A stretch of DNA of 64,000 nucleotides from Cenarchaeum sp. GTDB taxonomy: Archaea; Thermoproteota; Nitrososphaeria; Nitrososphaerales; Nitrosopumilaceae. Where the stretch lies: positions 1,504,001 to 1,568,000 of the forward strand of contig OY843768.1 in NCBI GenBank assembly GCA_963693095.2, read 5' to 3'. This document shows positions 1 to 64,000 of this stretch, piece after piece. The position numbers were made by a program, and so were the translations under genes. The notes under the pieces are model-generated. The model saw nothing but the letters and a program-made list of their open reading frames with translations. It had not been told where the DNA came from and did no database searches. Positions within the stretch are counted from its first letter, which is position 1; every line of letters starts with the position of its first letter.

Positions 1-600
1 GCGCAGGCCGACTGCGCCGAGGAGAGCCGGCAGGAGTAGAACGAGTGCGGGTATCATCGGTATGACACGCTCGTTGGCGTACATGCTGTCAGTTGGCGGC
101 GTTACAAAGGGGAGCGAAAATAGCGCAGGCACACTCTCTATGCCGAGCGTGTTGCCCTCGAGGAACTCGGTGGCCGCAAAGCCAAACATGATGTTGACAA
201 AGAACGACCCCAGGATGAGAACCTTGGTGAGCTGCCACATGGCAAACTGGACGCCGCCGAGGCGATAGTCGGCAAAGCTCTCAACGCTCTGCGCTATCTG
301 CTCGCGCGACCCGCGCGAGGCCATCGAGACTGCCGAGGCGATGATGTACCAGAATATCGACTTGCGCGAGGCGCCGTTCACGCGAACCAGCGCGATGGCC
401 GCGAGTATGAGGCCAGAGGTGATCGAGTATATGAGCGGCTTTGTGAACTTGTCGCCAAACTCTGTCACGTTCATCGAGAGGTTTACGCCCTGGTTGCCGA
501 TTATGAGAAATCCCGCCACGGCGAGGGCCGCCACGACGATCAGGCGGACATACTTGCCCGCGTTGGGCGGGGGCGCGCTCTGGGTCGACTCGCTATACAA
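1..600 (-). CDS. UPF0182-family membrane protein, N-terminal part (runs off the window's left edge)
   Basis: Manually translated open frame from TTG at 600: MYSESTQSAPPPNAGKYVRLIVVAALAVAGFLIIGNQGVNLSMNVTEFGDKFTKPL..., with several hydrophobic segments. Resembles the thaumarchaeal UPF0182 N-terminus. AT-rich TTAATTAA at about 625-632 upstream. Confidence 0.7.
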   Translation of the reverse strand, partial: MYSESTQSAPPPNAGKYVRLIVVAALAVAGFLIIGNQGVNLSMNVTEFGDKFTKPLIYSITSGLILAAIALVRVNGASRKSIFWYIIASAVSMASRGSREQIAQSVESFADYRLGGVQFAMWQLTKVLILGSFFVNIMFGFAATEFLEGNTLGIESVPALFSLPFVTPPTDSMYANERVIPMIPALVLLLPALLGAVGLR

Positions 601-716
601 ACTGGCGTCATGCTCACATGGTGCTTAATTAATGCCATGGCTCGGCACGCCCACACGGGCGTGGAATGGCCGGTGCGCTAGGCTCTCCCCCCTGCGGCAG
701 GGGCAGGAATGGTGCC

Positions 717-1832
717 CTATGGCGCCTCGGGCACAGTCGCGATGCCCTTGCAGACCATATAGACGGCCGCATAGAGGGGAACCGTGACGCGCTCGCGCGA
801 GTACGGCCCGAGGCTCCGCTTTTTGCCCAGCGAGAACCTGTGGGGGCACTCGGCGATGACCTCAACGGGCCGGTCGCCAAGAAGGCACGACTCGGTGTAC
901 GCGCTGGCCGAGGACTCGCCGGCCGGAACCTTTGAGAGGCCGCTCTTGCCGTTGATCGAGCCGGGCAGCCTGAATATGCGGTGAATGTCTCCGGTCACCT
1001 GCGGGTCTATGCGCACGCCAATGCCGCGAGCCACCGAGTCGATGGCACTCTGAAACGCCGAGTGATCAGAGGAGGCCTTTTTCATCCTCTCGGCTCCGAG
1101 GCTCGAGGCGAGACGTCCGTGCCAGCCGGGATCGTTCCGTGAGGGAAGGTCGGGCACCTTGCCGGCGCGCCGCTGCACGCCATAGGCCTCCGGTATCGCC
1201 CCGCGAAACATGACATAGTCTGCAAGCTCGCGCCGTTCGCGAGAGCCGAGTGGCGCGTATGCGTCATCATGCACATGTATGTGGTATCCCTCGTTGCCAG
1301 AAAAGTACACGTTCACCGAGTCCGCATCCACCCCAAGGTCGTCTGAGAGCACGACGAGCAGCCTGCCGACCTCGACGTGCGCGGCCTTTATGCACTTTGG
1401 ACACGGTAGCGAGCGTACCGACACCTTTTGGGAGCTGCATGCGGAGCACTTCTTTTGTTCGGCCGTCGAGACGCGACTGCACTCCGAGCACACTGCAACG
1501 CTGTGACTATCGCGGCACGAGAGTGCGAGGTCCTTTGCGTCAATGTCAAAGATGAGATCCGCCTCGCGCCACTCTTTCTCCTTCATTGGCATGGACGGAA
1601 AGAGATATCGCGCGTTGGAGCAATATACATCAGAGGGCGCCTCACTCACAAGGAGCACACGCAGTGCGCGTTCATCCTCGTAGGACTGGTGGCGAACCAT
1701 CCCGTCATGGCCGACGCGCTGGAAGCCAAACTCGCGCTCGACCATGTGCTCAGGGTTGATCACGCGGTCATGGCGCTCAAGATAGTACTCTTTTATCGCC
1801 GCGCGCACGAGGTCGGCATCGGCGTCGTTCAC
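717..1832 (-). CDS. priS: DNA primase small (catalytic) subunit
   Basis: REFGF, LIFDIDAKDL, YFSGNEGYHIH and RIFRLPGSINGKSG motifs; Cys-rich insert. Confidence 0.95.
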   Translation of the reverse strand: MNDADADLVRAAIKEYYLERHDRVINPEHMVEREFGFQRVGHDGMVRHQSYEDERALRVLLVSEAPSDVYCSNARYLFPSMPMKEKEWREADLIFDIDAKDLALSCRDSHSVAVCSECSRVSTAEQKKCSACSSQKVSVRSLPCPKCIKAAHVEVGRLLVVLSDDLGVDADSVNVYFSGNEGYHIHVHDDAYAPLGSRERRELADYVMFRGAIPEAYGVQRRAGKVPDLPSRNDPGWHGRLASSLGAERMKKASSDHSAFQSAIDSVARGIGVRIDPQVTGDIHRIFRLPGSINGKSGLSKVPAGESSASAYTESCLLGDRPVEVIAECPHRFSLGKKRSLGPYSRERVTVPLYAAVYMVCKGIATVPEAP

Positions 1833-2848
1833 TGCTCGCGCCTCCGGCCAAACTGCATCGGGCTTATTATCCCGTCACACTCGCTAGTCGCAAAGCAGAG
1901 GTTCTGCGTGCGCAGCTTGTCACATAGGGGGCACGAGTATTTTGTGCCGCCGTCAGCGCCCGATATGTTGTTGAGCTGGTACAGCGTAGTGCGCTCGTTA
2001 TAGTCAGGTGCGCCCTTGAAGAGCGGCGCAATCTTTTCGACGTCCCATCCTCGCCCGAGGAGGAACGTGGCGAGCATAAAGCGGCCAGAGTGCGGCAGGT
2101 TCTCGCCGCGCTCGAGAACCTCAAGCGCGTGCTTTATGCAGGGAGGATGCTCGCCTGTGACTTTGACGTACTTTGGCTCAAGCGCCACGGTGAGCTCTTT
2201 TATGCGCGCAACTGGCGCCTCAAAGTTCGGAAGCATCGGCGCTGTCGGACCCTGGCGTATGCGCTCAACTATATGGTCTGCGAGCTCTTGGCGGACAAGG
2301 CGAACCACCTGGTGTGCCGTGAGGCGAACCATTCCGCCGTCGATCTTGCGGTTGACGAGCTTCCACTCGCGCTCGTTAAAGTTCACCGAACGTGTGACAT
2401 AGCTCGGGACAGGAATCGTGTATCCAGACTCATCACGCCTCACCTCGACTGAAAAGAGCTCGGCGAGCATTCTTGCCGGCATGTCCCTGCTGCGCGACTC
2501 GCGCCCGAGACTCCCCTCTAGGAACTTTTCGGCACGGCGCGATTCGGAGAGCGCAAACCTCCGAACAAGCGATCTCGCACCAGAGATCTTTAGAATTACC
2601 ACTGCGAGGAGAAAGGAAAAGACCTCCCTGTCTAGAATGCGCGGATCCGTCGTCGTCGAGTCTAGCTCTGAGGAGTAGACGAGGCCATCGGCAGCAGCCT
2701 CTATTCGGCGCATTGCGCGCTCGACATATGGAACAAAGTCTGGATCGCTCCCGAGATTGTCTATCGTAAAGCCCTTTGATGCCATGTACTTGCCGGAGTC
2801 CTCTAGGAACGGATACATCGCATACTCTTTCGAGCCAATTCCCTCCAC
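1829..2848 (-). CDS. priL: DNA primase large subunit
   Basis: YPFL N-terminus, PPCI..GENLPHSGRF, APDYNE, and YSCPLCDKL Fe-S motifs. GTG start at 2848 chosen from the TATA-like TTTAAGTAA about 25 nt upstream. Overlaps priS by ATGA. Confidence 0.93.
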   Translation of the reverse strand: MEGIGSKEYAMYPFLEDSGKYMASKGFTIDNLGSDPDFVPYVERAMRRIEAAADGLVYSSELDSTTTDPRILDREVFSFLLAVVILKISGARSLVRRFALSESRRAEKFLEGSLGRESRSRDMPARMLAELFSVEVRRDESGYTIPVPSYVTRSVNFNEREWKLVNRKIDGGMVRLTAHQVVRLVRQELADHIVERIRQGPTAPMLPNFEAPVARIKELTVALEPKYVKVTGEHPPCIKHALEVLERGENLPHSGRFMLATFLLGRGWDVEKIAPLFKGAPDYNERTTLYQLNNISGADGGTKYSCPLCDKLRTQNLCFATSECDGIISPMQFGRRREQ

Positions 2849-2996
2849 GGCAGCGCGGCGAGGCGCGGTTTTACTTAAAGGTCTAGCGCAAGAGTCCCCG
2901 TGAACAGTGTCGGAGGGCAAGCCCTCATGTGTCCAATGGCAGGAATTACGGCGCTCACGGCATAACCATTTTAAGTGGACACACGGTACGGCTCCC

Positions 2997-3563
2997 ATGG
3001 AGAAAAGAAACGGCCGATGTGTCCTGACTCTAGAGGCAATACCCGACCTGACCATGAGGCAATGGAAGCAGGTCATGGATCAGTATGACTTTAGCGGGTC
3101 GGCATACCCAAGCAAGCAGAAACCGATGGAGCCGATATACATTGACGATGACGAGTACCTAGCGGCGCAAGAGGCCGCAAAGGAGGCGGCCAGGCAAACG
3201 GCGCCGAAAAAACACGGGAGGAGGATCCTGACGCCAGAGGAGATACCAGACCTGACCATGAGGCAATGGAAGCAGGTCATGGATCAGTATGACTTTAGCG
3301 GGTCGGCATACCCAAGCAAGCAGAAACCGATGGAGCCGATATACATTGACGATGACGAGTACCTAGCGGCGCAAGAGGCCGCAAAGGAGGCGGCCAGGCA
3401 AACGGCGCCGAAAAAACACGGGAGGAGGATCCTGACGCCAGAGGAGATACCAGACCTGACCATAAGGCAATGGAAGCAGGTCATGGATCAGTATGACTTT
3501 AGCGGGTCGGCATACCCAAGCAAGCAGAAACCGATGGAGCCGATATACATTGACGATGAGTGA
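2997..3563 (+). CDS. Hypothetical protein made of ~2.6 copies of a 68-aa repeat
   Basis: ATG at 2997 preceded by TTTTAAG. The repeat IPDLTMRQWKQVMDQYDFSGSAYPSKQKPMEPIYIDD occurs three times in frame. Confidence 0.6.
   Translation: MEKRNGRCVLTLEAIPDLTMRQWKQVMDQYDFSGSAYPSKQKPMEPIYIDDDEYLAAQEAAKEAARQTAPKKHGRRILTPEEIPDLTMRQWKQVMDQYDFSGSAYPSKQKPMEPIYIDDDEYLAAQEAAKEAARQTAPKKHGRRILTPEEIPDLTIRQWKQVMDQYDFSGSAYPSKQKPMEPIYIDDE
3039..3559 (+). repeat. 204-bp tandem repeat, about 2.6 nearly identical copies
   Basis: CCTGACCAT anchor at 3047, 3251 and 3455 (period 204). Confidence 0.97.
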
Positions 3564-3620
3564 TGGCGGCACTGGTATTGGAAAAGCAGGACGACACTTG
3601 AAAAAATGAATTACAGAATA

Positions 3621-4031
3621 CACCAGAGCCTATGGGCAGGGTCTGCTCTATGCGGGCATTCCCAGCTGCGTCATGTCGAATCCCCTGACGAGACGCCATT
3701 CTCTTCCCTCGGGAATGATCGGCTCCATGGGCGTCTCAACTGGCTCTATCATGCCGATCCTCTTGGCCTCGGCAATCACATCCCATGCCTCTTTCTCGGA
3801 GAGCGATCCCACAATCCGCGTTATGAGCTCCTCCAAGGGCGCAGAACCGCAGTATTGGAGAATATTGGCAATGAGCCTCAGGTCATCACGCCATGCCGGA
3901 TTCATTGAAAACCAACAGAATAGTGGAATTATTAAGCGTATGTGGCGCGTATAAAAAACACACATGGGAACTAGCACTCCACGACGTTGCCAGAAAAGAC
4001 GGATCATGGCGCGCACCAGAGCCTATGGGCA
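3621..4031. repeat. 18-bp perfect direct repeat CACCAGAGCCTATGGGCA (3621-3638 and 4014-4031) bracketing a small gene
   Basis: Read directly from the sequence. Confidence 0.9.
3648..3905 (-). CDS. Small hypothetical protein (85 aa), possibly winged-helix
   Basis: MNPAWRDDLRLIANILQYCGSAPLEELITRIV...EAWDVIAEAKRIGMIE...EWRL has a wHTH-like helix-helix-helix-wing pattern. AT-rich TTAATAAT upstream on the minus strand. Confidence 0.5.
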   Translation of the reverse strand: MNPAWRDDLRLIANILQYCGSAPLEELITRIVGSLSEKEAWDVIAEAKRIGMIEPVETPMEPIIPEGREWRLVRGFDMTQLGMPA

Positions 4032-4264
4032 CTGCTTGTTGGACTCTTGTCCGTCGTGTCAGTTCCCATAATCATTGTTGCAGGACACATTAGCTCAATT
4101 CTCGTCTAGAGAGACAACTCGCGCACGTGCAGAAACATGCCATGCCGATTGCGTCTGCGCAGCATGGCGCACGCGCGGGCGGGGATGCCCATTCTGCGGC
4201 ACCCGCAGGCGCGCGCTGTGGTGAGCGCACCTTTAAGTGGGCTCCCCTGTGGGGTGCGCGCACA

Positions 4265-5107
4265 ATGGCTCAGATAGGCTGCCATGTCTCGATAGCCGGA
4301 GGAATCGGCAACGCGCCCGGCTATGCGGCCGAGCGCTCGTGTGCGGCGTTCCAGGTGTTTACGCGCAACCCGCGCGGATGGGCCGCAAAGGACCTCGATG
4401 CCGAGGCCATAGGCCTGTACAAGGCCAACCTAGAGTCATCTGGCATAGTCGCCGAGAACACGTGCGCGCACATGCCATACCTGCCAAACCTCGCCTCGAC
4501 AAAGCCTGACGGGCACGCAAAGTCAGTCGCCGCGCTAGTCGAGGAGGTAAAGCGCTGCGGCAAGCTCGGCATACCATACCTCGTCACGCACCTAGGCAGC
4601 CACCTCGGAGCCGGCGAGGAGGCCGGAATAAAGCAGCTCGTCGTCGCGTACAAAAAGGCCGCGACCGTAAAGAACGGCGTGACGATACTACTAGAGAACA
4701 CGGCAGGCCAAAAGAACTCTGTCGGCTCGGACTTTGCGCAGCTCGGCAACATCCTGGGCCAGCTAACCCCGTCGGACAGGTTTGGCGTCTGCATCGACAC
4801 GTGCCACGCGTTTGCGTACGGGTATGACCTACGCACAGAAAAGGGCGTGCGTGACTCGTTTGCGCTGCTCGATGAGAGCGTCGGGAAGGGCAGCCTAAAG
4901 ATACTCCACCTCAATGACGCAAAGGCGGGCCTGGGCTCAAACCTCGACAGGCATCACCACATCGGCCTCGGCGAGATAGGCAAGGCCGGCATGCGGGCCA
5001 CGGTCAGGATCGCCGCGAGGCGCCACGTGCCCATAATACTCGAAACGCCAATAGACTCGGTTCGCGATGACTATGAGAACGTCAGGGTGGCCAAGTCCCT
5101 TGTATAG
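4265..5107 (+). CDS. nfo: Endonuclease IV (AP endonuclease)
   Basis: GCHVSIAGG, HMPYLPNLAS, LLENTAGQ, CIDTCH, HLND, DRHHHIG and ILETP motifs. Confidence 0.96.
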   Translation: MAQIGCHVSIAGGIGNAPGYAAERSCAAFQVFTRNPRGWAAKDLDAEAIGLYKANLESSGIVAENTCAHMPYLPNLASTKPDGHAKSVAALVEEVKRCGKLGIPYLVTHLGSHLGAGEEAGIKQLVVAYKKAATVKNGVTILLENTAGQKNSVGSDFAQLGNILGQLTPSDRFGVCIDTCHAFAYGYDLRTEKGVRDSFALLDESVGKGSLKILHLNDAKAGLGSNLDRHHHIGLGEIGKAGMRATVRIAARRHVPIILETPIDSVRDDYENVRVAKSLV

Positions 5108-5139
5108 GAATTTAGCACAGTGTGTCCGGGGCGCGCGCA

Positions 5140-6621
5140 ATGGACTATGACAGCGTGATGAACCTGGCCCTCGAGCGAGGGTTTTACTTTCCTAGCGGGG
5201 GCGCGTATGCCGATGCGCAGGCCGGCTTTTGGGAGTACGGGCCCAACGGCGTGGGCCTAAAGGGCAGGTTTGTCGAGCTCTGGCGGCGCTCGCTTGTGAG
5301 GCGCGCGCAGATGATCGAGATAGACGGCTCGCAGGTCATGCCGCCCTCCGTGTTCGAGTCCTCTGGCCACCTTGCGAGCTTTTCAGACCCCGTCATACAG
5401 TGCACCGCGTGCTCGGCGACGTACCGCGCCGACAAGCTCCTCGCAGGCGACGGTGCGCTGCATGAGGGCTCGGAGCCCTCCGAGATCGATGCTGCCGTGG
5501 CCAGTCGGGGCGTGGCATGCCCCGGATGCGGCGGCGCGCTCGGCCCGTCGCGCAGGTTCAACATGATGTTTGGACTCGGCATAGGTCCCGGCGCCGAGCC
5601 GGCGTACCTGCGGCCCGAGACGTGCCAGTCGATATTTGTCGACTTTCCGCGCATATACAAGACGATGAGGGGTCGCCTCCCGCTTGGCATAGCGCAGGTC
5701 GGCAAGAGCTTTCGAAACGAGATAGCGCCGCGCCAGAGCCTCCTGCGCCTGCGCGAGTTCTACCAGGCCGAGATCGAGGTGTTCTGCAACCCAAACAGGC
5801 TAGATGACGTCGCCCCGTTTGGCGAGATAGCCGACACGACCATACGCATACATGACGGCGAGGTGACCGAAAAGATGACGTGCGCGCACGCCGTCGAGTC
5901 TGGCGTGATCGCAAACCGCACGATCGCCTACTATGTCGGCCTTCTCTCCGAATTTTACGCAAGGACGGGAATCGACATGGAGCGCACGCGCTTTCGCCGG
6001 CTCTCCGGCACTGAAAAGGCGTTCTATGCGACCACTGCACTTGACTTTGAGGCCGAGGTCTCAACAGGGTGGCTCGAGCTAGTCGCGTGCAACTATCGGG
6101 CCGACTATGACCTAAAGGGCCACGCAAAGGGATCGGGCGAAAAGTTTGAGGTCATGGACGGCGAGGAGAAGGTTCTCCCGCACGTCTTTGAGATATCGAT
6201 GGGAATAGACCGCAGCCTCTACACGATACTCGAGCACTCGTTGCGCAAGGACACCGAGAACGACCGGACAGTCCTCTCGCTGAGGCCGCACATGGCGCCG
6301 ATCCAGGTCGGCATCCTCTCGCTCGTGAAAAAGGACGGCCTCGCCGAGAGGGCCAACGAGGTGTACAGGTCTGTCCGTGAGGACTATGCGGCGTTCCTTG
6401 ACCACTCTGGCGCCATCGGCCGGCGCTACCGCAGGCTCGATGAGGCCGGCGCGCCGCTAGCAGTCACCGTCGACCACCAGACCCTGGAGGACGGGACCGT
6501 GACGCTGCGGAGGCGCGACTCGATGGCCCAGGAGCGCATCGCCGCCTCTGATCTAGGGGCCGCAATAGGCGCCGAGGTCGCGTTTCCGGCCTCGCGTGAG
6601 GCTCCACGCGTAGAAAACTAA
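5140..6621 (+). CDS. glyS: Glycyl-tRNA synthetase (archaeal/eukaryotic type)
   Basis: SGHLASFSDP, YLRPETCQ, AQVGKSFRNEI, RLREFYQAEIE and IGRRYRRLDE motifs. Confidence 0.96.
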   Translation: MDYDSVMNLALERGFYFPSGGAYADAQAGFWEYGPNGVGLKGRFVELWRRSLVRRAQMIEIDGSQVMPPSVFESSGHLASFSDPVIQCTACSATYRADKLLAGDGALHEGSEPSEIDAAVASRGVACPGCGGALGPSRRFNMMFGLGIGPGAEPAYLRPETCQSIFVDFPRIYKTMRGRLPLGIAQVGKSFRNEIAPRQSLLRLREFYQAEIEVFCNPNRLDDVAPFGEIADTTIRIHDGEVTEKMTCAHAVESGVIANRTIAYYVGLLSEFYARTGIDMERTRFRRLSGTEKAFYATTALDFEAEVSTGWLELVACNYRADYDLKGHAKGSGEKFEVMDGEEKVLPHVFEISMGIDRSLYTILEHSLRKDTENDRTVLSLRPHMAPIQVGILSLVKKDGLAERANEVYRSVREDYAAFLDHSGAIGRRYRRLDEAGAPLAVTVDHQTLEDGTVTLRRRDSMAQERIAASDLGAAIGAEVAFPASREAPRVEN

Positions 6622-6648
6622 TAAGCAAACGCCTGCGGTGCGCCGGCC

Positions 6649-7803
6649 ATGGGGAGCGTGGGGGCGCCACAGGGCACGCAGGTCTCGATAATCATACCGA
6701 CATACAACGAGGCTCCAAACATCGTGGGCATGCTGCGCTCGATACGCGAGCACGTCTCGAGGGTCGCGCGAGTCGAGGCCATAGTGGTCGATGACGGCTC
6801 GCCAGACGGGACGGCCGGCATAGTCAGGGACTATATCCGCGGCGAGGCAAAGGTCGAGGGGTACAGCGTCGACATTGTGCAGAGGCAGCAGAAAAAGGCC
6901 GGCCTGAGCTCGGCAATACTCCACGGCGTGAGGCGCGCGGCCGGAAGCGTCATCGTCGTCATGGACAGCGACTTTTCGCACCCCCCGCACGTCATACCGA
7001 GAATGCTAGAGGCACTGCGCCAGCAGTGCGACATTGTCGTGGCCTCTAGGTACATGGGTGGTGGCGGCGTCGTGGGCTGGCCGCTGCGCCGGCGCATCGC
7101 AAGCAGGATCGCCACGGCGATTGCCAGGGTTGGCCTCGGCGTCGAGCAGTCAGACCCAATGTCCGGATTCTTTGCGTTTCGGAGCAGCGTCATGCGCGGA
7201 CTAGACCTGGATGCGATCGGCTACAAGCTTCTCCTCGAGGTTCTCGTAAAGGCCAGGGGAGCTCGCATAAAGGAGATACCATACACGTTCACCGACAGGG
7301 CCGCCGGCTCGAGCAAGCTCGGGGCGCGCACAGTCATTGACTATATGCGATCCGTGTGGAGGCTCTATCGCGGCGGCGCGCGGCGCGAGAGGCGCGCGTC
7401 AGTCAGGTTTGCCTCAAAGGCCGCGCGCTTTTACACCGTCGGCGCGCTGGGTCTTGGCGTCAACTGGCTAGTCTCCATGCTCTTTGCCGGCGGCGGCGGG
7501 CTCTGGTACATACATGCCAACATTGCCGGAATTGCCGCATCGGTAATGACAAACTTTATCCTCAACAAAAAGTGGACGTTTGAGGACGGCGACTTTGGCG
7601 TGCGCAGGACGCTCTCGCAGGGGGCTCGCTTTGCTGCAATAAGCTCGCTTGGCGCAGCCATCCAGCTCGGAGCCGTGTACATGCTAGTCGAGCAGTATGG
7701 CATGCCCCACGGTGGAGCGCTAGTCATCGCCGTGGCAGCGGCCTCGCTTGGCAACTTTGTCCTAAACAAGACGCTCACCTTTAGGGAGCGCCTGTGGTCC
7801 TAG
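6649..7803 (+). CDS. Polyprenol-phosphate glycosyltransferase (GT2, DPM1-like) fused to a GtrA-like flippase domain
   Basis: IIIPTYNE, VVDDGSPDGT, VMDSDFSHPP and DPMSGFF motifs; C-terminal 4-TM segment with NFILNKKWTF. Confidence 0.9.
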   Translation: MGSVGAPQGTQVSIIIPTYNEAPNIVGMLRSIREHVSRVARVEAIVVDDGSPDGTAGIVRDYIRGEAKVEGYSVDIVQRQQKKAGLSSAILHGVRRAAGSVIVVMDSDFSHPPHVIPRMLEALRQQCDIVVASRYMGGGGVVGWPLRRRIASRIATAIARVGLGVEQSDPMSGFFAFRSSVMRGLDLDAIGYKLLLEVLVKARGARIKEIPYTFTDRAAGSSKLGARTVIDYMRSVWRLYRGGARRERRASVRFASKAARFYTVGALGLGVNWLVSMLFAGGGGLWYIHANIAGIAASVMTNFILNKKWTFEDGDFGVRRTLSQGARFAAISSLGAAIQLGAVYMLVEQYGMPHGGALVIAVAAASLGNFVLNKTLTFRERLWS

Positions 7804-8093
7804 CGTCGGCGGATGCGGCGGTACGCGCGAATGGCCAGGCGCACGACGTTATCATCATAGCCGAGCCTGTCAAACACGCGTCGCAGCACATAGAGGCGCA
7901 CAAATGATGCGGCCGCAAAGACGGCCGTGATCGCCGCGTTGGCCACGAGCGGATCCTCCTGCATCCAGCCCGTCGTGGCAGGCAGGACCGCGATGCCCAC
8001 GGCATAGCCGACCGGATAGCCCCCAAACGTGTTGACGAGAGCCTCAGAGAGGCTCTTTGAGCGCGTGTCATGCTTTGTGGAGTCCGGGCCCAT
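7800..8093 (-). CDS. Small two-TM membrane protein
   Basis: DTRSKSLSEALVNTFGGY...ITAVFAAASFVRLYVLRRVF; TATA-like CTTATAG about 25 nt upstream. Confidence 0.65.
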   Translation of the reverse strand: MGPDSTKHDTRSKSLSEALVNTFGGYPVGYAVGIAVLPATTGWMQEDPLVANAAITAVFAAASFVRLYVLRRVFDRLGYDDNVVRLAIRAYRRIRRR

Positions 8094-8305
8094 GTGCGCA
8101 TCGGCGCAGGCGCCCACGCTATAAGCCTGCGCACGGCAGGGTCGCGCCTCCTGCTAGCCGGCGGCGTTTGCTGGTCAGGCGATACGTCCAATCCGGCCCA
8201 CAGTCGACACGACCCGAGCCCACGCGCAAAAACACGCGTCGGCCCTGCCGTGCATGACTCAGGTATCAAACCAGACTTATATTAGATTATCCATTCGTCT
8301 GCGGC

Positions 8306-9121
8306 ATGGCTCAGGCCGCCGTGCACGGCAACCTGCTCTCCTACAAGCTTTACACAAGGCCAAAGGCGCAGGCTTCCTATGGGCATGGACACGCAAAGAC
8401 CGTGCGGCAGCTCAACGCGCAGCACATACTCGGCGTCCTAGCCGAGAATGGCGCGTGCTCGACATGGGAGATGGCCAAGGTGAGGATGCCAAACGACCTC
8501 GAGGGCACCAGGGAGAAGGAGAAGGACTTTCGGCGCATCATTGGCGGGAGGCGCGATCGCGGAAGGCACTCACCAGGCATGGCCGAGTCGGGCCTCATCA
8601 CAGGCGAGCTCGCCGGCAGCTCGAGAAAGTACCGCCTCACGCCCCACGGCATGCTCTACTGCATCGACTCGCTGCACATGAGCGACACGCAGATCGACAG
8701 GATGGCCGCCGCGTATGGCAGCGTGCTTCCGAGGGTCTTTGGGCGATGGGAACACCTCAAGGAGACGCTCGGCGATGGCGCGTATAGGATACGCACCCTT
8801 GCGTGCGGCCTCCTTTTGGACAATCCGGCGATTCAGCGTGATGCGACTAGCCCGATATACGAGCTAATGTCATACATACAGCTAAAGTACCATCGTAGCT
8901 TTGAGGTGATGCGCGAGGAGAGTCTAGCCGAACAGATGGCGTACTGGTACTATACGTGCATCCTGTACGACTCGGCGCCGAGCGCAAAGCGCGCAAGTAA
9001 ACGCCTGCGCATGCTGCGCGAGGCACTCGGTGACATGCATGTGTGGTACTCGGAGTTTGTAAAGGAGGCCGACGAGCACTATCGCCAGAGGGCGCATGCG
9101 ATAGGCGCGGCCGGAATATAG
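8306..9121 (+). CDS. Conserved hypothetical protein with an N-terminal winged-helix-like domain
   Basis: ILGVLAENGACSTWEMAK...GLI...KYRLTPHGM; TTATATTA upstream; typical codon usage. Confidence 0.7.
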   Translation: MAQAAVHGNLLSYKLYTRPKAQASYGHGHAKTVRQLNAQHILGVLAENGACSTWEMAKVRMPNDLEGTREKEKDFRRIIGGRRDRGRHSPGMAESGLITGELAGSSRKYRLTPHGMLYCIDSLHMSDTQIDRMAAAYGSVLPRVFGRWEHLKETLGDGAYRIRTLACGLLLDNPAIQRDATSPIYELMSYIQLKYHRSFEVMREESLAEQMAYWYYTCILYDSAPSAKRASKRLRMLREALGDMHVWYSEFVKEADEHYRQRAHAIGAAGI

Positions 9122-9123
9122 CA

Positions 9124-9486
9124 TCAGCGCGCGTGCTTTGCTATCGCCGACTCTAGATCCTTTAGGAGGAGCGGTTTGTTGAGGAGCGCGCAGAGTCCCT
9201 GCGACTGGACGCTCTTGTAGCGTTCACCGTCTAGCGCATAGCTTGACGTGAACACGACGCGCGCATCAGAGTCCTCTTTGCGTATTCGCTCAAAGGCCTC
9301 ATAGCCGTCAATTCCGGGCATCTTTATGTCGAGGAACGTGATGTCAGGTGCCTCCTCGCGGTGCATCTCGACGGCATTGTTCCCGTCTGTGGCCGTGAGG
9401 ACATTATACCCGCAGTCCATGAGCATGAGCTGCGAGGACTCCAAAAAGTCAGCATCATCGTCTACAAAGAGTATCTTTTTGGACAT
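9124..9486 (-). CDS. Single-domain response regulator (CheY-like receiver)
   Basis: ILFVDDD, FLDIKMPGIDG, FTSS and KP motifs. Confidence 0.93.
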   Translation of the reverse strand: MSKKILFVDDDADFLESSQLMLMDCGYNVLTATDGNNAVEMHREEAPDITFLDIKMPGIDGYEAFERIRKEDSDARVVFTSSYALDGERYKSVQSQGLCALLNKPLLLKDLESAIAKHAR

Positions 9487-9677
9487 CGTGACCGTCCACG
9501 GCTGCAGGCGCGGCGCGTTAAGTGTGTTGCGCAGGCGGGCAGTGCATGATGCCGGGAGGCCGGCGATCCCCGGCGGCAGGGACACGCGTGCGCCACGTTT
9601 GGCGCTGCGCGCGGCTAGGGCGGCTCGGCCACCACTGCTAGACGGGCACAGGCCATTATGCTAGCGCGCTATTCAGC

Positions 9678-9686
9678 TTAAATAAA
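9678..9686 (+). promoter_or_regulatory. Archaeal TATA box for purA (likely leaderless)
   Basis: TTAAATAAA in a GC-rich background, 22 nt before ATG 9709. Confidence 0.65.
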
Positions 9687-9708
9687 CCCGTGAGCGCAGC
9701 GGCGCGCG

Positions 9709-10716
9709 ATGCCCTCTACGGTGATAGTCGGAGGATTTTATGGCGATGAGGGCAAGGGCAAGCTCGTCTCGTACCTAGCCACGCACGACTCGCCGTCGCT
9801 CATCGTGAGGGGCGGGGCCGGCCCCAATGCGGGCCATACGATAATCGACAGGGGCAAGACGTGCAAGGTTCGCATGATCCCGTGCGGCTTTGTCAACAGG
9901 GAGACGCGCCTCGGGATAGGCCCCGGCGTGGTAGTCGACCCTGACATCCTCCTGCGCGAGGTTGGCGAGTTTGGCGCCGAGGGCAGGGTCGTCGTGGACT
10001 CGCGATGCGGCGTGATCGACGCGTCGCACCGCGAGGCCGACGCCGGAGGCCATCTGGCCGGCAAGATAGGGAGCACGGGGTCAGGAACCGGACCGGCCAA
10101 CGCCGAGCGCGCAATGCGCACGCTGCGCCTGGCGCGCGATGAGCCCCGCCTAGAGGGCATCACCGGCGACGTTCCACTAGAGCTCAACTCGGCGCTCGAT
10201 GAGGGCAAAGACGTCCTCGTCGAGGGCACGCAGGGGACGTTCCTCTCGCTCTGGCACGGGACATACCCCTATGTCACCTCAAAGGACGTCACGGCCGCCG
10301 GCATATGCGCCGATGTGGGCCTCGGGCCGAGGCGCGTGGATGAGGTCATCGTCGCCTTCAAGGCGTACGTCACGCGCGTGGGAACCGGACCCCTCGAGGG
10401 CGAGCTTGGAGTCGAGGAGGCAAAGTCACGCGGGTGGGCCGAGTTTGGCGCAGTCACGGGCAGGCCGCGCAGGGCCGCCGAGTTTGACCATGCGCTAGCT
10501 AGGCGTGCAGTCATGCTCAACGGCGCCACGCAGCTTGCCATCACAAAGCTCGACGTCGTCTTCCCCGAGTGCGCAGGCGTGAGCTCGTGGGACGGCCTCG
10601 CGCCCGAGGCACGCGCGTTCGTCGAGGGAATCGAGTCCTCCCTAGGCGTGCGCGTCACGCTCATGGGCACTGGTCCGGGCGCAGACGACATAGTTGACCG
10701 CAGGGCCCACGCCTAA
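9709..10716 (+). CDS. purA: Adenylosuccinate synthetase (short archaeal type)
   Basis: GDEGKGK, GPNAGHT, EGTQG, GTYPYVTS, VTGRPRR and TKLD motifs. Confidence 0.97.
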   Translation: MPSTVIVGGFYGDEGKGKLVSYLATHDSPSLIVRGGAGPNAGHTIIDRGKTCKVRMIPCGFVNRETRLGIGPGVVVDPDILLREVGEFGAEGRVVVDSRCGVIDASHREADAGGHLAGKIGSTGSGTGPANAERAMRTLRLARDEPRLEGITGDVPLELNSALDEGKDVLVEGTQGTFLSLWHGTYPYVTSKDVTAAGICADVGLGPRRVDEVIVAFKAYVTRVGTGPLEGELGVEEAKSRGWAEFGAVTGRPRRAAEFDHALARRAVMLNGATQLAITKLDVVFPECAGVSSWDGLAPEARAFVEGIESSLGVRVTLMGTGPGADDIVDRRAHA

Positions 10717-10756
10717 TAGGGTAGGTTTAATTTGTCGCAATCTGCCATGCGCGCGC

Positions 10757-11440
10757 ATGGCCACAACGGCGAATGAAGCGGACACAAAGCCACGCTATAT
10801 CGAGGTCAGCTCGCACCTCGAGTTCTCACGCATGGTCTGCGCACTAGAGCGCATGCCGCGAACCGTCTTTATGCACGAGCATGACGGCACGCAGGTTCTC
10901 TCTGTCCAGATGGACATACTCAACGAAAAGCCCGTCATATACTATGTGCAGGCCGACAGGGGCGGCCAGTATATCTCGTACAGCATACGCGGCAACCGCG
11001 AGGAGGCGGCCATGACGGACTCGGTCAGCGAGACTGGGCGCATTTACTCGCCCATAGTCGGCATAAAGTCGCTCCCAAGCAGCCTTCGCGCCGGCAACGG
11101 GACTGCGGACAAGTACTTTCCGCTCGAGCTAGACAACCTGTCTAGCCTCGCAAAGCTGAGCTATGGCTTTGAGGACACGCCATTTCCGCTCTTTGCGTTT
11201 CCGGCCAACGGCAAGTGGCTAGTCGGCGTGTTCATGAACTTTAACGAGGACGGCCCGTCGTACTTTTGCCATGTGGCCATGGACTCCGAGCCGGCAAAGC
11301 CCTTCCTAAAGTACGCGACGTCCAACGGCTCAAAGCCCGAGCTCGTCGATGCGCCAAGTGACCACGGCTACTCGTACATCAAGATAATACGCCTAAAGGA
11401 GACGCACCCGCTAGTCGACTATGCGCAGCTTCAAAACTAG
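10757..11440 (+). CDS. Conserved hypothetical protein
   Basis: Long ORF with native codon usage, between purA and pyrF. Confidence 0.7.
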   Translation: MATTANEADTKPRYIEVSSHLEFSRMVCALERMPRTVFMHEHDGTQVLSVQMDILNEKPVIYYVQADRGGQYISYSIRGNREEAAMTDSVSETGRIYSPIVGIKSLPSSLRAGNGTADKYFPLELDNLSSLAKLSYGFEDTPFPLFAFPANGKWLVGVFMNFNEDGPSYFCHVAMDSEPAKPFLKYATSNGSKPELVDAPSDHGYSYIKIIRLKETHPLVDYAQLQN

Positions 11441-12152
11441 GATGCGCGAGGCCGCGCGTGCGGCCGGTCCCCTCGTCCTTGCAGCAGATATTGCCGGTTC
11501 GCCCTCGCGAACCGCTGCGCGCATACAGGCCGCAACAAGGCGCGTTGAGGGCAGCGCGTGCGCGATAAAGCTAAACATGCACGCGCTCCTCCCGCTAGGC
11601 GCAGCCGAGATTCGCGACATTGCGCGAACTGCCCACTCGCTAGGCATGCAGGCAATAGCAGACATAAAGCTCAACGACATTCCTGCCACAAACGAGGCCG
11701 CAGCATCTGCGCTGTGGTCCATGGGCATCGACGCGCTGATCGCAAACCCCGTCATGGGTCCGGCGAGCCTCGCGGCCCTTGCGCGCGCGGCGAGGCGAGG
11801 GGGGCACGGCGTCATTGCGCTGGGCCACATGAGCGCCCCGGAGGCGCGCGCGACGTACGAGACGCGCATCTCGCCCTCACGGCGCCTATATCACAACTTT
11901 GTGCGCAGCGCTGCGCGCGCAGGCGTCGACGGGATCGTCGTTGGCGCGACATATCCGCGGATAATATCCGAGTGCGCGCGCATTGCTCGCGGCGTGCCGA
12001 TATACTCCCCCGGCATCGGGGCCCAGGGCGGCAGCGCGCAGCGCGCGGCGTCTGCTGGCACGGACTATTTCATCGTGGGCCGCTCAATCCTGCGGGCGCG
12101 TGACGCGCGAGCCGAGGCCGCCCGTGTCTGCGCCCTCGTCACCGCAGAGTAG
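11421..12152 (+). CDS. pyrF: Orotidine 5'-phosphate decarboxylase
   Basis: IADIKLNDIPAT, VVGAT, SPGIGAQGG and IVGRSI motifs. Confidence 0.95.
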   Translation: MRSFKTRMREAARAAGPLVLAADIAGSPSRTAARIQAATRRVEGSACAIKLNMHALLPLGAAEIRDIARTAHSLGMQAIADIKLNDIPATNEAAASALWSMGIDALIANPVMGPASLAALARAARRGGHGVIALGHMSAPEARATYETRISPSRRLYHNFVRSAARAGVDGIVVGATYPRIISECARIARGVPIYSPGIGAQGGSAQRAASAGTDYFIVGRSILRARDARAEAARVCALVTAE

Positions 12153-12554
12153 GCGGTTTGCGGCCTCAAGGACGCCTCGTGCGTTCTCGTACGTTAGCGT
12201 GTCCATCGCCTGCTCGTACCCTTCCCACACGTGTGCCCTGTGCTCGTGCGAGAGGCGCACGCGCGTGGTGTTCGTGCGCGCAAGATAGAACGAGACACTC
12301 TTGCGTATAAAGACGCCCTCGTGAACAAAGTTGTAGCGTATCTCCCTTTGAAACCCCTCAACGAACTCGATGTCCGATATTCCCGTCTCCTCGAGCGTCT
12401 CGCGCACGACGGTCTGGCGATCGTCCTCACCGGCCTCAATCTTGCCCTTGACAAAGTCCCAGTGGTTTGTTGGATATAGAAGGAGCAAAAAGCGGCGCTC
12501 ATCGCCGTCCCCCGTGAATATTACCGCACCTGCTGACCTTTGCGTGATTCCCAT
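12084..12554 (-). CDS. NUDIX hydrolase, Ap4A asymmetrical hydrolase-like
   Basis: SAGAVIF, HWDFVKGKIEAGE...RETLEETG Nudix box, LSHEH. Confidence 0.9.
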   Translation of the reverse strand: MGITQRSAGAVIFTGDGDERRFLLLLYPTNHWDFVKGKIEAGEDDRQTVVRETLEETGISDIEFVEGFQREIRYNFVHEGVFIRKSVSFYLARTNTTRVRLSHEHRAHVWEGYEQAMDTLTYENARGVLEAANRLLCGDEGADTGGLGSRVTRPQD

Positions 12555-12557
12555 ATC

Positions 12558-13346
12558 CTATCGGCCCCCGCGGCGCTCGCGGCTCTGAAATGTCCGTATC
12601 GCGCGCATCAGGTCTATCTTGCGAAACTCGGGCCAGAGTATGTCCATAAAGACGAGCTCGCTGTATGCGCTCTGCCATAAGAGAAAGCCGCTAAGCCTGC
12701 GCTCGCCGGATGTGCGAAGGACGAGATCCGGCGCTGACTGCGGGAGGTGTGACGTGTAGAGGTTTGACTCAATGACAGACTTGTCGATCGATGACGCATC
12801 AACGCTTCCGTCATCCACCCCACGCGCTATCTTTTTGACCGCATCGACGAGCTCGTCCTGGCCACCGTACGCTAGTGCGATGTTGAGAAAGCGCCGGTCG
12901 TATCCGCGCGTGGCCTCCTCGAGCGCGTCGAGCGTGCGCGTGATCGACTTGGGCAAGAGGTCGAGCCTGCCCATTCCCGTGACGCGCATGCGGCGCCGGT
13001 GAAGGCGCGAGTCGGCAAGGAGCTTTTCCAGGCGAGCCCCAATCAGGGCAAAGAGCCCGTCGACCTCCGAGTCGCCGCGGTCGAGGTTCTCAACAGAGAG
13101 CGCATAGAGCGTGATTATGCGGATGCCGAGCTCCTCGCACCAGTCAAGGAGGCGCTCGACTGCGTCGGCTCCCATGCCGTGCGCATCATCGGTGCGCGCA
13201 TTTTTGCCCCTGGCCCATCGCCGGTTGCCGTCAAGTATGAGCGCAATGTGGCCGGGCATCGGCCTTTGGCCAATCTCGCGCTCAAGCCGTCGCGAGTACA
13301 GTCCGTACAGGCCTCCGGCTCGCAGGAGCACATCCCTTAATGTCAA
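12558..13346 (-). CDS. uppS: cis-prenyltransferase (polyprenyl diphosphate synthase)
   Basis: HIALILDGNRRWA, YALSVEN, AYGGQDE, RTSGERRLSGFLLWQSAYSE and WPEF motifs. Confidence 0.96.
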   Translation of the reverse strand: MTLRDVLLRAGGLYGLYSRRLEREIGQRPMPGHIALILDGNRRWARGKNARTDDAHGMGADAVERLLDWCEELGIRIITLYALSVENLDRGDSEVDGLFALIGARLEKLLADSRLHRRRMRVTGMGRLDLLPKSITRTLDALEEATRGYDRRFLNIALAYGGQDELVDAVKKIARGVDDGSVDASSIDKSVIESNLYTSHLPQSAPDLVLRTSGERRLSGFLLWQSAYSELVFMDILWPEFRKIDLMRAIRTFQSRERRGGR

Positions 13347-13384
13347 CGCGTGCGCGCATGGGCCGCAGTATTATGTGCCTTTGC

Positions 13385-13640
13385 GGCGACCGGTGGGCGC
13401 CCGTAAAGCCGACAGGGCCGCCCCTGTAGGGCACAGGCTCCCCTGGCATGCCCTGGGCATGGATTTCAGGGGCAGCCCTAGAGCCGACGTCGATGCGGCA
13501 ATTTGCAGGTGAGCTCTCCCGGCTGACTATGACGTGTGGGGCATTTGCCCACACGTGCCCCGCGATACTGACGACCCGATTGTCCGGATGACAGTCCCCA
13601 CGTTCAGGAAACTAGGGCCACACGTGCCCCATGGGCAGCT
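13385..13640. other. GC-rich structured intergenic region (nested hairpins and 13-bp direct repeat); candidate ncRNA or repeat element
   Basis: Nested pairs TAGGGC/GCCCTA, CCCCTG/CAGGGG and CATGCC/GGCATG (13427-13480); ACGTGTGGG/CCCACACGT (13532-13556); CCACACGTGCCCC at 13549 and 13618. Confidence 0.35.
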
Positions 13641-13722
13641 ATTGTAATATTAGAGACAGGGCACGGGCTGTCCAATGACAGCAGCAGACATGCAAAGAGC
13701 ACGTCAGCGAGGATTGTCAGGC

Positions 13723-14496
13723 ATGAAAAGGCCGATTGAAACAAACAGTATCCATCATGGTGATTGCATAGAGGTAATGAAGGCCATCCCTGATGAGACA
13801 ATAGGCACAATAGTCACATCACCCCCATACAACATAAAAAATTCCACAGGGAATGGGCTAAAAAACCCCAACGGCGGCAAGTGGCCCAATGCCGCACTTC
13901 AAAACGGGTATGTGGAGCACAGCGATTCCATGTCACATCAGGAATATGTGAGATGGCAGCGTGAGTGCATCTCTGAGATGATGCGCATTTTAAGGCAGGA
14001 CGGGGTGATCTTTTACAACCACAAGTGGCGCGTGCAGAATGGAATAATGCAAGATCGAGAGGAGATCATAAGGGATTTTCCAGTCAGGCAGATAATAATT
14101 TGGCAAAGGGACGGAGGAATAAACTTCAATCCAGGGTATTTTTTGCCCACGTATGAGGTGATCTATATGATCACAAAACCAAAGTTCAAGCTGGTGCCCA
14201 AGGCAAACAAAATTGGAGATGTGTGGAGAATATCCCAAGAGAGGAACAATCCCCACCCTGCGCCATTTCCAGTACAGTTGGCTAAAAATTGCATACTTGC
14301 CACGGACAATGGAATTGTGATGGATCCATTTTTGGGATCAGGAACTACGGCCATTGCGGCAAAAATATGCGACCGTGAGTGGATTGGAGTGGAGCAATCA
14401 AGAGAGTATTGCACGCTAGCGAAACGGAGAATTGAGGAGACATCAACCATAAAGCAGGCAACGCCCAAAAAAATCAACATAATCACCTCGAGCTAG
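13723..14496 (+). CDS. Orphan beta-class DNA amino-methyltransferase (TSPPY, probably N4-cytosine)
   Basis: HGDC, VTSPPYN, HPAPFP and MDPFLGSGTT motifs; visibly AT-richer than the flanks. Confidence 0.92.
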   Translation: MKRPIETNSIHHGDCIEVMKAIPDETIGTIVTSPPYNIKNSTGNGLKNPNGGKWPNAALQNGYVEHSDSMSHQEYVRWQRECISEMMRILRQDGVIFYNHKWRVQNGIMQDREEIIRDFPVRQIIIWQRDGGINFNPGYFLPTYEVIYMITKPKFKLVPKANKIGDVWRISQERNNPHPAPFPVQLAKNCILATDNGIVMDPFLGSGTTAIAAKICDREWIGVEQSREYCTLAKRRIEETSTIKQATPKKINIITSS

Positions 14497-14667
14497 CGGC
14501 GCATGCGAGCACCAGAGCCCGGACACGGACCTGCCGCCGCCACGCCTGCCCAGATGGAGCCGAATCACATGACCCCATAGGCCGTGCCCACGGGGCTCCC
14601 CGACTCTGCTGAACAGCCGCGATGCCCCGGTCCGGGGCAGGACGCCCCTGTGCGCCAGGGACCCACA

Positions 14668-15813
14668 CTATGCGCTCTCGGCGGCGCCCTCGACCCCGTC
14701 GTCGTGCTGCCGCTTGTAGCGCCTAAAGAGCACAAAGGCCGCAGCCAGCGTGACGCCCAGGCCGGCGAGCAGCGGGGGGACGAGCGTAAACTCGCTCTCG
14801 CCGTTGGCAAGTATGCTCGTAAACTGGGCCAGTGTAGGATAGATTGCGATGAGGGCGATGATCCGCAAGATGTCGCCGATCTCGTGGCGTGCGCCGGCAA
14901 AGAGGTGGCTGAGCATCATGCCGCCGAGCATGACTCCGATCCCTATCCAGAGTATCGGCAGCGCGCCGGCCATGAACTGCCCCGCCGAGACGCGATCCAC
15001 TATAATGCTGCCAATCTCGGCACCCTCGACCGGACCCACAGTCGATATGCCCGCCGGAATCGAGGCGATCATCAGGACTATGCCGGTGACCATCGTGAAC
15101 AGCCGCACGAGCGCTGCAGGTTCGGGCTTTGTCCAGTTGATCCACGCCTTGTCGATGTCAAACGCGCGCGTTATCAGCGCGCCGGCGAGTATGATGACGA
15201 GAACCGAGACTATCTCCGTGGCGTATCCGAGAACAGTCGCGATGCCCCCTATGAGGAGGAGCACGCCGGGCACGCCAAGAAAGAACTTTGAGTAGCGCGC
15301 GTCATACATTACCATCTTTAGGTACTTGCCAAACACGGCGTACGAGTGCTCGATCGTGTGGCTCACCTTCATCACGACGCGCTGCACGGACACTACGGGC
15401 ACGAGGTTCTGTATTACCGGAATGACGGCCTCGTCGTCCTCCCCGTCAGAGACGATTACGGCGCCCGTTGCCGAGAACTTTTCTAGAACGGCGCGAGTCT
15501 CGGCGACTATCTTTTCATCAGCACGCATGCCGCGCCGGTTCTCACCGGCAATGACTGTGACCTCGGCACTGTACCCGCGACTCACGAGATCCTCGTATGA
15601 CTTTATCGCCGAAAAGATCGCATTAGAGTCAGCATCCTCGGGATCCTCGAGCGCAAGGCGCTGTGCGGCCTCTAGGCACGCGTTGCGGCCCACGACGGGC
15701 GTCTCGATTCCGGCCTTGTCGCCGATGTCATTGTCACGATCGACGCAGATGACGAGTATCCTGCTCGACTCTGAGGCGCCCATCTTGCGCATCTTGCCTA
15801 TCTCCTGGGCCAT
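14668..15813 (-). CDS. DUF373-family membrane protein
   Basis: LVICVDRDNDIG, DPEDADSN, VSDGEDDE and SVQRVVMK motifs plus TM helices; TTATTATAAG upstream. Confidence 0.88.
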   Translation of the reverse strand: MAQEIGKMRKMGASESSRILVICVDRDNDIGDKAGIETPVVGRNACLEAAQRLALEDPEDADSNAIFSAIKSYEDLVSRGYSAEVTVIAGENRRGMRADEKIVAETRAVLEKFSATGAVIVSDGEDDEAVIPVIQNLVPVVSVQRVVMKVSHTIEHSYAVFGKYLKMVMYDARYSKFFLGVPGVLLLIGGIATVLGYATEIVSVLVIILAGALITRAFDIDKAWINWTKPEPAALVRLFTMVTGIVLMIASIPAGISTVGPVEGAEIGSIIVDRVSAGQFMAGALPILWIGIGVMLGGMMLSHLFAGARHEIGDILRIIALIAIYPTLAQFTSILANGESEFTLVPPLLAGLGVTLAAAFVLFRRYKRQHDDGVEGAAESA

Positions 15814-15883
15814 GCGGGGCATTGACCGTATCGCCTTATAATAATTCGCACCCGTTGCCGTGGGGGACACGTGGTTTTTGGCC

Positions 15884-16375
15884 CTATGGGCGGGCACGGA
15901 GCGACTCGTCGGCCATGGCGCCTGATGCGCGCAGCGCGTCCTCGAGGCGTTGCGTGTCAGGAGCCACCTCGCCGGACTCGACTAGCCTTGCGATGACGAT
16001 CGACTCGGCAATGTACGAGTCTAGCGCGCGCAGCGACTCGACTGCTGCGCCATAGCTGAGATGCCACTCCTCTGGAGGATCGGCGCGCAGGAGGCCGGCG
16101 ACTTGGGACTTTGCGATGACAGCAGACTCGCGCGCATGCTCGGCATACTCGTCGACTCCGATCGTGCCGGCCATGACATCATCTAGGAGCTCCGAGACGC
16201 CGGCGGCTAGCGCGACGCGGCGCTCGTCTATGCCGTCAAGGTTTTCGGCATGGTCGGATATGACGACGGTTCCGCCGGGGACTCCCTGCGGGACAAGCCA
16301 TATCGCAAAGGATGCTGCCGTCACGAGCACTAGCATTCCGGCCGTCACGGCAAGTCCCCTTTTTGAGGCCATCAT
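15884..16375 (-). CDS. Membrane-anchored hypothetical protein
   Basis: N-terminal TM segment then a helical domain with PPEEWHLSY; TTATAAG upstream. Confidence 0.75.
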   Translation of the reverse strand: MMASKRGLAVTAGMLVLVTAASFAIWLVPQGVPGGTVVISDHAENLDGIDERRVALAAGVSELLDDVMAGTIGVDEYAEHARESAVIAKSQVAGLLRADPPEEWHLSYGAAVESLRALDSYIAESIVIARLVESGEVAPDTQRLEDALRASGAMADESLRARP

Positions 16376-16515
16376 GGCCGGTTCGGGGGCCGAAGCTTAT
16401 AACTGATCGCCGGGACAGGCCAGATTCGAGCCCATGCGCGATCACGCCTCTAGCGCATAGTTAAATAATCTTAACTCTTTCTTTCTAAATATCACCGTGC
16501 GGGCGTTTTGCTGCA

Positions 16516-16662
16516 ATGGCACAGGCATACTGCGTAAAGTGCAGGGAGAAGCGGGAGATAAAGAACCCCAAGGAGACCAAGCTAAAGAACGGAAGGCCGG
16601 CAGTCAAGGGCACGTGCCCGACTTGCGGAACCAACGTCTTTCGCATAGGCAAGCCCGAGTGA
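16516..16662 (+). CDS. 48-aa basic zinc-ribbon protein (DUF5679-like)
   Basis: Manual translation: MAQAYCVKCREKREIKNPKETKLKNGRPAVKGTCPTCGTNVFRIGKPE. Confidence 0.85.
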   Translation: MAQAYCVKCREKREIKNPKETKLKNGRPAVKGTCPTCGTNVFRIGKPE

Positions 16663-16725
16663 GACGCCCAATACGCTCGCGCAAGGCACAATCCAATTAT
16701 AGGGAGTCCTGCGCACGCGCCGCTG

Positions 16726-17148
16726 ATGGCAAGGGACGACTATGTTGCGCTGCTCGATCGCATACGCGACGGCCTCTCTGATGAGGCACGGCAGGAGGCC
16801 GCACGCCTCGAGCTGCCCCCCGTGGATGTCATGTGGGAGGGCCAAAAGACGTTCCTGCGCAACTTTGCCGATTTCCCCAAGGTCCTGAGGCGCGAGCCAG
16901 AAAAGATACTCCAGTACCTCGCAAAGGAGTTCGCCGTGCCGGCCGAGAGGATGGGCGAGAAGGCCATGTTCGTGGGCAAGCGCGACCCCGATGACTTTAC
17001 GCGCCTCTTCAAGATATACCTGCAAGAGTATGTGGTGTGCCCGACGTGCAGCAGCCCGGACACGCGCGTGACAAAGGAGAACAGGATATCGTTTCTCGTC
17101 TGCGAGGCATGCGGCGCAAAGTCCACGTTAAAGGGCAAGTACGCATGA
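16726..17148 (+). CDS. eif2b: Translation initiation factor aIF-2 beta
   Basis: GQKTFLRNF, LRREP, YVVCPTCSSPDT and CEACGA motifs. Confidence 0.95.
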   Translation: MARDDYVALLDRIRDGLSDEARQEAARLELPPVDVMWEGQKTFLRNFADFPKVLRREPEKILQYLAKEFAVPAERMGEKAMFVGKRDPDDFTRLFKIYLQEYVVCPTCSSPDTRVTKENRISFLVCEACGAKSTLKGKYA

Positions 17149-17441
17149 GTGCCTTCTCCGTAAAGACCGGCGGGCACGAGGGAAACGCCATCCTCAACAT
17201 CTGTGATGATGACCTCCTCGGCAGGAGCATAACTGACGGGGCGCGAACCATAGAGATCGGCGGGTACTATCGTGACAGGCTCGTCGAGCGCGAGGAGGCC
17301 GCGAGGCTCCTCGTCGAGTCGCAGATAATCAACATGGTCGGCGAGCGGACCGTCAGGCTCGCCCTCGAGCTCGAGGTTGGCGCCGAGGACGGGATCAAGA
17401 GGATAGGCGGCGTGCCGTTTCTGCTCGTCTTCAAAATATGA
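17145..17441 (+). CDS. DUF424-family protein
   Basis: LNICDDDLLG, IINMVGERTV and IGGVP motifs; conserved position after aIF-2beta. Confidence 0.85.
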   Translation: MSAFSVKTGGHEGNAILNICDDDLLGRSITDGARTIEIGGYYRDRLVEREEAARLLVESQIINMVGERTVRLALELEVGAEDGIKRIGGVPFLLVFKI

Positions 17442-17480
17442 GGCACACAGATATATACAAAATCCCCTGGGGCCGATCCC

Positions 17481-17792
17481 ATGGGAAAGCGAAAGGTTCT
17501 CAACGAGAGTGCGCTAAAAGAGGTCCGGCTTCCGCAGGAGGGCGAGCTCCTAGGACGCGTCATAAAGCTCCTTGGAAGTGACCAGGTTCTCGTAAAGTGC
17601 ATGGACGGCATAACGAGAAGGGGGCGCATACGCGGCAAGCTAAAGCGCCGCATATGGATACGCGACAATGACATTGTCATAATTGCGCCTTGGGATTTCA
17701 AGGCGGACGAGCGCGGGGACATTGTGTGGAGATTTACGCTGCCGCAGGTTGACGGCCTCAAGAACAGCGGCCACCTGCCAAGGGACTTTTGA
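17481..17792 (+). CDS. eif1a: Translation initiation factor aIF-1A
   Basis: VRLPQEGE, CMDG, RIRGKLKRRIWI and PWDF motifs. Confidence 0.96.
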   Translation: MGKRKVLNESALKEVRLPQEGELLGRVIKLLGSDQVLVKCMDGITRRGRIRGKLKRRIWIRDNDIVIIAPWDFKADERGDIVWRFTLPQVDGLKNSGHLPRDF

Positions 17793-18571
17793 GTGACGTC
17801 GATGACACAACTGATGCGCTAGAGAGGCGCCTCGAGGGGATGCTCGCGCCGCGTCGGGCACTGCGCGGCGAGGGCGGCTTCAAGGGACGAAAGGTCATCG
17901 GCGAGGTCTTTGATCGCTCGACGGTCCATGCGATACACGCGATGATCCGCGAGGGCACACTCTTGCGCGTCAACGGCACGGTCAGTGCCGGAAAGGAGTC
18001 AGTGGTGTTCTGGGCCACCGGCGGTGACGGAGGCGACATTGCGCTAAAGGTCTACCTCGTGGCGACTGCGGGATTTCGCCAGCGCTCCGCCTACGTCGAC
18101 GGCGATCCGCGATTTAGGCGCGTGCGCGGCGGCACGCGCGCGATGGTCTATGCGTGGGCCCAAAAGGAGTTCAAGAACTTGTGTCGCGCGCGTGCGCGCG
18201 GAATTCGCGTTCCCTCCCCCATAGCGGTCAGCAAGAATGTCATGGCCATGGCATTTGTCGGCGAGGGCGGCGTGCCGGCTCGCACGCTCAACTCGGTTCG
18301 CGCGGGTCGTGCCGAGTACGAGGAGACAGTCAGGATCATCGAGTCGATGTGGCGCGATGCGGCCCTCGTCCATGGCGACCTCTCCGGATACAACCTCTTT
18401 GGCACGAGCGAGGGCGTCATCGTCTTTGACCTCGGCTCGGCAGTCGACACGCGCCATCCGCGCGCGCTCGAGTTCCTCAAAAGAGATATTAACAATGTCA
18501 CGAGCCTTTTTGTGAGGCACGGCCTAGAGGTCGAAAACCCCGCAGACGTGCTAGGAAGGATAACGCGATGA
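17789..18571 (+). CDS. rio1: RIO1-family Ser/Thr kinase
   Basis: SAGKESVVF, ALKVY, WAQKEFKNL, LVHGDLSGYN and FDLG motifs. Confidence 0.93.
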   Translation: MSDVDDTTDALERRLEGMLAPRRALRGEGGFKGRKVIGEVFDRSTVHAIHAMIREGTLLRVNGTVSAGKESVVFWATGGDGGDIALKVYLVATAGFRQRSAYVDGDPRFRRVRGGTRAMVYAWAQKEFKNLCRARARGIRVPSPIAVSKNVMAMAFVGEGGVPARTLNSVRAGRAEYEETVRIIESMWRDAALVHGDLSGYNLFGTSEGVIVFDLGSAVDTRHPRALEFLKRDINNVTSLFVRHGLEVENPADVLGRITR

Positions 18572-19131
18572 GCTTTGAGAGAAGAGTAAGGATACCAGCA
18601 GCGCGGATCGGCTCGCTAGTGGGCCGTTCAGGGAGCGCAAAGGCCAGCATCGAGAGCAGGTGCGGCGTGAGCGTTGAGATCGACGGCGACTCTGGCGAGG
18701 TCGTCATCCGCGGCGACCTGACTGACGAAAAGTCCGACCCCTTTGGCGCATCAGAGATCGTCACGGCCGTCGGGAGGGGCTTTTCGCCCGAGGCGGCCAT
18801 GCCCATAGCGAGCGGGCACTCCCTCCATGTCATGGACCTCAGGGACGTTGCGGGCAAGTCGCGCACACAGATTGAAAGGATTAAAGGCAGAATAATTGGC
18901 GAGCGCGGCAGGGCGCGCAGAAACATGGAGGAGCTCAGCGGAACGCGAATATCCGTATACGGCAGGACAGTCTCGGTCATCGGCCCTCCGGAGGGCATCA
19001 GGGAGGCAGTGGATGCGATCGGCGCGCTCTGCTCGGGCAGCATGCACGCCTCTGTCTACCGCCGCCTCGAGGCCTCGCGCAGGCGCCAGAAGGCCGAGAA
19101 GGCAATACTGTGGGAAGATCAGCATGTCTAG
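18568..19131 (+). CDS. KH-domain pre-rRNA processing protein (Dim2/PNO1)
   Basis: RIGSLVG, AVGRGFSPE, RIKGRIIG and GSMHASVY motifs. Confidence 0.92.
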   Translation: MSFERRVRIPAARIGSLVGRSGSAKASIESRCGVSVEIDGDSGEVVIRGDLTDEKSDPFGASEIVTAVGRGFSPEAAMPIASGHSLHVMDLRDVAGKSRTQIERIKGRIIGERGRARRNMEELSGTRISVYGRTVSVIGPPEGIREAVDAIGALCSGSMHASVYRRLEASRRRQKAEKAILWEDQHV

Positions 19132-20980
19132 CCCGTCTACCTCGTTCAACCAGATATCGCCAAGCGAGTTCTTTTACAGGAACCGTGACCTAGCCGGATT
19201 CAGCAACCCAACGCGCTCGCTCTACACGGCAGTCAGGGAGTTCGTCGAGAACTCCCTTGACGCGTGTGACCGCAGCGGGACTCTGCCAAATGTCCACCTC
19301 TCGATAAAGGCAGTCAACGCCGAGAGCGCAGACCCACGGCACTATACGCTCACAGTGACTGACAATGGGCCGGGAATCCCCTCAAAGCACGTGCCCCTCG
19401 CGTTTGGAACCGTCCTCTATGGCTCAAAGTTTGTCCTCCAGCAGACTCGCGGGATGTTTGGCCTCGGCGCGACAATGGCAATACTGTACGGCCAGATAAC
19501 GACAAACAGCGCCGTGCGCGTAAAGAGCTCGACAGACGGAGAGACGCGCGACGAGTACGAGATGCTCCTCGACATACAAAAGAACAAGCCCGTCATACAA
19601 AAGCACGTAAAGGTGCCGACAAAGGCAAGGGGCCTGAGTGTGAGCATTCGCCTCGAGGGCGATTACACAAAGGCTGGCGCCAAGATACGCGACTATGTCC
19701 ACAAGACTGCCCTCATCACGCCTTATGCGACGCTGACGTTTGATGACCCAAAGGGCAAGAGGTACTCGTACCCGCGAATAATAAAGTCAATGCCGCTCCC
19801 TCCGACGATCATCATGCCGCACCCCTATGGCGTGGATGTGGAGACTATACGGCGCATGGTCGTCGAGAGCATGGTCGGCATCCCCACGATGGACGAGAAG
19901 ATGATGGCCCGGCTGCGCCGCGAGCTAAAGGTAAAGACGCTGACGCGTGATGCGGTCCTCAAGGCGGCCAAGCGCAGGTGGAAGGACATTACGCGCAACA
20001 CGAGGATCGCAGTTGCGCTAGTGGCGATCCTCGAGATCGAGCCTGCCCGCCTAGACAGGATACGCGTCGAGGACATCAACATCGCGCGCGGCGAGATCAC
20101 GTACTGGGACTTTACGGCATCAAAGTCAGTCAGCGTGAGGCTAGACCCCGAGGGCGACTATTACTCGCAACTGACGCACATGGTCCAGGGCGAGACGCTA
20201 GTCTCGATGCTCACAAAGAGGTTCCAGCGCGTGGGGCGCAAGACGGCAGAAAAGTTTGCCGCGTTTGCCGGATTCAAGCCAGAGTCCCGCCTCGGAAACA
20301 TGTCCAACACGGACCTCGTAAAGCTTAGCGACGCGCTCCAAAAGTTCACCGAGTTCAAGCCTCCGGATCCCCAGTGCCTCGCTCCGCTCGGCGACGTTCC
20401 CCTCGAGCGCGGCATAAGGCGGTCGCTAAACCCCGACTTTTGCGCCGTCGTCCAGAGGCCAGCCTCGGCGTACTCGGGGTTTCCCTTTGTCATCGAGCTT
20501 GGGGTCGCGTACGGCGGCGACGTGCCAACTGACGGGCCAAAGGTCTATAGGTACGCCAACCGCATACCGCTCCTATATGACGAGGGCAGCGACGTTGTCC
20601 TAAAGGTCATCGGGGACATTGACTGGCCACGCTACAAGATAAAGGGGGATCCCCCGCTCGTCATAGTCTCGCACATATGCTCAACGCGCATACCCTACAA
20701 GACTGTCGGAAAGGAGAATGTCGCCGACCGCGCCGAGATAGAGCGCGAGCTTCGACTCGCGCTCCAGTATCTTTTGCGCAAGCTTGCGACATACATGTCA
20801 AAGAAGGGACAGGCCGAGAATGCGCGCAGGCGAGCAGACCTCTACACAAAGTACATTCCGCTCGTCGCGCAGTTTTGCACCGAGCTGGCCGGAAAAAAGA
20901 AAAAGCCCGCATACGAGCAGATGCTAAAGGAGACGCGCGCAGGCCTCGATGAGCAGGGCGGGCCTGCCCCACCTGCCTAG
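19124..20980 (+). CDS. top6B: DNA topoisomerase VI subunit B
   Basis: SPSEFFYRN, REFVENSLDA, DNGPGI, GSKF..QTRGMFGLG and RYANRIPLLY motifs. Confidence 0.97.
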   Translation: MSSPSTSFNQISPSEFFYRNRDLAGFSNPTRSLYTAVREFVENSLDACDRSGTLPNVHLSIKAVNAESADPRHYTLTVTDNGPGIPSKHVPLAFGTVLYGSKFVLQQTRGMFGLGATMAILYGQITTNSAVRVKSSTDGETRDEYEMLLDIQKNKPVIQKHVKVPTKARGLSVSIRLEGDYTKAGAKIRDYVHKTALITPYATLTFDDPKGKRYSYPRIIKSMPLPPTIIMPHPYGVDVETIRRMVVESMVGIPTMDEKMMARLRRELKVKTLTRDAVLKAAKRRWKDITRNTRIAVALVAILEIEPARLDRIRVEDINIARGEITYWDFTASKSVSVRLDPEGDYYSQLTHMVQGETLVSMLTKRFQRVGRKTAEKFAAFAGFKPESRLGNMSNTDLVKLSDALQKFTEFKPPDPQCLAPLGDVPLERGIRRSLNPDFCAVVQRPASAYSGFPFVIELGVAYGGDVPTDGPKVYRYANRIPLLYDEGSDVVLKVIGDIDWPRYKIKGDPPLVIVSHICSTRIPYKTVGKENVADRAEIERELRLALQYLLRKLATYMSKKGQAENARRRADLYTKYIPLVAQFCTELAGKKKKPAYEQMLKETRAGLDEQGGPAPPA

Positions 20981-22056
20981 CCCATGAGATCCCTTATTGC
21001 GAGAAGTAGCCTCGAGTTTGCCTCGTGCGTGCCTATCGTCGCGCGCATGCACCCCGTGCGCCCGCCGACCTTGCCGATCATGCGAACCGATATTCCCTGC
21101 TCGGCGAGTGCGGTGTGAACCTGCCTGTGCGCTCTGCCCGCATCAAAGAGGACAAAGTTTGCCTGCGAGTCAAACGCGTCGATCGCATCATGCGAGGAGA
21201 GGGCGCGCGTCACGCGATCCCTCTCAGATATGGTCACCTTCACGGCATCCCTCATGGCCGCTAGGCTCCCGCCATCGAGTGATGCTATCGCCGCCTCTAT
21301 TGAGACTGATGAGACGGGGTAGGGGTACTGGAGTGTTGAGCCAAATGGGCCGGCTATCTCGCGCGGCGCGATCGCATAACCGACGCGCAGGCCCGCTAGG
21401 CCAAAGGACTTTGACATTGTTCTCACGACGATCAGGTTCTCCTGCGAGCGGGCCATGGTCGCAAGCGAATAGCGCGCAAACTCGGCGTATGCCTCATCAA
21501 CGATAACTAGGCCGTCAAATGACCTGACAAGCCGGCGCAGCCGGCGCTCGGGAAACTGGAATCCCGTGGGATTGTTTGGCGAGTCGAGGTATATCGCATC
21601 GGCCTTGTGCGCGGCCTCCTCGATGGCGTCCATGTCGACAGTCATGTCGTGCCCAAAGGGGACGCGGTCCATGCGCATGCCGTGGAGGGCGCAGCGAGCC
21701 TCAAAGAAGGAGAACGTCGGCTCTGTGACGAGTATTCTCGAGCGGCGCGCGAGGAGGTGGGAGACGGCGAGGTCGAGTATCTGATCAGAGCCGTTTCCGA
21801 CGATAATGTTCTCGGCAGGCACGCCGACGTGGCCGGCGAGGGCGGCGGCGAGGCGCGCAGCACCGCCGTCCGGATACTCTCGCACGTCAGTCGCGCGGCG
21901 CGCAACTCCGAGTGCGGCCTGCGGGACTGCCTTTGGGATGACGAGGTTCTCGTTTGTGTCAAGCCTTGCAGTCGTTCCCTGCGGGCGGCTCGCCGGCGTG
22001 TACGAGCCGGTCTGGCGTATTGCGTCGATGCGCTTGGCGAGTGCGGCGCGGCTCAG
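20977..22056 (-). CDS. hisC: Histidinol-phosphate aminotransferase (probable CTG start)
   Basis: LDTNEN, REYP, GNGSDQ, SPNNPTG, VDEAY and RTMSKSFGLAGLRVGY motifs. The frame stays open upstream of GTG 21885 to CTG 22056, which overlaps the hisD stop. Confidence 0.92.
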   Translation of the reverse strand: MSRAALAKRIDAIRQTGSYTPASRPQGTTARLDTNENLVIPKAVPQAALGVARRATDVREYPDGGAARLAAALAGHVGVPAENIIVGNGSDQILDLAVSHLLARRSRILVTEPTFSFFEARCALHGMRMDRVPFGHDMTVDMDAIEEAAHKADAIYLDSPNNPTGFQFPERRLRRLVRSFDGLVIVDEAYAEFARYSLATMARSQENLIVVRTMSKSFGLAGLRVGYAIAPREIAGPFGSTLQYPYPVSSVSIEAAIASLDGGSLAAMRDAVKVTISERDRVTRALSSHDAIDAFDSQANFVLFDAGRAHRQVHTALAEQGISVRMIGKVGGRTGCMRATIGTHEANSRLLLAIRDLMG

Positions 22057-23336
22057 CGCAGGCGCCCCCTGACTGCCGCAGAGTGTGCCGGGAGACCCTC
22101 GGCTGCGGCTAGCACGTCAATGTGCGGCATTATCTCGCGCAGCGCGGCGCGCGAGGCGCGCGCAGACACACGCAGCTTTACAAAGTCGATCACCGAGAGC
22201 GGGCCGCGCGCGCGGCCGCCACGGCCGGTGGGGAGTATGTGGTTTGAACCGAGCGCATAGTCGCTTGCCGCCGATGGCGTGTCACCGAGGAGAACCATGC
22301 CAGCCGAGCGCACGCTAGTCGCATCGCGCGCAGCCGAGCGCGTCATGACCTGCACGTGCTCGGGAGCCATGAGATCCGCGAGGCGCAGCGCATCGGCGCG
22401 TGACTTGCAGACTGCGATAAACGCGTTCTTTGAGAGGCTTGCCCTGATGATCGTCGAGCGGGCCGACGAGGCGACGGTGTTGGCTAGGAGTTCTGCGACT
22501 TGGCGCGCGAGGCGTTCAGAGTCAGTTGCCAAAAAGCAGCGCGCATCGCCGCTGTGCTCGGCCTGTGAGACGAGGTCGAGCGCTATGTGGCGTGGGGAGG
22601 CCGACGAGTCAGCAACGATGCCAAGCTCTGTCGGGCCGGCAGTCATGTCTATTGCAGTTGTGCCCGAGACGAGCGACTTTGCCGCAGCGACGTATGGGCC
22701 GCCGGGACCGACAATCTTGTCGACTGGCCGGATCGTGCGCGTGCCGTGGGCCATGGCCGCTATCGCCTGCGCGCCGCCCATGCGATAGATCTCCGTGGCC
22801 CCACAGATGTCGGCGGCCACAAGCGTGAGCGCGTCGATCTCGCCGTCACGGGCCGGCGGCGAGGCCACTGCTATGCGGGGCACGCCGGCGACGCGAGCGG
22901 GGACTATGGACATTATGGCCGAGCTCGGGTAGCGGGCAGCACCGCCGGGCACATAGCATCCGACGCTCTGGAGTGGAACAAACTCGCGCCGGACGTGCGC
23001 GCCGGCCGTGCTCGTCGTGCCTGCGCGCAGGAGCCTCCTTGTTGCCGCCTCGGCGGCACCTAGGCGCGAGGCCACGGCGCGGATTGCCGCAATCTCGCGT
23101 CTAGACACGCGCGCGTGCGCGGCTCGAACCTGCGCGCGCGTGACCTTGAGGGCAGTTGGCCGCGCGGCCCCAAACTTGCGCTCATAGCGCATGATGGCCG
23201 CATCGCCCCCACGTGCCACGCCGGCCACTATGGACGAGACATCATGCTCGAGGCGCGCGCTGCGCGGCGTAGGCCATGCGCGTGCCGCAAAGCGCCCAAC
23301 ATCAGGGACGGCGCGCACGGCCACTGGCGGGCGCAT
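22053..23336 (-). CDS. hisD: Histidinol dehydrogenase
   Basis: GCYVPGG, GGAQAIAA, DKIVGPG, AGPTE, QAEH, APEH and GSNHILPT motifs. Confidence 0.96.
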   Translation of the reverse strand: MRPPVAVRAVPDVGRFAARAWPTPRSARLEHDVSSIVAGVARGGDAAIMRYERKFGAARPTALKVTRAQVRAAHARVSRREIAAIRAVASRLGAAEAATRRLLRAGTTSTAGAHVRREFVPLQSVGCYVPGGAARYPSSAIMSIVPARVAGVPRIAVASPPARDGEIDALTLVAADICGATEIYRMGGAQAIAAMAHGTRTIRPVDKIVGPGGPYVAAAKSLVSGTTAIDMTAGPTELGIVADSSASPRHIALDLVSQAEHSGDARCFLATDSERLARQVAELLANTVASSARSTIIRASLSKNAFIAVCKSRADALRLADLMAPEHVQVMTRSAARDATSVRSAGMVLLGDTPSAASDYALGSNHILPTGRGGRARGPLSVIDFVKLRVSARASRAALREIMPHIDVLAAAEGLPAHSAAVRGRLR

Positions 23337-23339
23337 GTG

Positions 23340-24365
23340 CTATCGCCCCTTTTTTGCGCGTCGGCCGGCACGTGGGCGCCGGCGGGCAGGCTCGTGGTCA
23401 GTCTCGGCGCGGCTAATCTCCTCGAGCTCGAGTATCTGGCGCGGCTCGTGGACGACAAGACCCTGCGCGAGACGGCGAACCTTTGGGATTAGCGCGTGGT
23501 ACTCGGATTTTTTGACGACGGTATTGACGCCATACCAGCCATCCTCGCCGAGCGGGCTGATGGTCGGGCGTTTTAGTGACGGAATCGCCGCAAGGAGCCT
23601 GGCCAGGTTGCGCTTTTCGACGTTTAGGTACACGTGAAGGTACTTTTTGCCGTGAACCGCACCGCGCAGCATGGTCACAATGTCAAATATCTTTTCGCGC
23701 TTTTTTGCATCGCGCATCGAGTCGCGGTTTGCTATGAGGTGCGCCGTGGACACCAGGACGTCATCGCCTATCTTTAGCTTGTTCTGCGTCAGCGTCGTGC
23801 CCGTCTCGGTGACATCAAGTATCGCATCAACGTCCTCAGGCGGCTTTGCCTCAGTTGCCCCAAACGACAGGTGTATCTGGACGGCCTTGTTGGTGCCAGT
23901 TCGCAGCCACGGCGTGACTATTAGGGGCTCGCGCGAGCCAAAGCGCCTCTTGTATGATGCGCACGACTTTACAAACCGCGCCGTGGTTGTGAGATACTCA
24001 GTCGATATGCGCAGCGTGCGCCCCTTTTTTGCATAGTTGGCAATCATCGAGTCAAGTCCGGCGTACCGCGAATTTGGGAACGCAGTGACTAGGCGAACGC
24101 GCCCGTACTCTAGGTCAAGGAGCTCCTCGACGTCGGCTCGCGCCTCACCGACCCAGTCGTTGCCCGTGATTCCAACGTCATAGAGGCCCTCGGCCACGAG
24201 TGTGGGGATCTCTTGCGGGCGCAGCATCTTTACTGTTATCTGCGGGTCATCAAGGTATACCCTGTACGTGCGGTCCTTGCGCCTCACGCAGGTCCACGCG
24301 CGCTCGAGGAGGCGAAACGTCGAGTCCTCTAGGCTCCCCTTTGGTATGGCAAGTCTTACGGCCAT
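23340..24365 (-). CDS. hisG: ATP phosphoribosyltransferase (long form)
   Basis: LAIPKGSL, RPQEIP, DVGITG, GATEAKPP, DVTETGTTL and PTISPL motifs. Confidence 0.96.
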   Translation of the reverse strand: MAVRLAIPKGSLEDSTFRLLERAWTCVRRKDRTYRVYLDDPQITVKMLRPQEIPTLVAEGLYDVGITGNDWVGEARADVEELLDLEYGRVRLVTAFPNSRYAGLDSMIANYAKKGRTLRISTEYLTTTARFVKSCASYKRRFGSREPLIVTPWLRTGTNKAVQIHLSFGATEAKPPEDVDAILDVTETGTTLTQNKLKIGDDVLVSTAHLIANRDSMRDAKKREKIFDIVTMLRGAVHGKKYLHVYLNVEKRNLARLLAAIPSLKRPTISPLGEDGWYGVNTVVKKSEYHALIPKVRRLAQGLVVHEPRQILELEEISRAETDHEPARRRPRAGRRAKKGR

Positions 24366-24424
24366 CGGCGCCACGGCGATGCGGGCAGCTATATATCTAG
24401 TGCACAGGCTCAACGTTGTGCGCG

Positions 24425-25693
24425 CTAGGCTCCGGCACTGCGGGCAGTGCCGAGTATCTCCCTGGCGCGACCCTCCGATATGTCGCCCTCCTCGACCATC
24501 TGTTTGGCAATGGCCGCGGCGCGATCGGGCCGTGCGCCGGCCGCAATGGCAAGATTTCTCGCATGGAGGCGCATGTGGCCTGCCTGTATTCCCGTAGTCA
24601 CTAGCGCGCGCATTGCCGAATAGTTCTGCGCGAGGCCCGCGGCGGCCATGATGCACGCAAGGTCACCTGAGGAGGAGACATGCATGATCTTTGCGCAAAC
24701 GCGCGCAGTCGCATGAATCCCCGATATGCCGCCGACTATTCCGACTGCGAGTGGGATCTCGAGGCGTCCGGCGAGGTTCCCGTCATCATCAACTGACCAC
24801 TCGCTCAGTGACGAGTACGTGCCGCCGCGTGCTGCGTGCGCATGGGCCGCGGCCTCGATCGCGCGCACGTCCTGGCCCACTGCCGAGGCGACTGCCACAA
24901 TGCCGTTCATGATCCCCTTGTTGTGCGTTACTGCGCGATACATGTCGTGCTTTGCGAGCTGGTAGGCAAGTATCATGTCATTTACCGTGCCACTGCCCCC
25001 AACCTCGGACTTTTCAAACACGGCAGACACGCTCACCGTGCGCCGTGCCGAATAGTTTGAGAGGATTCGCATTAACGCACGACCCCGCGTTGCGTCCTCG
25101 ATCACCGGTGCGGCGGCCTCGCACATTGAGTTTGTCGCATTGGCGCCCATTGCGTCACCGACATCGACGTCAATCTCGACGACTAGCTGTTCAGGGCCGT
25201 CGGTCTTGACGCGCCTGCACGAGACGGACTTTGCGCCGTGGCCAAGTCGCGGAAGCGTGCGGCTCGCCGAGTTTGCCGCATCGAGGATTGCCTCGGCGGC
25301 ATCGGCGACCCTCGCCTCGGCATCACTCGCATAGTCGCCAGTCACCTGGATCTGCCCGATCATGTGGGCGTCGCCGGCATTCGCGCTAAACCCGCCTGTT
25401 GCGCGCGCAGCCTTTGCGCCGCGCGAGGCCGCCGCGACAACAGAGGACTCTTCGGTGGCCATTGGGACGATCACGTCGCGCGAGTTGACCACAAAGTTCG
25501 TCGCCATGCCAAGCGGAACCCCAAACGTGCCGACGGCATTCTCGACCATCGAGTCGGCCTCGCCAAACGCAATCCCGCCGGCGCCTGACAGGACCGCAAT
25601 GTCCGCATCATCGAGTGAGGCGGCCTCGCGGAGCGCTGCGAGGCGCTCGTCGCGATCCCTCCTAAAGAATCCCGGCAGTGACGAGCCGGCCAT
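24425..25693 (-). CDS. mvaA: Class II HMG-CoA reductase
   Basis: ENAVG, PMATEESSVVAA, DAMGAN, THNKGIMNG, GLAQN and GIQAGHMRLH motifs. Confidence 0.93.
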   Translation of the reverse strand: MAGSSLPGFFRRDRDERLAALREAASLDDADIAVLSGAGGIAFGEADSMVENAVGTFGVPLGMATNFVVNSRDVIVPMATEESSVVAAASRGAKAARATGGFSANAGDAHMIGQIQVTGDYASDAEARVADAAEAILDAANSASRTLPRLGHGAKSVSCRRVKTDGPEQLVVEIDVDVGDAMGANATNSMCEAAAPVIEDATRGRALMRILSNYSARRTVSVSAVFEKSEVGGSGTVNDMILAYQLAKHDMYRAVTHNKGIMNGIVAVASAVGQDVRAIEAAAHAHAARGGTYSSLSEWSVDDDGNLAGRLEIPLAVGIVGGISGIHATARVCAKIMHVSSSGDLACIMAAAGLAQNYSAMRALVTTGIQAGHMRLHARNLAIAAGARPDRAAAIAKQMVEEGDISEGRAREILGTARSAGA

Positions 25694-25694
25694 G

Positions 25695-26783
25695 CTAGCG
25701 GATGACCTCCAGGAGGCGGTCATCGTCGTCGTCGGCAAACCCGCCCGAGTCGGTGTTTGACGTGATCGCATAGAGCGCGCCATCAGGTCCGCCGGCCACG
25801 TCACGCATACGGCCAAGGCCGCCGAGAACCGTGCCCTGCTCACCGGTCTCAAGGTCAATTGCGTGTATCGTTCCGGCGCGCAGCGCGGCGACTATCACGC
25901 GGCCCTCCTCACCTAGCGCGCCGCCGCCATACACTGCAATGCCGCCGATTCCAAGTGCGGGATCAAAGCACGCAGCAGCGCCCGTGTGCGACGTGCCTGC
26001 GCACTCCTCCTCAGGCCACCCGTGGTTGGCACCGGCCTCGACAATGTTGAGCTCGTCGTTCTTTGTCGGTCCGGCATCAGCCACTATCATGCGCCCGTCG
26101 ACATCCCACGAGATCCCGCGCACGTCGCGAAATCCCGACGCATAGACTGGTGAGCCGGCCACGGGGTTGCCATCTGGCACTGACCCGTCCGGATGCACGC
26201 GCAGTATCTTGCCGGCTAGCGAGTCCGCATTTTGCGCAAGGCCCGATGAGTCAGACGTCGAGCCAGTTCCGACATACAGCATGCCGTCCGGCCCGACGGC
26301 GAGTGCGCCGCCATTGGAAAAGTTAGAGCCGGGTATCTGCTCAATTACGGTGCCCACGTCAGAGGCCCTGTTGTCGTCCTCGCGTATCCACATCACCCTG
26401 TTCCAGAGCTCGCCGGCCTCCTCGTATGTGACATACGCGTAGAGTGTCACGCCGCTGCCCTGTTCTGCATGCGCGGCAAGGCCCACGAGTCCGGCATCAT
26501 GCGAGCCGGCCGCGCGGAGCGTGATTAGCGGGCGCTCAAGCAGCGCTCCGTCCTCAACAACCCTGATCGCACCGTCCCTCTCTGCGACAAAGACGCGCTC
26601 GGCGTGCGCGGCAATTGCGCGCGGCTCGTCTAGGCCGGATGCGAGAACCACAACAGAGTCGCTGCCCTCCTCCAGCGTCGTCGTGGGGGGCGGCAGCGGC
26701 ACGCCCTGTGAGGGCGAGAGGAGTATCACCACCGAGACTGCCACGGCGCCGGCGATTCCGGCAATCCTGAGTCGCCTGTCCAT
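25695..26783 (-). CDS. PQQ-dependent glucose/sorbosone dehydrogenase-like beta-propeller, membrane-anchored
   Basis: GGALAVGPDGMLYVGTG, LAGKILR, GSVPDGNP, DELN..GANHGWP and GRMRDV..GPDGALY motifs. Confidence 0.88.
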   Translation of the reverse strand: MDRRLRIAGIAGAVAVSVVILLSPSQGVPLPPPTTTLEEGSDSVVVLASGLDEPRAIAAHAERVFVAERDGAIRVVEDGALLERPLITLRAAGSHDAGLVGLAAHAEQGSGVTLYAYVTYEEAGELWNRVMWIREDDNRASDVGTVIEQIPGSNFSNGGALAVGPDGMLYVGTGSTSDSSGLAQNADSLAGKILRVHPDGSVPDGNPVAGSPVYASGFRDVRGISWDVDGRMIVADAGPTKNDELNIVEAGANHGWPEEECAGTSHTGAAACFDPALGIGGIAVYGGGALGEEGRVIVAALRAGTIHAIDLETGEQGTVLGGLGRMRDVAGGPDGALYAITSNTDSGGFADDDDDRLLEVIR

Positions 26784-26931
26784 CGTCGAGCCGCTGGCGC
26801 GCGTGCGCTCCTATTAATCCCACGCCGTGGGTCGCTGCGCGTTTGCGCGTTAATATATGGGAATTTGGTCACGCACGCGCCATGAGCAGGACGTGCCCAC
26901 ATGCGTGGCTTTTGTGCAGGTGTCATGCGCG

Positions 26932-28014
26932 TTGAGCGCAAAGCGTGACTATTACGAGGTTTTGGGCGTCTCGCGCGATGCGCAGCCCGAGGAGGTAAAG
27001 AGGCAGTACAGAAAGCTCGCGCTAAAGTTCCACCCTGACAGGAACAAGTCAGCTGACGCACAGGAGCACTTTAAGGAGATATCTGAGGCGTATGCCGTAA
27101 TATCTGACAAGAAAAAGCGCCAGATATACGACACGCGCGGCCACGCGGGCTTGGACGGCCAGTACGGCAGCGAGGACATGTTTGGCGGAACCAGCTTTTC
27201 TGACATGTTTTCCAACGCTAACTTTTCTGACTTGTTTGGCGGTGGTAGGGGAGGCTCGGTGTTTGAGTCGTTCTTTGGCGGCGGGGGTGGCGAGCCGGAG
27301 CGCGGCAACGATCTCCTCTGTGAGGTGGCCATGACCCTAGAGGACGTCCTGAACGGCAAGAAGGTCGAGCTCGACATCAAAAAGGACGTAGAGTGCGACT
27401 CGTGCCACGGTTCTGGCTCTAGTGACGGGAAGCGCGAGACGTGCTCGACATGTGGCGGGCACGGAAGGGTTCAGTATTCAAGGCAGTCCGGATTTGCGTC
27501 ATTTGTCACGGTGGGCCCGTGCAGGGCATGTGGCGCATCCGGAAAGATCGTAAAGAGCCCATGCAAGAAATGCTCCGGGAAAGGCAAGAGGAGCGGCACA
27601 CGCCACGTGAGTCACCTCATCCCGCCGGGAACTGTAGATGAAGACTATCGCCTAAAGGGCGAGGGCGAGTATGTCCCCGGTGGCCAGAGCGGCGACCTCG
27701 TCTTTCGCGTCAGTGTCAGGCAGCATGAGCACTTTGTGCGCGAGGGGGCAGACCTTGTCCATGTGCTTGACGTGTCGATGGTCGATGCGGCACTCGGCTG
27801 CAAGGTTGACGTGCCGACGCTAAACGGAACAAGGTCGATCAGCGTGCCGGCTGCAAGCCAGTATGGCCAGACCGTGACTGTCAGGGGCGAGGGCCTGCCC
27901 ACCGGATACGGCGGCATGCGCGGTGACCTGCTCGTAAAGCTCAGAGTCACCGTGCCAAAAAAGCTCACAAAGGACCAAAAGCGCATCCTCGAGGAGTTTC
28001 GAGAGAAGCGCTAG
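26932..28014 (+). CDS. dnaJ: Chaperone DnaJ
   Basis: [13 protein letters not shown]-rich region and four CxxCxGxG motifs. Confidence 0.96.
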
Positions 28015-28184
28015 TCGCCGTGCGAGATGCGCAGCTCTATCTCGTGGCCCTCGCGGACGTGCGAGTTGTGCTGGGAACGTATGACCTCCCCTATGCGCTC
28101 GTCCGTATAGTATTTCCGGTTATATCGGCCGATGACTCGCTCGCACTCCCTGCAGTATATGATCCGGTACTCTGTTGCGGCCAT
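28011..28184 (-). CDS. 57-aa putative zinc-binding protein
   Basis: Manual translation: [57 protein letters not shown] (CxxC...H..H...GH); TTTTTAA about 27 nt upstream. Confidence 0.75.
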
Positions 28185-28249
28185 CGTCGTGTGCGGGTGT
28201 GGCGTGCGGGTTAAAAACGCACTTATTCGGGCCGGCTAGCGGTGCGCGC

Positions 28250-28337
28250 GCGGGGGTCGCCCAGCCCGGTCAAAGGCGTAAGGTTCAGGTCCTTATCTCT
28301 TAGGAGTTCGTGGGTTCGAATCCCACCCTCCGCACCA
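28250..28337 (+). tRNA. tRNA-Leu(CAG), with encoded CCA
   Basis: Acceptor GCGGGGG/CCTCCGC, anticodon arm TAAGG-TT CAG GT-CCTTA, long variable arm, GGTTCGAATCC. Confidence 0.96.
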
Positions 28338-28436
28338 TTATTGCCAGCCATGGGGGGCCGGTGCGCACCCTGTCGCACGGCACGCACGCTTGTTTTATTA
28401 CCCCACGCGCCCCGACGCGGGGGCATGGGAGGCGGC

Positions 28437-28649
28437 ATGGGCACGCGCGAGCTGCTCTACAAGGGCTCGGCCATCGGGGCGATGATAACTGCGCCCTCGC
28501 TTGCCGCGTTTGCGCTCGTGTGGGGATACACCGATGACATGGCACTCGCCGCCGGCGTTGCCGCCGCTGCCCACGTTGGTGCCCTCGTCGTGGCATTCAA
28601 GGTCGCAAAGAGGTTCCTCATCAAGCGCACGACGCCGGAGGGCCGATAG
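28437..28649 (+). CDS. Small two-TM membrane protein
   Basis: MGTRELLYKGSAIGAMITAPSLAAFALVW...; TTTTATTA upstream. Confidence 0.7.
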   Translation: MGTRELLYKGSAIGAMITAPSLAAFALVWGYTDDMALAAGVAAAAHVGALVVAFKVAKRFLIKRTTPEGR

Positions 28650-28653
28650 GCCG

Positions 28654-29037
28654 ATGCGCACGCATGAGGACGTTGAGCGCATACTCTCCAGGGAGATCGG
28701 CCTCGAGGAAATCCGCTCGCGCATGTACGTTCTCATCGCAACGCATGGCGCAATGGATGCGGCCGGCCTGGCCGGCGAGCTTGGTGTCAGCGAGGCCGAG
28801 GCGCTCGAGGCGGCACGCGCACTCGTCGCCCTAGGCGGCCTTATCGACTATGGCAACGGCAAGTTTGAGTCGATGCACCCGCGCTTTTCGATCGTAAACA
28901 TGTACAGAAAGGCAAGCATCGCGCGCGGGCAAGAGCCGCCGCGCAACAAGTCCATCGACAATGCCGGAGCTGCCCTAGAGAAGGACTATGACCATGCAAG
29001 GGCTAAATATGGCGCACGTGGGGGCGAGGCACAGTGA
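28654..29037 (+). CDS. TrmB-like winged-helix protein
   Basis: MYVLIATHGAMDAAGLAGELGVSEAEALEAARALVALGG HTH; FESMHPRF. Confidence 0.75.
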   Translation: MRTHEDVERILSREIGLEEIRSRMYVLIATHGAMDAAGLAGELGVSEAEALEAARALVALGGLIDYGNGKFESMHPRFSIVNMYRKASIARGQEPPRNKSIDNAGAALEKDYDHARAKYGARGGEAQ

Positions 29038-29450
29038 GCAGCGAGGCAAGATGCAAGCACCAGCCCGTCTACTATGGCGTGATAAACATCAATGTTGATG
29101 AGCGCACGATAGGCTCCGTTGACGTGTGGCACTGCCCCGCGTGCAAGGAGCGCTTTTGCGAGGAAAAGCAGCTTGGAATCGAGTCGATATCAGACGATAT
29201 CGGTATGCCCGAGCTTGGCAAGGGCGAGCGCTGGGCAGTCATAGTCTGCAAGCTCCAAAAGGGGCGTGACAAGTGGCGCCTCGCGCGCCTCGCCGAGTCC
29301 GGCCACGCCGGCCACGAGTGCCTCGGTGAAAAGTCCGTGAGCCTCGGCGTTCGCGGCCATGCAGTCGACGACGATCACCACTGGAGCTTTTTGGTCGATG
29401 ACCACGTCAACAAGGCCGTCGAGATATCAGGCGGGGGTCTTGGACCTTAG
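29034..29450 (+). CDS. Conserved hypothetical protein (Cys/His-containing)
   Basis: CKH..VWHCPACKERFCEEKQ; translationally coupled to its neighbours. Confidence 0.75.
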   Translation: MSSEARCKHQPVYYGVININVDERTIGSVDVWHCPACKERFCEEKQLGIESISDDIGMPELGKGERWAVIVCKLQKGRDKWRLARLAESGHAGHECLGEKSVSLGVRGHAVDDDHHWSFLVDDHVNKAVEISGGGLGP

Positions 29451-29721
29451 TGTCCACGTCGACTCTGTCGACGGCACGCAGATGGCCGCAAAGATAACGG
29501 GCACGTTTGAGCTCGGCGGTGCGACGTACGCGTTTGGCGCAATCGCCTTTGGCAGGATCGGCGGGCAGAACGTCGGCGCGCAGCTCGACGAGGCGACGCA
29601 GGACGCGCTTCGCGCCGCGGGCCACGACCCCGAGGAGGTCGCCATGGAGATCCAGCGCGCCCTCCTGCAGGGCGACATGAGCATACCGGACAATCTCAAA
29701 AAAGAGTCGTTCCTAGACTAG
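29440..29721 (+). CDS. Conserved hypothetical protein
   Basis: TTG start; [15 protein letters not shown]; operonic. Confidence 0.7.
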
Positions 29722-30506
29722 AGCGAGGCCGCATCGAGCGCCGCGGCGCACGCGCATGCCGGCTTGGCCGGAACGGCGCGCACGATATCGGCTAGCATCG
29801 CGCGCATTGCCGCTGCATTGGAGGAGACGACGCGGCCCACCTCCTCGGCGCTCACAGGGCGGTCGGCCCAGACGTCATAGTCGGTGACCATCGAGACGGA
29901 CACGTAGCACATGCGAGCCTCGCGCGCGAGCTGGCACTCGGGCACGAGCGTCATGCCGATGACGTGCGCGCCGCATGTTCGAAAGAGCGATGACTCGGCG
30001 CGCGTTGAAAAGCGCGGGCCCTCTATGCAGACATATGTCGCATCCTTGTGAAGCGCAGGGCCGCCTGCAGATGCGGCGGCAGTCGCGCACTCTTGGAGCT
30101 CGGGGCAGAAGGGGTCAGCGACGGATATGTGTATGACGCGTCCAATGTCAGAAAAGGAGCCTGCGCGCGTGCGCGTAAAGTCGATAAACTGGGTCGGCAG
30201 CGCAAAGTCTCCCGGCTTTAGCTCCTCGCGCAGGCTGCCGACTGCCGAGGGCGCAATGACCCGACGCACTCCGAGCTGGCGCAGCGCGTCAATGTTTGCG
30301 CGATAGTTTATCATGTGCGGGGGAATGCTGTGGGACTTGCCGTGGCGCGGGAGGAACGCCGTGCGCCTGCCTGAGAACGTGCCAATTGTTATGGGGCTCG
30401 ACGTCTTTCCATAGGGCGTAGTGGGCTCAACCTCAACGGTGTCCTCGATCATCGAGGCGTCATACATTCCAGTGCCCCCAATTATCGCAATCTCGGCGGA
30501 TTCCAC
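29718..30506 (-). CDS. mtnP: S-methyl-5'-thioadenosine phosphorylase
   Basis: [41 protein letters not shown] and VTDYD motifs. Confidence 0.96.
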
Positions 30507-31018
30507 TAGTAGCGCACCAGCACGTTGACGTCGTACTTTGATATCTTTTTCATTCCTTCAAGGTCGGCAAGCTCGATGATGATCGCAAATCCCGCAACGC
30601 GTGCGCCCAGCTTTTCAACGAGGCTTGCCGCTGCTGCTGCCGTGCCGCCAGTTGCGAGGAGGTCATCGCATATGAGGACGCGGTCGCCCTTTTTGAGCGA
30701 GTTGGCCTGCATCTCCATCTTGTCGCGGCCGTACTCGATCTCGTATGAGGCACTCTTTGTCTTGCCCGGCAGCTTGCCGGCCTTGCGAACCATGACTATG
30801 CCCTTGCCCATGCGCGAGGCTATTGCCGTCGCGACGGGGAACCCACGAGCCTCTATTCCGGCAACGACGTCGATGTCTCGCGCATTAAAGTGGGCGGCAA
30901 ACCCGTCGACGGCAAGCGAGAGGGCGTGCGGGTCACGGAGTAGCGGGCCGTAGTCGCGAAAGAGTATGCCCTTTTTTGGAAAGTCCGGATACGAGTCTAT
31001 GCGGTCCTGCAGGTGCAA
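30506..31018 (-). CDS. apt: Adenine phosphoribosyltransferase
   Basis: [28 protein letters not shown] and DDLLATGGT motifs; TTG start at 31018. Confidence 0.95.
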
Positions 31019-31271
31019 CGCGCACGGCTCGAGCCCACCCCGTAAAAACAGTTTGCCGCCCGTGCTCGTCCGGGGCGTGCGTGGGCCGCCGGGGCCATGC
31101 GGCAGGCTATCTCGCGCGAGGGAGGGCAGCAGGGCCAAGAGTGCCCCTCCTGACCACACGTGGACCGTCCCTGGCCCCCGTCATGGGCGCCCCCCGTCGG
31201 CGTGGCAGGCAGTCAGCGCAGGCGCAGGCACACCAAAAAAACTATAAGGCCTCACACTGGCCACGGCGCGC

Positions 31272-31580
31272 ATGGGCAGAGTTGTCGCAGGCAAGGCATC
31301 CGAGATTCCCCCAGGCACCCTCAAAAAGGTGACTGCCGAGGGCGGCGACATTGTCGTGGCCAACGTTGACGGGACTCTCTGCGCAATGGCCGACAAGTGC
31401 ACGCACGCCGGCGCGAGCCTCTCAGAAGGCAAGATAGACGGGGCCAACCTCGTGTGCGGCTGGCATGGCGCACAGTTCGAGTGTGCTAGCGGCCGCCTCG
31501 CAAAGTTCCCCGCAAAGGTCGCCGACCTAAAGTCGTATAGCGTTTCAGTCGACGGCGATGACGTCGTTGTGGAGGTGTGA
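31272..31580 (+). CDS. Rieske [2Fe-2S] ferredoxin
   Basis: CTH...CGWH ligand motifs. Confidence 0.93.
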   Translation: MGRVVAGKASEIPPGTLKKVTAEGGDIVVANVDGTLCAMADKCTHAGASLSEGKIDGANLVCGWHGAQFECASGRLAKFPAKVADLKSYSVSVDGDDVVVEV

Positions 31581-31583
31581 GCG

Positions 31584-31853
31584 ATGGCGACAAAGGAGCA
31601 GAATGAAGAGTCGCTAAAGAGCGCGCTCACGACGCTAAGCACCGTAATGTCTGACCAGTCAGCGCCAAAGACCGTAAAGAAGGGAATATCAGAGCTCGTC
31701 ACTGGCCTAAAGGGCAGCGAGGGCTCACTTGCGGTTCGTGCTGCAAACGCAATAAGCGCGCTTGATGACATTACGCAGGATCCAAACATGCCCTCGCATG
31801 TCAGGACAAGGCTCTGGCAGGCAGTCTCGGTCCTAGAGGCCATAAGGGAGTAA
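31584..31853 (+). CDS. UPF0147-family protein
   Basis: AVRAANAISALDDITQDPNMPSHVRTRLWQAVS. Confidence 0.9.
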   Translation: MATKEQNEESLKSALTTLSTVMSDQSAPKTVKKGISELVTGLKGSEGSLAVRAANAISALDDITQDPNMPSHVRTRLWQAVSVLEAIRE

Positions 31854-31873
31854 GTCCTGTCGGCAGTGCCGCC

Positions 31874-32656
31874 TTGAAGATCGAGGAGTATATCTCAACG
31901 CTTCCGTCCGGAATAGTCTCAGGCGATGACGTGCAGGCTCCACCCCATGCGCTTCGCAGGATGTTGGCGCTTGCCGGCGCGCGGCGCGGGGACACTGTGA
32001 TGCATCTCGGGTGCGGCGACGGGGCGGGCATCAGGATTGCGCTCGAGGAGTTTGACGTGGATGCGGCCATCGGCATAGAGATTGATTCCAAAAAGGCCGA
32101 TGCGGCGCGCAAGTCACTAGAGTCTGTTCGCGGCAGGTTTGAGGTCATATGCGGTGACGCAGTGGGCGCAGACGTGTCGCGCGCCGACATTGTCCTCTTT
32201 TGGTTTGCCGACGAGCGCGTCGTGGAGGGCCTGCGCGACACGCTCTCCTCGTTGCGCAAGGGCGCGCGCGTCGTGAGCGTGTGGGGCCCGCCGGCCGGAT
32301 GCATGCCCGAGCGCGTCGACTTTCCCTTTGTCCTCAGCGTCGCGCCGTTCTGCGAGGCGCGCAGCGTGCGCGAGCAGCTCCTAGCGGTCCTCGGCGTGCG
32401 GTGCGTCGACTTTGTCACGGCATGGGAGTACTCGGAGCGCTATACGCGCGCAATAGGGCCTGACGGCAACGAGGGCAACAGGTTTCTGACGATGATGCAG
32501 GCAGTCACGATGTGGATAAACGCGAGGAACCTCGGCGTGTCATGCACCAAGGAGATGCCCGAGTCTATACGCACGTACATTGGCATACTGCGGACGTACT
32601 TTGGCATAGAAGTCGAGCATCTCCTCGACGCCGACGCGGGCACTAGGGGCCAATGA
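31874..32656 (+). CDS. Class I SAM-dependent methyltransferase (DOT1-like)
   Basis: HLGCGDG, GIEID and ADIVLFWF motifs. Confidence 0.85.
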   Translation: MKIEEYISTLPSGIVSGDDVQAPPHALRRMLALAGARRGDTVMHLGCGDGAGIRIALEEFDVDAAIGIEIDSKKADAARKSLESVRGRFEVICGDAVGADVSRADIVLFWFADERVVEGLRDTLSSLRKGARVVSVWGPPAGCMPERVDFPFVLSVAPFCEARSVREQLLAVLGVRCVDFVTAWEYSERYTRAIGPDGNEGNRFLTMMQAVTMWINARNLGVSCTKEMPESIRTYIGILRTYFGIEVEHLLDADAGTRGQ

Positions 32657-33164
32657 CGCGCTTCGAGTCCGCAGAGGGCACTATGCGCCGCTGCGCGCCG
32701 GCAAACTCGGCGTCGAGCTCCTCGCCACGCTGCACGCGGTCAAGAAAGACTGCGAGTGCGGCAATCTCAGAGTGCGGCTGCGCGCCGACTGCGACGTTAT
32801 AGTCAGCTGCGTCATAGACCTCGCGCGGAACCTTGCCTGCCCCGATGACCACTAGTATTGCCTCCTCGGAGGCGATCTCGGCCACGGCGTCATTGACGCG
32901 CTGGCCGTACATTGTGAGGTGGACAACTCGCTCGCCGCGCGATGGCGCATCGGCGAGAACCTTGCGCCACGACGGGGTCGGCACGACCTCAAACTCTCCG
33001 CCCCACGTGCGCGCAACATCCTCTATCGTGCGAGGTATCGAGTCGTCAATGTCACTCATGTATATGCGCCCCGCGCCAAACGCGCGCGCGACTAGGGCCG
33101 CATGCGTCGTGACGCGGTCATCGCGCACGAGTCGCTCGCCGATTCGCAGCACGCTTATCTTCAC
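32643..33164 (-). CDS. trm56: tRNA (cytidine56-2'-O)-methyltransferase aTrm56
   Basis: RDDRVTTHAALVARAFGA, VHLTMYG, GAGKVP and QPHSEIAALAVFLDR motifs. Confidence 0.95.
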   Translation of the reverse strand: MKISVLRIGERLVRDDRVTTHAALVARAFGAGRIYMSDIDDSIPRTIEDVARTWGGEFEVVPTPSWRKVLADAPSRGERVVHLTMYGQRVNDAVAEIASEEAILVVIGAGKVPREVYDAADYNVAVGAQPHSEIAALAVFLDRVQRGEELDAEFAGAQRRIVPSADSKRVIGP

Positions 33165-34234
33165 GGCGCGCCACGCCCCATGACGTCACCGAGGAGTACG
33201 CCGAGCTTATCGAGCCCGTCACGCGAGAGTGCCGAGACGCGAACCGCCCTTGCGTCCTCGAGCCCGAGGGCCACTTCGAGATCGCCGAGCGTGTCATCAT
33301 CGACAAGGTCGGCCTTGTTTAGCGCGATAACCACGCGCGCCGGCTGCACGTCGAGCTCGCCGAGCGTGCGCCGACATGTCGAGAGCTTGGAGACGGCCAG
33401 GTCGATGGGATCGCTAGCGTCAACGACGAGTATGATCGCATCTGCATGCGTCATCTCCTCGAGCGTCGACCTGAACGCCTCGATCATGTACGTGGGCAGC
33501 TCGCTGATGAATCCAACCGTGTCAGAGACGAGGTGGGCCGAACCGTTGATCTCGGCGCGGCGAACCGTAGTTGAGAGTGTCGTGAACGGCTCATCGCCAC
33601 GCAGGCGATCCTCGCCGGTCAGCGCGTTAAAGAGCGTCGTCTTGCCGGCTGACGTGTATCCGGCAAGCGATATGGTGCGCAGGCCGAGGCGCTCGCGCGA
33701 CCTTCTGTGGAGCGCGCGTCGGCGTGCGGCGCCGCGCAGGCGGGCACGAACCGACTCCATCCTGTGGCGTATGTCATCATAGTACACGTCAACCCCAAAC
33801 TTGCCGATTCCCATGAATCCCGGCTGCTCGCCCATCCTCGCTAGGCGCACGCTCTCCCTTGCGCGCGACATCTCGTAGCGCATCTGCGCAAGCCTCACCT
33901 GCAGGCGAGACTCGTCACTTGACGCACGGAGGCCAAATATCTCTAGTATGAGCGCCTCGCGGTCAAGTATGCTCGCATGGAGGCGCGAGGCGAGGTTGTA
34001 GTTCTGGCTCGGCTTTAGGAGCTCGTCGAGCACGATGACATCGGGGCTCAGGCGGCCGGCGGCCTCCTCGAGGCGCTCGACTGTGCCCTCGCCTATCCCG
34101 TACTTGGCGCGGCGCGTCGGGCCGCGCTGTATCGTCGTGACCACGCGGTATCCGGCCGCCTCGCACAGGGAGACGGCCTCTTCTGCCCCATCACCGCGCG
34201 GGCGCGTGACTAGTATCGCAGACCTCTCGTCCAT
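33161..34234 (-). CDS. hflX: GTPase HflX
   Basis: DREALILEIF, GYTSAGKTT, FTTLSTT, DTVGFI, FRSTLEE and NKAD motifs. Confidence 0.95.
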   Translation of the reverse strand: MDERSAILVTRPRGDGAEEAVSLCEAAGYRVVTTIQRGPTRRAKYGIGEGTVERLEEAAGRLSPDVIVLDELLKPSQNYNLASRLHASILDREALILEIFGLRASSDESRLQVRLAQMRYEMSRARESVRLARMGEQPGFMGIGKFGVDVYYDDIRHRMESVRARLRGAARRRALHRRSRERLGLRTISLAGYTSAGKTTLFNALTGEDRLRGDEPFTTLSTTVRRAEINGSAHLVSDTVGFISELPTYMIEAFRSTLEEMTHADAIILVVDASDPIDLAVSKLSTCRRTLGELDVQPARVVIALNKADLVDDDTLGDLEVALGLEDARAVRVSALSRDGLDKLGVLLGDVMGRGAP

Positions 34235-34255
34235 CGTGCCGGCCCGCAGCCCCAC

Positions 34256-35302
34256 CTAGGCGCCCCCGCGCGAGGTGGCCTTTTCGATGTTCATGTTGAG
34301 AACCGTCTCGGCGATGTCGCCGGCGTACTCGGAGACGCGCCGGATGTCCTCGGCAACCCTCCTTGCGCGATAGCCCTCCTCGGTGCGCCCGCGCCGCGTC
34401 AGCTCGAGAACCTCCTTTTCGAGCTGCACGAGTCCGGTCGTGTCGACTGTCTGTTCGGCGAGCGCATAGTTGCCAGTAAAGAGTGCCGTGCACGCGTCAT
34501 CTAGCGCCGAGGAGGCATGCTCGGCCATCGCGCCAAGCTTGGACGAGAGTGTTGCGCCGATCGCCGACTTGAACTCTAGCGGGTCGCGCGCGATGGCCAC
34601 TGCGTGGTCACCAGACCGCTCGACGCACTTTACGACAAGTCGATAGTCGAGGCAGTTGGGCGCGTTGCCTATCCCGAGGTCTCCTAGAACGCCCTCATCA
34701 TCGACTGCGATCTTTAGCTGCCGTATTATGTAGAATCCAAAACGGTCGACCTCATCATCGGCGCTGATGACCTCGCGCGCAAGCGTCGCGTCATGGGACG
34801 CAACGGCGCTCACGGCGTCAGCTAGCATTGACTTTGAGAGGTGGAGCATGCGCTTGAACGCGCCATTGACCGAGAGCGCAACGGTGTTCACTAGTATCTG
34901 TATCGTGATCCCGTTGCGCGAGTCCGAGACGATCTCGGCGCCGACTAGCCTGCGCCGAACGGTGTCTTTTACGGCCGTGCGCTGTGAGGGTCCAAAGGCC
35001 GCCGTTCCGCGCACGACGTGTATTATCGCATATCCGCGCAGGTACAGCGAGATGACCTTGCGCACGATCGACGGCGGTGAGGAGCCCTTCTCGACGCTGA
35101 CGGTGACCTCTGATGCGCCGGCTCCGGCCGAGCCGACGGCCCGCTCGTGGGGAAGTGAGACGCGCATCGATGATGCCCCCTGTTTTGTGATGACTACCTG
35201 ATCACCGCTCCTTATGCCCATCTCCTCGGCCCACTGCTTTGGAAGCGAGACGATATACGACGAGTTTCCCGTAAATTGGATCTTGCGCGTCTCGCCCTTC
35301 AT
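34256..35302 (-). CDS. phoU: AbrB-PhoU phosphate uptake regulator
   Basis: TRKIQFTGNSSYIVSLPKQW AbrB domain; DDEVDR, ERSGDH and RRVSEYAGDIAE PhoU repeats. Confidence 0.9.
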   Translation of the reverse strand: MKGETRKIQFTGNSSYIVSLPKQWAEEMGIRSGDQVVITKQGASSMRVSLPHERAVGSAGAGASEVTVSVEKGSSPPSIVRKVISLYLRGYAIIHVVRGTAAFGPSQRTAVKDTVRRRLVGAEIVSDSRNGITIQILVNTVALSVNGAFKRMLHLSKSMLADAVSAVASHDATLAREVISADDEVDRFGFYIIRQLKIAVDDEGVLGDLGIGNAPNCLDYRLVVKCVERSGDHAVAIARDPLEFKSAIGATLSSKLGAMAEHASSALDDACTALFTGNYALAEQTVDTTGLVQLEKEVLELTRRGRTEEGYRARRVAEDIRRVSEYAGDIAETVLNMNIEKATSRGGA

Positions 35303-35438
35303 CAGGTATATAGGCCGACGGCACTCTATATAGAGTTTCGAGGGACGCTCAGGGCCTGGCGCGGCTGCGCGCAGGCGATGCTTAATAGCCGAACCGACCC
35401 GTCTTGCGGCCGTTGGCGGTGTGCTTTGCGGCAGTGTC

Positions 35439-36344
35439 ATGGGGCGAGGGCGCGTGCGCCACCTAGGCCTCTCGCGCAGAAAGGGCGTGCGCGCACGAAC
35501 GGTCAGGATTCGCGCCACGGGGGAGACTGCCGAGAGCGTGGCGTACACGGGCGATGCGGCGAACCTGCTTGCCATGATCCCCGACAGGTCCATCAAGCTC
35601 ATAGTCACGTCGCCGCCGTACAACCTCGGAAAGGCCTATGAGAAGAGGGGCAGCATCGAGGACTATATCGCAGGCCAAGAGTCGATGATAGCTGCGTGCG
35701 CCAAAAAGCTTCGGCCGAGCGGATCCATCTGCTGGCAGACGGGAAACTATGTCAAGAACGGGCAGATAGAGCCGCTTGACATACTCCTCTATCCGATCTT
35801 TAGGCGGCTTGGGCTGAGTCTGCGAAACCGCATAGTCTGGCACTTTGGCCATGGCCTCCACTGCTCAAAGCGCCTCTCTGGCCGATACGAGACGATACTC
35901 TGGTTCACAAAGACTGACAGGTACACGTTCAGCCTGGATCCCATTCGCGTGCCGGCCAAATACCCCGGCAAAAAGTACGTTCACGGAAGCCGCAGGGGCG
36001 AGCTCTCATGCAACCCGCTGGGCAAGAACCCCACTGATGTCTGGGAGATTCCAAACGTAAAGCACAACCACTGCGAAAAGACGGCCCATCCGGCACAGTT
36101 TCCCGTCGAGCTCGTCGAGCGCCTCGTTCTGTCAATGACGAGGAGGGGCGACTATGTCCTCGATCCCTATATGGGATCAGGCTCCACTGCAGTGGCTGCG
36201 CTAAAGCACGGGAGGAGCTGCGTGGGCGCCGAGATGAGCGCCGAGTATTCTGCCATATGGCAGGAGAGAATTAGGCTCTTGGAGCGCGGCGAGCTTGCGA
36301 CGAGGCCAATGGGCCGACCCATATACGGAACCGTCGCGCAGTGA
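35439..36344 (+). CDS. Orphan beta-class DNA methyltransferase (TSPPY, M.BglII/BstYI-like; exact start uncertain)
   Basis: VTSPPYN, LRNRIVWHFGHGLH, RYETILWFTK, GKNPTDVW, HPAQFP and LDPYMGSGST motifs. Confidence 0.9.
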   Translation: MGRGRVRHLGLSRRKGVRARTVRIRATGETAESVAYTGDAANLLAMIPDRSIKLIVTSPPYNLGKAYEKRGSIEDYIAGQESMIAACAKKLRPSGSICWQTGNYVKNGQIEPLDILLYPIFRRLGLSLRNRIVWHFGHGLHCSKRLSGRYETILWFTKTDRYTFSLDPIRVPAKYPGKKYVHGSRRGELSCNPLGKNPTDVWEIPNVKHNHCEKTAHPAQFPVELVERLVLSMTRRGDYVLDPYMGSGSTAVAALKHGRSCVGAEMSAEYSAIWQERIRLLERGELATRPMGRPIYGTVAQ

Positions 36345-36353
36345 GCCGACTCG

Positions 36354-37316
36354 TCACGACAAGAGATGGCGCCATCCCGAGTTGCGGATCGTAATGTTTC
36401 CCGAGTGGCCTGTCGCACGCACTCCGTGCCCGCGCGTGATGCGGCCTATCTCCAGGAGGTCGATGCCCAGGCTCGCAGCACGTCGGCGCAGGGCCGCGCG
36501 CGATGACTGCCGGCACGTAAAGACCGTCTCGTACTCTTCGCCGCCATAGAGCACGAGATCCATTGCGTCAAGGCCGTTTAGCGCCGCAAACTCGCCCACG
36601 CCGGCGCCGACGGGCAGCGTGTCGATCTCGAGTCCAACGCGACCCTGCGAGGCGATCTCCCAGAGCGTCGCTGCAAGTCCGTCACTAGAGTCCATCGAGG
36701 ACGTGAACGCCGGCGCGCTCTTTACGCAGAACTCTAGCGGCGGTGTCGGGCGCACAAGGGCTCGGCGCGCCCTGGCCATAAAGCGCGCAGGGCCGACGAG
36801 GCGCCGACGCGACATCGCCACGGCAAGGCCGGCTGCGGCATGGCCAAAGGGGCCTGTGACCATGACTGCATCACCGGCGCGCGCGCCGGCCCTGCGCGGG
36901 GGGCGCGCCGGCGCATCACCTAGCATGCACACCGTGATCGACTCGTCGGCTCCCTCGTTCGTGTCTCCCCCGATGACCGAGACGCCAAACTCGGCGGCCG
37001 CTGCGGCCAGGCCTGAGGCGAGCTGCCTCACGCGGGCGCGCGGCGTGGCCTGCCGCAGCGTGACTGAGGCCAGGGCCAGGCGCGGCCGTGCCCCCTTTGC
37101 CGCAAAGTCGCTCACGCACGAGACGACTGACTTTCTTGCCGCCTCACGTGCCGTCATGCCCCGCGGCACGTCCGTGCTAGCAACTAGCGTGTCGACCTTT
37201 GCCACCAGGCGCGCACCGCCCAGGCGCAAGAGCTCGACGTCATCGCCGTCGCTTCCCAGCGCCAGCGCGCGCCTAAACTCGGCGATGACGCCGGCCTCAT
37301 CAAGAGTTCTGCGCAT
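36354..37316 (-). CDS. thiL: Thiamine-monophosphate kinase
   Basis: GDD, DTLVASTD, VSDFAAKGA, GGDT, MDSSDGL and GGEEYE motifs. Confidence 0.94.
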   Translation of the reverse strand: MRRTLDEAGVIAEFRRALALGSDGDDVELLRLGGARLVAKVDTLVASTDVPRGMTAREAARKSVVSCVSDFAAKGARPRLALASVTLRQATPRARVRQLASGLAAAAAEFGVSVIGGDTNEGADESITVCMLGDAPARPPRRAGARAGDAVMVTGPFGHAAAGLAVAMSRRRLVGPARFMARARRALVRPTPPLEFCVKSAPAFTSSMDSSDGLAATLWEIASQGRVGLEIDTLPVGAGVGEFAALNGLDAMDLVLYGGEEYETVFTCRQSSRAALRRRAASLGIDLLEIGRITRGHGVRATGHSGNITIRNSGWRHLLS

Positions 37317-38577
37317 GCCTCTCCACGGCCTCGCTTGCGACACGTGCGATCCTGCGCGCACGTTCGGCGTCATCAGACTCGACAGAGACGCGCACGGCAT
37401 CCTCGGTGTTTGACCCGCGAACCAGCATCCACGTCGACTCGCCATCAGTTCCCCTAAAGCCGCCAAGGCCCCCGGTCTCGGAGAACTCGCCGCGCATCTC
37501 CTCTCCCACGGCCGCAACGATACGCGCGTGATCTGGTGCGCGCGCACGAACCTTTTGCCTTATGCGATGGAGTTTCGAGACTCCGGCGATCGCCGCATCG
37601 AGCGTGCCGTCAGCTGACATTGATGCGACTATTGCGCCGGCGATCATCCCGTCACGGCACATGTTGAACTCGGAAATGACGAGTCCGGCACTGCTGCCCT
37701 CGCCTCCGGCATTGCACGAGGACGACTCGATCACGTCAACGACGTTGGCCTCGCCGACCATTGCGGGATACACCCGCCCGCCCGCATCGCGCACCATTGC
37801 GCCAACTGCGCCGCTGGTGTCCTCGCTTATCGCAAAGTTGCGCATTCCGCGCGCAAGCGACCAGGCGACCCCTGCGGCGAGCGTCGCGTCTGGTGGGCAT
37901 ATTGCGCCATTGCGCGCAATGACTGCGCGATCCCCGTCAAGGTCAAGGGCGACTCCCACGTCGCACTCTTTGCTAGCGTCTGCAAGCGCTTCCAGGCGCG
38001 CAGACGTGGGATCCGGCCCGCCGCCAGAGACAACGTCGATGACCGTGCATCCAACGCCCTCAAGAATTCTGCGCGCAGGTGCGGCTGCCGCACCGCCGGC
38101 AGCATCGAGTGCGACGCTCGTGCCGTCGGCCACCCTGCCAAGGAGGCCGATCGCCGCATTGGCGTATGACGACTCGAGGTCAGCCTCGGTTCCCACGCGG
38201 CCGTGGCTCCTGCCGGCTCGGCCCGAACTGCCCAGGCTCGAGGCGTCGATGCCCCTCCCGCGCAGCGCAAACTTTAGTCCGTTCCAGTCTGGCCCGTTGT
38301 GCGATGCCGTGACGGCAACTCCGGCGCCGGCGCTGCTCGACTCGTAGAATATTAGCGGTGTTGGCGCAACGCCGAGGCAGAGCACGTCGAGGCCAGAGGC
38401 CCTCAGAGCCGCAGATGCAGCATGCGTCAGCATTGGGCCGGACTCGCGCGTGTCCATGCCCAGAGCGCACGACGCGCCGGCGGCCATTGCGCCAAATGAC
38501 TCGCACAGGGCGGCGACCTCGCCGGGACCCATTCCGTCACCAACGATGCCCCTTGCGCCGGACACGCCCACCCTCAT
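37300..38577 (-). CDS. Phosphohexomutase (PMM/PGM/GlmM family)
   Basis: SGARG, DTRESG, PTP, TASHN, DLDGDR, GGEGSS, RDG and RGSNTE motifs. Confidence 0.92.
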   Translation of the reverse strand: MRVGVSGARGIVGDGMGPGEVAALCESFGAMAAGASCALGMDTRESGPMLTHAASAALRASGLDVLCLGVAPTPLIFYESSSAGAGVAVTASHNGPDWNGLKFALRGRGIDASSLGSSGRAGRSHGRVGTEADLESSYANAAIGLLGRVADGTSVALDAAGGAAAAPARRILEGVGCTVIDVVSGGGPDPTSARLEALADASKECDVGVALDLDGDRAVIARNGAICPPDATLAAGVAWSLARGMRNFAISEDTSGAVGAMVRDAGGRVYPAMVGEANVVDVIESSSCNAGGEGSSAGLVISEFNMCRDGMIAGAIVASMSADGTLDAAIAGVSKLHRIRQKVRARAPDHARIVAAVGEEMRGEFSETGGLGGFRGTDGESTWMLVRGSNTEDAVRVSVESDDAERARRIARVASEAVERHAQNS

Positions 38578-38597
38578 GCGTGCATGGCCTCAAAGGC

Positions 38598-38607
38598 TTT
38601 TTATTAA
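38598..38607. promoter_or_regulatory. Probable bidirectional TATA element (phosphohexomutase / tRNA-Thr)
   Basis: TTTTTATTAA about 20-25 nt from both divergent starts. Confidence 0.55.
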
Positions 38608-38629
38608 CTCTGGTCAGGCGCTTGCGCAC

Positions 38630-38703
38630 GCCTCGGTAGCTCAGTCTGGTAGAGCGAGCGCTTCGTAAGCGCTAGGTCGTGGGTTCAGATCCCATTCGAG
38701 GCT
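38630..38703 (+). tRNA. tRNA-Thr(CGT)
   Basis: GCCTCGG/TCGAGGC acceptor, GCTC/GAGC D-stem, AGCGC-TT CGT AA-GCGCT, GTGGG-TTCAGAT-CCCAT. Confidence 0.94.
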
Positions 38704-38709
38704 TTAAAA

Positions 38710-38793
38710 TCAATTTCTGGCTCTGTAGTCCTCGATGTCGACCTCGAGCTCTTTGCCGAGATCCTTCCACCATTGTGCTGCCGTCTCGCCCAT
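38710..38793 (-). CDS. Candidate 27-aa microprotein
   Basis: MGETAAQWWKDLGKELEVDIEDYRARN; TATAAA at 38820-38825 on the minus strand; native codon style. Confidence 0.45.
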   Translation of the reverse strand: MGETAAQWWKDLGKELEVDIEDYRARN

Positions 38794-38909
38794 CCTGACA
38801 CCGGCACGCAGGCGGGGCCTTTATAGATCTATCGGTGTGCGCGGATTAGGGCCATGGTGGATCGTGGATCCACCCAGTTTTGGCCATGTTTGGCTTTATT
38901 GCCCTGCGA

Positions 38910-39089
38910 TCACGTAGTCTTTGGCGTTCGCCGGGTCCACTTGCGGTACATGATGATTCCCAGTGCCCCTAGCGCGCATGACCAAAAGACCGGCCAGCCG
39001 GCCGGATCCCGCTGCGCAATCAGGCCCAAATACGCGTATACTGTGCCTGCGATCAGCCCAAAGCCGAGGAGCTCGAGTGCCTTGCCCAT
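38910..39089 (-). CDS. 59-aa two-TM membrane microprotein
   Basis: MGKALELLGFGLIAGTVYAYLGLIAQRDPAGWPVFWSCALGALGIIMYRKWTRRTPKTT; shared TATA at about 39112-39119. Confidence 0.65.
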   Translation of the reverse strand: MGKALELLGFGLIAGTVYAYLGLIAQRDPAGWPVFWSCALGALGIIMYRKWTRRTPKTT

Positions 39090-39144
39090 GGGGCTCGGGC
39101 CAAATCAAAAAGATATATTGTTTTGGTGCTGCCGCGTGCGCTGT

Positions 39145-39330
39145 ATGGATCGCTACCACATGATAGTCCTCATATTCATGGCCGGCGGGATGGGCATAGC
39201 GACGTACAGCGCAAATTGGGTCATGTTCTGGGTCATGGTCGCCGGTGCGGTGGGCATTATCCTCTATAGCTCGTACTCGGAGGGTCGCGAGAGGCGGGCC
39301 GAGCGCAGGCGCAAGCGGCGTGGCCTATAG
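39145..39330 (+). CDS. 61-aa two-TM membrane microprotein with a basic tail
   Basis: MDRYHMIVLIFMAGGMGIATYSANWVMFWVMVAGAVGIILYSSYSEGRERRAERRRKRRGL. Confidence 0.7.
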   Translation: MDRYHMIVLIFMAGGMGIATYSANWVMFWVMVAGAVGIILYSSYSEGRERRAERRRKRRGL

Positions 39331-39603
39331 CTCGAGGCCGAATGACTCGGCCATCGAGTGGAACTCGCGATAGAGCTCTAGGTACTGTATGCCCTTTGGC
39401 GTGATCGCAAACGCATGTCGCCCGTCGCTCTCTATCCGGGCCATGAGGCCGGCGCCGGTGAGGTTGGTCGTCAGCCTTCGGAGTCGCGAGTGCGTAATGT
39501 TGGTCTTTTTGAGGAGAAGCGTTGGGGTGATTCCCTCCATGCCGGACTCTTTGGTCGCGTCGAGCATCGCCGCGACGATCTGCGAACTGTTACGATAGGT
39601 CAT
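39325..39603 (-). CDS. Winged-helix transcriptional regulator (HTH_45/ArnR1-like)
   Basis: YRNSSQIVAAML...ITPTLLLKKTNITHSRL...L..AGL...ITPKGIQYLE; TTATATT upstream. Confidence 0.85.
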   Translation of the reverse strand: MTYRNSSQIVAAMLDATKESGMEGITPTLLLKKTNITHSRLRRLTTNLTGAGLMARIESDGRHAFAITPKGIQYLELYREFHSMAESFGLEL

Positions 39604-39657
39604 TGCCAAGCAGGAGGCATGGTACAATATAACGTTATGTGGGGTTTTGCGGCATGG

Positions 39658-39773
39658 CCTGCGATCATTTTGGCCTTGTGGGGAAGATCCATGACCGCCG
39701 GCACGGGGAGGGCAGGTCGGCGAGTCCCTGCGATCACCGGACATCTCGCAGAGGTCCCTGCGATCATTTTGGC
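39658..39773 (+). repeat. Intergenic direct repeats: CCTGCGATCATTTTGGC x2 and core CCTGCGATCA x3
   Basis: 17-mers at 39658 and 39757, core at 39727; further core copies at 38903 and 39046. Confidence 0.85.
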
Positions 39774-39977
39774 TGCGCTCATGGTCGAGCCCCAGGGATC
39801 TAGTGCGGGCGCGGGCGGGGCATGAGTGCGCCCCTGACGGCGCGGCCGGCGCGGGCACGCACCCCACCACAGGCGAGGCACGCAGGCCATCACCACCGTT
39901 CGATCCTGCAAAAGTCGGCGAACCCACTCGCGCACGCGTTTGCGTGTTAATATATGGAATGTCTGCGCAAGGCGGCC

Positions 39978-40550
39978 ATGGTCGCAGAGCGAATCCCATG
40001 GACGAGCGACTTTGTCGGCGTCGCGTACCGCTATTATGACCTGCGCATGAACGTCGCGCCGCTCTTTGAGAACCGCAAGGAGGCCGTCGCCGCATGGCAT
40101 GACACGATACGTTGGTGGATTGATCCGACCATACGCGTCAGGTTCATCGAGGCCGGCGACGTCTATTGGTTTGCCATGGGCGCAGACTCGAAAAAGCCAG
40201 AGCAGAACGCGTCGTTCTTTAGGACGATGCCAATGTCAGAGAACTATGAGAGGTTCAAGCGCGGCTGCGGTGGCGAGGCGTATGTGCGTCTCGGAATGTA
40301 CGAAAAAAAGTCGCTCTCTGAGTCAAAGGACGACGACGTCTGCGAGTGCGGCCACGAGGGCGAGGATCACGAGGGCGACGAGTGTCTCATGGACGACTGC
40401 AAGTGCGAGTCCTTTGAGACCGTGCGAGTCACGCTATTGCACAAGAAAAAGACCGTCGGCGATATCGCGTTCCTTGACGTGGAGGCCGCACGCGAGGACT
40501 CGCTTGCGTGGAACTGTATGTGCGCGCACCGCCTCGGCGGCGCGTCATGA
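39978..40550 (+). CDS. Conserved hypothetical protein with a C-x-C-x-H/H-C-C-x-C zinc-finger-like insert
   Basis: IPWTSDFVGVAYRYYDLRMNV...CECGHEGEDHEGDECLMDDCKCESF; TTAATATAT upstream. Confidence 0.8.
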   Translation: MVAERIPWTSDFVGVAYRYYDLRMNVAPLFENRKEAVAAWHDTIRWWIDPTIRVRFIEAGDVYWFAMGADSKKPEQNASFFRTMPMSENYERFKRGCGGEAYVRLGMYEKKSLSESKDDDVCECGHEGEDHEGDECLMDDCKCESFETVRVTLLHKKKTVGDIAFLDVEAAREDSLAWNCMCAHRLGGAS

Positions 40551-40700
40551 GATGCGCGTGTGCTCGCCCTCATAGTGCTCGCCGATAAGGTACGAATAGC
40601 ACGCGCCGCACAGCGGGCTGCTGAGGTTCCATGACTCCATTGGGGCATAGCGCGGGCTTGCCGGTTTTGAGCACCGTGTGCACTTTTCTTTTCGAGCCAA
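40545..40700 (-). CDS. 51-aa C4 zinc-finger protein
   Basis: TTG start: MARKEKCTRCSKPASPRYAPMESWNLSSPLCGACYSYLIGEHYEGEHTRIS; TTTTATA about 25 nt upstream. Confidence 0.75.
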   Translation of the reverse strand: MARKEKCTRCSKPASPRYAPMESWNLSSPLCGACYSYLIGEHYEGEHTRIS

Positions 40701-40794
40701 GCGTCAGGACGTGCGCGCGCATCGGTATAAAAACGCTGACAGGTGTCCGCACGGCAGCAGAGGGATAAATATGCGGGCAAGGCGGGGCGACCCC

Positions 40795-41616
40795 ATGAAG
40801 CGCGTGGCCCTCGTAACCGGATGCTCCTCGGGCATCGGCCTCGAGTCGGCCCTCGCGCTCGCAAGGGAGGGATACGCCGTGCGGGCAGGCGTTCGCGACG
40901 AGTCCCGTGCCGGCCCGCTCTCCGAGGCGGCGGCTGCCGAGTCCCTCGACGTGCAAACCGTGCGCCTCGACGTCGCCGACGGCGAGTCCGTGCGCGAGGC
41001 CACCGAGTCGGTTCTCAGGGACGCCGGTGCCGTCGACGTCCTAGTCAACAACGCCGGCTATGGCCTCTTTGGGTGCGTCGAGGACATCTCGCTTGATGAC
41101 ATGCGCGCGCAGTTTGAGACCAACTTTTTTGGGGCCGTTGCCCTCATACAGCGCCTCGCGCCGTCGATGCGAGCTCGCAAGGCGGGCCGCATAATCAACA
41201 TCAGCTCCGTGGCCGGCAGGATAGGCTTTCCATGCTCGCCGGCGTACGTGAGCTCAAAGTTTGCCCTAGAGGGCCTGAGCGAATGCATGAGGTACGAGCT
41301 CGGCCCGCACGGCATCGAGACAGTCATCATCGAGCCAGGGGTCATAAAGACGCCGTTCATGGACAACATAGTTGTGCCCGAGTCAGCCGACTCGCCGTAC
41401 GCCGAGATTACGCAAAAGGTCATCAGCGGGATAAAGATGATGGCAAGCCTCGGCACGCCGCCATCCGAGGTCGCGCGCACCGTCGTAAAGGCCGCCACCG
41501 AGGACAACCCGCCGCCGCGCTATGTGGTTGGCAACGACGCGAGCATGTTCCTAGAGACGCGCGCGTCGATGACTGACGCCGAGTTTGAGGAGTATATCAA
41601 AAAAGAGCTCTATTGA
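40795..41616 (+). CDS. Short-chain dehydrogenase/reductase (17beta-HSD-like classical SDR)
   Basis: TGCSSGIG, NNAGYG, TNFFG, SS, YVSSK and IEPG motifs. Confidence 0.93.
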   Translation: MKRVALVTGCSSGIGLESALALAREGYAVRAGVRDESRAGPLSEAAAAESLDVQTVRLDVADGESVREATESVLRDAGAVDVLVNNAGYGLFGCVEDISLDDMRAQFETNFFGAVALIQRLAPSMRARKAGRIINISSVAGRIGFPCSPAYVSSKFALEGLSECMRYELGPHGIETVIIEPGVIKTPFMDNIVVPESADSPYAEITQKVISGIKMMASLGTPPSEVARTVVKAATEDNPPPRYVVGNDASMFLETRASMTDAEFEEYIKKELY

Positions 41617-44600
41617 GACTGCTTGTCTGCCGCACTTCGCAGGAGGTTGAGCAGGTCGACTTCGACTAGTCTGTCAGCTGCGATCTTGCGCTCCTCCTCC
41701 AGTATTCCCTCAAAGAGCTCCGTTCCACGGGCCGGCCCGTGGGGCAGGTACTCTGTTCCCCAGTAGAGCGGCTCGTCGAGCTCGTGCAGGAGCGATGCGA
41801 GGTTGCGCAGCGGCTGGTACGTCCCGTCTACTGCGAGGCGGTACACGCGGTAGTCTGAGTCCAGCATGTACGTGACGTGGCGCACGTCATAGTCGTATAT
41901 GCCATCACCGTCGCCATCAACGTGGCCCGAGATGAGCGGGTAGAGCACGAGGTTGCCGTCGTTGACTGGGATGCCGTGGCGCGCGTTGAGCGACTCGCCA
42001 GTCACGTGCACGCCGTGGTTGAACGTGTTCTGCCACGCGTTGCGCCTGTCATCCCAGACTATCGTCGAGACGACGCTAAACTCAAGTGGCGTGCGGAACG
42101 TGTGGCGTATCATGACGAGGCGGCAGTCAGCATCCGAGCCGGCCATGCACTTTACGGTGTCAACATGGACGTCAAGCGTGTCAGCATCTATGGCGTTGTC
42201 CGGATCGTCGAGGCGAACCGTGTGACCACCGCCATAGGGCATATCGACGTGAATCTCGGCGCGCGACTCGGCAAAGTGCTGCCCGCGCTCCAGGCCAAAG
42301 CCGAGGCCCACGTGGCGCACGTTGCGCGGGCCGGTGTCCTCAAAGACCTTTAGGATCGCGACGTTCTCCTGGCCCGTCTCGACCGTGATTAGCGGGAGCG
42401 GCGTGTGATAGTACTCGGCATCCGTAACGTCCCCATTGTACTCAAAGCCGCCGCTCACGCGCCTCGTGCCCGTGCCATCAACGCCGAGCGTCGGCGGTGT
42501 GCAGTCGCTGCAGCCAGAGACCCTGTTCACTAGGCCCTGCAGGCTTGCGCCAAAGAGCGTGAGGTGGTTTGTCCAGATGACAACGTCAGCGTCATCACGC
42601 ACATAGCACTCGTCGGCCAGTGCCGCCGATGTCGCATCAGCGAGGGTAGGTGCGGTGGTCGCATCAGCATCCCCGTGTCCGGCCTCTGCGCACGTCCGCA
42701 TGCCATGCACGTCCCTCAGCTCGGCGCCGTCGATATAGAATATGTGCGAGGATCTCGATACGCCGTCGATCCTGATCGCAGCCGGACGTGAGAGGAGAAC
42801 CGGCGTCGAGGCGTCCTCCTTGCCGAGGACAACCAGTGTATGGGGCTCGCGCGAGTTTATTGCCGCAGCGACGAGCTCGTTATAGTCAGTCGCGTCTGCA
42901 TCGGCGGCGACTATGGCGCCGACGTACACCGTGGAAGCGGCCCGCTCGGTTAGCCTGGCCACTAGCGTGCCGGCAGTTGCCCCCGCGTCTGTCGGGCCGA
43001 GGTCGCGCAAGATGGTTCCCGAGCGTATCGTGAGCGAGACTCCGCCGACTGTGGCCGTGAGGTCGGCGCCAAACGTGCCGCTGGCATCTGCGACGAGGTC
43101 ATCGGTGAGTAGCGTGATCGGCGCGGGGCGCTCGCCTGGCGCCCTGAATGAGAGCGGGAGCGCTCCGGAGGCCGGTGCGGAGAGGGCGGGGGACTCGAAC
43201 TCGCCGTCATCGTCTATTGCCACCTCTTGTGCGGCGATCGCGTTGCCGGCCACGTCGGTGATTCCGGCGCCGAGCGTGAATGTGTGCGATCCCGCAAGCG
43301 CGAGGGCCGCCACGGCGATCCGGCCCGTCGGTGACGGCCTAATTAGCAGTGGGGCTGACGGATCCGTTGCGGGGTCGGGGCTCGAGTCGGCGCTCGCAGA
43401 CACTGTGCCCGTGCCGGTGACCTCCTCGGAGAAGACGAACTGGAGCGACGTTGATGACACGCGCAGCACGCTCTCTATCGTCGGCTCGTTGACGTCCACG
43501 TCGATTGGCTCGCCGGCAAGGTCGGCCTGCGTGAGTGTTGCGGTGTTGGCCGCGACTGTCGCGTCAGTTAGTACTATGCTGAACTCTAGTGGACCGTCAC
43601 GCGCCCATGTCGGCGGCACGGCGATCGCCCCTGTGGCAGTGGTGTCCGAGTTGCTAAGCGTCATCTCCTGCACCTCGCCGAGCGCGCCGAATGTCGGCGG
43701 GCTTGAGGACGAGGATGGCTCAGAGAGCGTGATCGTTGCGCTGATCGCATCACCAATGCTAGCCGTGCGCATGCCGGTGCCGGACTTTGGCGTGAACGTC
43801 CCGTCAGAGTCGGGATCCTCGACTACTATCACTGTGAGCGTGTCGGCCTCCGGCGGTGCGGCGTCGGCCACGTCTCGCGTTGCGATGCCTCCGGCCAGGC
43901 CGTTGGCCGCCGACGAGACATCGAGTATGTCTGGGGACTCGCCGGCAGGCACGCTGTAGCCGATCGTAGTAGGCACTGCCGCTGTGTCACCTGAACCCCA
44001 ACCTGTGACCGGCGCGTATGACCCGGGCAGCGTGAGCGTTAGCGTGCGGCCGTCTAGCTCGGCTGAGGCAAAGCTCGTGCCGGCGGCAACTGCGGCGTCG
44101 AGCTCGGCCTGTGTGGGAATCATGCCCGCCGAGTCATAGTGGTGCCAGCGCGAGGCGTCTGGCTCCCCGTCAGCGGCCATGACGTCCTCATCAAAGGTCA
44201 CCTCGAGCGTCCTTGATGTCGCCGTGGCCACCGCCGCAAACAGCGGAGCCAGGCCGTCAGATGCGAGAACGGCGCGCGAGGATATCGGCAGGCCGTTAAA
44301 GCCCGAGACTATTGGCGTTGCGCCCTGTGCCGTCGGCGCGGCATATGCCACGCGCGGCGTCGCCCCCGAGTCTGGCGCGTCATACTCGAGGTAGAACGTG
44401 CGCGGTTCGGGATCCTCGCCAGAGCAGATGTCAGCGACATTGACTGACGCTGCGGCCATGAGGCTGCCTCCAGAGGTGCAGCGCACAAGGATCGCGTCGG
44501 CCTGCGCGCCGCCGCTCCCGTCGACCCCCACGCCAATTGTCCACTCACTGGCGACTGTCGTGCCCCTGACGTCATCGCCAAAGACGACCATGATGTGCGT

Positions 44601-47600
44601 GCCCGAGCTGTCCCTCTGCGTTTTAGCCGCGAACGTGATCGTGTCCCTGTACTCGACGCCCGTGATTCTTGCATCGGCCTCGAGCTCGTTGCTTCCTCCG
44701 TCTCGCACGCTTGAGCGCGCGATCTCCACGGTGTGCGCCACGCCGGCCACTGCCGGAGGATTCACGTCGAGGACCACGGTGTCACCCGATCCACGCGTAA
44801 CGTCGGTGACGTCGAGGCCAGAGACTGACCAGCCGGTGCTTTCAAAGCTCACGTCCTCGTCGAATATGACGTGAATGCGCCCCTGCGTCACGAACAGCGC
44901 CGAGAGCACCGTCGGCGCAATGCCGTCACCAGCAGTCACGCTGCGGGTCGGCAGCGCCACGGACGTCTCGTCGGCGGCAACCACGTTGGTGAGGCCGTCG
45001 GAGGGCTCCGTGAACGTCACGACCGGCGTGGCGCCCGGTCCCCAGACGGGGAATGGGTTAACACTGGGATCCTTGTGGCCGACATAGAACGGGGTGGTGA
45101 ACTCGGATGACGCCAGTATCGTGTCATCGAGCCTCTGAGCACTCATCGGATGAGGCTCGTCAGCCACCGCGTTTACGGCCCGACCTGCGCCATCTGGCGT
45201 CACCAGGTCAGATGACGGCACGTCAAGTGTCCACTCGGAGGCCGCCGTCGTGCCCTGGACGGGCTCGCTGAACGTCACGATGACGTGCGAGGCGTTGTAC
45301 GTGCGTGCCGTGAACGTCAGCGGCAGCACGTTTAGCAGTGTGGCTGACACCGAATCGCGCGAGATGGCGTTGCGGGCCACGCCGTCGGGGTTGGCCACGT
45401 CAGTCACACTCGCCGGCAGCGTGAGCGAGTGCGTCGCGCCGGCCCGCGCCCTCTCTACCGTGCCCAGCATGAGCGATGTCGAGCCCTGCGTGTAGTCATG
45501 CCCTATGGCCCCAAGTCTGGGGCTCAGGCTGTTCGGCGGGATCGTCCCTAGCGTGTCACCGTCGATGGGCTCGCTTAGCGTGACTATGATCGTGCGGGAG
45601 CCGTCAAACTCCATAGATTCAAGTCGTGGGGGTATGCGGTCGACTGCCGCGACTGACGTGTCGGCAACGGGATTGCCGGCAACGTCGGCCAGGCCCCCCG
45701 TCGCGCGCGCAGTGAACACGACTGCCGGCCTGACGCTGCCGTCGGCGAGCGCACCGGCCTCTGAGAGGTGCAGCGTGAGCGTCTCACCATTAGTGAGGGA
45801 GAGCTCGCCGGCCTGCGCCGGACCGCCCGAGGAGATGCCAGTCGCCAGGGTGCCGCCGATGCGCCACTCAGACGCCACCGTGGCTCCTGACACGGGGTCG
45901 CTAAATGTCACAGAGATCTCGCGCAGGCCGGATGTCTGTGCCGAGATCGTCGGCACGATGTGGTCGATCGTTGGCGGTACGGTGGACAGTGACCGGTCCG
46001 TTATCGTGCCCGACACGCCACTCACGGCGCCGGTGACTGACATCGCAAAGGTGAACCTGCCGTCTATGTCCGGTGCGGCCGCAGCCGTCTCGACGGTATA
46101 CGTCGCGCGCCACTCGTCGGTGCTGCCAACTTGCGTCATGGTGACTGTGTCAGATGGTGCCGTATCGCCCACAAAGAGGACAGTCGGCGCCATGGAGACA
46201 CCCCCGTCAAGCGTCACTGACAGCCTTATCTGGTCGTCGGCGCGCGCGTATGCGGCCAGGGCACCCTGCCTCGCCGTTGAGCCGTCCTGCTCAAAGACCG
46301 TGTACGATATGGTCGTCGGCGCCACTGAAAAGCCCACGCTAATGTCCCTCGATGCCGCATCTAGGGGGTTCTCGTTCACGTCCTCCACGCTAGCCGGTAT
46401 CGCCACTCTCCACGCCCCCATCGGAAGGGCGCCATCAAGTGTCGCCGAGGCGGTGATGTCACCGTCGTCGTGGAAGAATGTTGGCGCGATCGTCTCGCCG
46501 TTGGGCTGCGTGAGCGTGAGCGTCGGCGTCACGCCGTTGACCGGCTCGCTGAACGTGATTGTGATGGTCTGGCCCGTAAATGCCGCCGTCGCCGTCGGCG
46601 CGACGCCGTCGGCGGTGGGCGTCGAGCTGCCAGACTGCAGGGCGTTGCGGCCGGCGTCGACTATGCCCGTGCCCGTGTACCTCACCGTTGGCGCAAATGA
46701 CGTGTCGTCTATTGTGCCGTACGTGAGCGTCACCGTGTCGCCCGAGACGTCCGCCGAGGAGATCACTGCAGTAGTCGAGCCGGATTCTGCAGACCACGTG
46801 CCGGTGCCCGTGACGTCCTCAGATAGCGTGACGGTGAGCGTTGTGGTGGATGCAGTCTCGGCAGACACGATGGTCGGCGTCGTGGCATCGACTGCCACAC
46901 GCGCCGCCGCGTCACCGTGCGTCAATGCGGAGGCCCCCGCGTTGCCGGCCCTGTCGCGGAACGTGACGCTGAACTCGATCTCGCCGCCCACGTCGCCTGA
47001 GGCGATCGTGCGCACGTACGCGTACGCGTTGGCGCCGACGCCCTCGACGGAGTCGGCATTGACGGTGCTGGCGCCCGTCAGGCCAAAGAGCGCAATGTCA
47101 GCGACCCGCGCGTCGAGCGCCTCGCTGGCCGTGAGCGTCACGCGAACCTCGTCGTCGATGCCGGCCGTGGTGACTGTCGACGAGTCAGACGACGCGTCCT
47201 CGAGCCTCACGCTAGTCGTCACCGTCGCCGTCGGCGCCGTCCTGTCCACGGTTGGCCGGCTGACCATCAGCGTGCCCATGTGGCCAGTCATCGCCGTTAT
47301 CGTGCCGGAGGTTGTGCCGTCAGTGACGTTTATCGTAAAGTCTAGCGATGTCGTCTCTGTCGTCGTGCTCGACACGACGAGGTCATAGCGCCATGTCGTC
47401 GCGTCGTCGTCTCCCCTGTCGGCCATCGATATGCCTGTCGCGCCGGCTATGTCTATGGTCGGCGTGCCGACGGCGTCCTCATTGAGCGTGACGTCCACGC
47501 GAACCGTGTCGTCGATGCCGGCAAAGTCGTCATACAGGCCAGTCTTTGCCGTGTTAGAGCCCGGCGTGCCGTCGTGGACTATGACGGAGAGCTCCGTGGC

Positions 47601-50600
47601 CCGCGGGGCAGTCATGTCGGTCTTTTGCACCGTGATGTCGCTGTCGTCAGTCGCGGGGTTATCATCGGGGTTCAATCGGGGAACGTACGCGTTGGTGTTT
47701 GTGTCAGTGACTAACGGCGAGATGACGACCTTGTACACGCCGTACGAGTCGTCCTCGTCCAGGCGGATCGCGAGCGTCGAGGGCTCAGAGGCCGAGGCGC
47801 CGGCCGTGTAGAGAACCCCGTCCGTGCCGTGATCAGAGTCGAGATCCAGCACGGCCGAGCGCGTCGAGGGCGCGGTAAACCCGCGCACCTCAAAGTTGGC
47901 CGCCACTGCGGTGGTCGCGAGAAGGCCCTCGCTGAACGTCAGCGTTATCGTGCGCATCGTGTCGCTGTGTGACATGGCAGTGACTGTCGGCGCGTCGGCG
48001 TCTACTGCCACGTTCGTGCCCGTCAGGTTGTCCTGCGTGAGCGTCGCCGTGTTGCCCGCAGTGTCGCGCATCGTCAGGCTGAACGTGAGCGTGCCGCTGG
48101 TGTCCGTGTCGAGTATCGTGCGGTCGTACGTGTGCAGGTTGGATCCGCCGTCGGTGACCATGTCGGCGTTCACGCCGGTACGGCCAAAGAACACAATGTC
48201 AGCCGCGTCGGTGACTAGCGTCTCGCTGGCCGTGAGGCGCACGAGGAGATCATCACTGATGGCCGCCACCGTGCCGGCTGCCGCGTCGACGGCCTGCCCC
48301 GCGAGCATCACGGCCACGGTGAGCGACATGGCCGTTGGCCTGACCGTGTCGATCTCGGGCAGCGTGACTGTCGTGCCCTGGGCAGGGTTCGTCGTCGGCG
48401 TCATATCGTAGGGAACGCCGTCATTGTCGGTAACGAGGATCGAGATCTCTAGTGGGCTCTCCGCAGACGTGCTTGCGTGCGAGCTGTCCACGCCGTGGTC
48501 ATGGCGCCACGTCGAGTCGTCGGAATCGCCGGCGTTGCCCATGGGGACTGACGTGGTGTCCCTGCCGGCCAGCGTTATGCGCGGTGGCGTCATCACGTCT
48601 ATGTCGAGATCGAGATCCACCCTGATCGTGTCGCCTATCCCCGCCATGTTGGCATGGGCGCCAGACTTTGATGTCTGCGAGACGGAGTCTAGCACCGTGA
48701 ACGTGAATGACGTGGTCGGAAGAGAGCCATACACCACCTCTTCTGTCAGGTCGACGATGGCAGTGCCGCCTTCATCGGCCAGGGTCGCCGGAAGCGTGAC
48801 GGTGTGGATCAAGCCGATCGGAACTGCAGAGGCCAGCGTTAGCGTGATCGTCTGTGATGCGGCGTCGTACGAGACTGGTCTCACAGGCGGGCTCGCCGAG
48901 GGGTCAGGCGCGGCCAGGGGAATCATGTCGGCATCGCCGTCGGCGTCATCCGGAGTGACGGTGCCGTCTGGCGCGCTCACCGCGTACGTGAGGCCCTCTA
49001 TGGAGGCCCTCGTGCCGCCCAGCGCCTCTGAGAACATTATGGCAATCATGTTGGCAGCAGTGAACTCAGCAGACACGATCGTCGGCGGTGCGCCGTCGGC
49101 GGCCTCGGGGTGCGGGACAGACGTGGAGAGCAGCGGGACGTCCGTGTCAGACGCAAAGGCTGACGCGTCGGCTCCCGTGCTGAGTCGCGCCTCGCGCGAG
49201 CTCGAATGCCTGACCTCGGGCACCGAGGCCGGAGAGGAGAGGGCCTCGTGGACGAGCGTGAGGCGCGGCGGGGAAGGCGCGGCGACACTGGTGTGCGTGT
49301 AGGAGGCCACCGGTTCGGTGGTGCCTGCCCCGACTCCCGTGACGGCCCTCGTGACGTCGGCTCCGTCAACGCGCTCGACGAGGGACCATTCGGACGCCAG
49401 CGTCGAGCCGCTCCAGAGCGCCAGGGATCCGCCGAGGTCGACTGTCGTGCGCGTCGAGGAGACGGTTCGTGCAGTCGAGACGTACATCCCGTCCTCGTAC
49501 GTCGCCGTCGTGGCCGCCGGCGGTACGGCAAACGGGTTGCCGGCGGCGTCCCTCACGTCGCGGAGCTCGACATTGTATTCGTCGCCGTCAGATGCGCTCG
49601 GCACGGTGACGGCGATGGCCCTCGAGTGGGCTGACTGCGCGGCCGCTGCGTCAGCCGCACTGGCGCGCTCTCCAGGCGGTGTCACGCTGGCCGTGGGCAG
49701 GACAGAGACCGGCTCGGAGAACCCCACGAGGACCGTCGTCGGGCCGGCAAAGCGCGCCCCCGTGAGGGCCGGCGCGATGCCGTCGTGGACCGGCACGGGG
49801 CCGGCCGATGCCATCGGCTCGCCGGCGATAGTCACGCCACCTGAGGACGGCGCCGAGTACGACAGGGTTGAGGACGGCGTGCTGTCTTCAAGGAGAGCCG
49901 AGGGGGGCAGGTGGAGCGTGATTGCGCCGGAGGCCGGCACGGTGACAGAGCCGGCCGCAGGTGCCGTGCCTGGAACCGAGACGGACGCAGGCGCGCCGCC
50001 GCCGACGGACCAGTCGGCCGCCGACGTCGTCCCGCCGGCAGCACCGCCGTGCAGCGTGACCTCTACTGTGCCGGGGGCCGTCGCGCGCGCGGTGAAGGGC
50101 AGGTCCGAGACGGTCTGCGCCTCGAGGAGCAGGCCGGCGGAGCCCAGGCGGCCGTCGAGCTTGGCAAAGCCGGCCGGAGCGGGCGGGACGTACTCGACGG
50201 TCAGCGCCGAGGACGACGAGACCGGCGCGTGGGAGAGCGTGACTCGGTAGGCGACGACGACGGCGACGTCTGCCAGGCCACCGGCCGTCGCGTCGGGCGC
50301 CGGTGCGGCGCGGCCGGCGGCGACGCCGACGGCGCGTGCCCTGGGCTCGCCTGTCCCCTCGCCGGAGACGAACCAGTGGCCCGCCCTGGTGGTGCCCGAG
50401 ACCGGCTCGCTCAGGACCACGACTGTCCTGGACCGCCCCTCGCGCTCGACGGAGGCGATGGCCGGCTTTACCGAGACGTTGCCCACCGGGTCGGCCAGGC
50501 CGACCAGCTCGACGTGGTCCGTCGCTGCCAGCGGCGGCGTGGCCGTGAGCGAGAACGCGTAGGAGAATGACCCCGGAGTCGAGGCGCGCGAGGTGCCGGA

Positions 50601-53600
50601 CGCGGCGACGGGCTCCCTGGCGCCGCCGACCGGCGTGCGCCAGACCTCCACGCCGTCGAGTATGCCGGGGCCGTCCGCCACGGCCGGATCCTCGGTGAGG
50701 AACAGCGTGTTCGGGCCGGTTTCCCTCGGGGCCTCCGACATGGCCGGCGGCATGCCGTCGGTGACTGCGAGCGTGGGCGGGACGGCTATGTTCCTGGAGA
50801 GCGGCGCGTTCGTGCCCAAGACGGCGTCGTTGGCGCGCAGTATGCCCGAGGACGCCGCGGTCGAGACCCAGGTGACCTCGAACCTGCCCAATGCTGACCA
50901 CACGTCATAAGTCGCCGTCGGGAAGCCCACGTGCCCCGTCGGCTCGATCGTGAGCGAGTCAGAGCCGGGGCCGACCGAGATGCCCCTGGCGGTGTACGAG
51001 ATGCACGCGTTGGGCACCGAGCAGTCCTGGCCAAACGTGGTGCGCGTGTGTCCTGCCTGGGCGGCCGGGGTGGTGCGCAGCGCGATGTCCTCCCCAAAGG
51101 AGACGACTATGCGGTCCGCCCTTATGCCGAATGCACTAGTGGTCGCCGTGTACGCCGTGATCTCGACGTGGTCGTTCCGGTCTGCAAGGTACGCGCACCC
51201 CTTGTAGGAGTCCTGCGTGTTGGGAACAGACGGCGAGGAGTCTGGGTCGTATATCGCGTGGAGGCGCGAGGCCGTCGAGGAGAGCGCGTCGTGCACGATG
51301 ACGACGCCGGCGCCAGAGCGCACGGAGACGACGCCGAGGAGAGCCCTCGGCGTTCCGGCGCCGGCCACCCTCTCGCACGACCCGTCCACGTCGCTGGCCG
51401 CCCCCTCGATGAGCTCCCACTCCGAGGTGTCCTGCGTCGGCGTAGTCGTCGCGCGGTCCCCAAAGTTCGGCTCAAAGTTGACCACCGAGATCTGCGCCGT
51501 GCCTGCTGCAAGGCCGGCTAGCGCGCCGGATATGGAGGAGAGCGAGGCAAACTCGGCGTCGCTCTCCAGGACCGACACGGAGGCGCGCGCGAGGGAGGCC
51601 TCGGCGGTGCCTGCCCACGAGTTGTGGGCAACATAGCCGACGTCGCCGGATGTGCGTATCGTGAAGGGAATGCGGTTTGCCGCCATGATTGGCCCGCCGG
51701 CCACAGTGTTGCCCCCCACGTCATGAATCGTGTCTGGTGGGATCGTTATCGTGTATATGTCACCGGTGACAAAGGCGAGTGTTGACGGTATAGTCATTGT
51801 GGCCGTGCTGTCCCCGTCTACGTGCGTGACGGCAACGCTGGGCGTGGCAGTTGCGCCTGACTTTGAGAGGGCCATTGTTGGAGGAACGCCGTACACGGGA
51901 TCGCCAAAGTCGATCGTTATCTCGTTGTTCACAACTGACAGCGACGCACTCGGTGATGGCGGAACCGTCAGGTCAAACGTGACGGCCTGCGCGAGGTCGG
52001 CCGCAGACGCAGTCACTTCGTTGGCTCCGCCGTCTGCTGCGCTGAGCGCAAACGCAAGTGTCGTGGGATCCGTGGCAGTCACCGTGTGCGTGGCCGACCA
52101 TGCCTCCCTATAGCCGCCGGAGACCCAGCGCATCAGAGTCGGCGTATCCCCAAAGAAGCCCAATGTTGGCGCATTGTCCCCGTAGCCGGCCGCCTCAGAA
52201 AGGGTCGCCGTTATCACAATGTCGCTGCCGATGCCGGCCGTGAGCGCGTTGGCTCCCGTGCGTTCCACCTTGTCCGTCACGCCGTCGGTCGGATCGTCCC
52301 AGAGGACGCGTGCCGAGACGGTCAGGGTCGGCACCGTCGAGTCGGCCGGAAGGTCAGCGTCCGCATACGCGCCGGTGTTGCTTCCAAGAATCGCAGACGT
52401 CATCGAGTCCGACGATCCGCTCCGGATGAGCTCAAGGAAGTCGGCAAGTCTGTCACCAGACGCATAGTCGGTAAAGTCGACGGCGTAGCGAACCAAGAGG
52501 CCGTCGGCATCTGCGGGCAGCGCGCTGCCCTCCGGAAGCGTGAGCGTGAGGATGCGCCCGTCAGGTGACAGGTCTGGCGACGCGCCGTTGAGGCGCAGCG
52601 GGTGCGCGTCGAGCGTCTCGGCGTCCACGGCACTCGCATTGGGCTCGACGACTGGCACGAGCGTGGAGGGCGTCTCGTCGATCCACCAGTTGTCACCGCT
52701 GAGCGCACTCACGCCAGGGCGCAGCGCGAGCGGCTCGCTGAACTTTACTATCACCTGCGTTGGCGAGGCAATGTATGCCGTGAACACTGGCCGCCCGTGC
52801 TCAAAGGCTCTCGTGAACGGGTATGCGACATAGCTGCCAAGAGTGCCGGCTGCCTCCGGATCCAGCGTGATGCGGTACTCGCCTGTGGCCGACTCGCCAG
52901 AGTTGTATGCAAAGTCGACACTCGCCGCGGATCTCGCGCGCTCGGAGACCGGAATGGTCTCGCCAGACGGCGAGCGCAGCGTGACGTCATCATCAAGGCT
53001 GAGCTCCGATATGGGCGAGGCGTCCGGAAAGGCCAGCTGGCGAACCGGTCCGGCTATGGTCAGCGGTGTGGTCAGGACGCCAAACGGGGCGGTTCTGTCG
53101 ATCGTGACTGCCGGGGCCGTGACAGTCTGGCTTGCAGTCGTTGCGGCGCCGTTGGCGTCCATAATTCCGGCGCCCAAGACCACAGAGTGGGCAGTTCCCG
53201 ACTCTACGGCATCAACGCTGAGCGTAAAGGCCGCGGGGTTGTCGGCGTTGTGCCTCACCTGCGCGACTGTGGCGGTCCCGCCGGCAGGCGTGACGCTGAT
53301 CGTCTCGCCGAGCGCATCGTAGGCCATCGCCTCGTCAAAGACTAGCGTGAACTCGTCTGGCGCCGAGACGTAAAACCCGCCCGTGGAGAGAACCGCAGGC
53401 GGCGACGCGTCGTACGTGGCAGTGACCGTGACCGCAACTGAGGACTGCGTGCCGGTTCGCGCGGCCACCGAGGGCACAACCACCGTGGCGACTGTGCCTT
53501 CGACGATTTCCATCTCGGCTGTAAATGACCGGACCACTGTCGTGTACGGATCGAACAGTGTGACGGTGCCGCTTCTGTACGCCGACGGTATCGACACGCT

Positions 53601-56600
53601 ATACTGGGCCTCCACCGCCGAGTTTGCGAGTGGCTCGCTAAAGTGTATCCTGATGGTCGACGCGCTTCCAAACGTGACGCGAACGAGCTTTGGCACGACA
53701 CCGTCAGTGGCGGTGATCGCAGGTGACGTGGCCATGAGGTGGCCGGCGTCACCGAGGAGGAGCGCGGTGCCGTCGTACGCCACAGTCGGAGTCGACGCCG
53801 TCGACCGGAGGCGCTCGTGCGTCAGCGTTGCGGACATGCCGTCGGCGGCGAGCGCGAATCCCGTGACGCGCCTAGTGTCGTCAGTTGTGCTGACGCTGTC
53901 GGGATCCGTCATGGTCCACCCCGTGATCCCCACTGTTCCGCGCACTGCCGCGCTGAACGTGACAGTCGTCGTCGTCAGCGACGACGTTTCCGCGCCGGTG
54001 ACAGTTGGCGCCGGTTCATACGTGGCAGTTTGCGAGCTGGCCGACGCGGCGTTGTCTGCCCTGTCGAGGAACGAGTTGGAAGGTATTGCGACTGTGTGCA
54101 CGACTCCCGCACTAGCCGACGATGCGAGGTTGATCCGAATGGCCGACGAGCCGACAGTGTGTGACGTGGACGGCGACGTTGCCGTGCCGCCTGCCGGAGT
54201 CACCGAGATCGTCGAAGGCGCCGCATAGATCTGCTCACTGAACCGGATTATGAGCGTGTCGGCGTCCTCAAAGGCCGTTTCAAGGTGCGCCGGTGCCGTC
54301 GTGTCCACCGTCGCGCCGCCAGACGTGATGTCATCTTCTGAGGCCGTACTTGTGGCCTGCGCGTTCTTTGTGGTCAGCGTGAACGTGACGGGACCCTCGG
54401 TGCTGCTAGCATCCACCATATGATCTGATGTCCATTGCGTGCGCGCAGGCGGCGCAGGTGAGCCGACGGTCACCTCGGCCATGTTAGAGGCCGATCCGCC
54501 AAGAATGGCAATTGTGGGCACGTTGGCCGCACCAGCCGGAGCCGCAGTGGCAAGTGTCGCAGTGACGCGTATGAGATCACCGACCCTCGCAAGCTCGGCA
54601 CGGCTGCCCATGCGCACAGTTGGATTGACAACAGAGTCATCGGTGTCATCGCGCAGGACCGTCACCTCCAGCGAGGCGAGCGCCGGTGCGCTCTGCGAGT
54701 ATCTTGCGGTGATCTGTGCGCCAGGCTCCACGGCGTTTGCCGACGTTGATCTGTCGCGAACGACGTTGGTCGTATCAGGTGTCGCGGGGGCAGGAACCGT
54801 GAACGCGTATCCCAGGTTCAGCTGTGCACCTGTGACAGTCAGGGCCACCACGTGGGGCGCCGGGCCCTCTGCGGCAGACGTTATGGAAAGACTCCCCGTT
54901 GTGGTCCAGCCCGATGACGGTGTCGTGACGGGCTCGCTGAACGTCACGTGAACCGTCGTCGCGCTGAGGAACTCTGCCTGCAGAATCGACGGCGCTATTC
55001 TGTCAGCGATGGTCGCCGGGCTCGCAGGCGCGGTGGCGGCAACTGTAAAGGAGAACGCGTCAGTTATGCGTGTGCCCGAGTAGGCCAGCGTGGCCGTGGG
55101 GTTCGCCGAGGAGAGGCTCTCGTGCGCAACTGTGAACACGCGTGTCGCACCAGTCGCGGCGATCGTCACCGGAGCACCAGGCGTGGCCGTGACTGTCATG
55201 CCGTTGGCGTCGATATAGGACATTGCCGTGATGGCCCGTGAAACGGCCCGCATGGGACCGGCCGCGCCGTCAGGATCGTCGCGGATCGCCCAGTCTGACG
55301 TGTCGAGCGTGCCGTGAACCGGCTCGGAGAACTCGATCGCCGTTGTTCCCAGGGACGTTGCGCCCGCCGTGAACGTGGGTCGTGTCGTGTCCATCGTCGC
55401 CATCTCGACGTCGGCCTCATGTGCGAGTCCCGCACTGTCCGTTATCGTGCTGGCCAGGCGCAGGCTGTACACCCCGTCAGCGACTGGCGAGGCCAACGAC
55501 AGCGTGATCACCGTTGAGGCAGTCTGTGGGTTCGCCGCACTCACGGTTCCCGCAGGCTGCGTGTTCTCCGAGTTGTACAGGGCGAACGCCGCAAGGCGCT
55601 CGGCAGGATCCGACGGCAGGCTGACTGCCTCGCTGAACGCAACGGTGATCGTCGAGGCGTCAGTGAACGAGATCGACGTGGCGCGCGGGCGGATCCCGTC
55701 GGTGGCTGCCATCTCGTCGTCATCGGCCAGCACGTTGCCGTCAGCTGCCGAGACCAGGCGGCCGGCTGCATCCCCGCGCGTGTACGAGGCCAGCGGCGTT
55801 GTTCCCGTGTCCGGAAGGTTTGCGTGCGAGAGGACCACCGTTGAGCCAGAGACGGCCGCGCCGGTCACCATCTGCATTGTCGAGACCCCGTTGACGCTCC
55901 AAGAGACGCCCCAGTGGCCCGCAATCTCGCCTGCAGTCGGTGAGCCCTGCACTGCGGCGGCCTCAGACAGCGTAACTACAGTCTCGTGCGTGTATGTCCC
56001 GTCGCCATTGTCAGTCTCCCTCGTGGCCACCGAGACGATTTCCGGACCGGCACCGTCGGCCAGGGGCGCACTAGCCACCGACGCGAGCGGCTTTGAGGCA
56101 GTGTCGAGTATTCGACCGGCAACGTTTGTGCCGGGATCCGTGTACGCAAGCGTCGCGCCCACTGCTGCAGTGGGCAGCGAGTCGGCCGCGAATGTCAGCG
56201 TGAGGATCAGGTCATCAACGCTGGCGTCAATTGGCGTGTGGGCCACGCCACCGATGGTAGCCCTCCACGGGGCTCCGCGCTGGGCTGCGGTGGGTTCCCC
56301 GCCAAAGACGACATCCTCGCTCATCGTCACCTCGATCACGCTAGCCGACGTCGTCCTGGCCGACGAGATCATCGGCGATATGGTGTCATGAAAGAACCGT
56401 GCAGTCGGCGAGGCGTTTGACCCCATGTCGGTAAACCCTGCCGGCGGTCTGATCGTGTACTCGACACCCTCGGCGAGCCCCGTGACATCCAGGGTCACTA
56501 TAGAGTCCGTGGAGCCATACATTACGGATGTAAACTCTGGAGAGCCCCTAGAGCCGGTGATCGACCAGCCCACAAATGATGCAGTCATTGGCTCGCTGAA

Positions 56601-59600
56601 TTGCAAAAGTATGCGCGTTGGGGTGGTAAACGTGACAAGCAAGACCGTCGGCGCCACGCCGTCGGCGGCCTCGGGATGCGGGACAGATGTGGAGAGCAGT
56701 GGGACGTCCGCATCAGACGCAAAGGCTGACGCGTCGGCTCCCGTGCTGAGGCGCGCCTCGCGCGAGCTCGAGTGCCTGACCTCGGGCACCGAGGCCGGAG
56801 AGGAGAGGGCCTCGTGGACTAGCGTGAGGCGCGGCGGGGACGGCGCGATGATGCTTGTGTGCGTGTAGGAGGCCACCGGTTCGGCGGTGCCTGCCCCGAC
56901 TCCCGTGACGGCCCTCGTGACGTCGGCTCCGTCAACGCGCTCGACGAGGGACCATTCGGACGCCAGCGTCGAGCCGCCCCAGAGCGCCAGGGATCCGCCG
57001 AGGTCGACTGTCGTGCGCGTCGAGGAGACGGTTCGCGCGGTAGAGACGTACATCCCGTCCTCGTACGTCGCCGTCGTGGCCGCCGGCGGTACGGCAAACG
57101 GGTTGCCGGCGGCGTCCCTCACGTCGCGGAGCTCGAGATCGTATTCGTCGCCGTCAGATGCGCTCGGCACGGTGACGGCGATGGCCCTCGAGTGGGCTGA
57201 CTGCGCGGCCGGTGCGTCAGCCGCACGCGCGCTCTCCCCAGGCGGCGTCACGCTGGCCGTGGGCAGGACAGAGACCGGCTCGGAGAACCCCACGAGGACC
57301 GTCGTCGGGCCGGCAAAACGCGCCCCCGTGAGGGTCGGCGCGATGCCGTCGTGGACCGGCACGGGACCGGCCGATGCCATCGGCTCGCCGGCGATAGTCA
57401 CGCCGCCGGAGCGCGGTGCCGAGTACGACAGGGTCGAGGACGGCGCGAGGCCGTCAAGGATGGCCGAGGCGGGCAGGTGGAGCGTGATTGCGCCGGAGGC
57501 CGGCACGGTGACAGAGCCGGCCGCAGGTGCCGTTCCGGGAACCGAGACGGACGCAGGCGCGCCGCCGCCGACGGACCAGTCGGCCGCCGACGTCGTCCCG
57601 CCGGCGGTGCCGCCGTGCAGCGAGACCTCGACTGTGCCGGGGGCCGTCGCGCGCGCGGTGAATGGCAGGCCCGAGACGGTCTGCGCCTCGAGGAGCAGGC
57701 CGCTGGAGCCCAGGCGGCCGTCGAGCTTGCCAAAGCCGGCCGGAGCGGGCGGGACGTACTCGACGGTCAGCGCCGAGGACGACGAGACCGGCGCGTGGGA
57801 GAGCGCGATGTGGTCGGCGACGACGACGGCGACGTCTGCCAGGCCGCCGGCCGTCGCGTCGGGCGCCGGCGTGGTGCGGCCTGATGAGACGCCGACGGCT
57901 CGGACCCTGGGCTCGCCTGCCCCCTCGCCGGAGACGAACCAGTGGCCCGCCCTGGTGGTGCCCGAGACCGGCTCGCTCAGGACCACGACTGTCCTGGACC
58001 GCCCCTCGCGCTCGACGGAGGCGATGGCCGGCTTTACCGAGACGTTGCCCTCCGAGTCGGCCAGGCCGACCAGCTCGACGTGGTCCGTCGCGGCCAGCGG
58101 CGGCGTGGCCGTGAGCGAGAACGCGTAGGAGAATGACCCCGGAGTCGAGATGCGCGAGGTGCCGGACACGGCGACGGGCTCCCTGGCGCCGCCGACCGGC
58201 GTGCGCCAGACATCCACGCCTTCGAGTATGCCGGGGCCGTCCGCCACGGCCGGCTCATCGGCGAGGATCAGCGTGTTCGGGCCGGTTTCCCTCGGGAAAT
58301 CCGACACGGCCGGCGGCAGGCCGTCGGTGACTGCTAGCGTGGGCGGGACGGCTATGTTCCTGGAGAGCGGCGCGTTCGTGCCCAAGACTGCGTCGTTGGC
58401 GCGCAGTATGCCCGAGGACGCCGAGTTCGAGACCCAGGTGACCTCAAACCTGCCCGATGTGGACCACACGTCAAAAGGCGCCGTCGGGAAGCCCGTGTGC
58501 CCAACCGGCTCGATCGTGAGCGAGTCAGAGCCGGGGCCGACCGAGATGCCCATGGCGGTACGCGAGATGCACGCGTTGGGCAGCGAGCAGTCCTGGCCAA
58601 ACGTGGTGCGCGTGGCTCGTGCCTGGGCGTCCGGAGTGGTGCGCAGCGCGATGTCCTCACTAAAGGAGACGACGATGCGGTCCGCTGTTATGCCGAGTGC
58701 ACTAGTTGCCGCCGTGTACGCCGTGATCTCTACGTGGTCGTTCCGGTCCGCGAGGTACGCGCACCCCTTGTAGGAGTCCTGTGTGCCGGGAACGGACGGC
58801 GAGGAGTCTGGGTCGTATATCGCGTGGAGGCGCGAGGCCGTCGATGATAGCGCGTCGTGCACGATGACGACACCGGAGCCAGAACGCACGGAGACGACGC
58901 CGAGGAGATCCCTCGGCGTTCCGGCGCCGGCCACCCTCTCGCACGACCCGTCCACGTCGCCGGCCGCCCCCTCGATGAGCTCCCACTCCGAGGTGTCCTG
59001 CGTCGGCGCAGTAGTCGCACGGTCCCCAAAGTTCGGCTCAAAGTTGACCACCGAGATCTGCGCCGTGCCGGCTGCAAGGCCGGCTAGCGCGCCGGATATG
59101 GAGGAGAGCGAGGCAAACTCGGCGTCGCTCTCCAGGACCGACACGGAGGCGCGCGCGAGGGAGGCCTCGGCGGTGCCGACCCACGAGTTGTGGGCAACAT
59201 AGCCGACGTCGCCGGACGTGCGTATCGTGACGGCAGCTCCGTCCGTGGTCTGTGCATACGCCACAGGACTCGCTGCCAGAATCGGGTTCTCCTCCAGATA
59301 ATCCAGAATATCGGCAAATAGCTGATCCGCAGGGGAGTCAGGATCAACTGGCGGGGATTCCATAGAGACTGTTGCCTTGCCGATGGCTGCGTTGCCCGGC
59401 ACCCCCTCCCACGCGTACCACAAGCTGACTGGAAACGGCACGCCTGCTGTGATGGTCTCTGGCGTCTCGCTGTGGGTTCCCATTGGCCACTGGCACTCAA
59501 GGTCGCATGGTATTTCCGGAGGCGTCGCGTGGGCCATCGTAGCCGAGCCGGACACGGCCAGCACGGCGGCCACAATGAGCGCGAGCGCCAGTGTTCTGAC

Positions 59601-59606
59601 CCCCAT
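41610..59606 (-). CDS. Giant (~5,998-aa) secreted/surface protein with many Ig-like repeats
   Basis: Uninterrupted ~18-kb frame. Signal peptide MGVRTLALALIVAAVLAVSGSATMAHA; TATA TTATATAA at 59629-59636; more than 30 Thr/Ala/Ser/Asp-rich beta-sandwich-type units (DxxAP...I/VxVxFSEPV); thaumarchaeal-type C-terminal DCTPPTLGVD...NHG..GESLN domain. Confidence 0.9.
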   Translation of the reverse strand: MGVRTLALALIVAAVLAVSGSATMAHATPPEIPCDLECQWPMGTHSETPETITAGVPFPVSLWYAWEGVPGNAAIGKATVSMESPPVDPDSPADQLFADILDYLEENPILAASPVAYAQTTDGAAVTIRTSGDVGYVAHNSWVGTAEASLARASVSVLESDAEFASLSSISGALAGLAAGTAQISVVNFEPNFGDRATTAPTQDTSEWELIEGAAGDVDGSCERVAGAGTPRDLLGVVSVRSGSGVVIVHDALSSTASRLHAIYDPDSSPSVPGTQDSYKGCAYLADRNDHVEITAYTAATSALGITADRIVVSFSEDIALRTTPDAQARATRTTFGQDCSLPNACISRTAMGISVGPGSDSLTIEPVGHTGFPTAPFDVWSTSGRFEVTWVSNSASSGILRANDAVLGTNAPLSRNIAVPPTLAVTDGLPPAVSDFPRETGPNTLILADEPAVADGPGILEGVDVWRTPVGGAREPVAVSGTSRISTPGSFSYAFSLTATPPLAATDHVELVGLADSEGNVSVKPAIASVEREGRSRTVVVLSEPVSGTTRAGHWFVSGEGAGEPRVRAVGVSSGRTTPAPDATAGGLADVAVVVADHIALSHAPVSSSSALTVEYVPPAPAGFGKLDGRLGSSGLLLEAQTVSGLPFTARATAPGTVEVSLHGGTAGGTTSAADWSVGGGAPASVSVPGTAPAAGSVTVPASGAITLHLPASAILDGLAPSSTLSYSAPRSGGVTIAGEPMASAGPVPVHDGIAPTLTGARFAGPTTVLVGFSEPVSVLPTASVTPPGESARAADAPAAQSAHSRAIAVTVPSASDGDEYDLELRDVRDAAGNPFAVPPAATTATYEDGMYVSTARTVSSTRTTVDLGGSLALWGGSTLASEWSLVERVDGADVTRAVTGVGAGTAEPVASYTHTSIIAPSPPRLTLVHEALSSPASVPEVRHSSSREARLSTGADASAFASDADVPLLSTSVPHPEAADGVAPTVLLVTFTTPTRILLQFSEPMTASFVGWSITGSRGSPEFTSVMYGSTDSIVTLDVTGLAEGVEYTIRPPAGFTDMGSNASPTARFFHDTISPMISSARTTSASVIEVTMSEDVVFGGEPTAAQRGAPWRATIGGVAHTPIDASVDDLILTLTFAADSLPTAAVGATLAYTDPGTNVAGRILDTASKPLASVASAPLADGAGPEIVSVATRETDNGDGTYTHETVVTLSEAAAVQGSPTAGEIAGHWGVSWSVNGVSTMQMVTGAAVSGSTVVLSHANLPDTGTTPLASYTRGDAAGRLVSAADGNVLADDDEMAATDGIRPRATSISFTDASTITVAFSEAVSLPSDPAERLAAFALYNSENTQPAGTVSAANPQTASTVITLSLASPVADGVYSLRLASTITDSAGLAHEADVEMATMDTTRPTFTAGATSLGTTAIEFSEPVHGTLDTSDWAIRDDPDGAAGPMRAVSRAITAMSYIDANGMTVTATPGAPVTIAATGATRVFTVAHESLSSANPTATLAYSGTRITDAFSFTVAATAPASPATIADRIAPSILQAEFLSATTVHVTFSEPVTTPSSGWTTTGSLSITSAAEGPAPHVVALTVTGAQLNLGYAFTVPAPATPDTTNVVRDRSTSANAVEPGAQITARYSQSAPALASLEVTVLRDDTDDSVVNPTVRMGSRAELARVGDLIRVTATLATAAPAGAANVPTIAILGGSASNMAEVTVGSPAPPARTQWTSDHMVDASSTEGPVTFTLTTKNAQATSTASEDDITSGGATVDTTAPAHLETAFEDADTLIIRFSEQIYAAPSTISVTPAGGTATSPSTSHTVGSSAIRINLASSASAGVVHTVAIPSNSFLDRADNAASASSQTATYEPAPTVTGAETSSLTTTTVTFSAAVRGTVGITGWTMTDPDSVSTTDDTRRVTGFALAADGMSATLTHERLRSTASTPTVAYDGTALLLGDAGHLMATSPAITATDGVVPKLVRVTFGSASTIRIHFSEPLANSAVEAQYSVSIPSAYRSGTVTLFDPYTTVVRSFTAEMEIVEGTVATVVVPSVAARTGTQSSVAVTVTATYDASPPAVLSTGGFYVSAPDEFTLVFDEAMAYDALGETISVTPAGGTATVAQVRHNADNPAAFTLSVDAVESGTAHSVVLGAGIMDANGAATTASQTVTAPAVTIDRTAPFGVLTTPLTIAGPVRQLAFPDASPISELSLDDDVTLRSPSGETIPVSERARSAASVDFAYNSGESATGEYRITLDPEAAGTLGSYVAYPFTRAFEHGRPVFTAYIASPTQVIVKFSEPLALRPGVSALSGDNWWIDETPSTLVPVVEPNASAVDAETLDAHPLRLNGASPDLSPDGRILTLTLPEGSALPADADGLLVRYAVDFTDYASGDRLADFLELIRSGSSDSMTSAILGSNTGAYADADLPADSTVPTLTVSARVLWDDPTDGVTDKVERTGANALTAGIGSDIVITATLSEAAGYGDNAPTLGFFGDTPTLMRWVSGGYREAWSATHTVTATDPTTLAFALSAADGGANEVTASAADLAQAVTFDLTVPPSPSASLSVVNNEITIDFGDPVYGVPPTMALSKSGATATPSVAVTHVDGDSTATMTIPSTLAFVTGDIYTITIPPDTIHDVGGNTVAGGPIMAANRIPFTIRTSGDVGYVAHNSWAGTAEASLARASVSVLESDAEFASLSSISGALAGLAAGTAQISVVNFEPNFGDRATTTPTQDTSEWELIEGAASDVDGSCERVAGAGTPRALLGVVSVRSGAGVVIVHDALSSTASRLHAIYDPDSSPSVPNTQDSYKGCAYLADRNDHVEITAYTATTSAFGIRADRIVVSFGEDIALRTTPAAQAGHTRTTFGQDCSVPNACISYTARGISVGPGSDSLTIEPTGHVGFPTATYDVWSALGRFEVTWVSTAASSGILRANDAVLGTNAPLSRNIAVPPTLAVTDGMPPAMSEAPRETGPNTLFLTEDPAVADGPGILDGVEVWRTPVGGAREPVAASGTSRASTPGSFSYAFSLTATPPLAATDHVELVGLADPVGNVSVKPAIASVEREGRSRTVVVLSEPVSGTTRAGHWFVSGEGTGEPRARAVGVAAGRAAPAPDATAGGLADVAVVVAYRVTLSHAPVSSSSALTVEYVPPAPAGFAKLDGRLGSAGLLLEAQTVSDLPFTARATAPGTVEVTLHGGAAGGTTSAADWSVGGGAPASVSVPGTAPAAGSVTVPASGAITLHLPPSALLEDSTPSSTLSYSAPSSGGVTIAGEPMASAGPVPVHDGIAPALTGARFAGPTTVLVGFSEPVSVLPTASVTPPGERASAADAAAAQSAHSRAIAVTVPSASDGDEYNVELRDVRDAAGNPFAVPPAATTATYEDGMYVSTARTVSSTRTTVDLGGSLALWSGSTLASEWSLVERVDGADVTRAVTGVGAGTTEPVASYTHTSVAAPSPPRLTLVHEALSSPASVPEVRHSSSREARLSTGADASAFASDTDVPLLSTSVPHPEAADGAPPTIVSAEFTAANMIAIMFSEALGGTRASIEGLTYAVSAPDGTVTPDDADGDADMIPLAAPDPSASPPVRPVSYDAASQTITLTLASAVPIGLIHTVTLPATLADEGGTAIVDLTEEVVYGSLPTTSFTFTVLDSVSQTSKSGAHANMAGIGDTIRVDLDLDIDVMTPPRITLAGRDTTSVPMGNAGDSDDSTWRHDHGVDSSHASTSAESPLEISILVTDNDGVPYDMTPTTNPAQGTTVTLPEIDTVRPTAMSLTVAVMLAGQAVDAAAGTVAAISDDLLVRLTASETLVTDAADIVFFGRTGVNADMVTDGGSNLHTYDRTILDTDTSGTLTFSLTMRDTAGNTATLTQDNLTGTNVAVDADAPTVTAMSHSDTMRTITLTFSEGLLATTAVAANFEVRGFTAPSTRSAVLDLDSDHGTDGVLYTAGASASEPSTLAIRLDEDDSYGVYKVVISPLVTDTNTNAYVPRLNPDDNPATDDSDITVQKTDMTAPRATELSVIVHDGTPGSNTAKTGLYDDFAGIDDTVRVDVTLNEDAVGTPTIDIAGATGISMADRGDDDATTWRYDLVVSSTTTETTSLDFTINVTDGTTSGTITAMTGHMGTLMVSRPTVDRTAPTATVTTSVRLEDASSDSSTVTTAGIDDEVRVTLTASEALDARVADIALFGLTGASTVNADSVEGVGANAYAYVRTIASGDVGGEIEFSVTFRDRAGNAGASALTHGDAAARVAVDATTPTIVSAETASTTTLTVTLSEDVTGTGTWSAESGSTTAVISSADVSGDTVTLTYGTIDDTSFAPTVRYTGTGIVDAGRNALQSGSSTPTADGVAPTATAAFTGQTITITFSEPVNGVTPTLTLTQPNGETIAPTFFHDDGDITASATLDGALPMGAWRVAIPASVEDVNENPLDAASRDISVGFSVAPTTISYTVFEQDGSTARQGALAAYARADDQIRLSVTLDGGVSMAPTVLFVGDTAPSDTVTMTQVGSTDEWRATYTVETAAAAPDIDGRFTFAMSVTGAVSGVSGTITDRSLSTVPPTIDHIVPTISAQTSGLREISVTFSDPVSGATVASEWRIGGTLATGISSGGPAQAGELSLTNGETLTLHLSEAGALADGSVRPAVVFTARATGGLADVAGNPVADTSVAAVDRIPPRLESMEFDGSRTIIVTLSEPIDGDTLGTIPPNSLSPRLGAIGHDYTQGSTSLMLGTVERARAGATHSLTLPASVTDVANPDGVARNAISRDSVSATLLNVLPLTFTARTYNASHVIVTFSEPVQGTTAASEWTLDVPSSDLVTPDGAGRAVNAVADEPHPMSAQRLDDTILASSEFTTPFYVGHKDPSVNPFPVWGPGATPVVTFTEPSDGLTNVVAADETSVALPTRSVTAGDGIAPTVLSALFVTQGRIHVIFDEDVSFESTGWSVSGLDVTDVTRGSGDTVVLDVNPPAVAGVAHTVEIARSSVRDGGSNELEADARITGVEYRDTITFAAKTQRDSSGTHIMVVFGDDVRGTTVASEWTIGVGVDGSGGAQADAILVRCTSGGSLMAAASVNVADICSGEDPEPRTFYLEYDAPDSGATPRVAYAAPTAQGATPIVSGFNGLPISSRAVLASDGLAPLFAAVATATSRTLEVTFDEDVMAADGEPDASRWHHYDSAGMIPTQAELDAAVAAGTSFASAELDGRTLTLTLPGSYAPVTGWGSGDTAAVPTTIGYSVPAGESPDILDVSSAANGLAGGIATRDVADAAPPEADTLTVIVVEDPDSDGTFTPKSGTGMRTASIGDAISATITLSEPSSSSSPPTFGALGEVQEMTLSNSDTTATGAIAVPPTWARDGPLEFSIVLTDATVAANTATLTQADLAGEPIDVDVNEPTIESVLRVSSTSLQFVFSEEVTGTGTVSASADSSPDPATDPSAPLLIRPSPTGRIAVAALALAGSHTFTLGAGITDVAGNAIAAQEVAIDDDGEFESPALSAPASGALPLSFRAPGERPAPITLLTDDLVADASGTFGADLTATVGGVSLTIRSGTILRDLGPTDAGATAGTLVARLTERAASTVYVGAIVAADADATDYNELVAAAINSREPHTLVVLGKEDASTPVLLSRPAAIRIDGVSRSSHIFYIDGAELRDVHGMRTCAEAGHGDADATTAPTLADATSAALADECYVRDDADVVIWTNHLTLFGASLQGLVNRVSGCSDCTPPTLGVDGTGTRRVSGGFEYNGDVTDAEYYHTPLPLITVETGQENVAILKVFEDTGPRNVRHVGLGFGLERGQHFAESRAEIHVDMPYGGGHTVRLDDPDNAIDADTLDVHVDTVKCMAGSDADCRLVMIRHTFRTPLEFSVVSTIVWDDRRNAWQNTFNHGVHVTGESLNARHGIPVNDGNLVLYPLISGHVDGDGDGIYDYDVRHVTYMLDSDYRVYRLAVDGTYQPLRNLASLLHELDEPLYWGTEYLPHGPARGTELFEGILEEERKIAADRLVEVDLLNLLRSAADKQSQ
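49091..59230. repeat. 2,574-bp intragenic direct duplication (49091-51664 and 56657-59230)
   Basis: Both ends align at a constant offset of 7,566 bp; the 858-aa block is near-identical in the translation. Confidence 0.95.
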
Positions 59607-59628
59607 TACGGCACGAAACGTCGAGGCC

Positions 59629-59636
59629 TTATATAA
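59629..59636 (-). promoter_or_regulatory. TATA box of the giant surface protein gene
   Basis: TTATATAA 22 nt upstream of ATG 59606. Confidence 0.7.
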
Positions 59637-59727
59637 TAAGAGATCTCTATCAGGGGGCCGTTTCATAACCGGCGGCCATGCGCGTGGCATATACACCCTG
59701 CCCATGTTGACCCTCCACACCTGTGAC

Positions 59728-61527
59728 CTATGCGGCGATTGCCGTGGCGTCAGGGTTTTTTGCGCGCGCCTCTGCCTCAAGCGCCTCGTTGTGGCGTCCG
59801 AGTTTGCGCAGTATCATGGCCCTGTTCTTGTGCCATTCGGCACGGTCAGAGTTCATCGAGATCGCGTGGTTTATTGTATCAAGCGCCTCGTTGTGGCGTC
59901 CAAGTTTGTGTAGTATCATGGCCTTGCTCAGGTGCCATTCGGCACGGTCAGAGTCCATCGAGATCGCGCGAACCACTGTCTTAAGTGCCTCGTTGCTGCG
60001 CTCGAGGTCGTTCAAGATGACTGCCTTGTTGGCATATGTCACACTGCTTGGATCCAGCTCAAGCGCGCGGTCTATTGCCTTAAGCGCATCGTTGTCGCGC
60101 CCGAGGCCGCGCAGTGCAAATGTCCTGTACCTGTGCAATACGGCATCATCGGACGTCTTTGCGACCATCTTGTCAAGGATCTCAAGCGCATCGGCATGGC
60201 GGCCAAGCAGGCAGTTATAGACGGACATGGCCGCATCCACATCATCTGCGCCAACAATAACTGCAGAGCCGCCGGCTACAAGGTCGATGTTCAGCGGGTT
60301 ATAAGATATTGAGAGTCCCTGCGTGCCGTTCTTCTGAACTCTGTGACCTAGGTCGTACGCCCTTAGGGTTGTTGCGGCCGGATCAAAGACCAGGTCTGGC
60401 GGCGGCGTCAGGGCAAACGTCCGCTTGCCTCTGTTGCGCCCGCAGAGCTCTTCGGCCATGACACCGCCGAGCTCGCCTGCCGGAACGCGCTCCGTGCCGC
60501 AGACGATGCACTCGTCAGCGCGAAACGTCCTCGTTGTCGAAAAGTCCATTGTGTCAATGTCAACGTGGAGTATGCGGCCTGCTAGCGCAGGCTCCTTGCC
60601 GGTCAAGAGGCGCGCGGCCTCAGATGCCTCTATTCCGCCAACGATCGACAGGACTGCGGGGTTTACGCCCTCTATGCTGCACGTCGGCATGGCGTCCTCG
60701 TCAAGCGCGGGGAACACGCAGTGATAGCACGCAGTCTTTTCTGGCACTATGGTGAGTGCCTGGCCGCTCACGCCGACGGCAGCGCCACTGACGAACGGTA
60801 TGCCGGCTCCGACGCATGCGCGGTTTAGCGCGTATCGCGCGTTTACACTATCAAGTGCGTCTATAACTACGTCGCAGCCCGCAATGACGCCAGCTGCGTT
60901 GGCCGCGTTCACCGAGACTGCCCTCTCCTCGACGATCACATTGGTGTTCATGGCGCGTAGGCGCTTGGCGGCGGCCTCTACCTTTACCTTTCCCACGTCA
61001 TCTTCCGTAAAGAGCACCTGTCTGTGGAGGTTTGAGAACTCGATGACGTCGCGGTCGACTAGACGCACGTGGCCAACGCCCATGCCAACTAGCCTGGCCG
61101 CTATCGGGTGACCGAGTCCGCCGACGCCGACGATGCATACGTGTGAGGCTCGCAGCTTTAGCTGACCCTCATATCCAATTCCCTCTAGCATGACCTGGCG
61201 CGAGTACCTGTCGAGATCACGAGGCGATAGCTCACCAGAGCCGCCGGCGACGGCCGGCAGGAGATAGACCTCATCACCGTCACTGAGCGCAGTGCCTAGG
61301 CCGCCAGAGAACTGGGCGTTCTTGCCGTTGACGTACATGTTTACAAGCGCGCGCGGCACGGGCTCGGGGGCCTTTGGGTCCTCGAGAACCTTGCGCGCAA
61401 AGTCCTCGCCCATCTCGCCGACGGCTACGCGAAGCGCGTCTCGCAGCGTGGTCGCATCGATCTCTAGCTTTTTCTCGCCGCCACCGGCATTGAGCACAGA
61501 GGGCACGACAAAGCTGATCTTGGCCAT
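59728..61527 (-). CDS. Ubiquitin-like (MoaD/ThiS/SAMP)-E1 (ThiF/MoeB/UbaA) fusion with C-terminal TPR repeats
   Basis: Ubl ending LLPAVAGG; RYSRQ, GVGGLG, D.D.IEFSNLHRQ, CYHC, catalytic PTCSIEG and CIVC motifs; about 150-aa tail of 34-aa LGRHNEAL..I..AI repeats. Confidence 0.92.
   Translation of the reverse strand: MAKISFVVPSVLNAGGGEKKLEIDATTLRDALRVAVGEMGEDFARKVLEDPKAPEPVPRALVNMYVNGKNAQFSGGLGTALSDGDEVYLLPAVAGGSGELSPRDLDRYSRQVMLEGIGYEGQLKLRASHVCIVGVGGLGHPIAARLVGMGVGHVRLVDRDVIEFSNLHRQVLFTEDDVGKVKVEAAAKRLRAMNTNVIVEERAVSVNAANAAGVIAGCDVVIDALDSVNARYALNRACVGAGIPFVSGAAVGVSGQALTIVPEKTACYHCVFPALDEDAMPTCSIEGVNPAVLSIVGGIEASEAARLLTGKEPALAGRILHVDIDTMDFSTTRTFRADECIVCGTERVPAGELGGVMAEELCGRNRGKRTFALTPPPDLVFDPAATTLRAYDLGHRVQKNGTQGLSISYNPLNIDLVAGGSAVIVGADDVDAAMSVYNCLLGRHADALEILDKMVAKTSDDAVLHRYRTFALRGLGRDNDALKAIDRALELDPSSVTYANKAVILNDLERSNEALKTVVRAISMDSDRAEWHLSKAMILHKLGRHNEALDTINHAISMNSDRAEWHKNRAMILRKLGRHNEALEAEARAKNPDATAIAA
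59777..59968. repeat. 102-bp tandem repeat (two TPR units)
   Basis: TCAAGCGCCTCGTTGTGGCGTCC starts at 59777 and 59879. Confidence 0.92.
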
Positions 61528-61872
61528 CTAGGAGACCACCCACTCCGTAACATCCTTTTTGCACGTGGGGCACCACACGCTCAGGCTCTCCCCAAAGATA
61601 CTCATCGCAGCTGGCAGCCCTATGCCATCCTTGTCCTCGCCCCACCTTGTCACGGGCTTTTTGCACGTGCGGCAGTGCCACAGTGTCTCCTTGACACCGG
61701 CCATCTTGGCCACAAGGTTGCTCACGCCTGAGTTACGCGTGTTGCAGTCGCCGCATATTCGGCGCACAGAAGCGCCATGTATTCTGTTCTTGCCTGGAGG
61801 AACTTTGGTTCCACAGTGGCCGCATCGAAAGAACGTGACGCAGTCGTCAGTCATGCGCTCCATCTCGGCCAT
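61528..61872 (-). CDS. 114-aa protein with four CxxC motifs (double zinc finger/ribbon)
   Basis: CGHC, CGDC, CRTC and CPTC; abuts thrC and the E1 gene by TAG-ATG junctions. Confidence 0.8.
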   Translation of the reverse strand: MAEMERMTDDCVTFFRCGHCGTKVPPGKNRIHGASVRRICGDCNTRNSGVSNLVAKMAGVKETLWHCRTCKKPVTRWGEDKDGIGLPAAMSIFGESLSVWCPTCKKDVTEWVVS

Positions 61873-63075
61873 CTAGCGTGCCACCGCCTCCATGACCGGC
61901 ACGGGTGTCGGCGCCTTTAGTAGCGGCGAGAGCGGCTCGATGGCCTTTAGGCCGTTGCCCGTCACATAGCACACGACAGTCTCATCACGCTCGACGAGGC
62001 CCGACTCGACCATCTTTTTGAGGACCGCGACGGACACGCCGCCGGCCGGCTCGGTGAATATGCCCTCGGTCCGCGCGAGGAGCAGTATGGCATCGAGTAT
62101 CTCGGCGTCGCCGGCCTCCTCGGCAGTCCCCGAGCTCGCCCTTAGCCTGCGCACGACGTACGGCCCGTCGCCGGGGTCGCCTATCGCCAGGCTCTTGGCG
62201 ACAGTCTCTGGCCTCTCAACGGGCACCACACGGCCACCGTTGCGAAACGCCGTGACTACTGGCGCGCATCCCGTGGGCTGGGCCGCGTCGACCTTCATGC
62301 CAGAGATCTCGCCGACGAGTGAGTGCTCGTGGAGCTCCTCAAAGCCCTTGCATATCGCGTTGAGCATCGCGCCGCTGCCAACGGGCACGACGAGGCGGTC
62401 GGGAACCTCCCAGCCGAGCTGCTCGGCGGCCTCGTAGGCCAGCGTCTTTGAGCCCTCGACATAATATGACCTCATGTTGATGTTGACGATGCCGTGGCCC
62501 TCGCGGTCACCGGCACGCGCGGCCATCCTGTTGGCGTCATCATACGTGCCATCAACTGAGATGAGCTCGGCGCCGTACGAGAGGGCCTGCACGACCTTTG
62601 GCGGCTCGATCTCAGCCGGTGCCCAAACCCTGCAGCGCAGGCCGGCGGCGGCCGCATGGGCCGCAGTTGCCGAGGCGAGGTTGCCTGTCGACGCGCAGCC
62701 GACTGCCGGCAGGCCGAGCTCGACGGATTTCGAGACTGCAACGCCAGCAGGCCTGTCCTTGAACGAGAATGTTGGGTTCATCGAGTCGTTCTTTATGTAG
62801 AGCCGGTCCAGGCCGATGGCCTTGCCGAGCCTCTTTGCGTGCGTGAGTGGCGTCATGCCGGCGCCAATGTTGATGATGTTTGAGCTTGACATGATGGGCA
62901 GCAGCTCGGCGTAGCGCCAGTACGTCGGCTCGCGAGACGCGATGGCCTCACGCGAGACTGTCACGCCGCTGTATTTCACGTCTAGTGGCCCAAAGCACGT
63001 GTCGCACACGTAGCGAAACGTCGGCTCGTGCTCGGCCCCGCACTCGCGGCACACGAGCGATATTGCCCTCTCCAT
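61873..63075 (-). CDS. thrC: Threonine synthase
   Basis: N-terminal CxxC pairs; WRY, G.TPL, NPTFSFKDR, ASTGN, EGSKT, PVGSG, EGIFTEPA and TGNGLK motifs. Confidence 0.94.
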   Translation of the reverse strand: MERAISLVCRECGAEHEPTFRYVCDTCFGPLDVKYSGVTVSREAIASREPTYWRYAELLPIMSSSNIINIGAGMTPLTHAKRLGKAIGLDRLYIKNDSMNPTFSFKDRPAGVAVSKSVELGLPAVGCASTGNLASATAAHAAAAGLRCRVWAPAEIEPPKVVQALSYGAELISVDGTYDDANRMAARAGDREGHGIVNINMRSYYVEGSKTLAYEAAEQLGWEVPDRLVVPVGSGAMLNAICKGFEELHEHSLVGEISGMKVDAAQPTGCAPVVTAFRNGGRVVPVERPETVAKSLAIGDPGDGPYVVRRLRASSGTAEEAGDAEILDAILLLARTEGIFTEPAGGVSVAVLKKMVESGLVERDETVVCYVTGNGLKAIEPLSPLLKAPTPVPVMEAVAR

Positions 63076-63151
63076 GGCTGCGCTATTCACGCGTGAACCT
63101 CTTAAAGGGCGCTAATATCAAGTTTAGTGTGACTTAACACGCACGCGTGCG

Positions 63152-63799
63152 CTATATGGCCGCAGATGCGGCCCCGTCAACTGCTATGGTCTGGCCCGAG
63201 AGGTACTTTACGCGGTTCTCGACGATCCCGCGCACCAGGCCCCCAATCTCGGCGGGCTCGCCGACGCGGCCGGCTGGCAGGTCTTTTGCATAGGTGTCCA
63301 CGTCGCCGACGAGCTCGCGCAGGCGATCCGTGTTGATGGGTCCGGGCGCAATGTTGATCACGCTGACCTGCCTCCTTGCAAGTGTCCTGCTCAGGACCTT
63401 TAGCACGCTAGAGAGCGCTGACCTGTATGCGCCAGACATGACAAGCCTCTCGGATGGTTCGCGCACAACGCTAGAGCTTATGAGAAATATGTACCCACCG
63501 TCGCGAATGCGCACCTCCTTGAGCAGGATGCACATTCCCAAAAAGAGCTGGTTGTGATACTTTAGCCACTCGTTCACTGCAATGTCGGCGAACTCTTTTG
63601 GCGGCGGGCCGCCCGTGTTGAGAACTAGTATGTCAGTCTCGGGGTGCGAGCGCGCAAACGCCATGACACTGTCGAGATCAGACGTGTCAATCTCGTTTCG
63701 TGATGTCGCAGTGACTGTGTGTCCGACGGCCCGCAGCGACTCGGCGATCGCGCCGCCAATCCCGCGCGAGCCGCCAATGACTATCGCCTCATCGGCCAT
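63152..63799 (-). CDS. Short-chain dehydrogenase/reductase (BKR-like)
   Basis: GGSRGIG, NTGGPP, NIAPGPINTDR, PAGRVGEP and GQTIAVDG motifs. Confidence 0.9.
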   Translation of the reverse strand: MADEAIVIGGSRGIGGAIAESLRAVGHTVTATSRNEIDTSDLDSVMAFARSHPETDILVLNTGGPPPKEFADIAVNEWLKYHNQLFLGMCILLKEVRIRDGGYIFLISSSVVREPSERLVMSGAYRSALSSVLKVLSRTLARRQVSVINIAPGPINTDRLRELVGDVDTYAKDLPAGRVGEPAEIGGLVRGIVENRVKYLSGQTIAVDGAASAAI

Positions 63800-63802
63800 G
63801 CG

Positions 63803-64000
63803 CTATTCTCCGGCGAGCTCCGTTATCTCCGTCACTGTCGCCATTACAGAGTCCATGCGGACAACTGCGCGGCCATCGGCCCAGCCGAGCGCGACGTACC
63901 AGTCGCCAGAGTCATCATGGTATTTCGTCTCTAGCGTCTCTATGGAGGCCGGCTCGACGCCCTCGCGCCGCGCTATGGCCGAGACGGCAAGCGAGACGGC
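63803..64000 (-). CDS. Hypothetical protein, C-terminal part (starts beyond the window)
   Basis: Open frame AVSLAVSAIARREGVEPASIETLETKYHDDSGDWYVALGWADGRAVVRMDSVMATVTEITELAGE*, ending 3 nt before the SDR start. Confidence 0.65.
   Translation of the reverse strand, partial: AVSLAVSAIARREGVEPASIETLETKYHDDSGDWYVALGWADGRAVVRMDSVMATVTEITELAGE

Follow-up and report, generated by a model that had tools for sequence, protein, structure and literature searches.

A probable MetM/MetO-type homocysteine operon in Cenarchaeum sp. with a TPR tail and a zinc-finger gene as lineage-specific additions

The window analyzed here, a stretch of 64,000 nucleotides from Cenarchaeum sp. (contig OY843768.1, positions 1,504,001 to 1,568,000), contains three genes on the minus strand in the order ThrC-like enzyme, zinc-finger protein, and Ubl-E1-TPR fusion. 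The locus raises the question of whether this is a thrC operon in which two additions have turned a sulfur-carrier activator into a substrate-targeted conjugation system, as the original prediction proposed, or a biosynthetic operon of a known kind that has acquired accessory parts. The features, numbered from the first letter of the window, are as follows.

61873..63090, minus: ThrC-like PLP enzyme (ORF, 405 aa; PALP and TIGR00260), MetM type predicted
61862..61875, minus: junction repeat copy 1, TAGATGGCCGAGAT, spanning the ThrC-like stop codon and the zinc-finger start
61528..61872, minus: zinc-finger ORF, 114 aa, two zinc ribbons (4xCxxC), orphan
61517..61530, minus: junction repeat copy 2, TAGATGGCCAAGAT, spanning the zinc-finger stop codon and the fusion start
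59728..61527, minus: Ubl-E1-TPR fusion gene (ORF, 599 aa)
61234..61527, minus: ThiS/MoaD-type Ubl domain (PF02597), residues 1-98, ending AVAGG, MetO/CysO-like
60478..61233, minus: ThiF/MoeB-type E1 adenylation domain, residues 99-350, two CxxC pairs
60193..60477, minus: conserved C-terminal domain, residues 351-445, TBP-like alpha/beta fold predicted
59731..60192, minus: TPR tail, residues 446-599, about 5.5 repeats, found in one small clade

At both junctions a TAG stop codon directly abuts an ATG start codon (TAGATG), and a 14-base repeat has one copy on each side of the zinc-finger ORF. The ORFs and the junction letters confirm the three coupled genes with TAG-ATG joints that had been described, and the Pfam and NCBIfam matches, together with the CxxC pairs read from the translation, confirm both the 4xCxxC protein and the Ubl(GG)-E1 enzyme with its TPR tail. 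An Rfam search of positions 59000-64000 at E <= 0.1 returned no RNA element.

The fusion carries a ThiS domain at residues 24-96 (PF02597, 34.5 bits) and a ThiF domain at residues 108-338 (PF00899, 1.8e-73), bearing out the sulfur-carrier and E1 module of the original prediction. The diglycine lies in AVAGG at residues 92-96; the GG is invariant, AVAGG is conserved across fused and split forms, and five of six split (unfused) Ubl relatives end in GG followed by a stop. Elsewhere the GG continues in frame into the E1 (21 of 27 loci in one set and 64 of 75 in a larger census), so that cleavage is required to produce a free Ubl C-terminal carboxylate; as translated, the Ubl of the window lacks this feature of MetO/CysO-type carriers. 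In the PDB its sequence matches only 3dwg_C (E 1.7e-11), which we take to be a biosynthetic sulfur carrier. The E1 domain matches ThiF and MoeB structures in the PDB at 1e-44, scores 207 bits against the UbaA equivalog NF047750, short of its cut-off of 450, and scores 152 bits against the MoeZ model NF005902 (cut-off 647). No rhodanese domain of the MoeZ type appears among the Pfam matches of the fusion. The C-domain has a near-invariant, cysteine-bearing motif (EELCGRxxGKRTF), and its model resembles a TBP-like fold with Z 9.2 and an rmsd of 2.9 over 85 residues, a score modestly higher than the usual background of 7-8; Foldseek gave no match at E <= 0.001. The C-domain is not a rhodanese, and the fold match is silent on function.

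The ThrC-like protein matches PALP (Pfam, 2.9e-70) and scores 280 bits on TIGR00260 thrC (NCBIfam), above the equivalog cut-off. It has an N-terminal CxxC...CxxC zinc ribbon, and the lysine motif SFKDR is invariant in nine ThrC-like orthologues. In a tree with annotated thrC genes from records other than that of Nonomuraea as outgroups, the protein, 16 archaeal orthologues, and a Nonomuraea gene form a 100/100 clade that leaves out both the hom-thrC-thrB ThrCs and a second ThrC paralogue (paralogue 2). The window's protein and the Nonomuraea product are 47% identical end to end, and the Ubl shares 31% identity with the MetO-like protein of Nonomuraea. A SAM riboswitch (RF00162, 68.7 bits; gathering score 44.4) lies upstream of the Nonomuraea gene, and a 91-aa ThiS-like gene ending in AVAGG-stop follows it, which is the published metM-metO layout as described in papers citing Hasebe et al. 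2024. Those papers describe MetM as a ThrC homologue "often misannotated" as ThrC, and individual citing papers mention a SAM riboswitch on metM of Streptomyces albulus and a cyanobacterial homologue with 51.6% identity; it is through them and the one Nonomuraea locus that the archaeal operon is tied to metM/metO. Paralogue 2 occurs in all 24 same-family genomes; it scores 193 bits on the thrC model, below the 280 bits of the window's protein, and solved threonine synthases are matched about equally by the two. The gene labelled thrC in the original prediction is thus probably a MetM-type paralogue and not the housekeeping threonine synthase, given the clade in which it groups and the separate, universal ThrC paralogue. 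With the first gene of MetM type, the operon is best read as one for homocysteine synthesis rather than as a thrC operon carrying an E1.

A census of 80 named archaeal loci, drawn from a contig scan dominated by Thaumarchaeota, shows the order ThrC-like, Ubl, E1 in 78; in 78 of the 80 the Ubl directly follows the ThrC-like gene with a spacing of -13 to +42 nt, and the Ubl and E1 are fused in 64. Likewise, the ThrC-like gene is adjacent in 27 of 30 loci of the genome set compared, and the tight coupling extends to Bathyarchaeia. The comparison also shows the original prediction to be right about the relatives, in which a shorter, TPR-free MoaD-ThiF fusion comes straight after "thrC". In G018 and G020, which are 98-99% complete, the ThrC-like gene and the E1 are both missing. 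Strong PF01053 enzymes are present in three of eight genomes without a ThrC-like orthologue at 50% identity or above and in two of 33 genomes with one; G028 and G040 hold both the cluster and a PF01053 system, and G018 and G020 hold neither, so some members of the family must use another homocysteine route or be auxotrophic. From these gene patterns, the operon looks like a sulfur-carrier homocysteine operon common to most ammonia-oxidising archaea.

The genome of the window is 99.55% complete and yielded no PF01053 match above cut-off for Cys/Met-PLP enzymes and no HcyBio, so that it shows none of the classical homocysteine routes. It does encode a homoserine kinase ThrB (199 bits), a MetH-type S-methyl_trans domain (250 bits), and three tandem-rhodanese proteins. 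The fusion is its one E1, and it has one clear ThiS domain. An NcsA/TtuA-like gene is also present, so the Ubl and E1 may serve other clients. Neither MoaE (PF02391) nor MoaC (PF01967) was matched in the genome, and the controls were matched in 11 of 14. The original prediction held that no JAB protease lies in the window, that release of the diglycine needs a protease encoded elsewhere, and that a genome search for JAMM proteases should follow. This proved correct: none lies within 1504001-1568000, and the search found two JAB genes with intact JAMM motifs outside it, at positions 1184250 and 802212 of contig C1. The best NCBIfam match of JAB-1 is the desampylase model (72.9 bits), and its homologue lies next to an E1 in G026, G030, and G036. 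Both JAB genes are kept in G018 and G020 despite the missing cluster, meaning that there is no co-loss. The E2 family PF00179 had no match in this genome or in any control genome.

Several known systems resemble this arrangement. In the CysM/CysO/Mec+ cysteine pathway of Mycobacterium tuberculosis, the thiocarboxylate of a ThiS-like carrier feeds a PLP enzyme, and the Ubl here matches 3dwg_C. However, CysM, a cysteine synthase-type enzyme rather than a ThrC-type one, uses O-phosphoserine, and CysO is not fused to an E1. Haloferax volcanii UbaA/SAMP combines one small E1, ThiS/MoaD-like GG Ubls, and a JAMM desampylase with no E2; our genome similarly has a single E1, a GG Ubl, and the desampylase-like JAB-1, whereas the gene context here is biosynthetic and the E1 falls below the UbaA cut-off. 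The MetM/MetO/MoeZ/Mec thiocarboxylate pathway of S. albulus (Hasebe et al. 2024), as described in citing papers, likewise places a ThrC-homologous PLP enzyme beside a ThiS/MoaD-type GG carrier that is charged by an E1, needs a JAMM hydrolase, and has O-phosphohomoserine as its expected substrate. In that description, however, the E1 is separate, whereas here the carrier is fused to its N terminus; MoeZ has a rhodanese where our fusion has a TBP-like C-terminal domain; and at our locus no riboswitch was found, the JAMM gene is unlinked, and the lineage has its TPR tail and zinc-finger gene. In the JAMM-cleaved MoaD-MoaE linear fusions (Yang et al. 2018, cited in PMC11237513), a Ubl is also joined via GG to a partner enzyme and needs proteolytic release, but in our fusion that partner is the E1. 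Section 12 of PMC11237513 reports a thaumarchaeal MoaD-MoeB fusion in 61 of 98 assemblies, which is the same protein family as ours; that section files it under the molybdenum cofactor, whereas our genome lacks MoaE and MoaC and the fusion gene is consistently coupled to one for a MetM-type enzyme; the account in that section includes neither the TPR-tailed form nor the zinc-finger insert. Judged by gene content and order, the operon is probably of the MetM/MetO kind, and the TPR tail and zinc-finger gene are the lineage's own additions.

Overall, we consider it likely that the locus encodes, in archaeal form, the thiocarboxylate route to homocysteine known from MetM and MetO. From the observed gene content, synteny, ThrC-like phylogeny, diglycine conservation, and absence of alternative routes, we infer every chemical step as follows. 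Homoserine kinase would supply O-phosphohomoserine. A JAMM protease encoded elsewhere, for which the desampylase-like JAB-1 is the best candidate, would cut the Ubl-E1 polyprotein after the diglycine, and the free Ubl C terminus would then be adenylated by the E1. Sulfur would be added to give Ubl-thiocarboxylate; the E1 carries no rhodanese, and the cysteine-bearing C-domain and the three tandem-rhodanese proteins form the context for a possible donor. The ThrC-like PLP enzyme would join the thiocarboxylate sulfur to O-phosphohomoserine, and homocysteine would be released and methylated by the MetH-type enzyme.

The two additions would have come later. Neither is found in any of the 80 named archaeal loci, which bears out their description as lineage-specific. 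Several Pfam TPR families cover fusion residues ~445-599, and the tail is confined to one small clade, with a single gain on the tree. The zinc-finger protein has CxxC pairs at C17/C20, C40/C43, C67/C70, and C101/C104, belongs to no Pfam or NCBIfam family above cut-off, and has a GC of 0.58 and a GC3 of 0.72 like its neighbours, giving no sign of foreign origin. A metagenome scan returned only a 21-residue match (L048). P0002, a candidate relative (E 1.9e-12), proved to be a spurious, cysteine-free repeat protein. A complex prediction that paired the zinc-finger protein with the whole fusion scored 0.00; the fold of the zinc-finger protein itself was uncertain, and the score speaks neither for nor against contact. 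The gene is inserted exactly at a stop/start junction and is a strain-variable accessory.

It is possible, if rather improbable, that the zinc-finger ORF, and perhaps the TPR tail too, contributes nothing to the pathway, the ORF being a nearly neutral or selfish recent insertion and the tail a by-product of a rampant expansion of TPR genes; such a view can coexist with the homocysteine reading of the core. The ORF occurs in one of 201 family genomes, and 5.8 billion proteins contain a single 90% cluster of it. Co-occurring strains either carry the ORF or lack it, with a clean 345-base joint that maps to repeat copy 1 (61862..61875) of the flanking 14-base pair. As for the tail, the genome, like others of the TPR-rich clade, is full of TPR genes: a tblastn search with the tail gives 155 matches, of which 113 lie in C1 1.8-2.0 Mb. 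Between G000, the window's genome, and G004 the tail is 49% identical where the fusion core is 85% identical. However, all eight CxxC cysteines are conserved in the relative P0012, which is 81% identical and has an in-frame deletion, the stop and start codons remain exactly coupled, and the ORF is in four of five assemblies of its own subclade (putative assignment). Moreover, the tail, gained once and retained, is in frame in both G000 and G004, keeps its length and frame across the clade, and is modelled with a pLDDT of 90, packed on the C-domain. Most likely, both add-ons are accessory, either protein-protein adaptors for the pathway's partners or neutral accretions, rather than a conjugation switch: the tail would have been added to the E1 once in a TPR-rich clade and held in frame since, and the zinc-ribbon gene would be a translationally coupled insertion that still varies between strains.

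We find it very unlikely that a TPR tail in cis, together with a zinc finger in trans, made the system a substrate-targeted, sampylation-like one, possibly directed against host or symbiont proteins. Archaeal UbaA/SAMP systems both conjugate proteins and relay sulfur without an E2, and in keeping with such a role the genome has only this Ubl and this E1, a desampylase-like JAMM gene, a tail held in frame, and a coupled zinc finger with conserved cysteines. However, the core is an amino-acid biosynthesis operon kept in 78 of 80 loci without either addition, the E1 does not reach the UbaA cut-off, and the Ubl's sole PDB match is 3dwg_C. At the locus in G004 and G002, and in natural contigs that lack the zinc-finger gene, the tail stands alone, which shows that their pairing is not obligatory. 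Independent occurrence had been named as grounds for refutation: the tail alone is indeed seen, but the zinc finger is always with the tail where found. The proposal that two additions produced targeted conjugation is unsupported. There is equally little chance that the only Ubl-activating enzyme of the cell, having gained a TPR arm that recruits substrates and in some strains a zinc-ribbon adaptor, additionally conjugates the carrier to chosen proteins, as E2-free targeted sampylation evolving from biosynthesis in a TPR-rich, symbiont-like clade. Also very unlikely is a real threonine synthase that merely neighbours a sulfur relay of general use, serving Moco, thiamine, or tRNA thiolation: the thrC cut-off is exceeded, the fusion is annotated in its source records as a ThiF, thiazole, or molybdopterin protein, section 12 of PMC11237513 places such a fusion under Moco, and an NcsA/TtuA-like gene is present, but MoaE and MoaC are missing from a nearly complete genome, paralogue 2 is universal in the family while the window's gene is lost with the E1 in G018 and G020, the 100/100 clade joins that gene to a SAM-riboswitch, MetO-adjacent one with hom-thrC-thrB ThrCs outside, and coupling as far as Bathyarchaeia does not fit mere neighbours.

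If the MetM/MetO reading is true, it would close the homocysteine gap in metabolic models of ammonia-oxidising archaea, which rank among the most abundant microbes. It would also correct the "threonine synthase," "thiazole," and "molybdopterin" labels that are widespread in annotations. The fusion would then move out of Moco synthesis, where section 12 of PMC11237513 files it. Our literature search found no paper assigning the operon in these archaea to methionine synthesis, and the GapMind supplements contain no MetM, MetO, or thiocarboxylate text; Hasebe et al. 2024 may treat archaeal homologues. In addition, loci with and without the TPR tail and the strain-variable zinc finger allow a natural comparison of the ways in which accessory domains become attached to an essential E1.

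Three minus-strand genes run head-to-tail in the window, namely, thrCL (the ThrC-like gene), ZnF (the 4xCxxC gene), and a Ubl-E1-TPR fusion, with TAG followed immediately by ATG at both junctions. The three coupled genes, the 4xCxxC protein, and the Ubl(GG)-E1-TPR architecture described in the original prediction were confirmed by the ORFs, junctions, and domain matches.

Features of the thrCL operon and of the fusion
61873–63090, minus strand: thrCL, ThrC-family PLP enzyme, 405 aa (ORF call)
61528–61872, minus strand: ZnF, four CxxC pairs, 114 aa (ORF call)
59728–61527, minus strand: Ubl-E1-TPR fusion, 599 aa (ORF call)
Fusion residues 1–98: ThiS/MoaD domain, AVAGG at its end
Within the fusion: ThiF/MoeB adenylation domain (PF00899, 1.8e-73)
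60193–60477, minus strand: conserved domain of the fusion, ~95 residues
Within the fusion: TPR stretch, ~5.5 TPRs

Directly downstream of the E1, a 6056-aa ORF (41610–59780, minus strand) would overlap the 3′ end of the E1 by ~50 bases if its listed TTG start is taken, and its translation contains long duplicated internal blocks and an N terminus resembling a signal peptide. The DNA downstream of the E1 showed no alignment to the 18-kb region surrounding the operon of the related genome G004.

The window's own genome (G000) has two ThrC-family genes above the TIGR00260 cut-off, thrCL and a ~450-aa paralogue 2. Their sequence likeness to solved threonine synthases is about equal, and it is their context that tells them apart. 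Among 41 related genomes compared, paralogue 2 was present in all 24 of the same family; G018 and G020 (98–99% complete) have neither thrCL nor the E1. A 342-aa ORF resembling a cytosine-5 DNA methyltransferase, a putative label, lies directly 3′ of paralogue 2 (locus L004, 2502–3530, plus strand).

The top match of thrCL in a plasmid collection was a Nonomuraea gerenzanensis gene with 47% identity from end to end, the N-terminal zinc ribbon included. Upstream of this gene is a SAM riboswitch (RF00162, 68.7 bits versus a gathering score of 44.4), and next downstream comes a 91-aa ThiS-like gene, terminating in AVAGG-stop and with 31% identity to the window's Ubl. In passages from papers citing the Streptomyces albulus system, MetM is described as a homologue of threonine synthase, "often misannotated as such," that converts O-phosphohomoserine and MetO-thiocarboxylate to homocysteine with the helpers MoeZ and Mec, and one such passage places a SAM riboswitch upstream of S. 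albulus metM. In an IQ-TREE phylogeny of 41 ThrC-family proteins, 17 archaeal thrCL rows and the Nonomuraea protein formed a single clade (100/100), outside which fell the ThrCs of Brevibacillus and S. aureus (hom-thrC-thrB operons) as well as paralogue 2, which has its own clade (100/100). The window's "thrC" is probably a MetM-type paralogue.

Searches of G000 revealed no Cys/Met-PLP enzyme reaching the cut-off, no HcyBio, and no MetE, while a homoserine kinase (199 bits) and a MetH-type S-methyltransferase domain (250 bits) were detected. The fusion is the sole E1 of the genome and bears its sole clear ThiS domain. Judged by this gene content, G000 would need a MetM/MetO-type homocysteine route. 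A passage of PMC11237513 gives the thaumarchaeal MoaD-MoeB fusion a Moco role, which is unfit for the G000 fusion because MoaE and MoaC were not found in this genome. Strong enzymes of the Cys/Met-PLP family PF01053 occurred in three of the eight genomes without a thrCL orthologue (threshold of at least 50% identity) and in 2 of the 33 having one, and outside the archaeal family of the window the two systems appear partly complementary. G018, G020, and G036 have neither, which argues against a simple either/or; G018 and G020 would either require external methionine or homocysteine or use another route. G000 also encodes an NcsA/TtuA-like PP-loop protein (SGGKDS, 338 aa, CxxC pairs at both ends; G000:C1:1400307–1400873, equal to L154 1288–2304, minus strand), a possible second client of its only Ubl/E1 pair.

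The association of thrCL with the carrier is conserved. The thrCL gene adjoins Ubl/E1 in 27 of 30 loci, the window's own counted. In 78 of 80 named loci, which take in Nitrosopumilus, Nitrosotalea, Nitrososphaera, Nitrosocaldus, and Bathyarchaeia, the Ubl lies 3′ of thrCL with a spacing of −13 to +42 nt, and the remaining two run off contig ends. In these 80, the arrangement is fused in 64, split in 11, and Ubl only in three. The Ubl diglycine is invariant across the compared loci and GG-stop is the exact end of five of six split Ubls. In the fused forms, GG continues in-frame into a short linker of variable sequence and the E1, and a polyprotein cut is therefore needed to expose the carboxylate.

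G000 encodes two stand-alone JAMM protease genes outside the window, JAB-1 and JAB-2, with intact motifs, and three tandem-rhodanese proteins. The top NCBIfam match of JAB-1 is a desampylase model (72.9 bits versus a cut-off of 130), and its homologue adjoins an E1 in G026, G030, and G036. Co-loss cannot discriminate here because G018 and G020, which lack thrCL and the E1, retain both JAB genes. The ~95-residue C-terminal domain of the E1 contains a near-invariant motif, EELCGRxxGKRTF, whose EELCGR cysteine is invariant in the archaeal domain (L019–L131), and a ~35-residue insert in the 627- to 662-aa E1 forms. No solved structure was matched by sequence. The confident model (pLDDT 83.8 alone, 90.3 with the tail) predicted a TBP-like fold (Z 9.2), not that of a rhodanese.

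The TPR tail is confined to few E1s. No long extension was found in the 63 complete E1 genes of the named loci, and no TPR match in any of the 80. Of the 120 top-scoring clusters in a set of 5.8 billion proteins, six bear TPRs at coverage of at least 98% (599, 599, 627, 661, 662, and 662 aa), and the remaining 114 span 437 to 461 aa. In a tree of the first 350 residues, all 10 tailed E1s fell in one 11-row clade (94/91), whose sole untailed row is a 461-aa protein on a 2.3-kb contig. The tail is absent from the sister lineages, and the pattern indicates that it was gained once. Between G000 and G004, the tail has 49% identity and the E1 core 85%, with tail frame and length kept. The tail has ~40% identity to other TPR genes within G000, and the fusion query gave 33 to 36 matches per genome in this genus, nearly all in the TPR part, and one to three in most other genomes. 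Of 155 tblastn tail matches, 113 fall within 200 kb outside the window (G000:C1, ~1.8–2.0 Mb), a TPR gene–rich region.

The ZnF is rare. It has no family above cut-off in Pfam and NCBIfam profile searches, no paralogue was found in G000, and it occurs in one of 201 family genomes, where one further match (E 0.007) carries stop codons. A word-index search returned a single 90% cluster, and exhaustive comparison with 1.84 billion representatives brought up nothing beyond weak relatives (E 1e-6 to 1e-4), which have a zinc-ribbon module in common with the second half of the ZnF. The four cluster members (100, 98, 96, and 81% identity) retain all eight CxxC cysteines, and the 81% variant has a 4-residue deletion in frame; because of these two features, the ZnF is judged a real gene from its sequence. 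Its second ribbon represents a rare, unnamed module with the pattern CxxC...D..G..LP...FGE..P..CPxC...TEW (proteins P0003–P0008). The module occurs, in two copies per protein, in a few metagenome proteins, a EukProt protist sequence, and Leishmania conserved hypothetical proteins.

At the junction, the ZnF is flanked on both sides by a 14-base repeat, TAGATGGCC[G/A]AGAT, of which G004 has a single copy and no ZnF. G000 and G004 match at 93 to 95% across thrCL and upstream, and at the junction this shifts to 82.9% across the E1. By equal source-contig size, the four ZnF proteins pair with four of the five E1s of the 599- to 600-aa subclade, one of them G004-like; judged by these matching sizes, the ZnF was probably lost from G004. 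In four sequencing runs from four studies, X4 and X7 each have one contig that jumps over exactly 345 bases at the repeat, the same joint is crossed by loose ends in X1 and X6, and ZnF-bearing contigs with zero differences were present in X1, X4, and X6.

The original prediction held that the tail and ZnF together may have made the E1 a targeted conjugation system, and their independent occurrence was to count against it. The tail does exist without the ZnF, which in part counts against the prediction. No result here favors targeted conjugation, which we regard as very improbable. The core is instead quite likely, from sequence comparison, a new MetM/MetO-type module from archaea in which carrier and E1 are fused. 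The window's lineage is a variant of this core with two accessory additions, the TPR tail and the ZnF.
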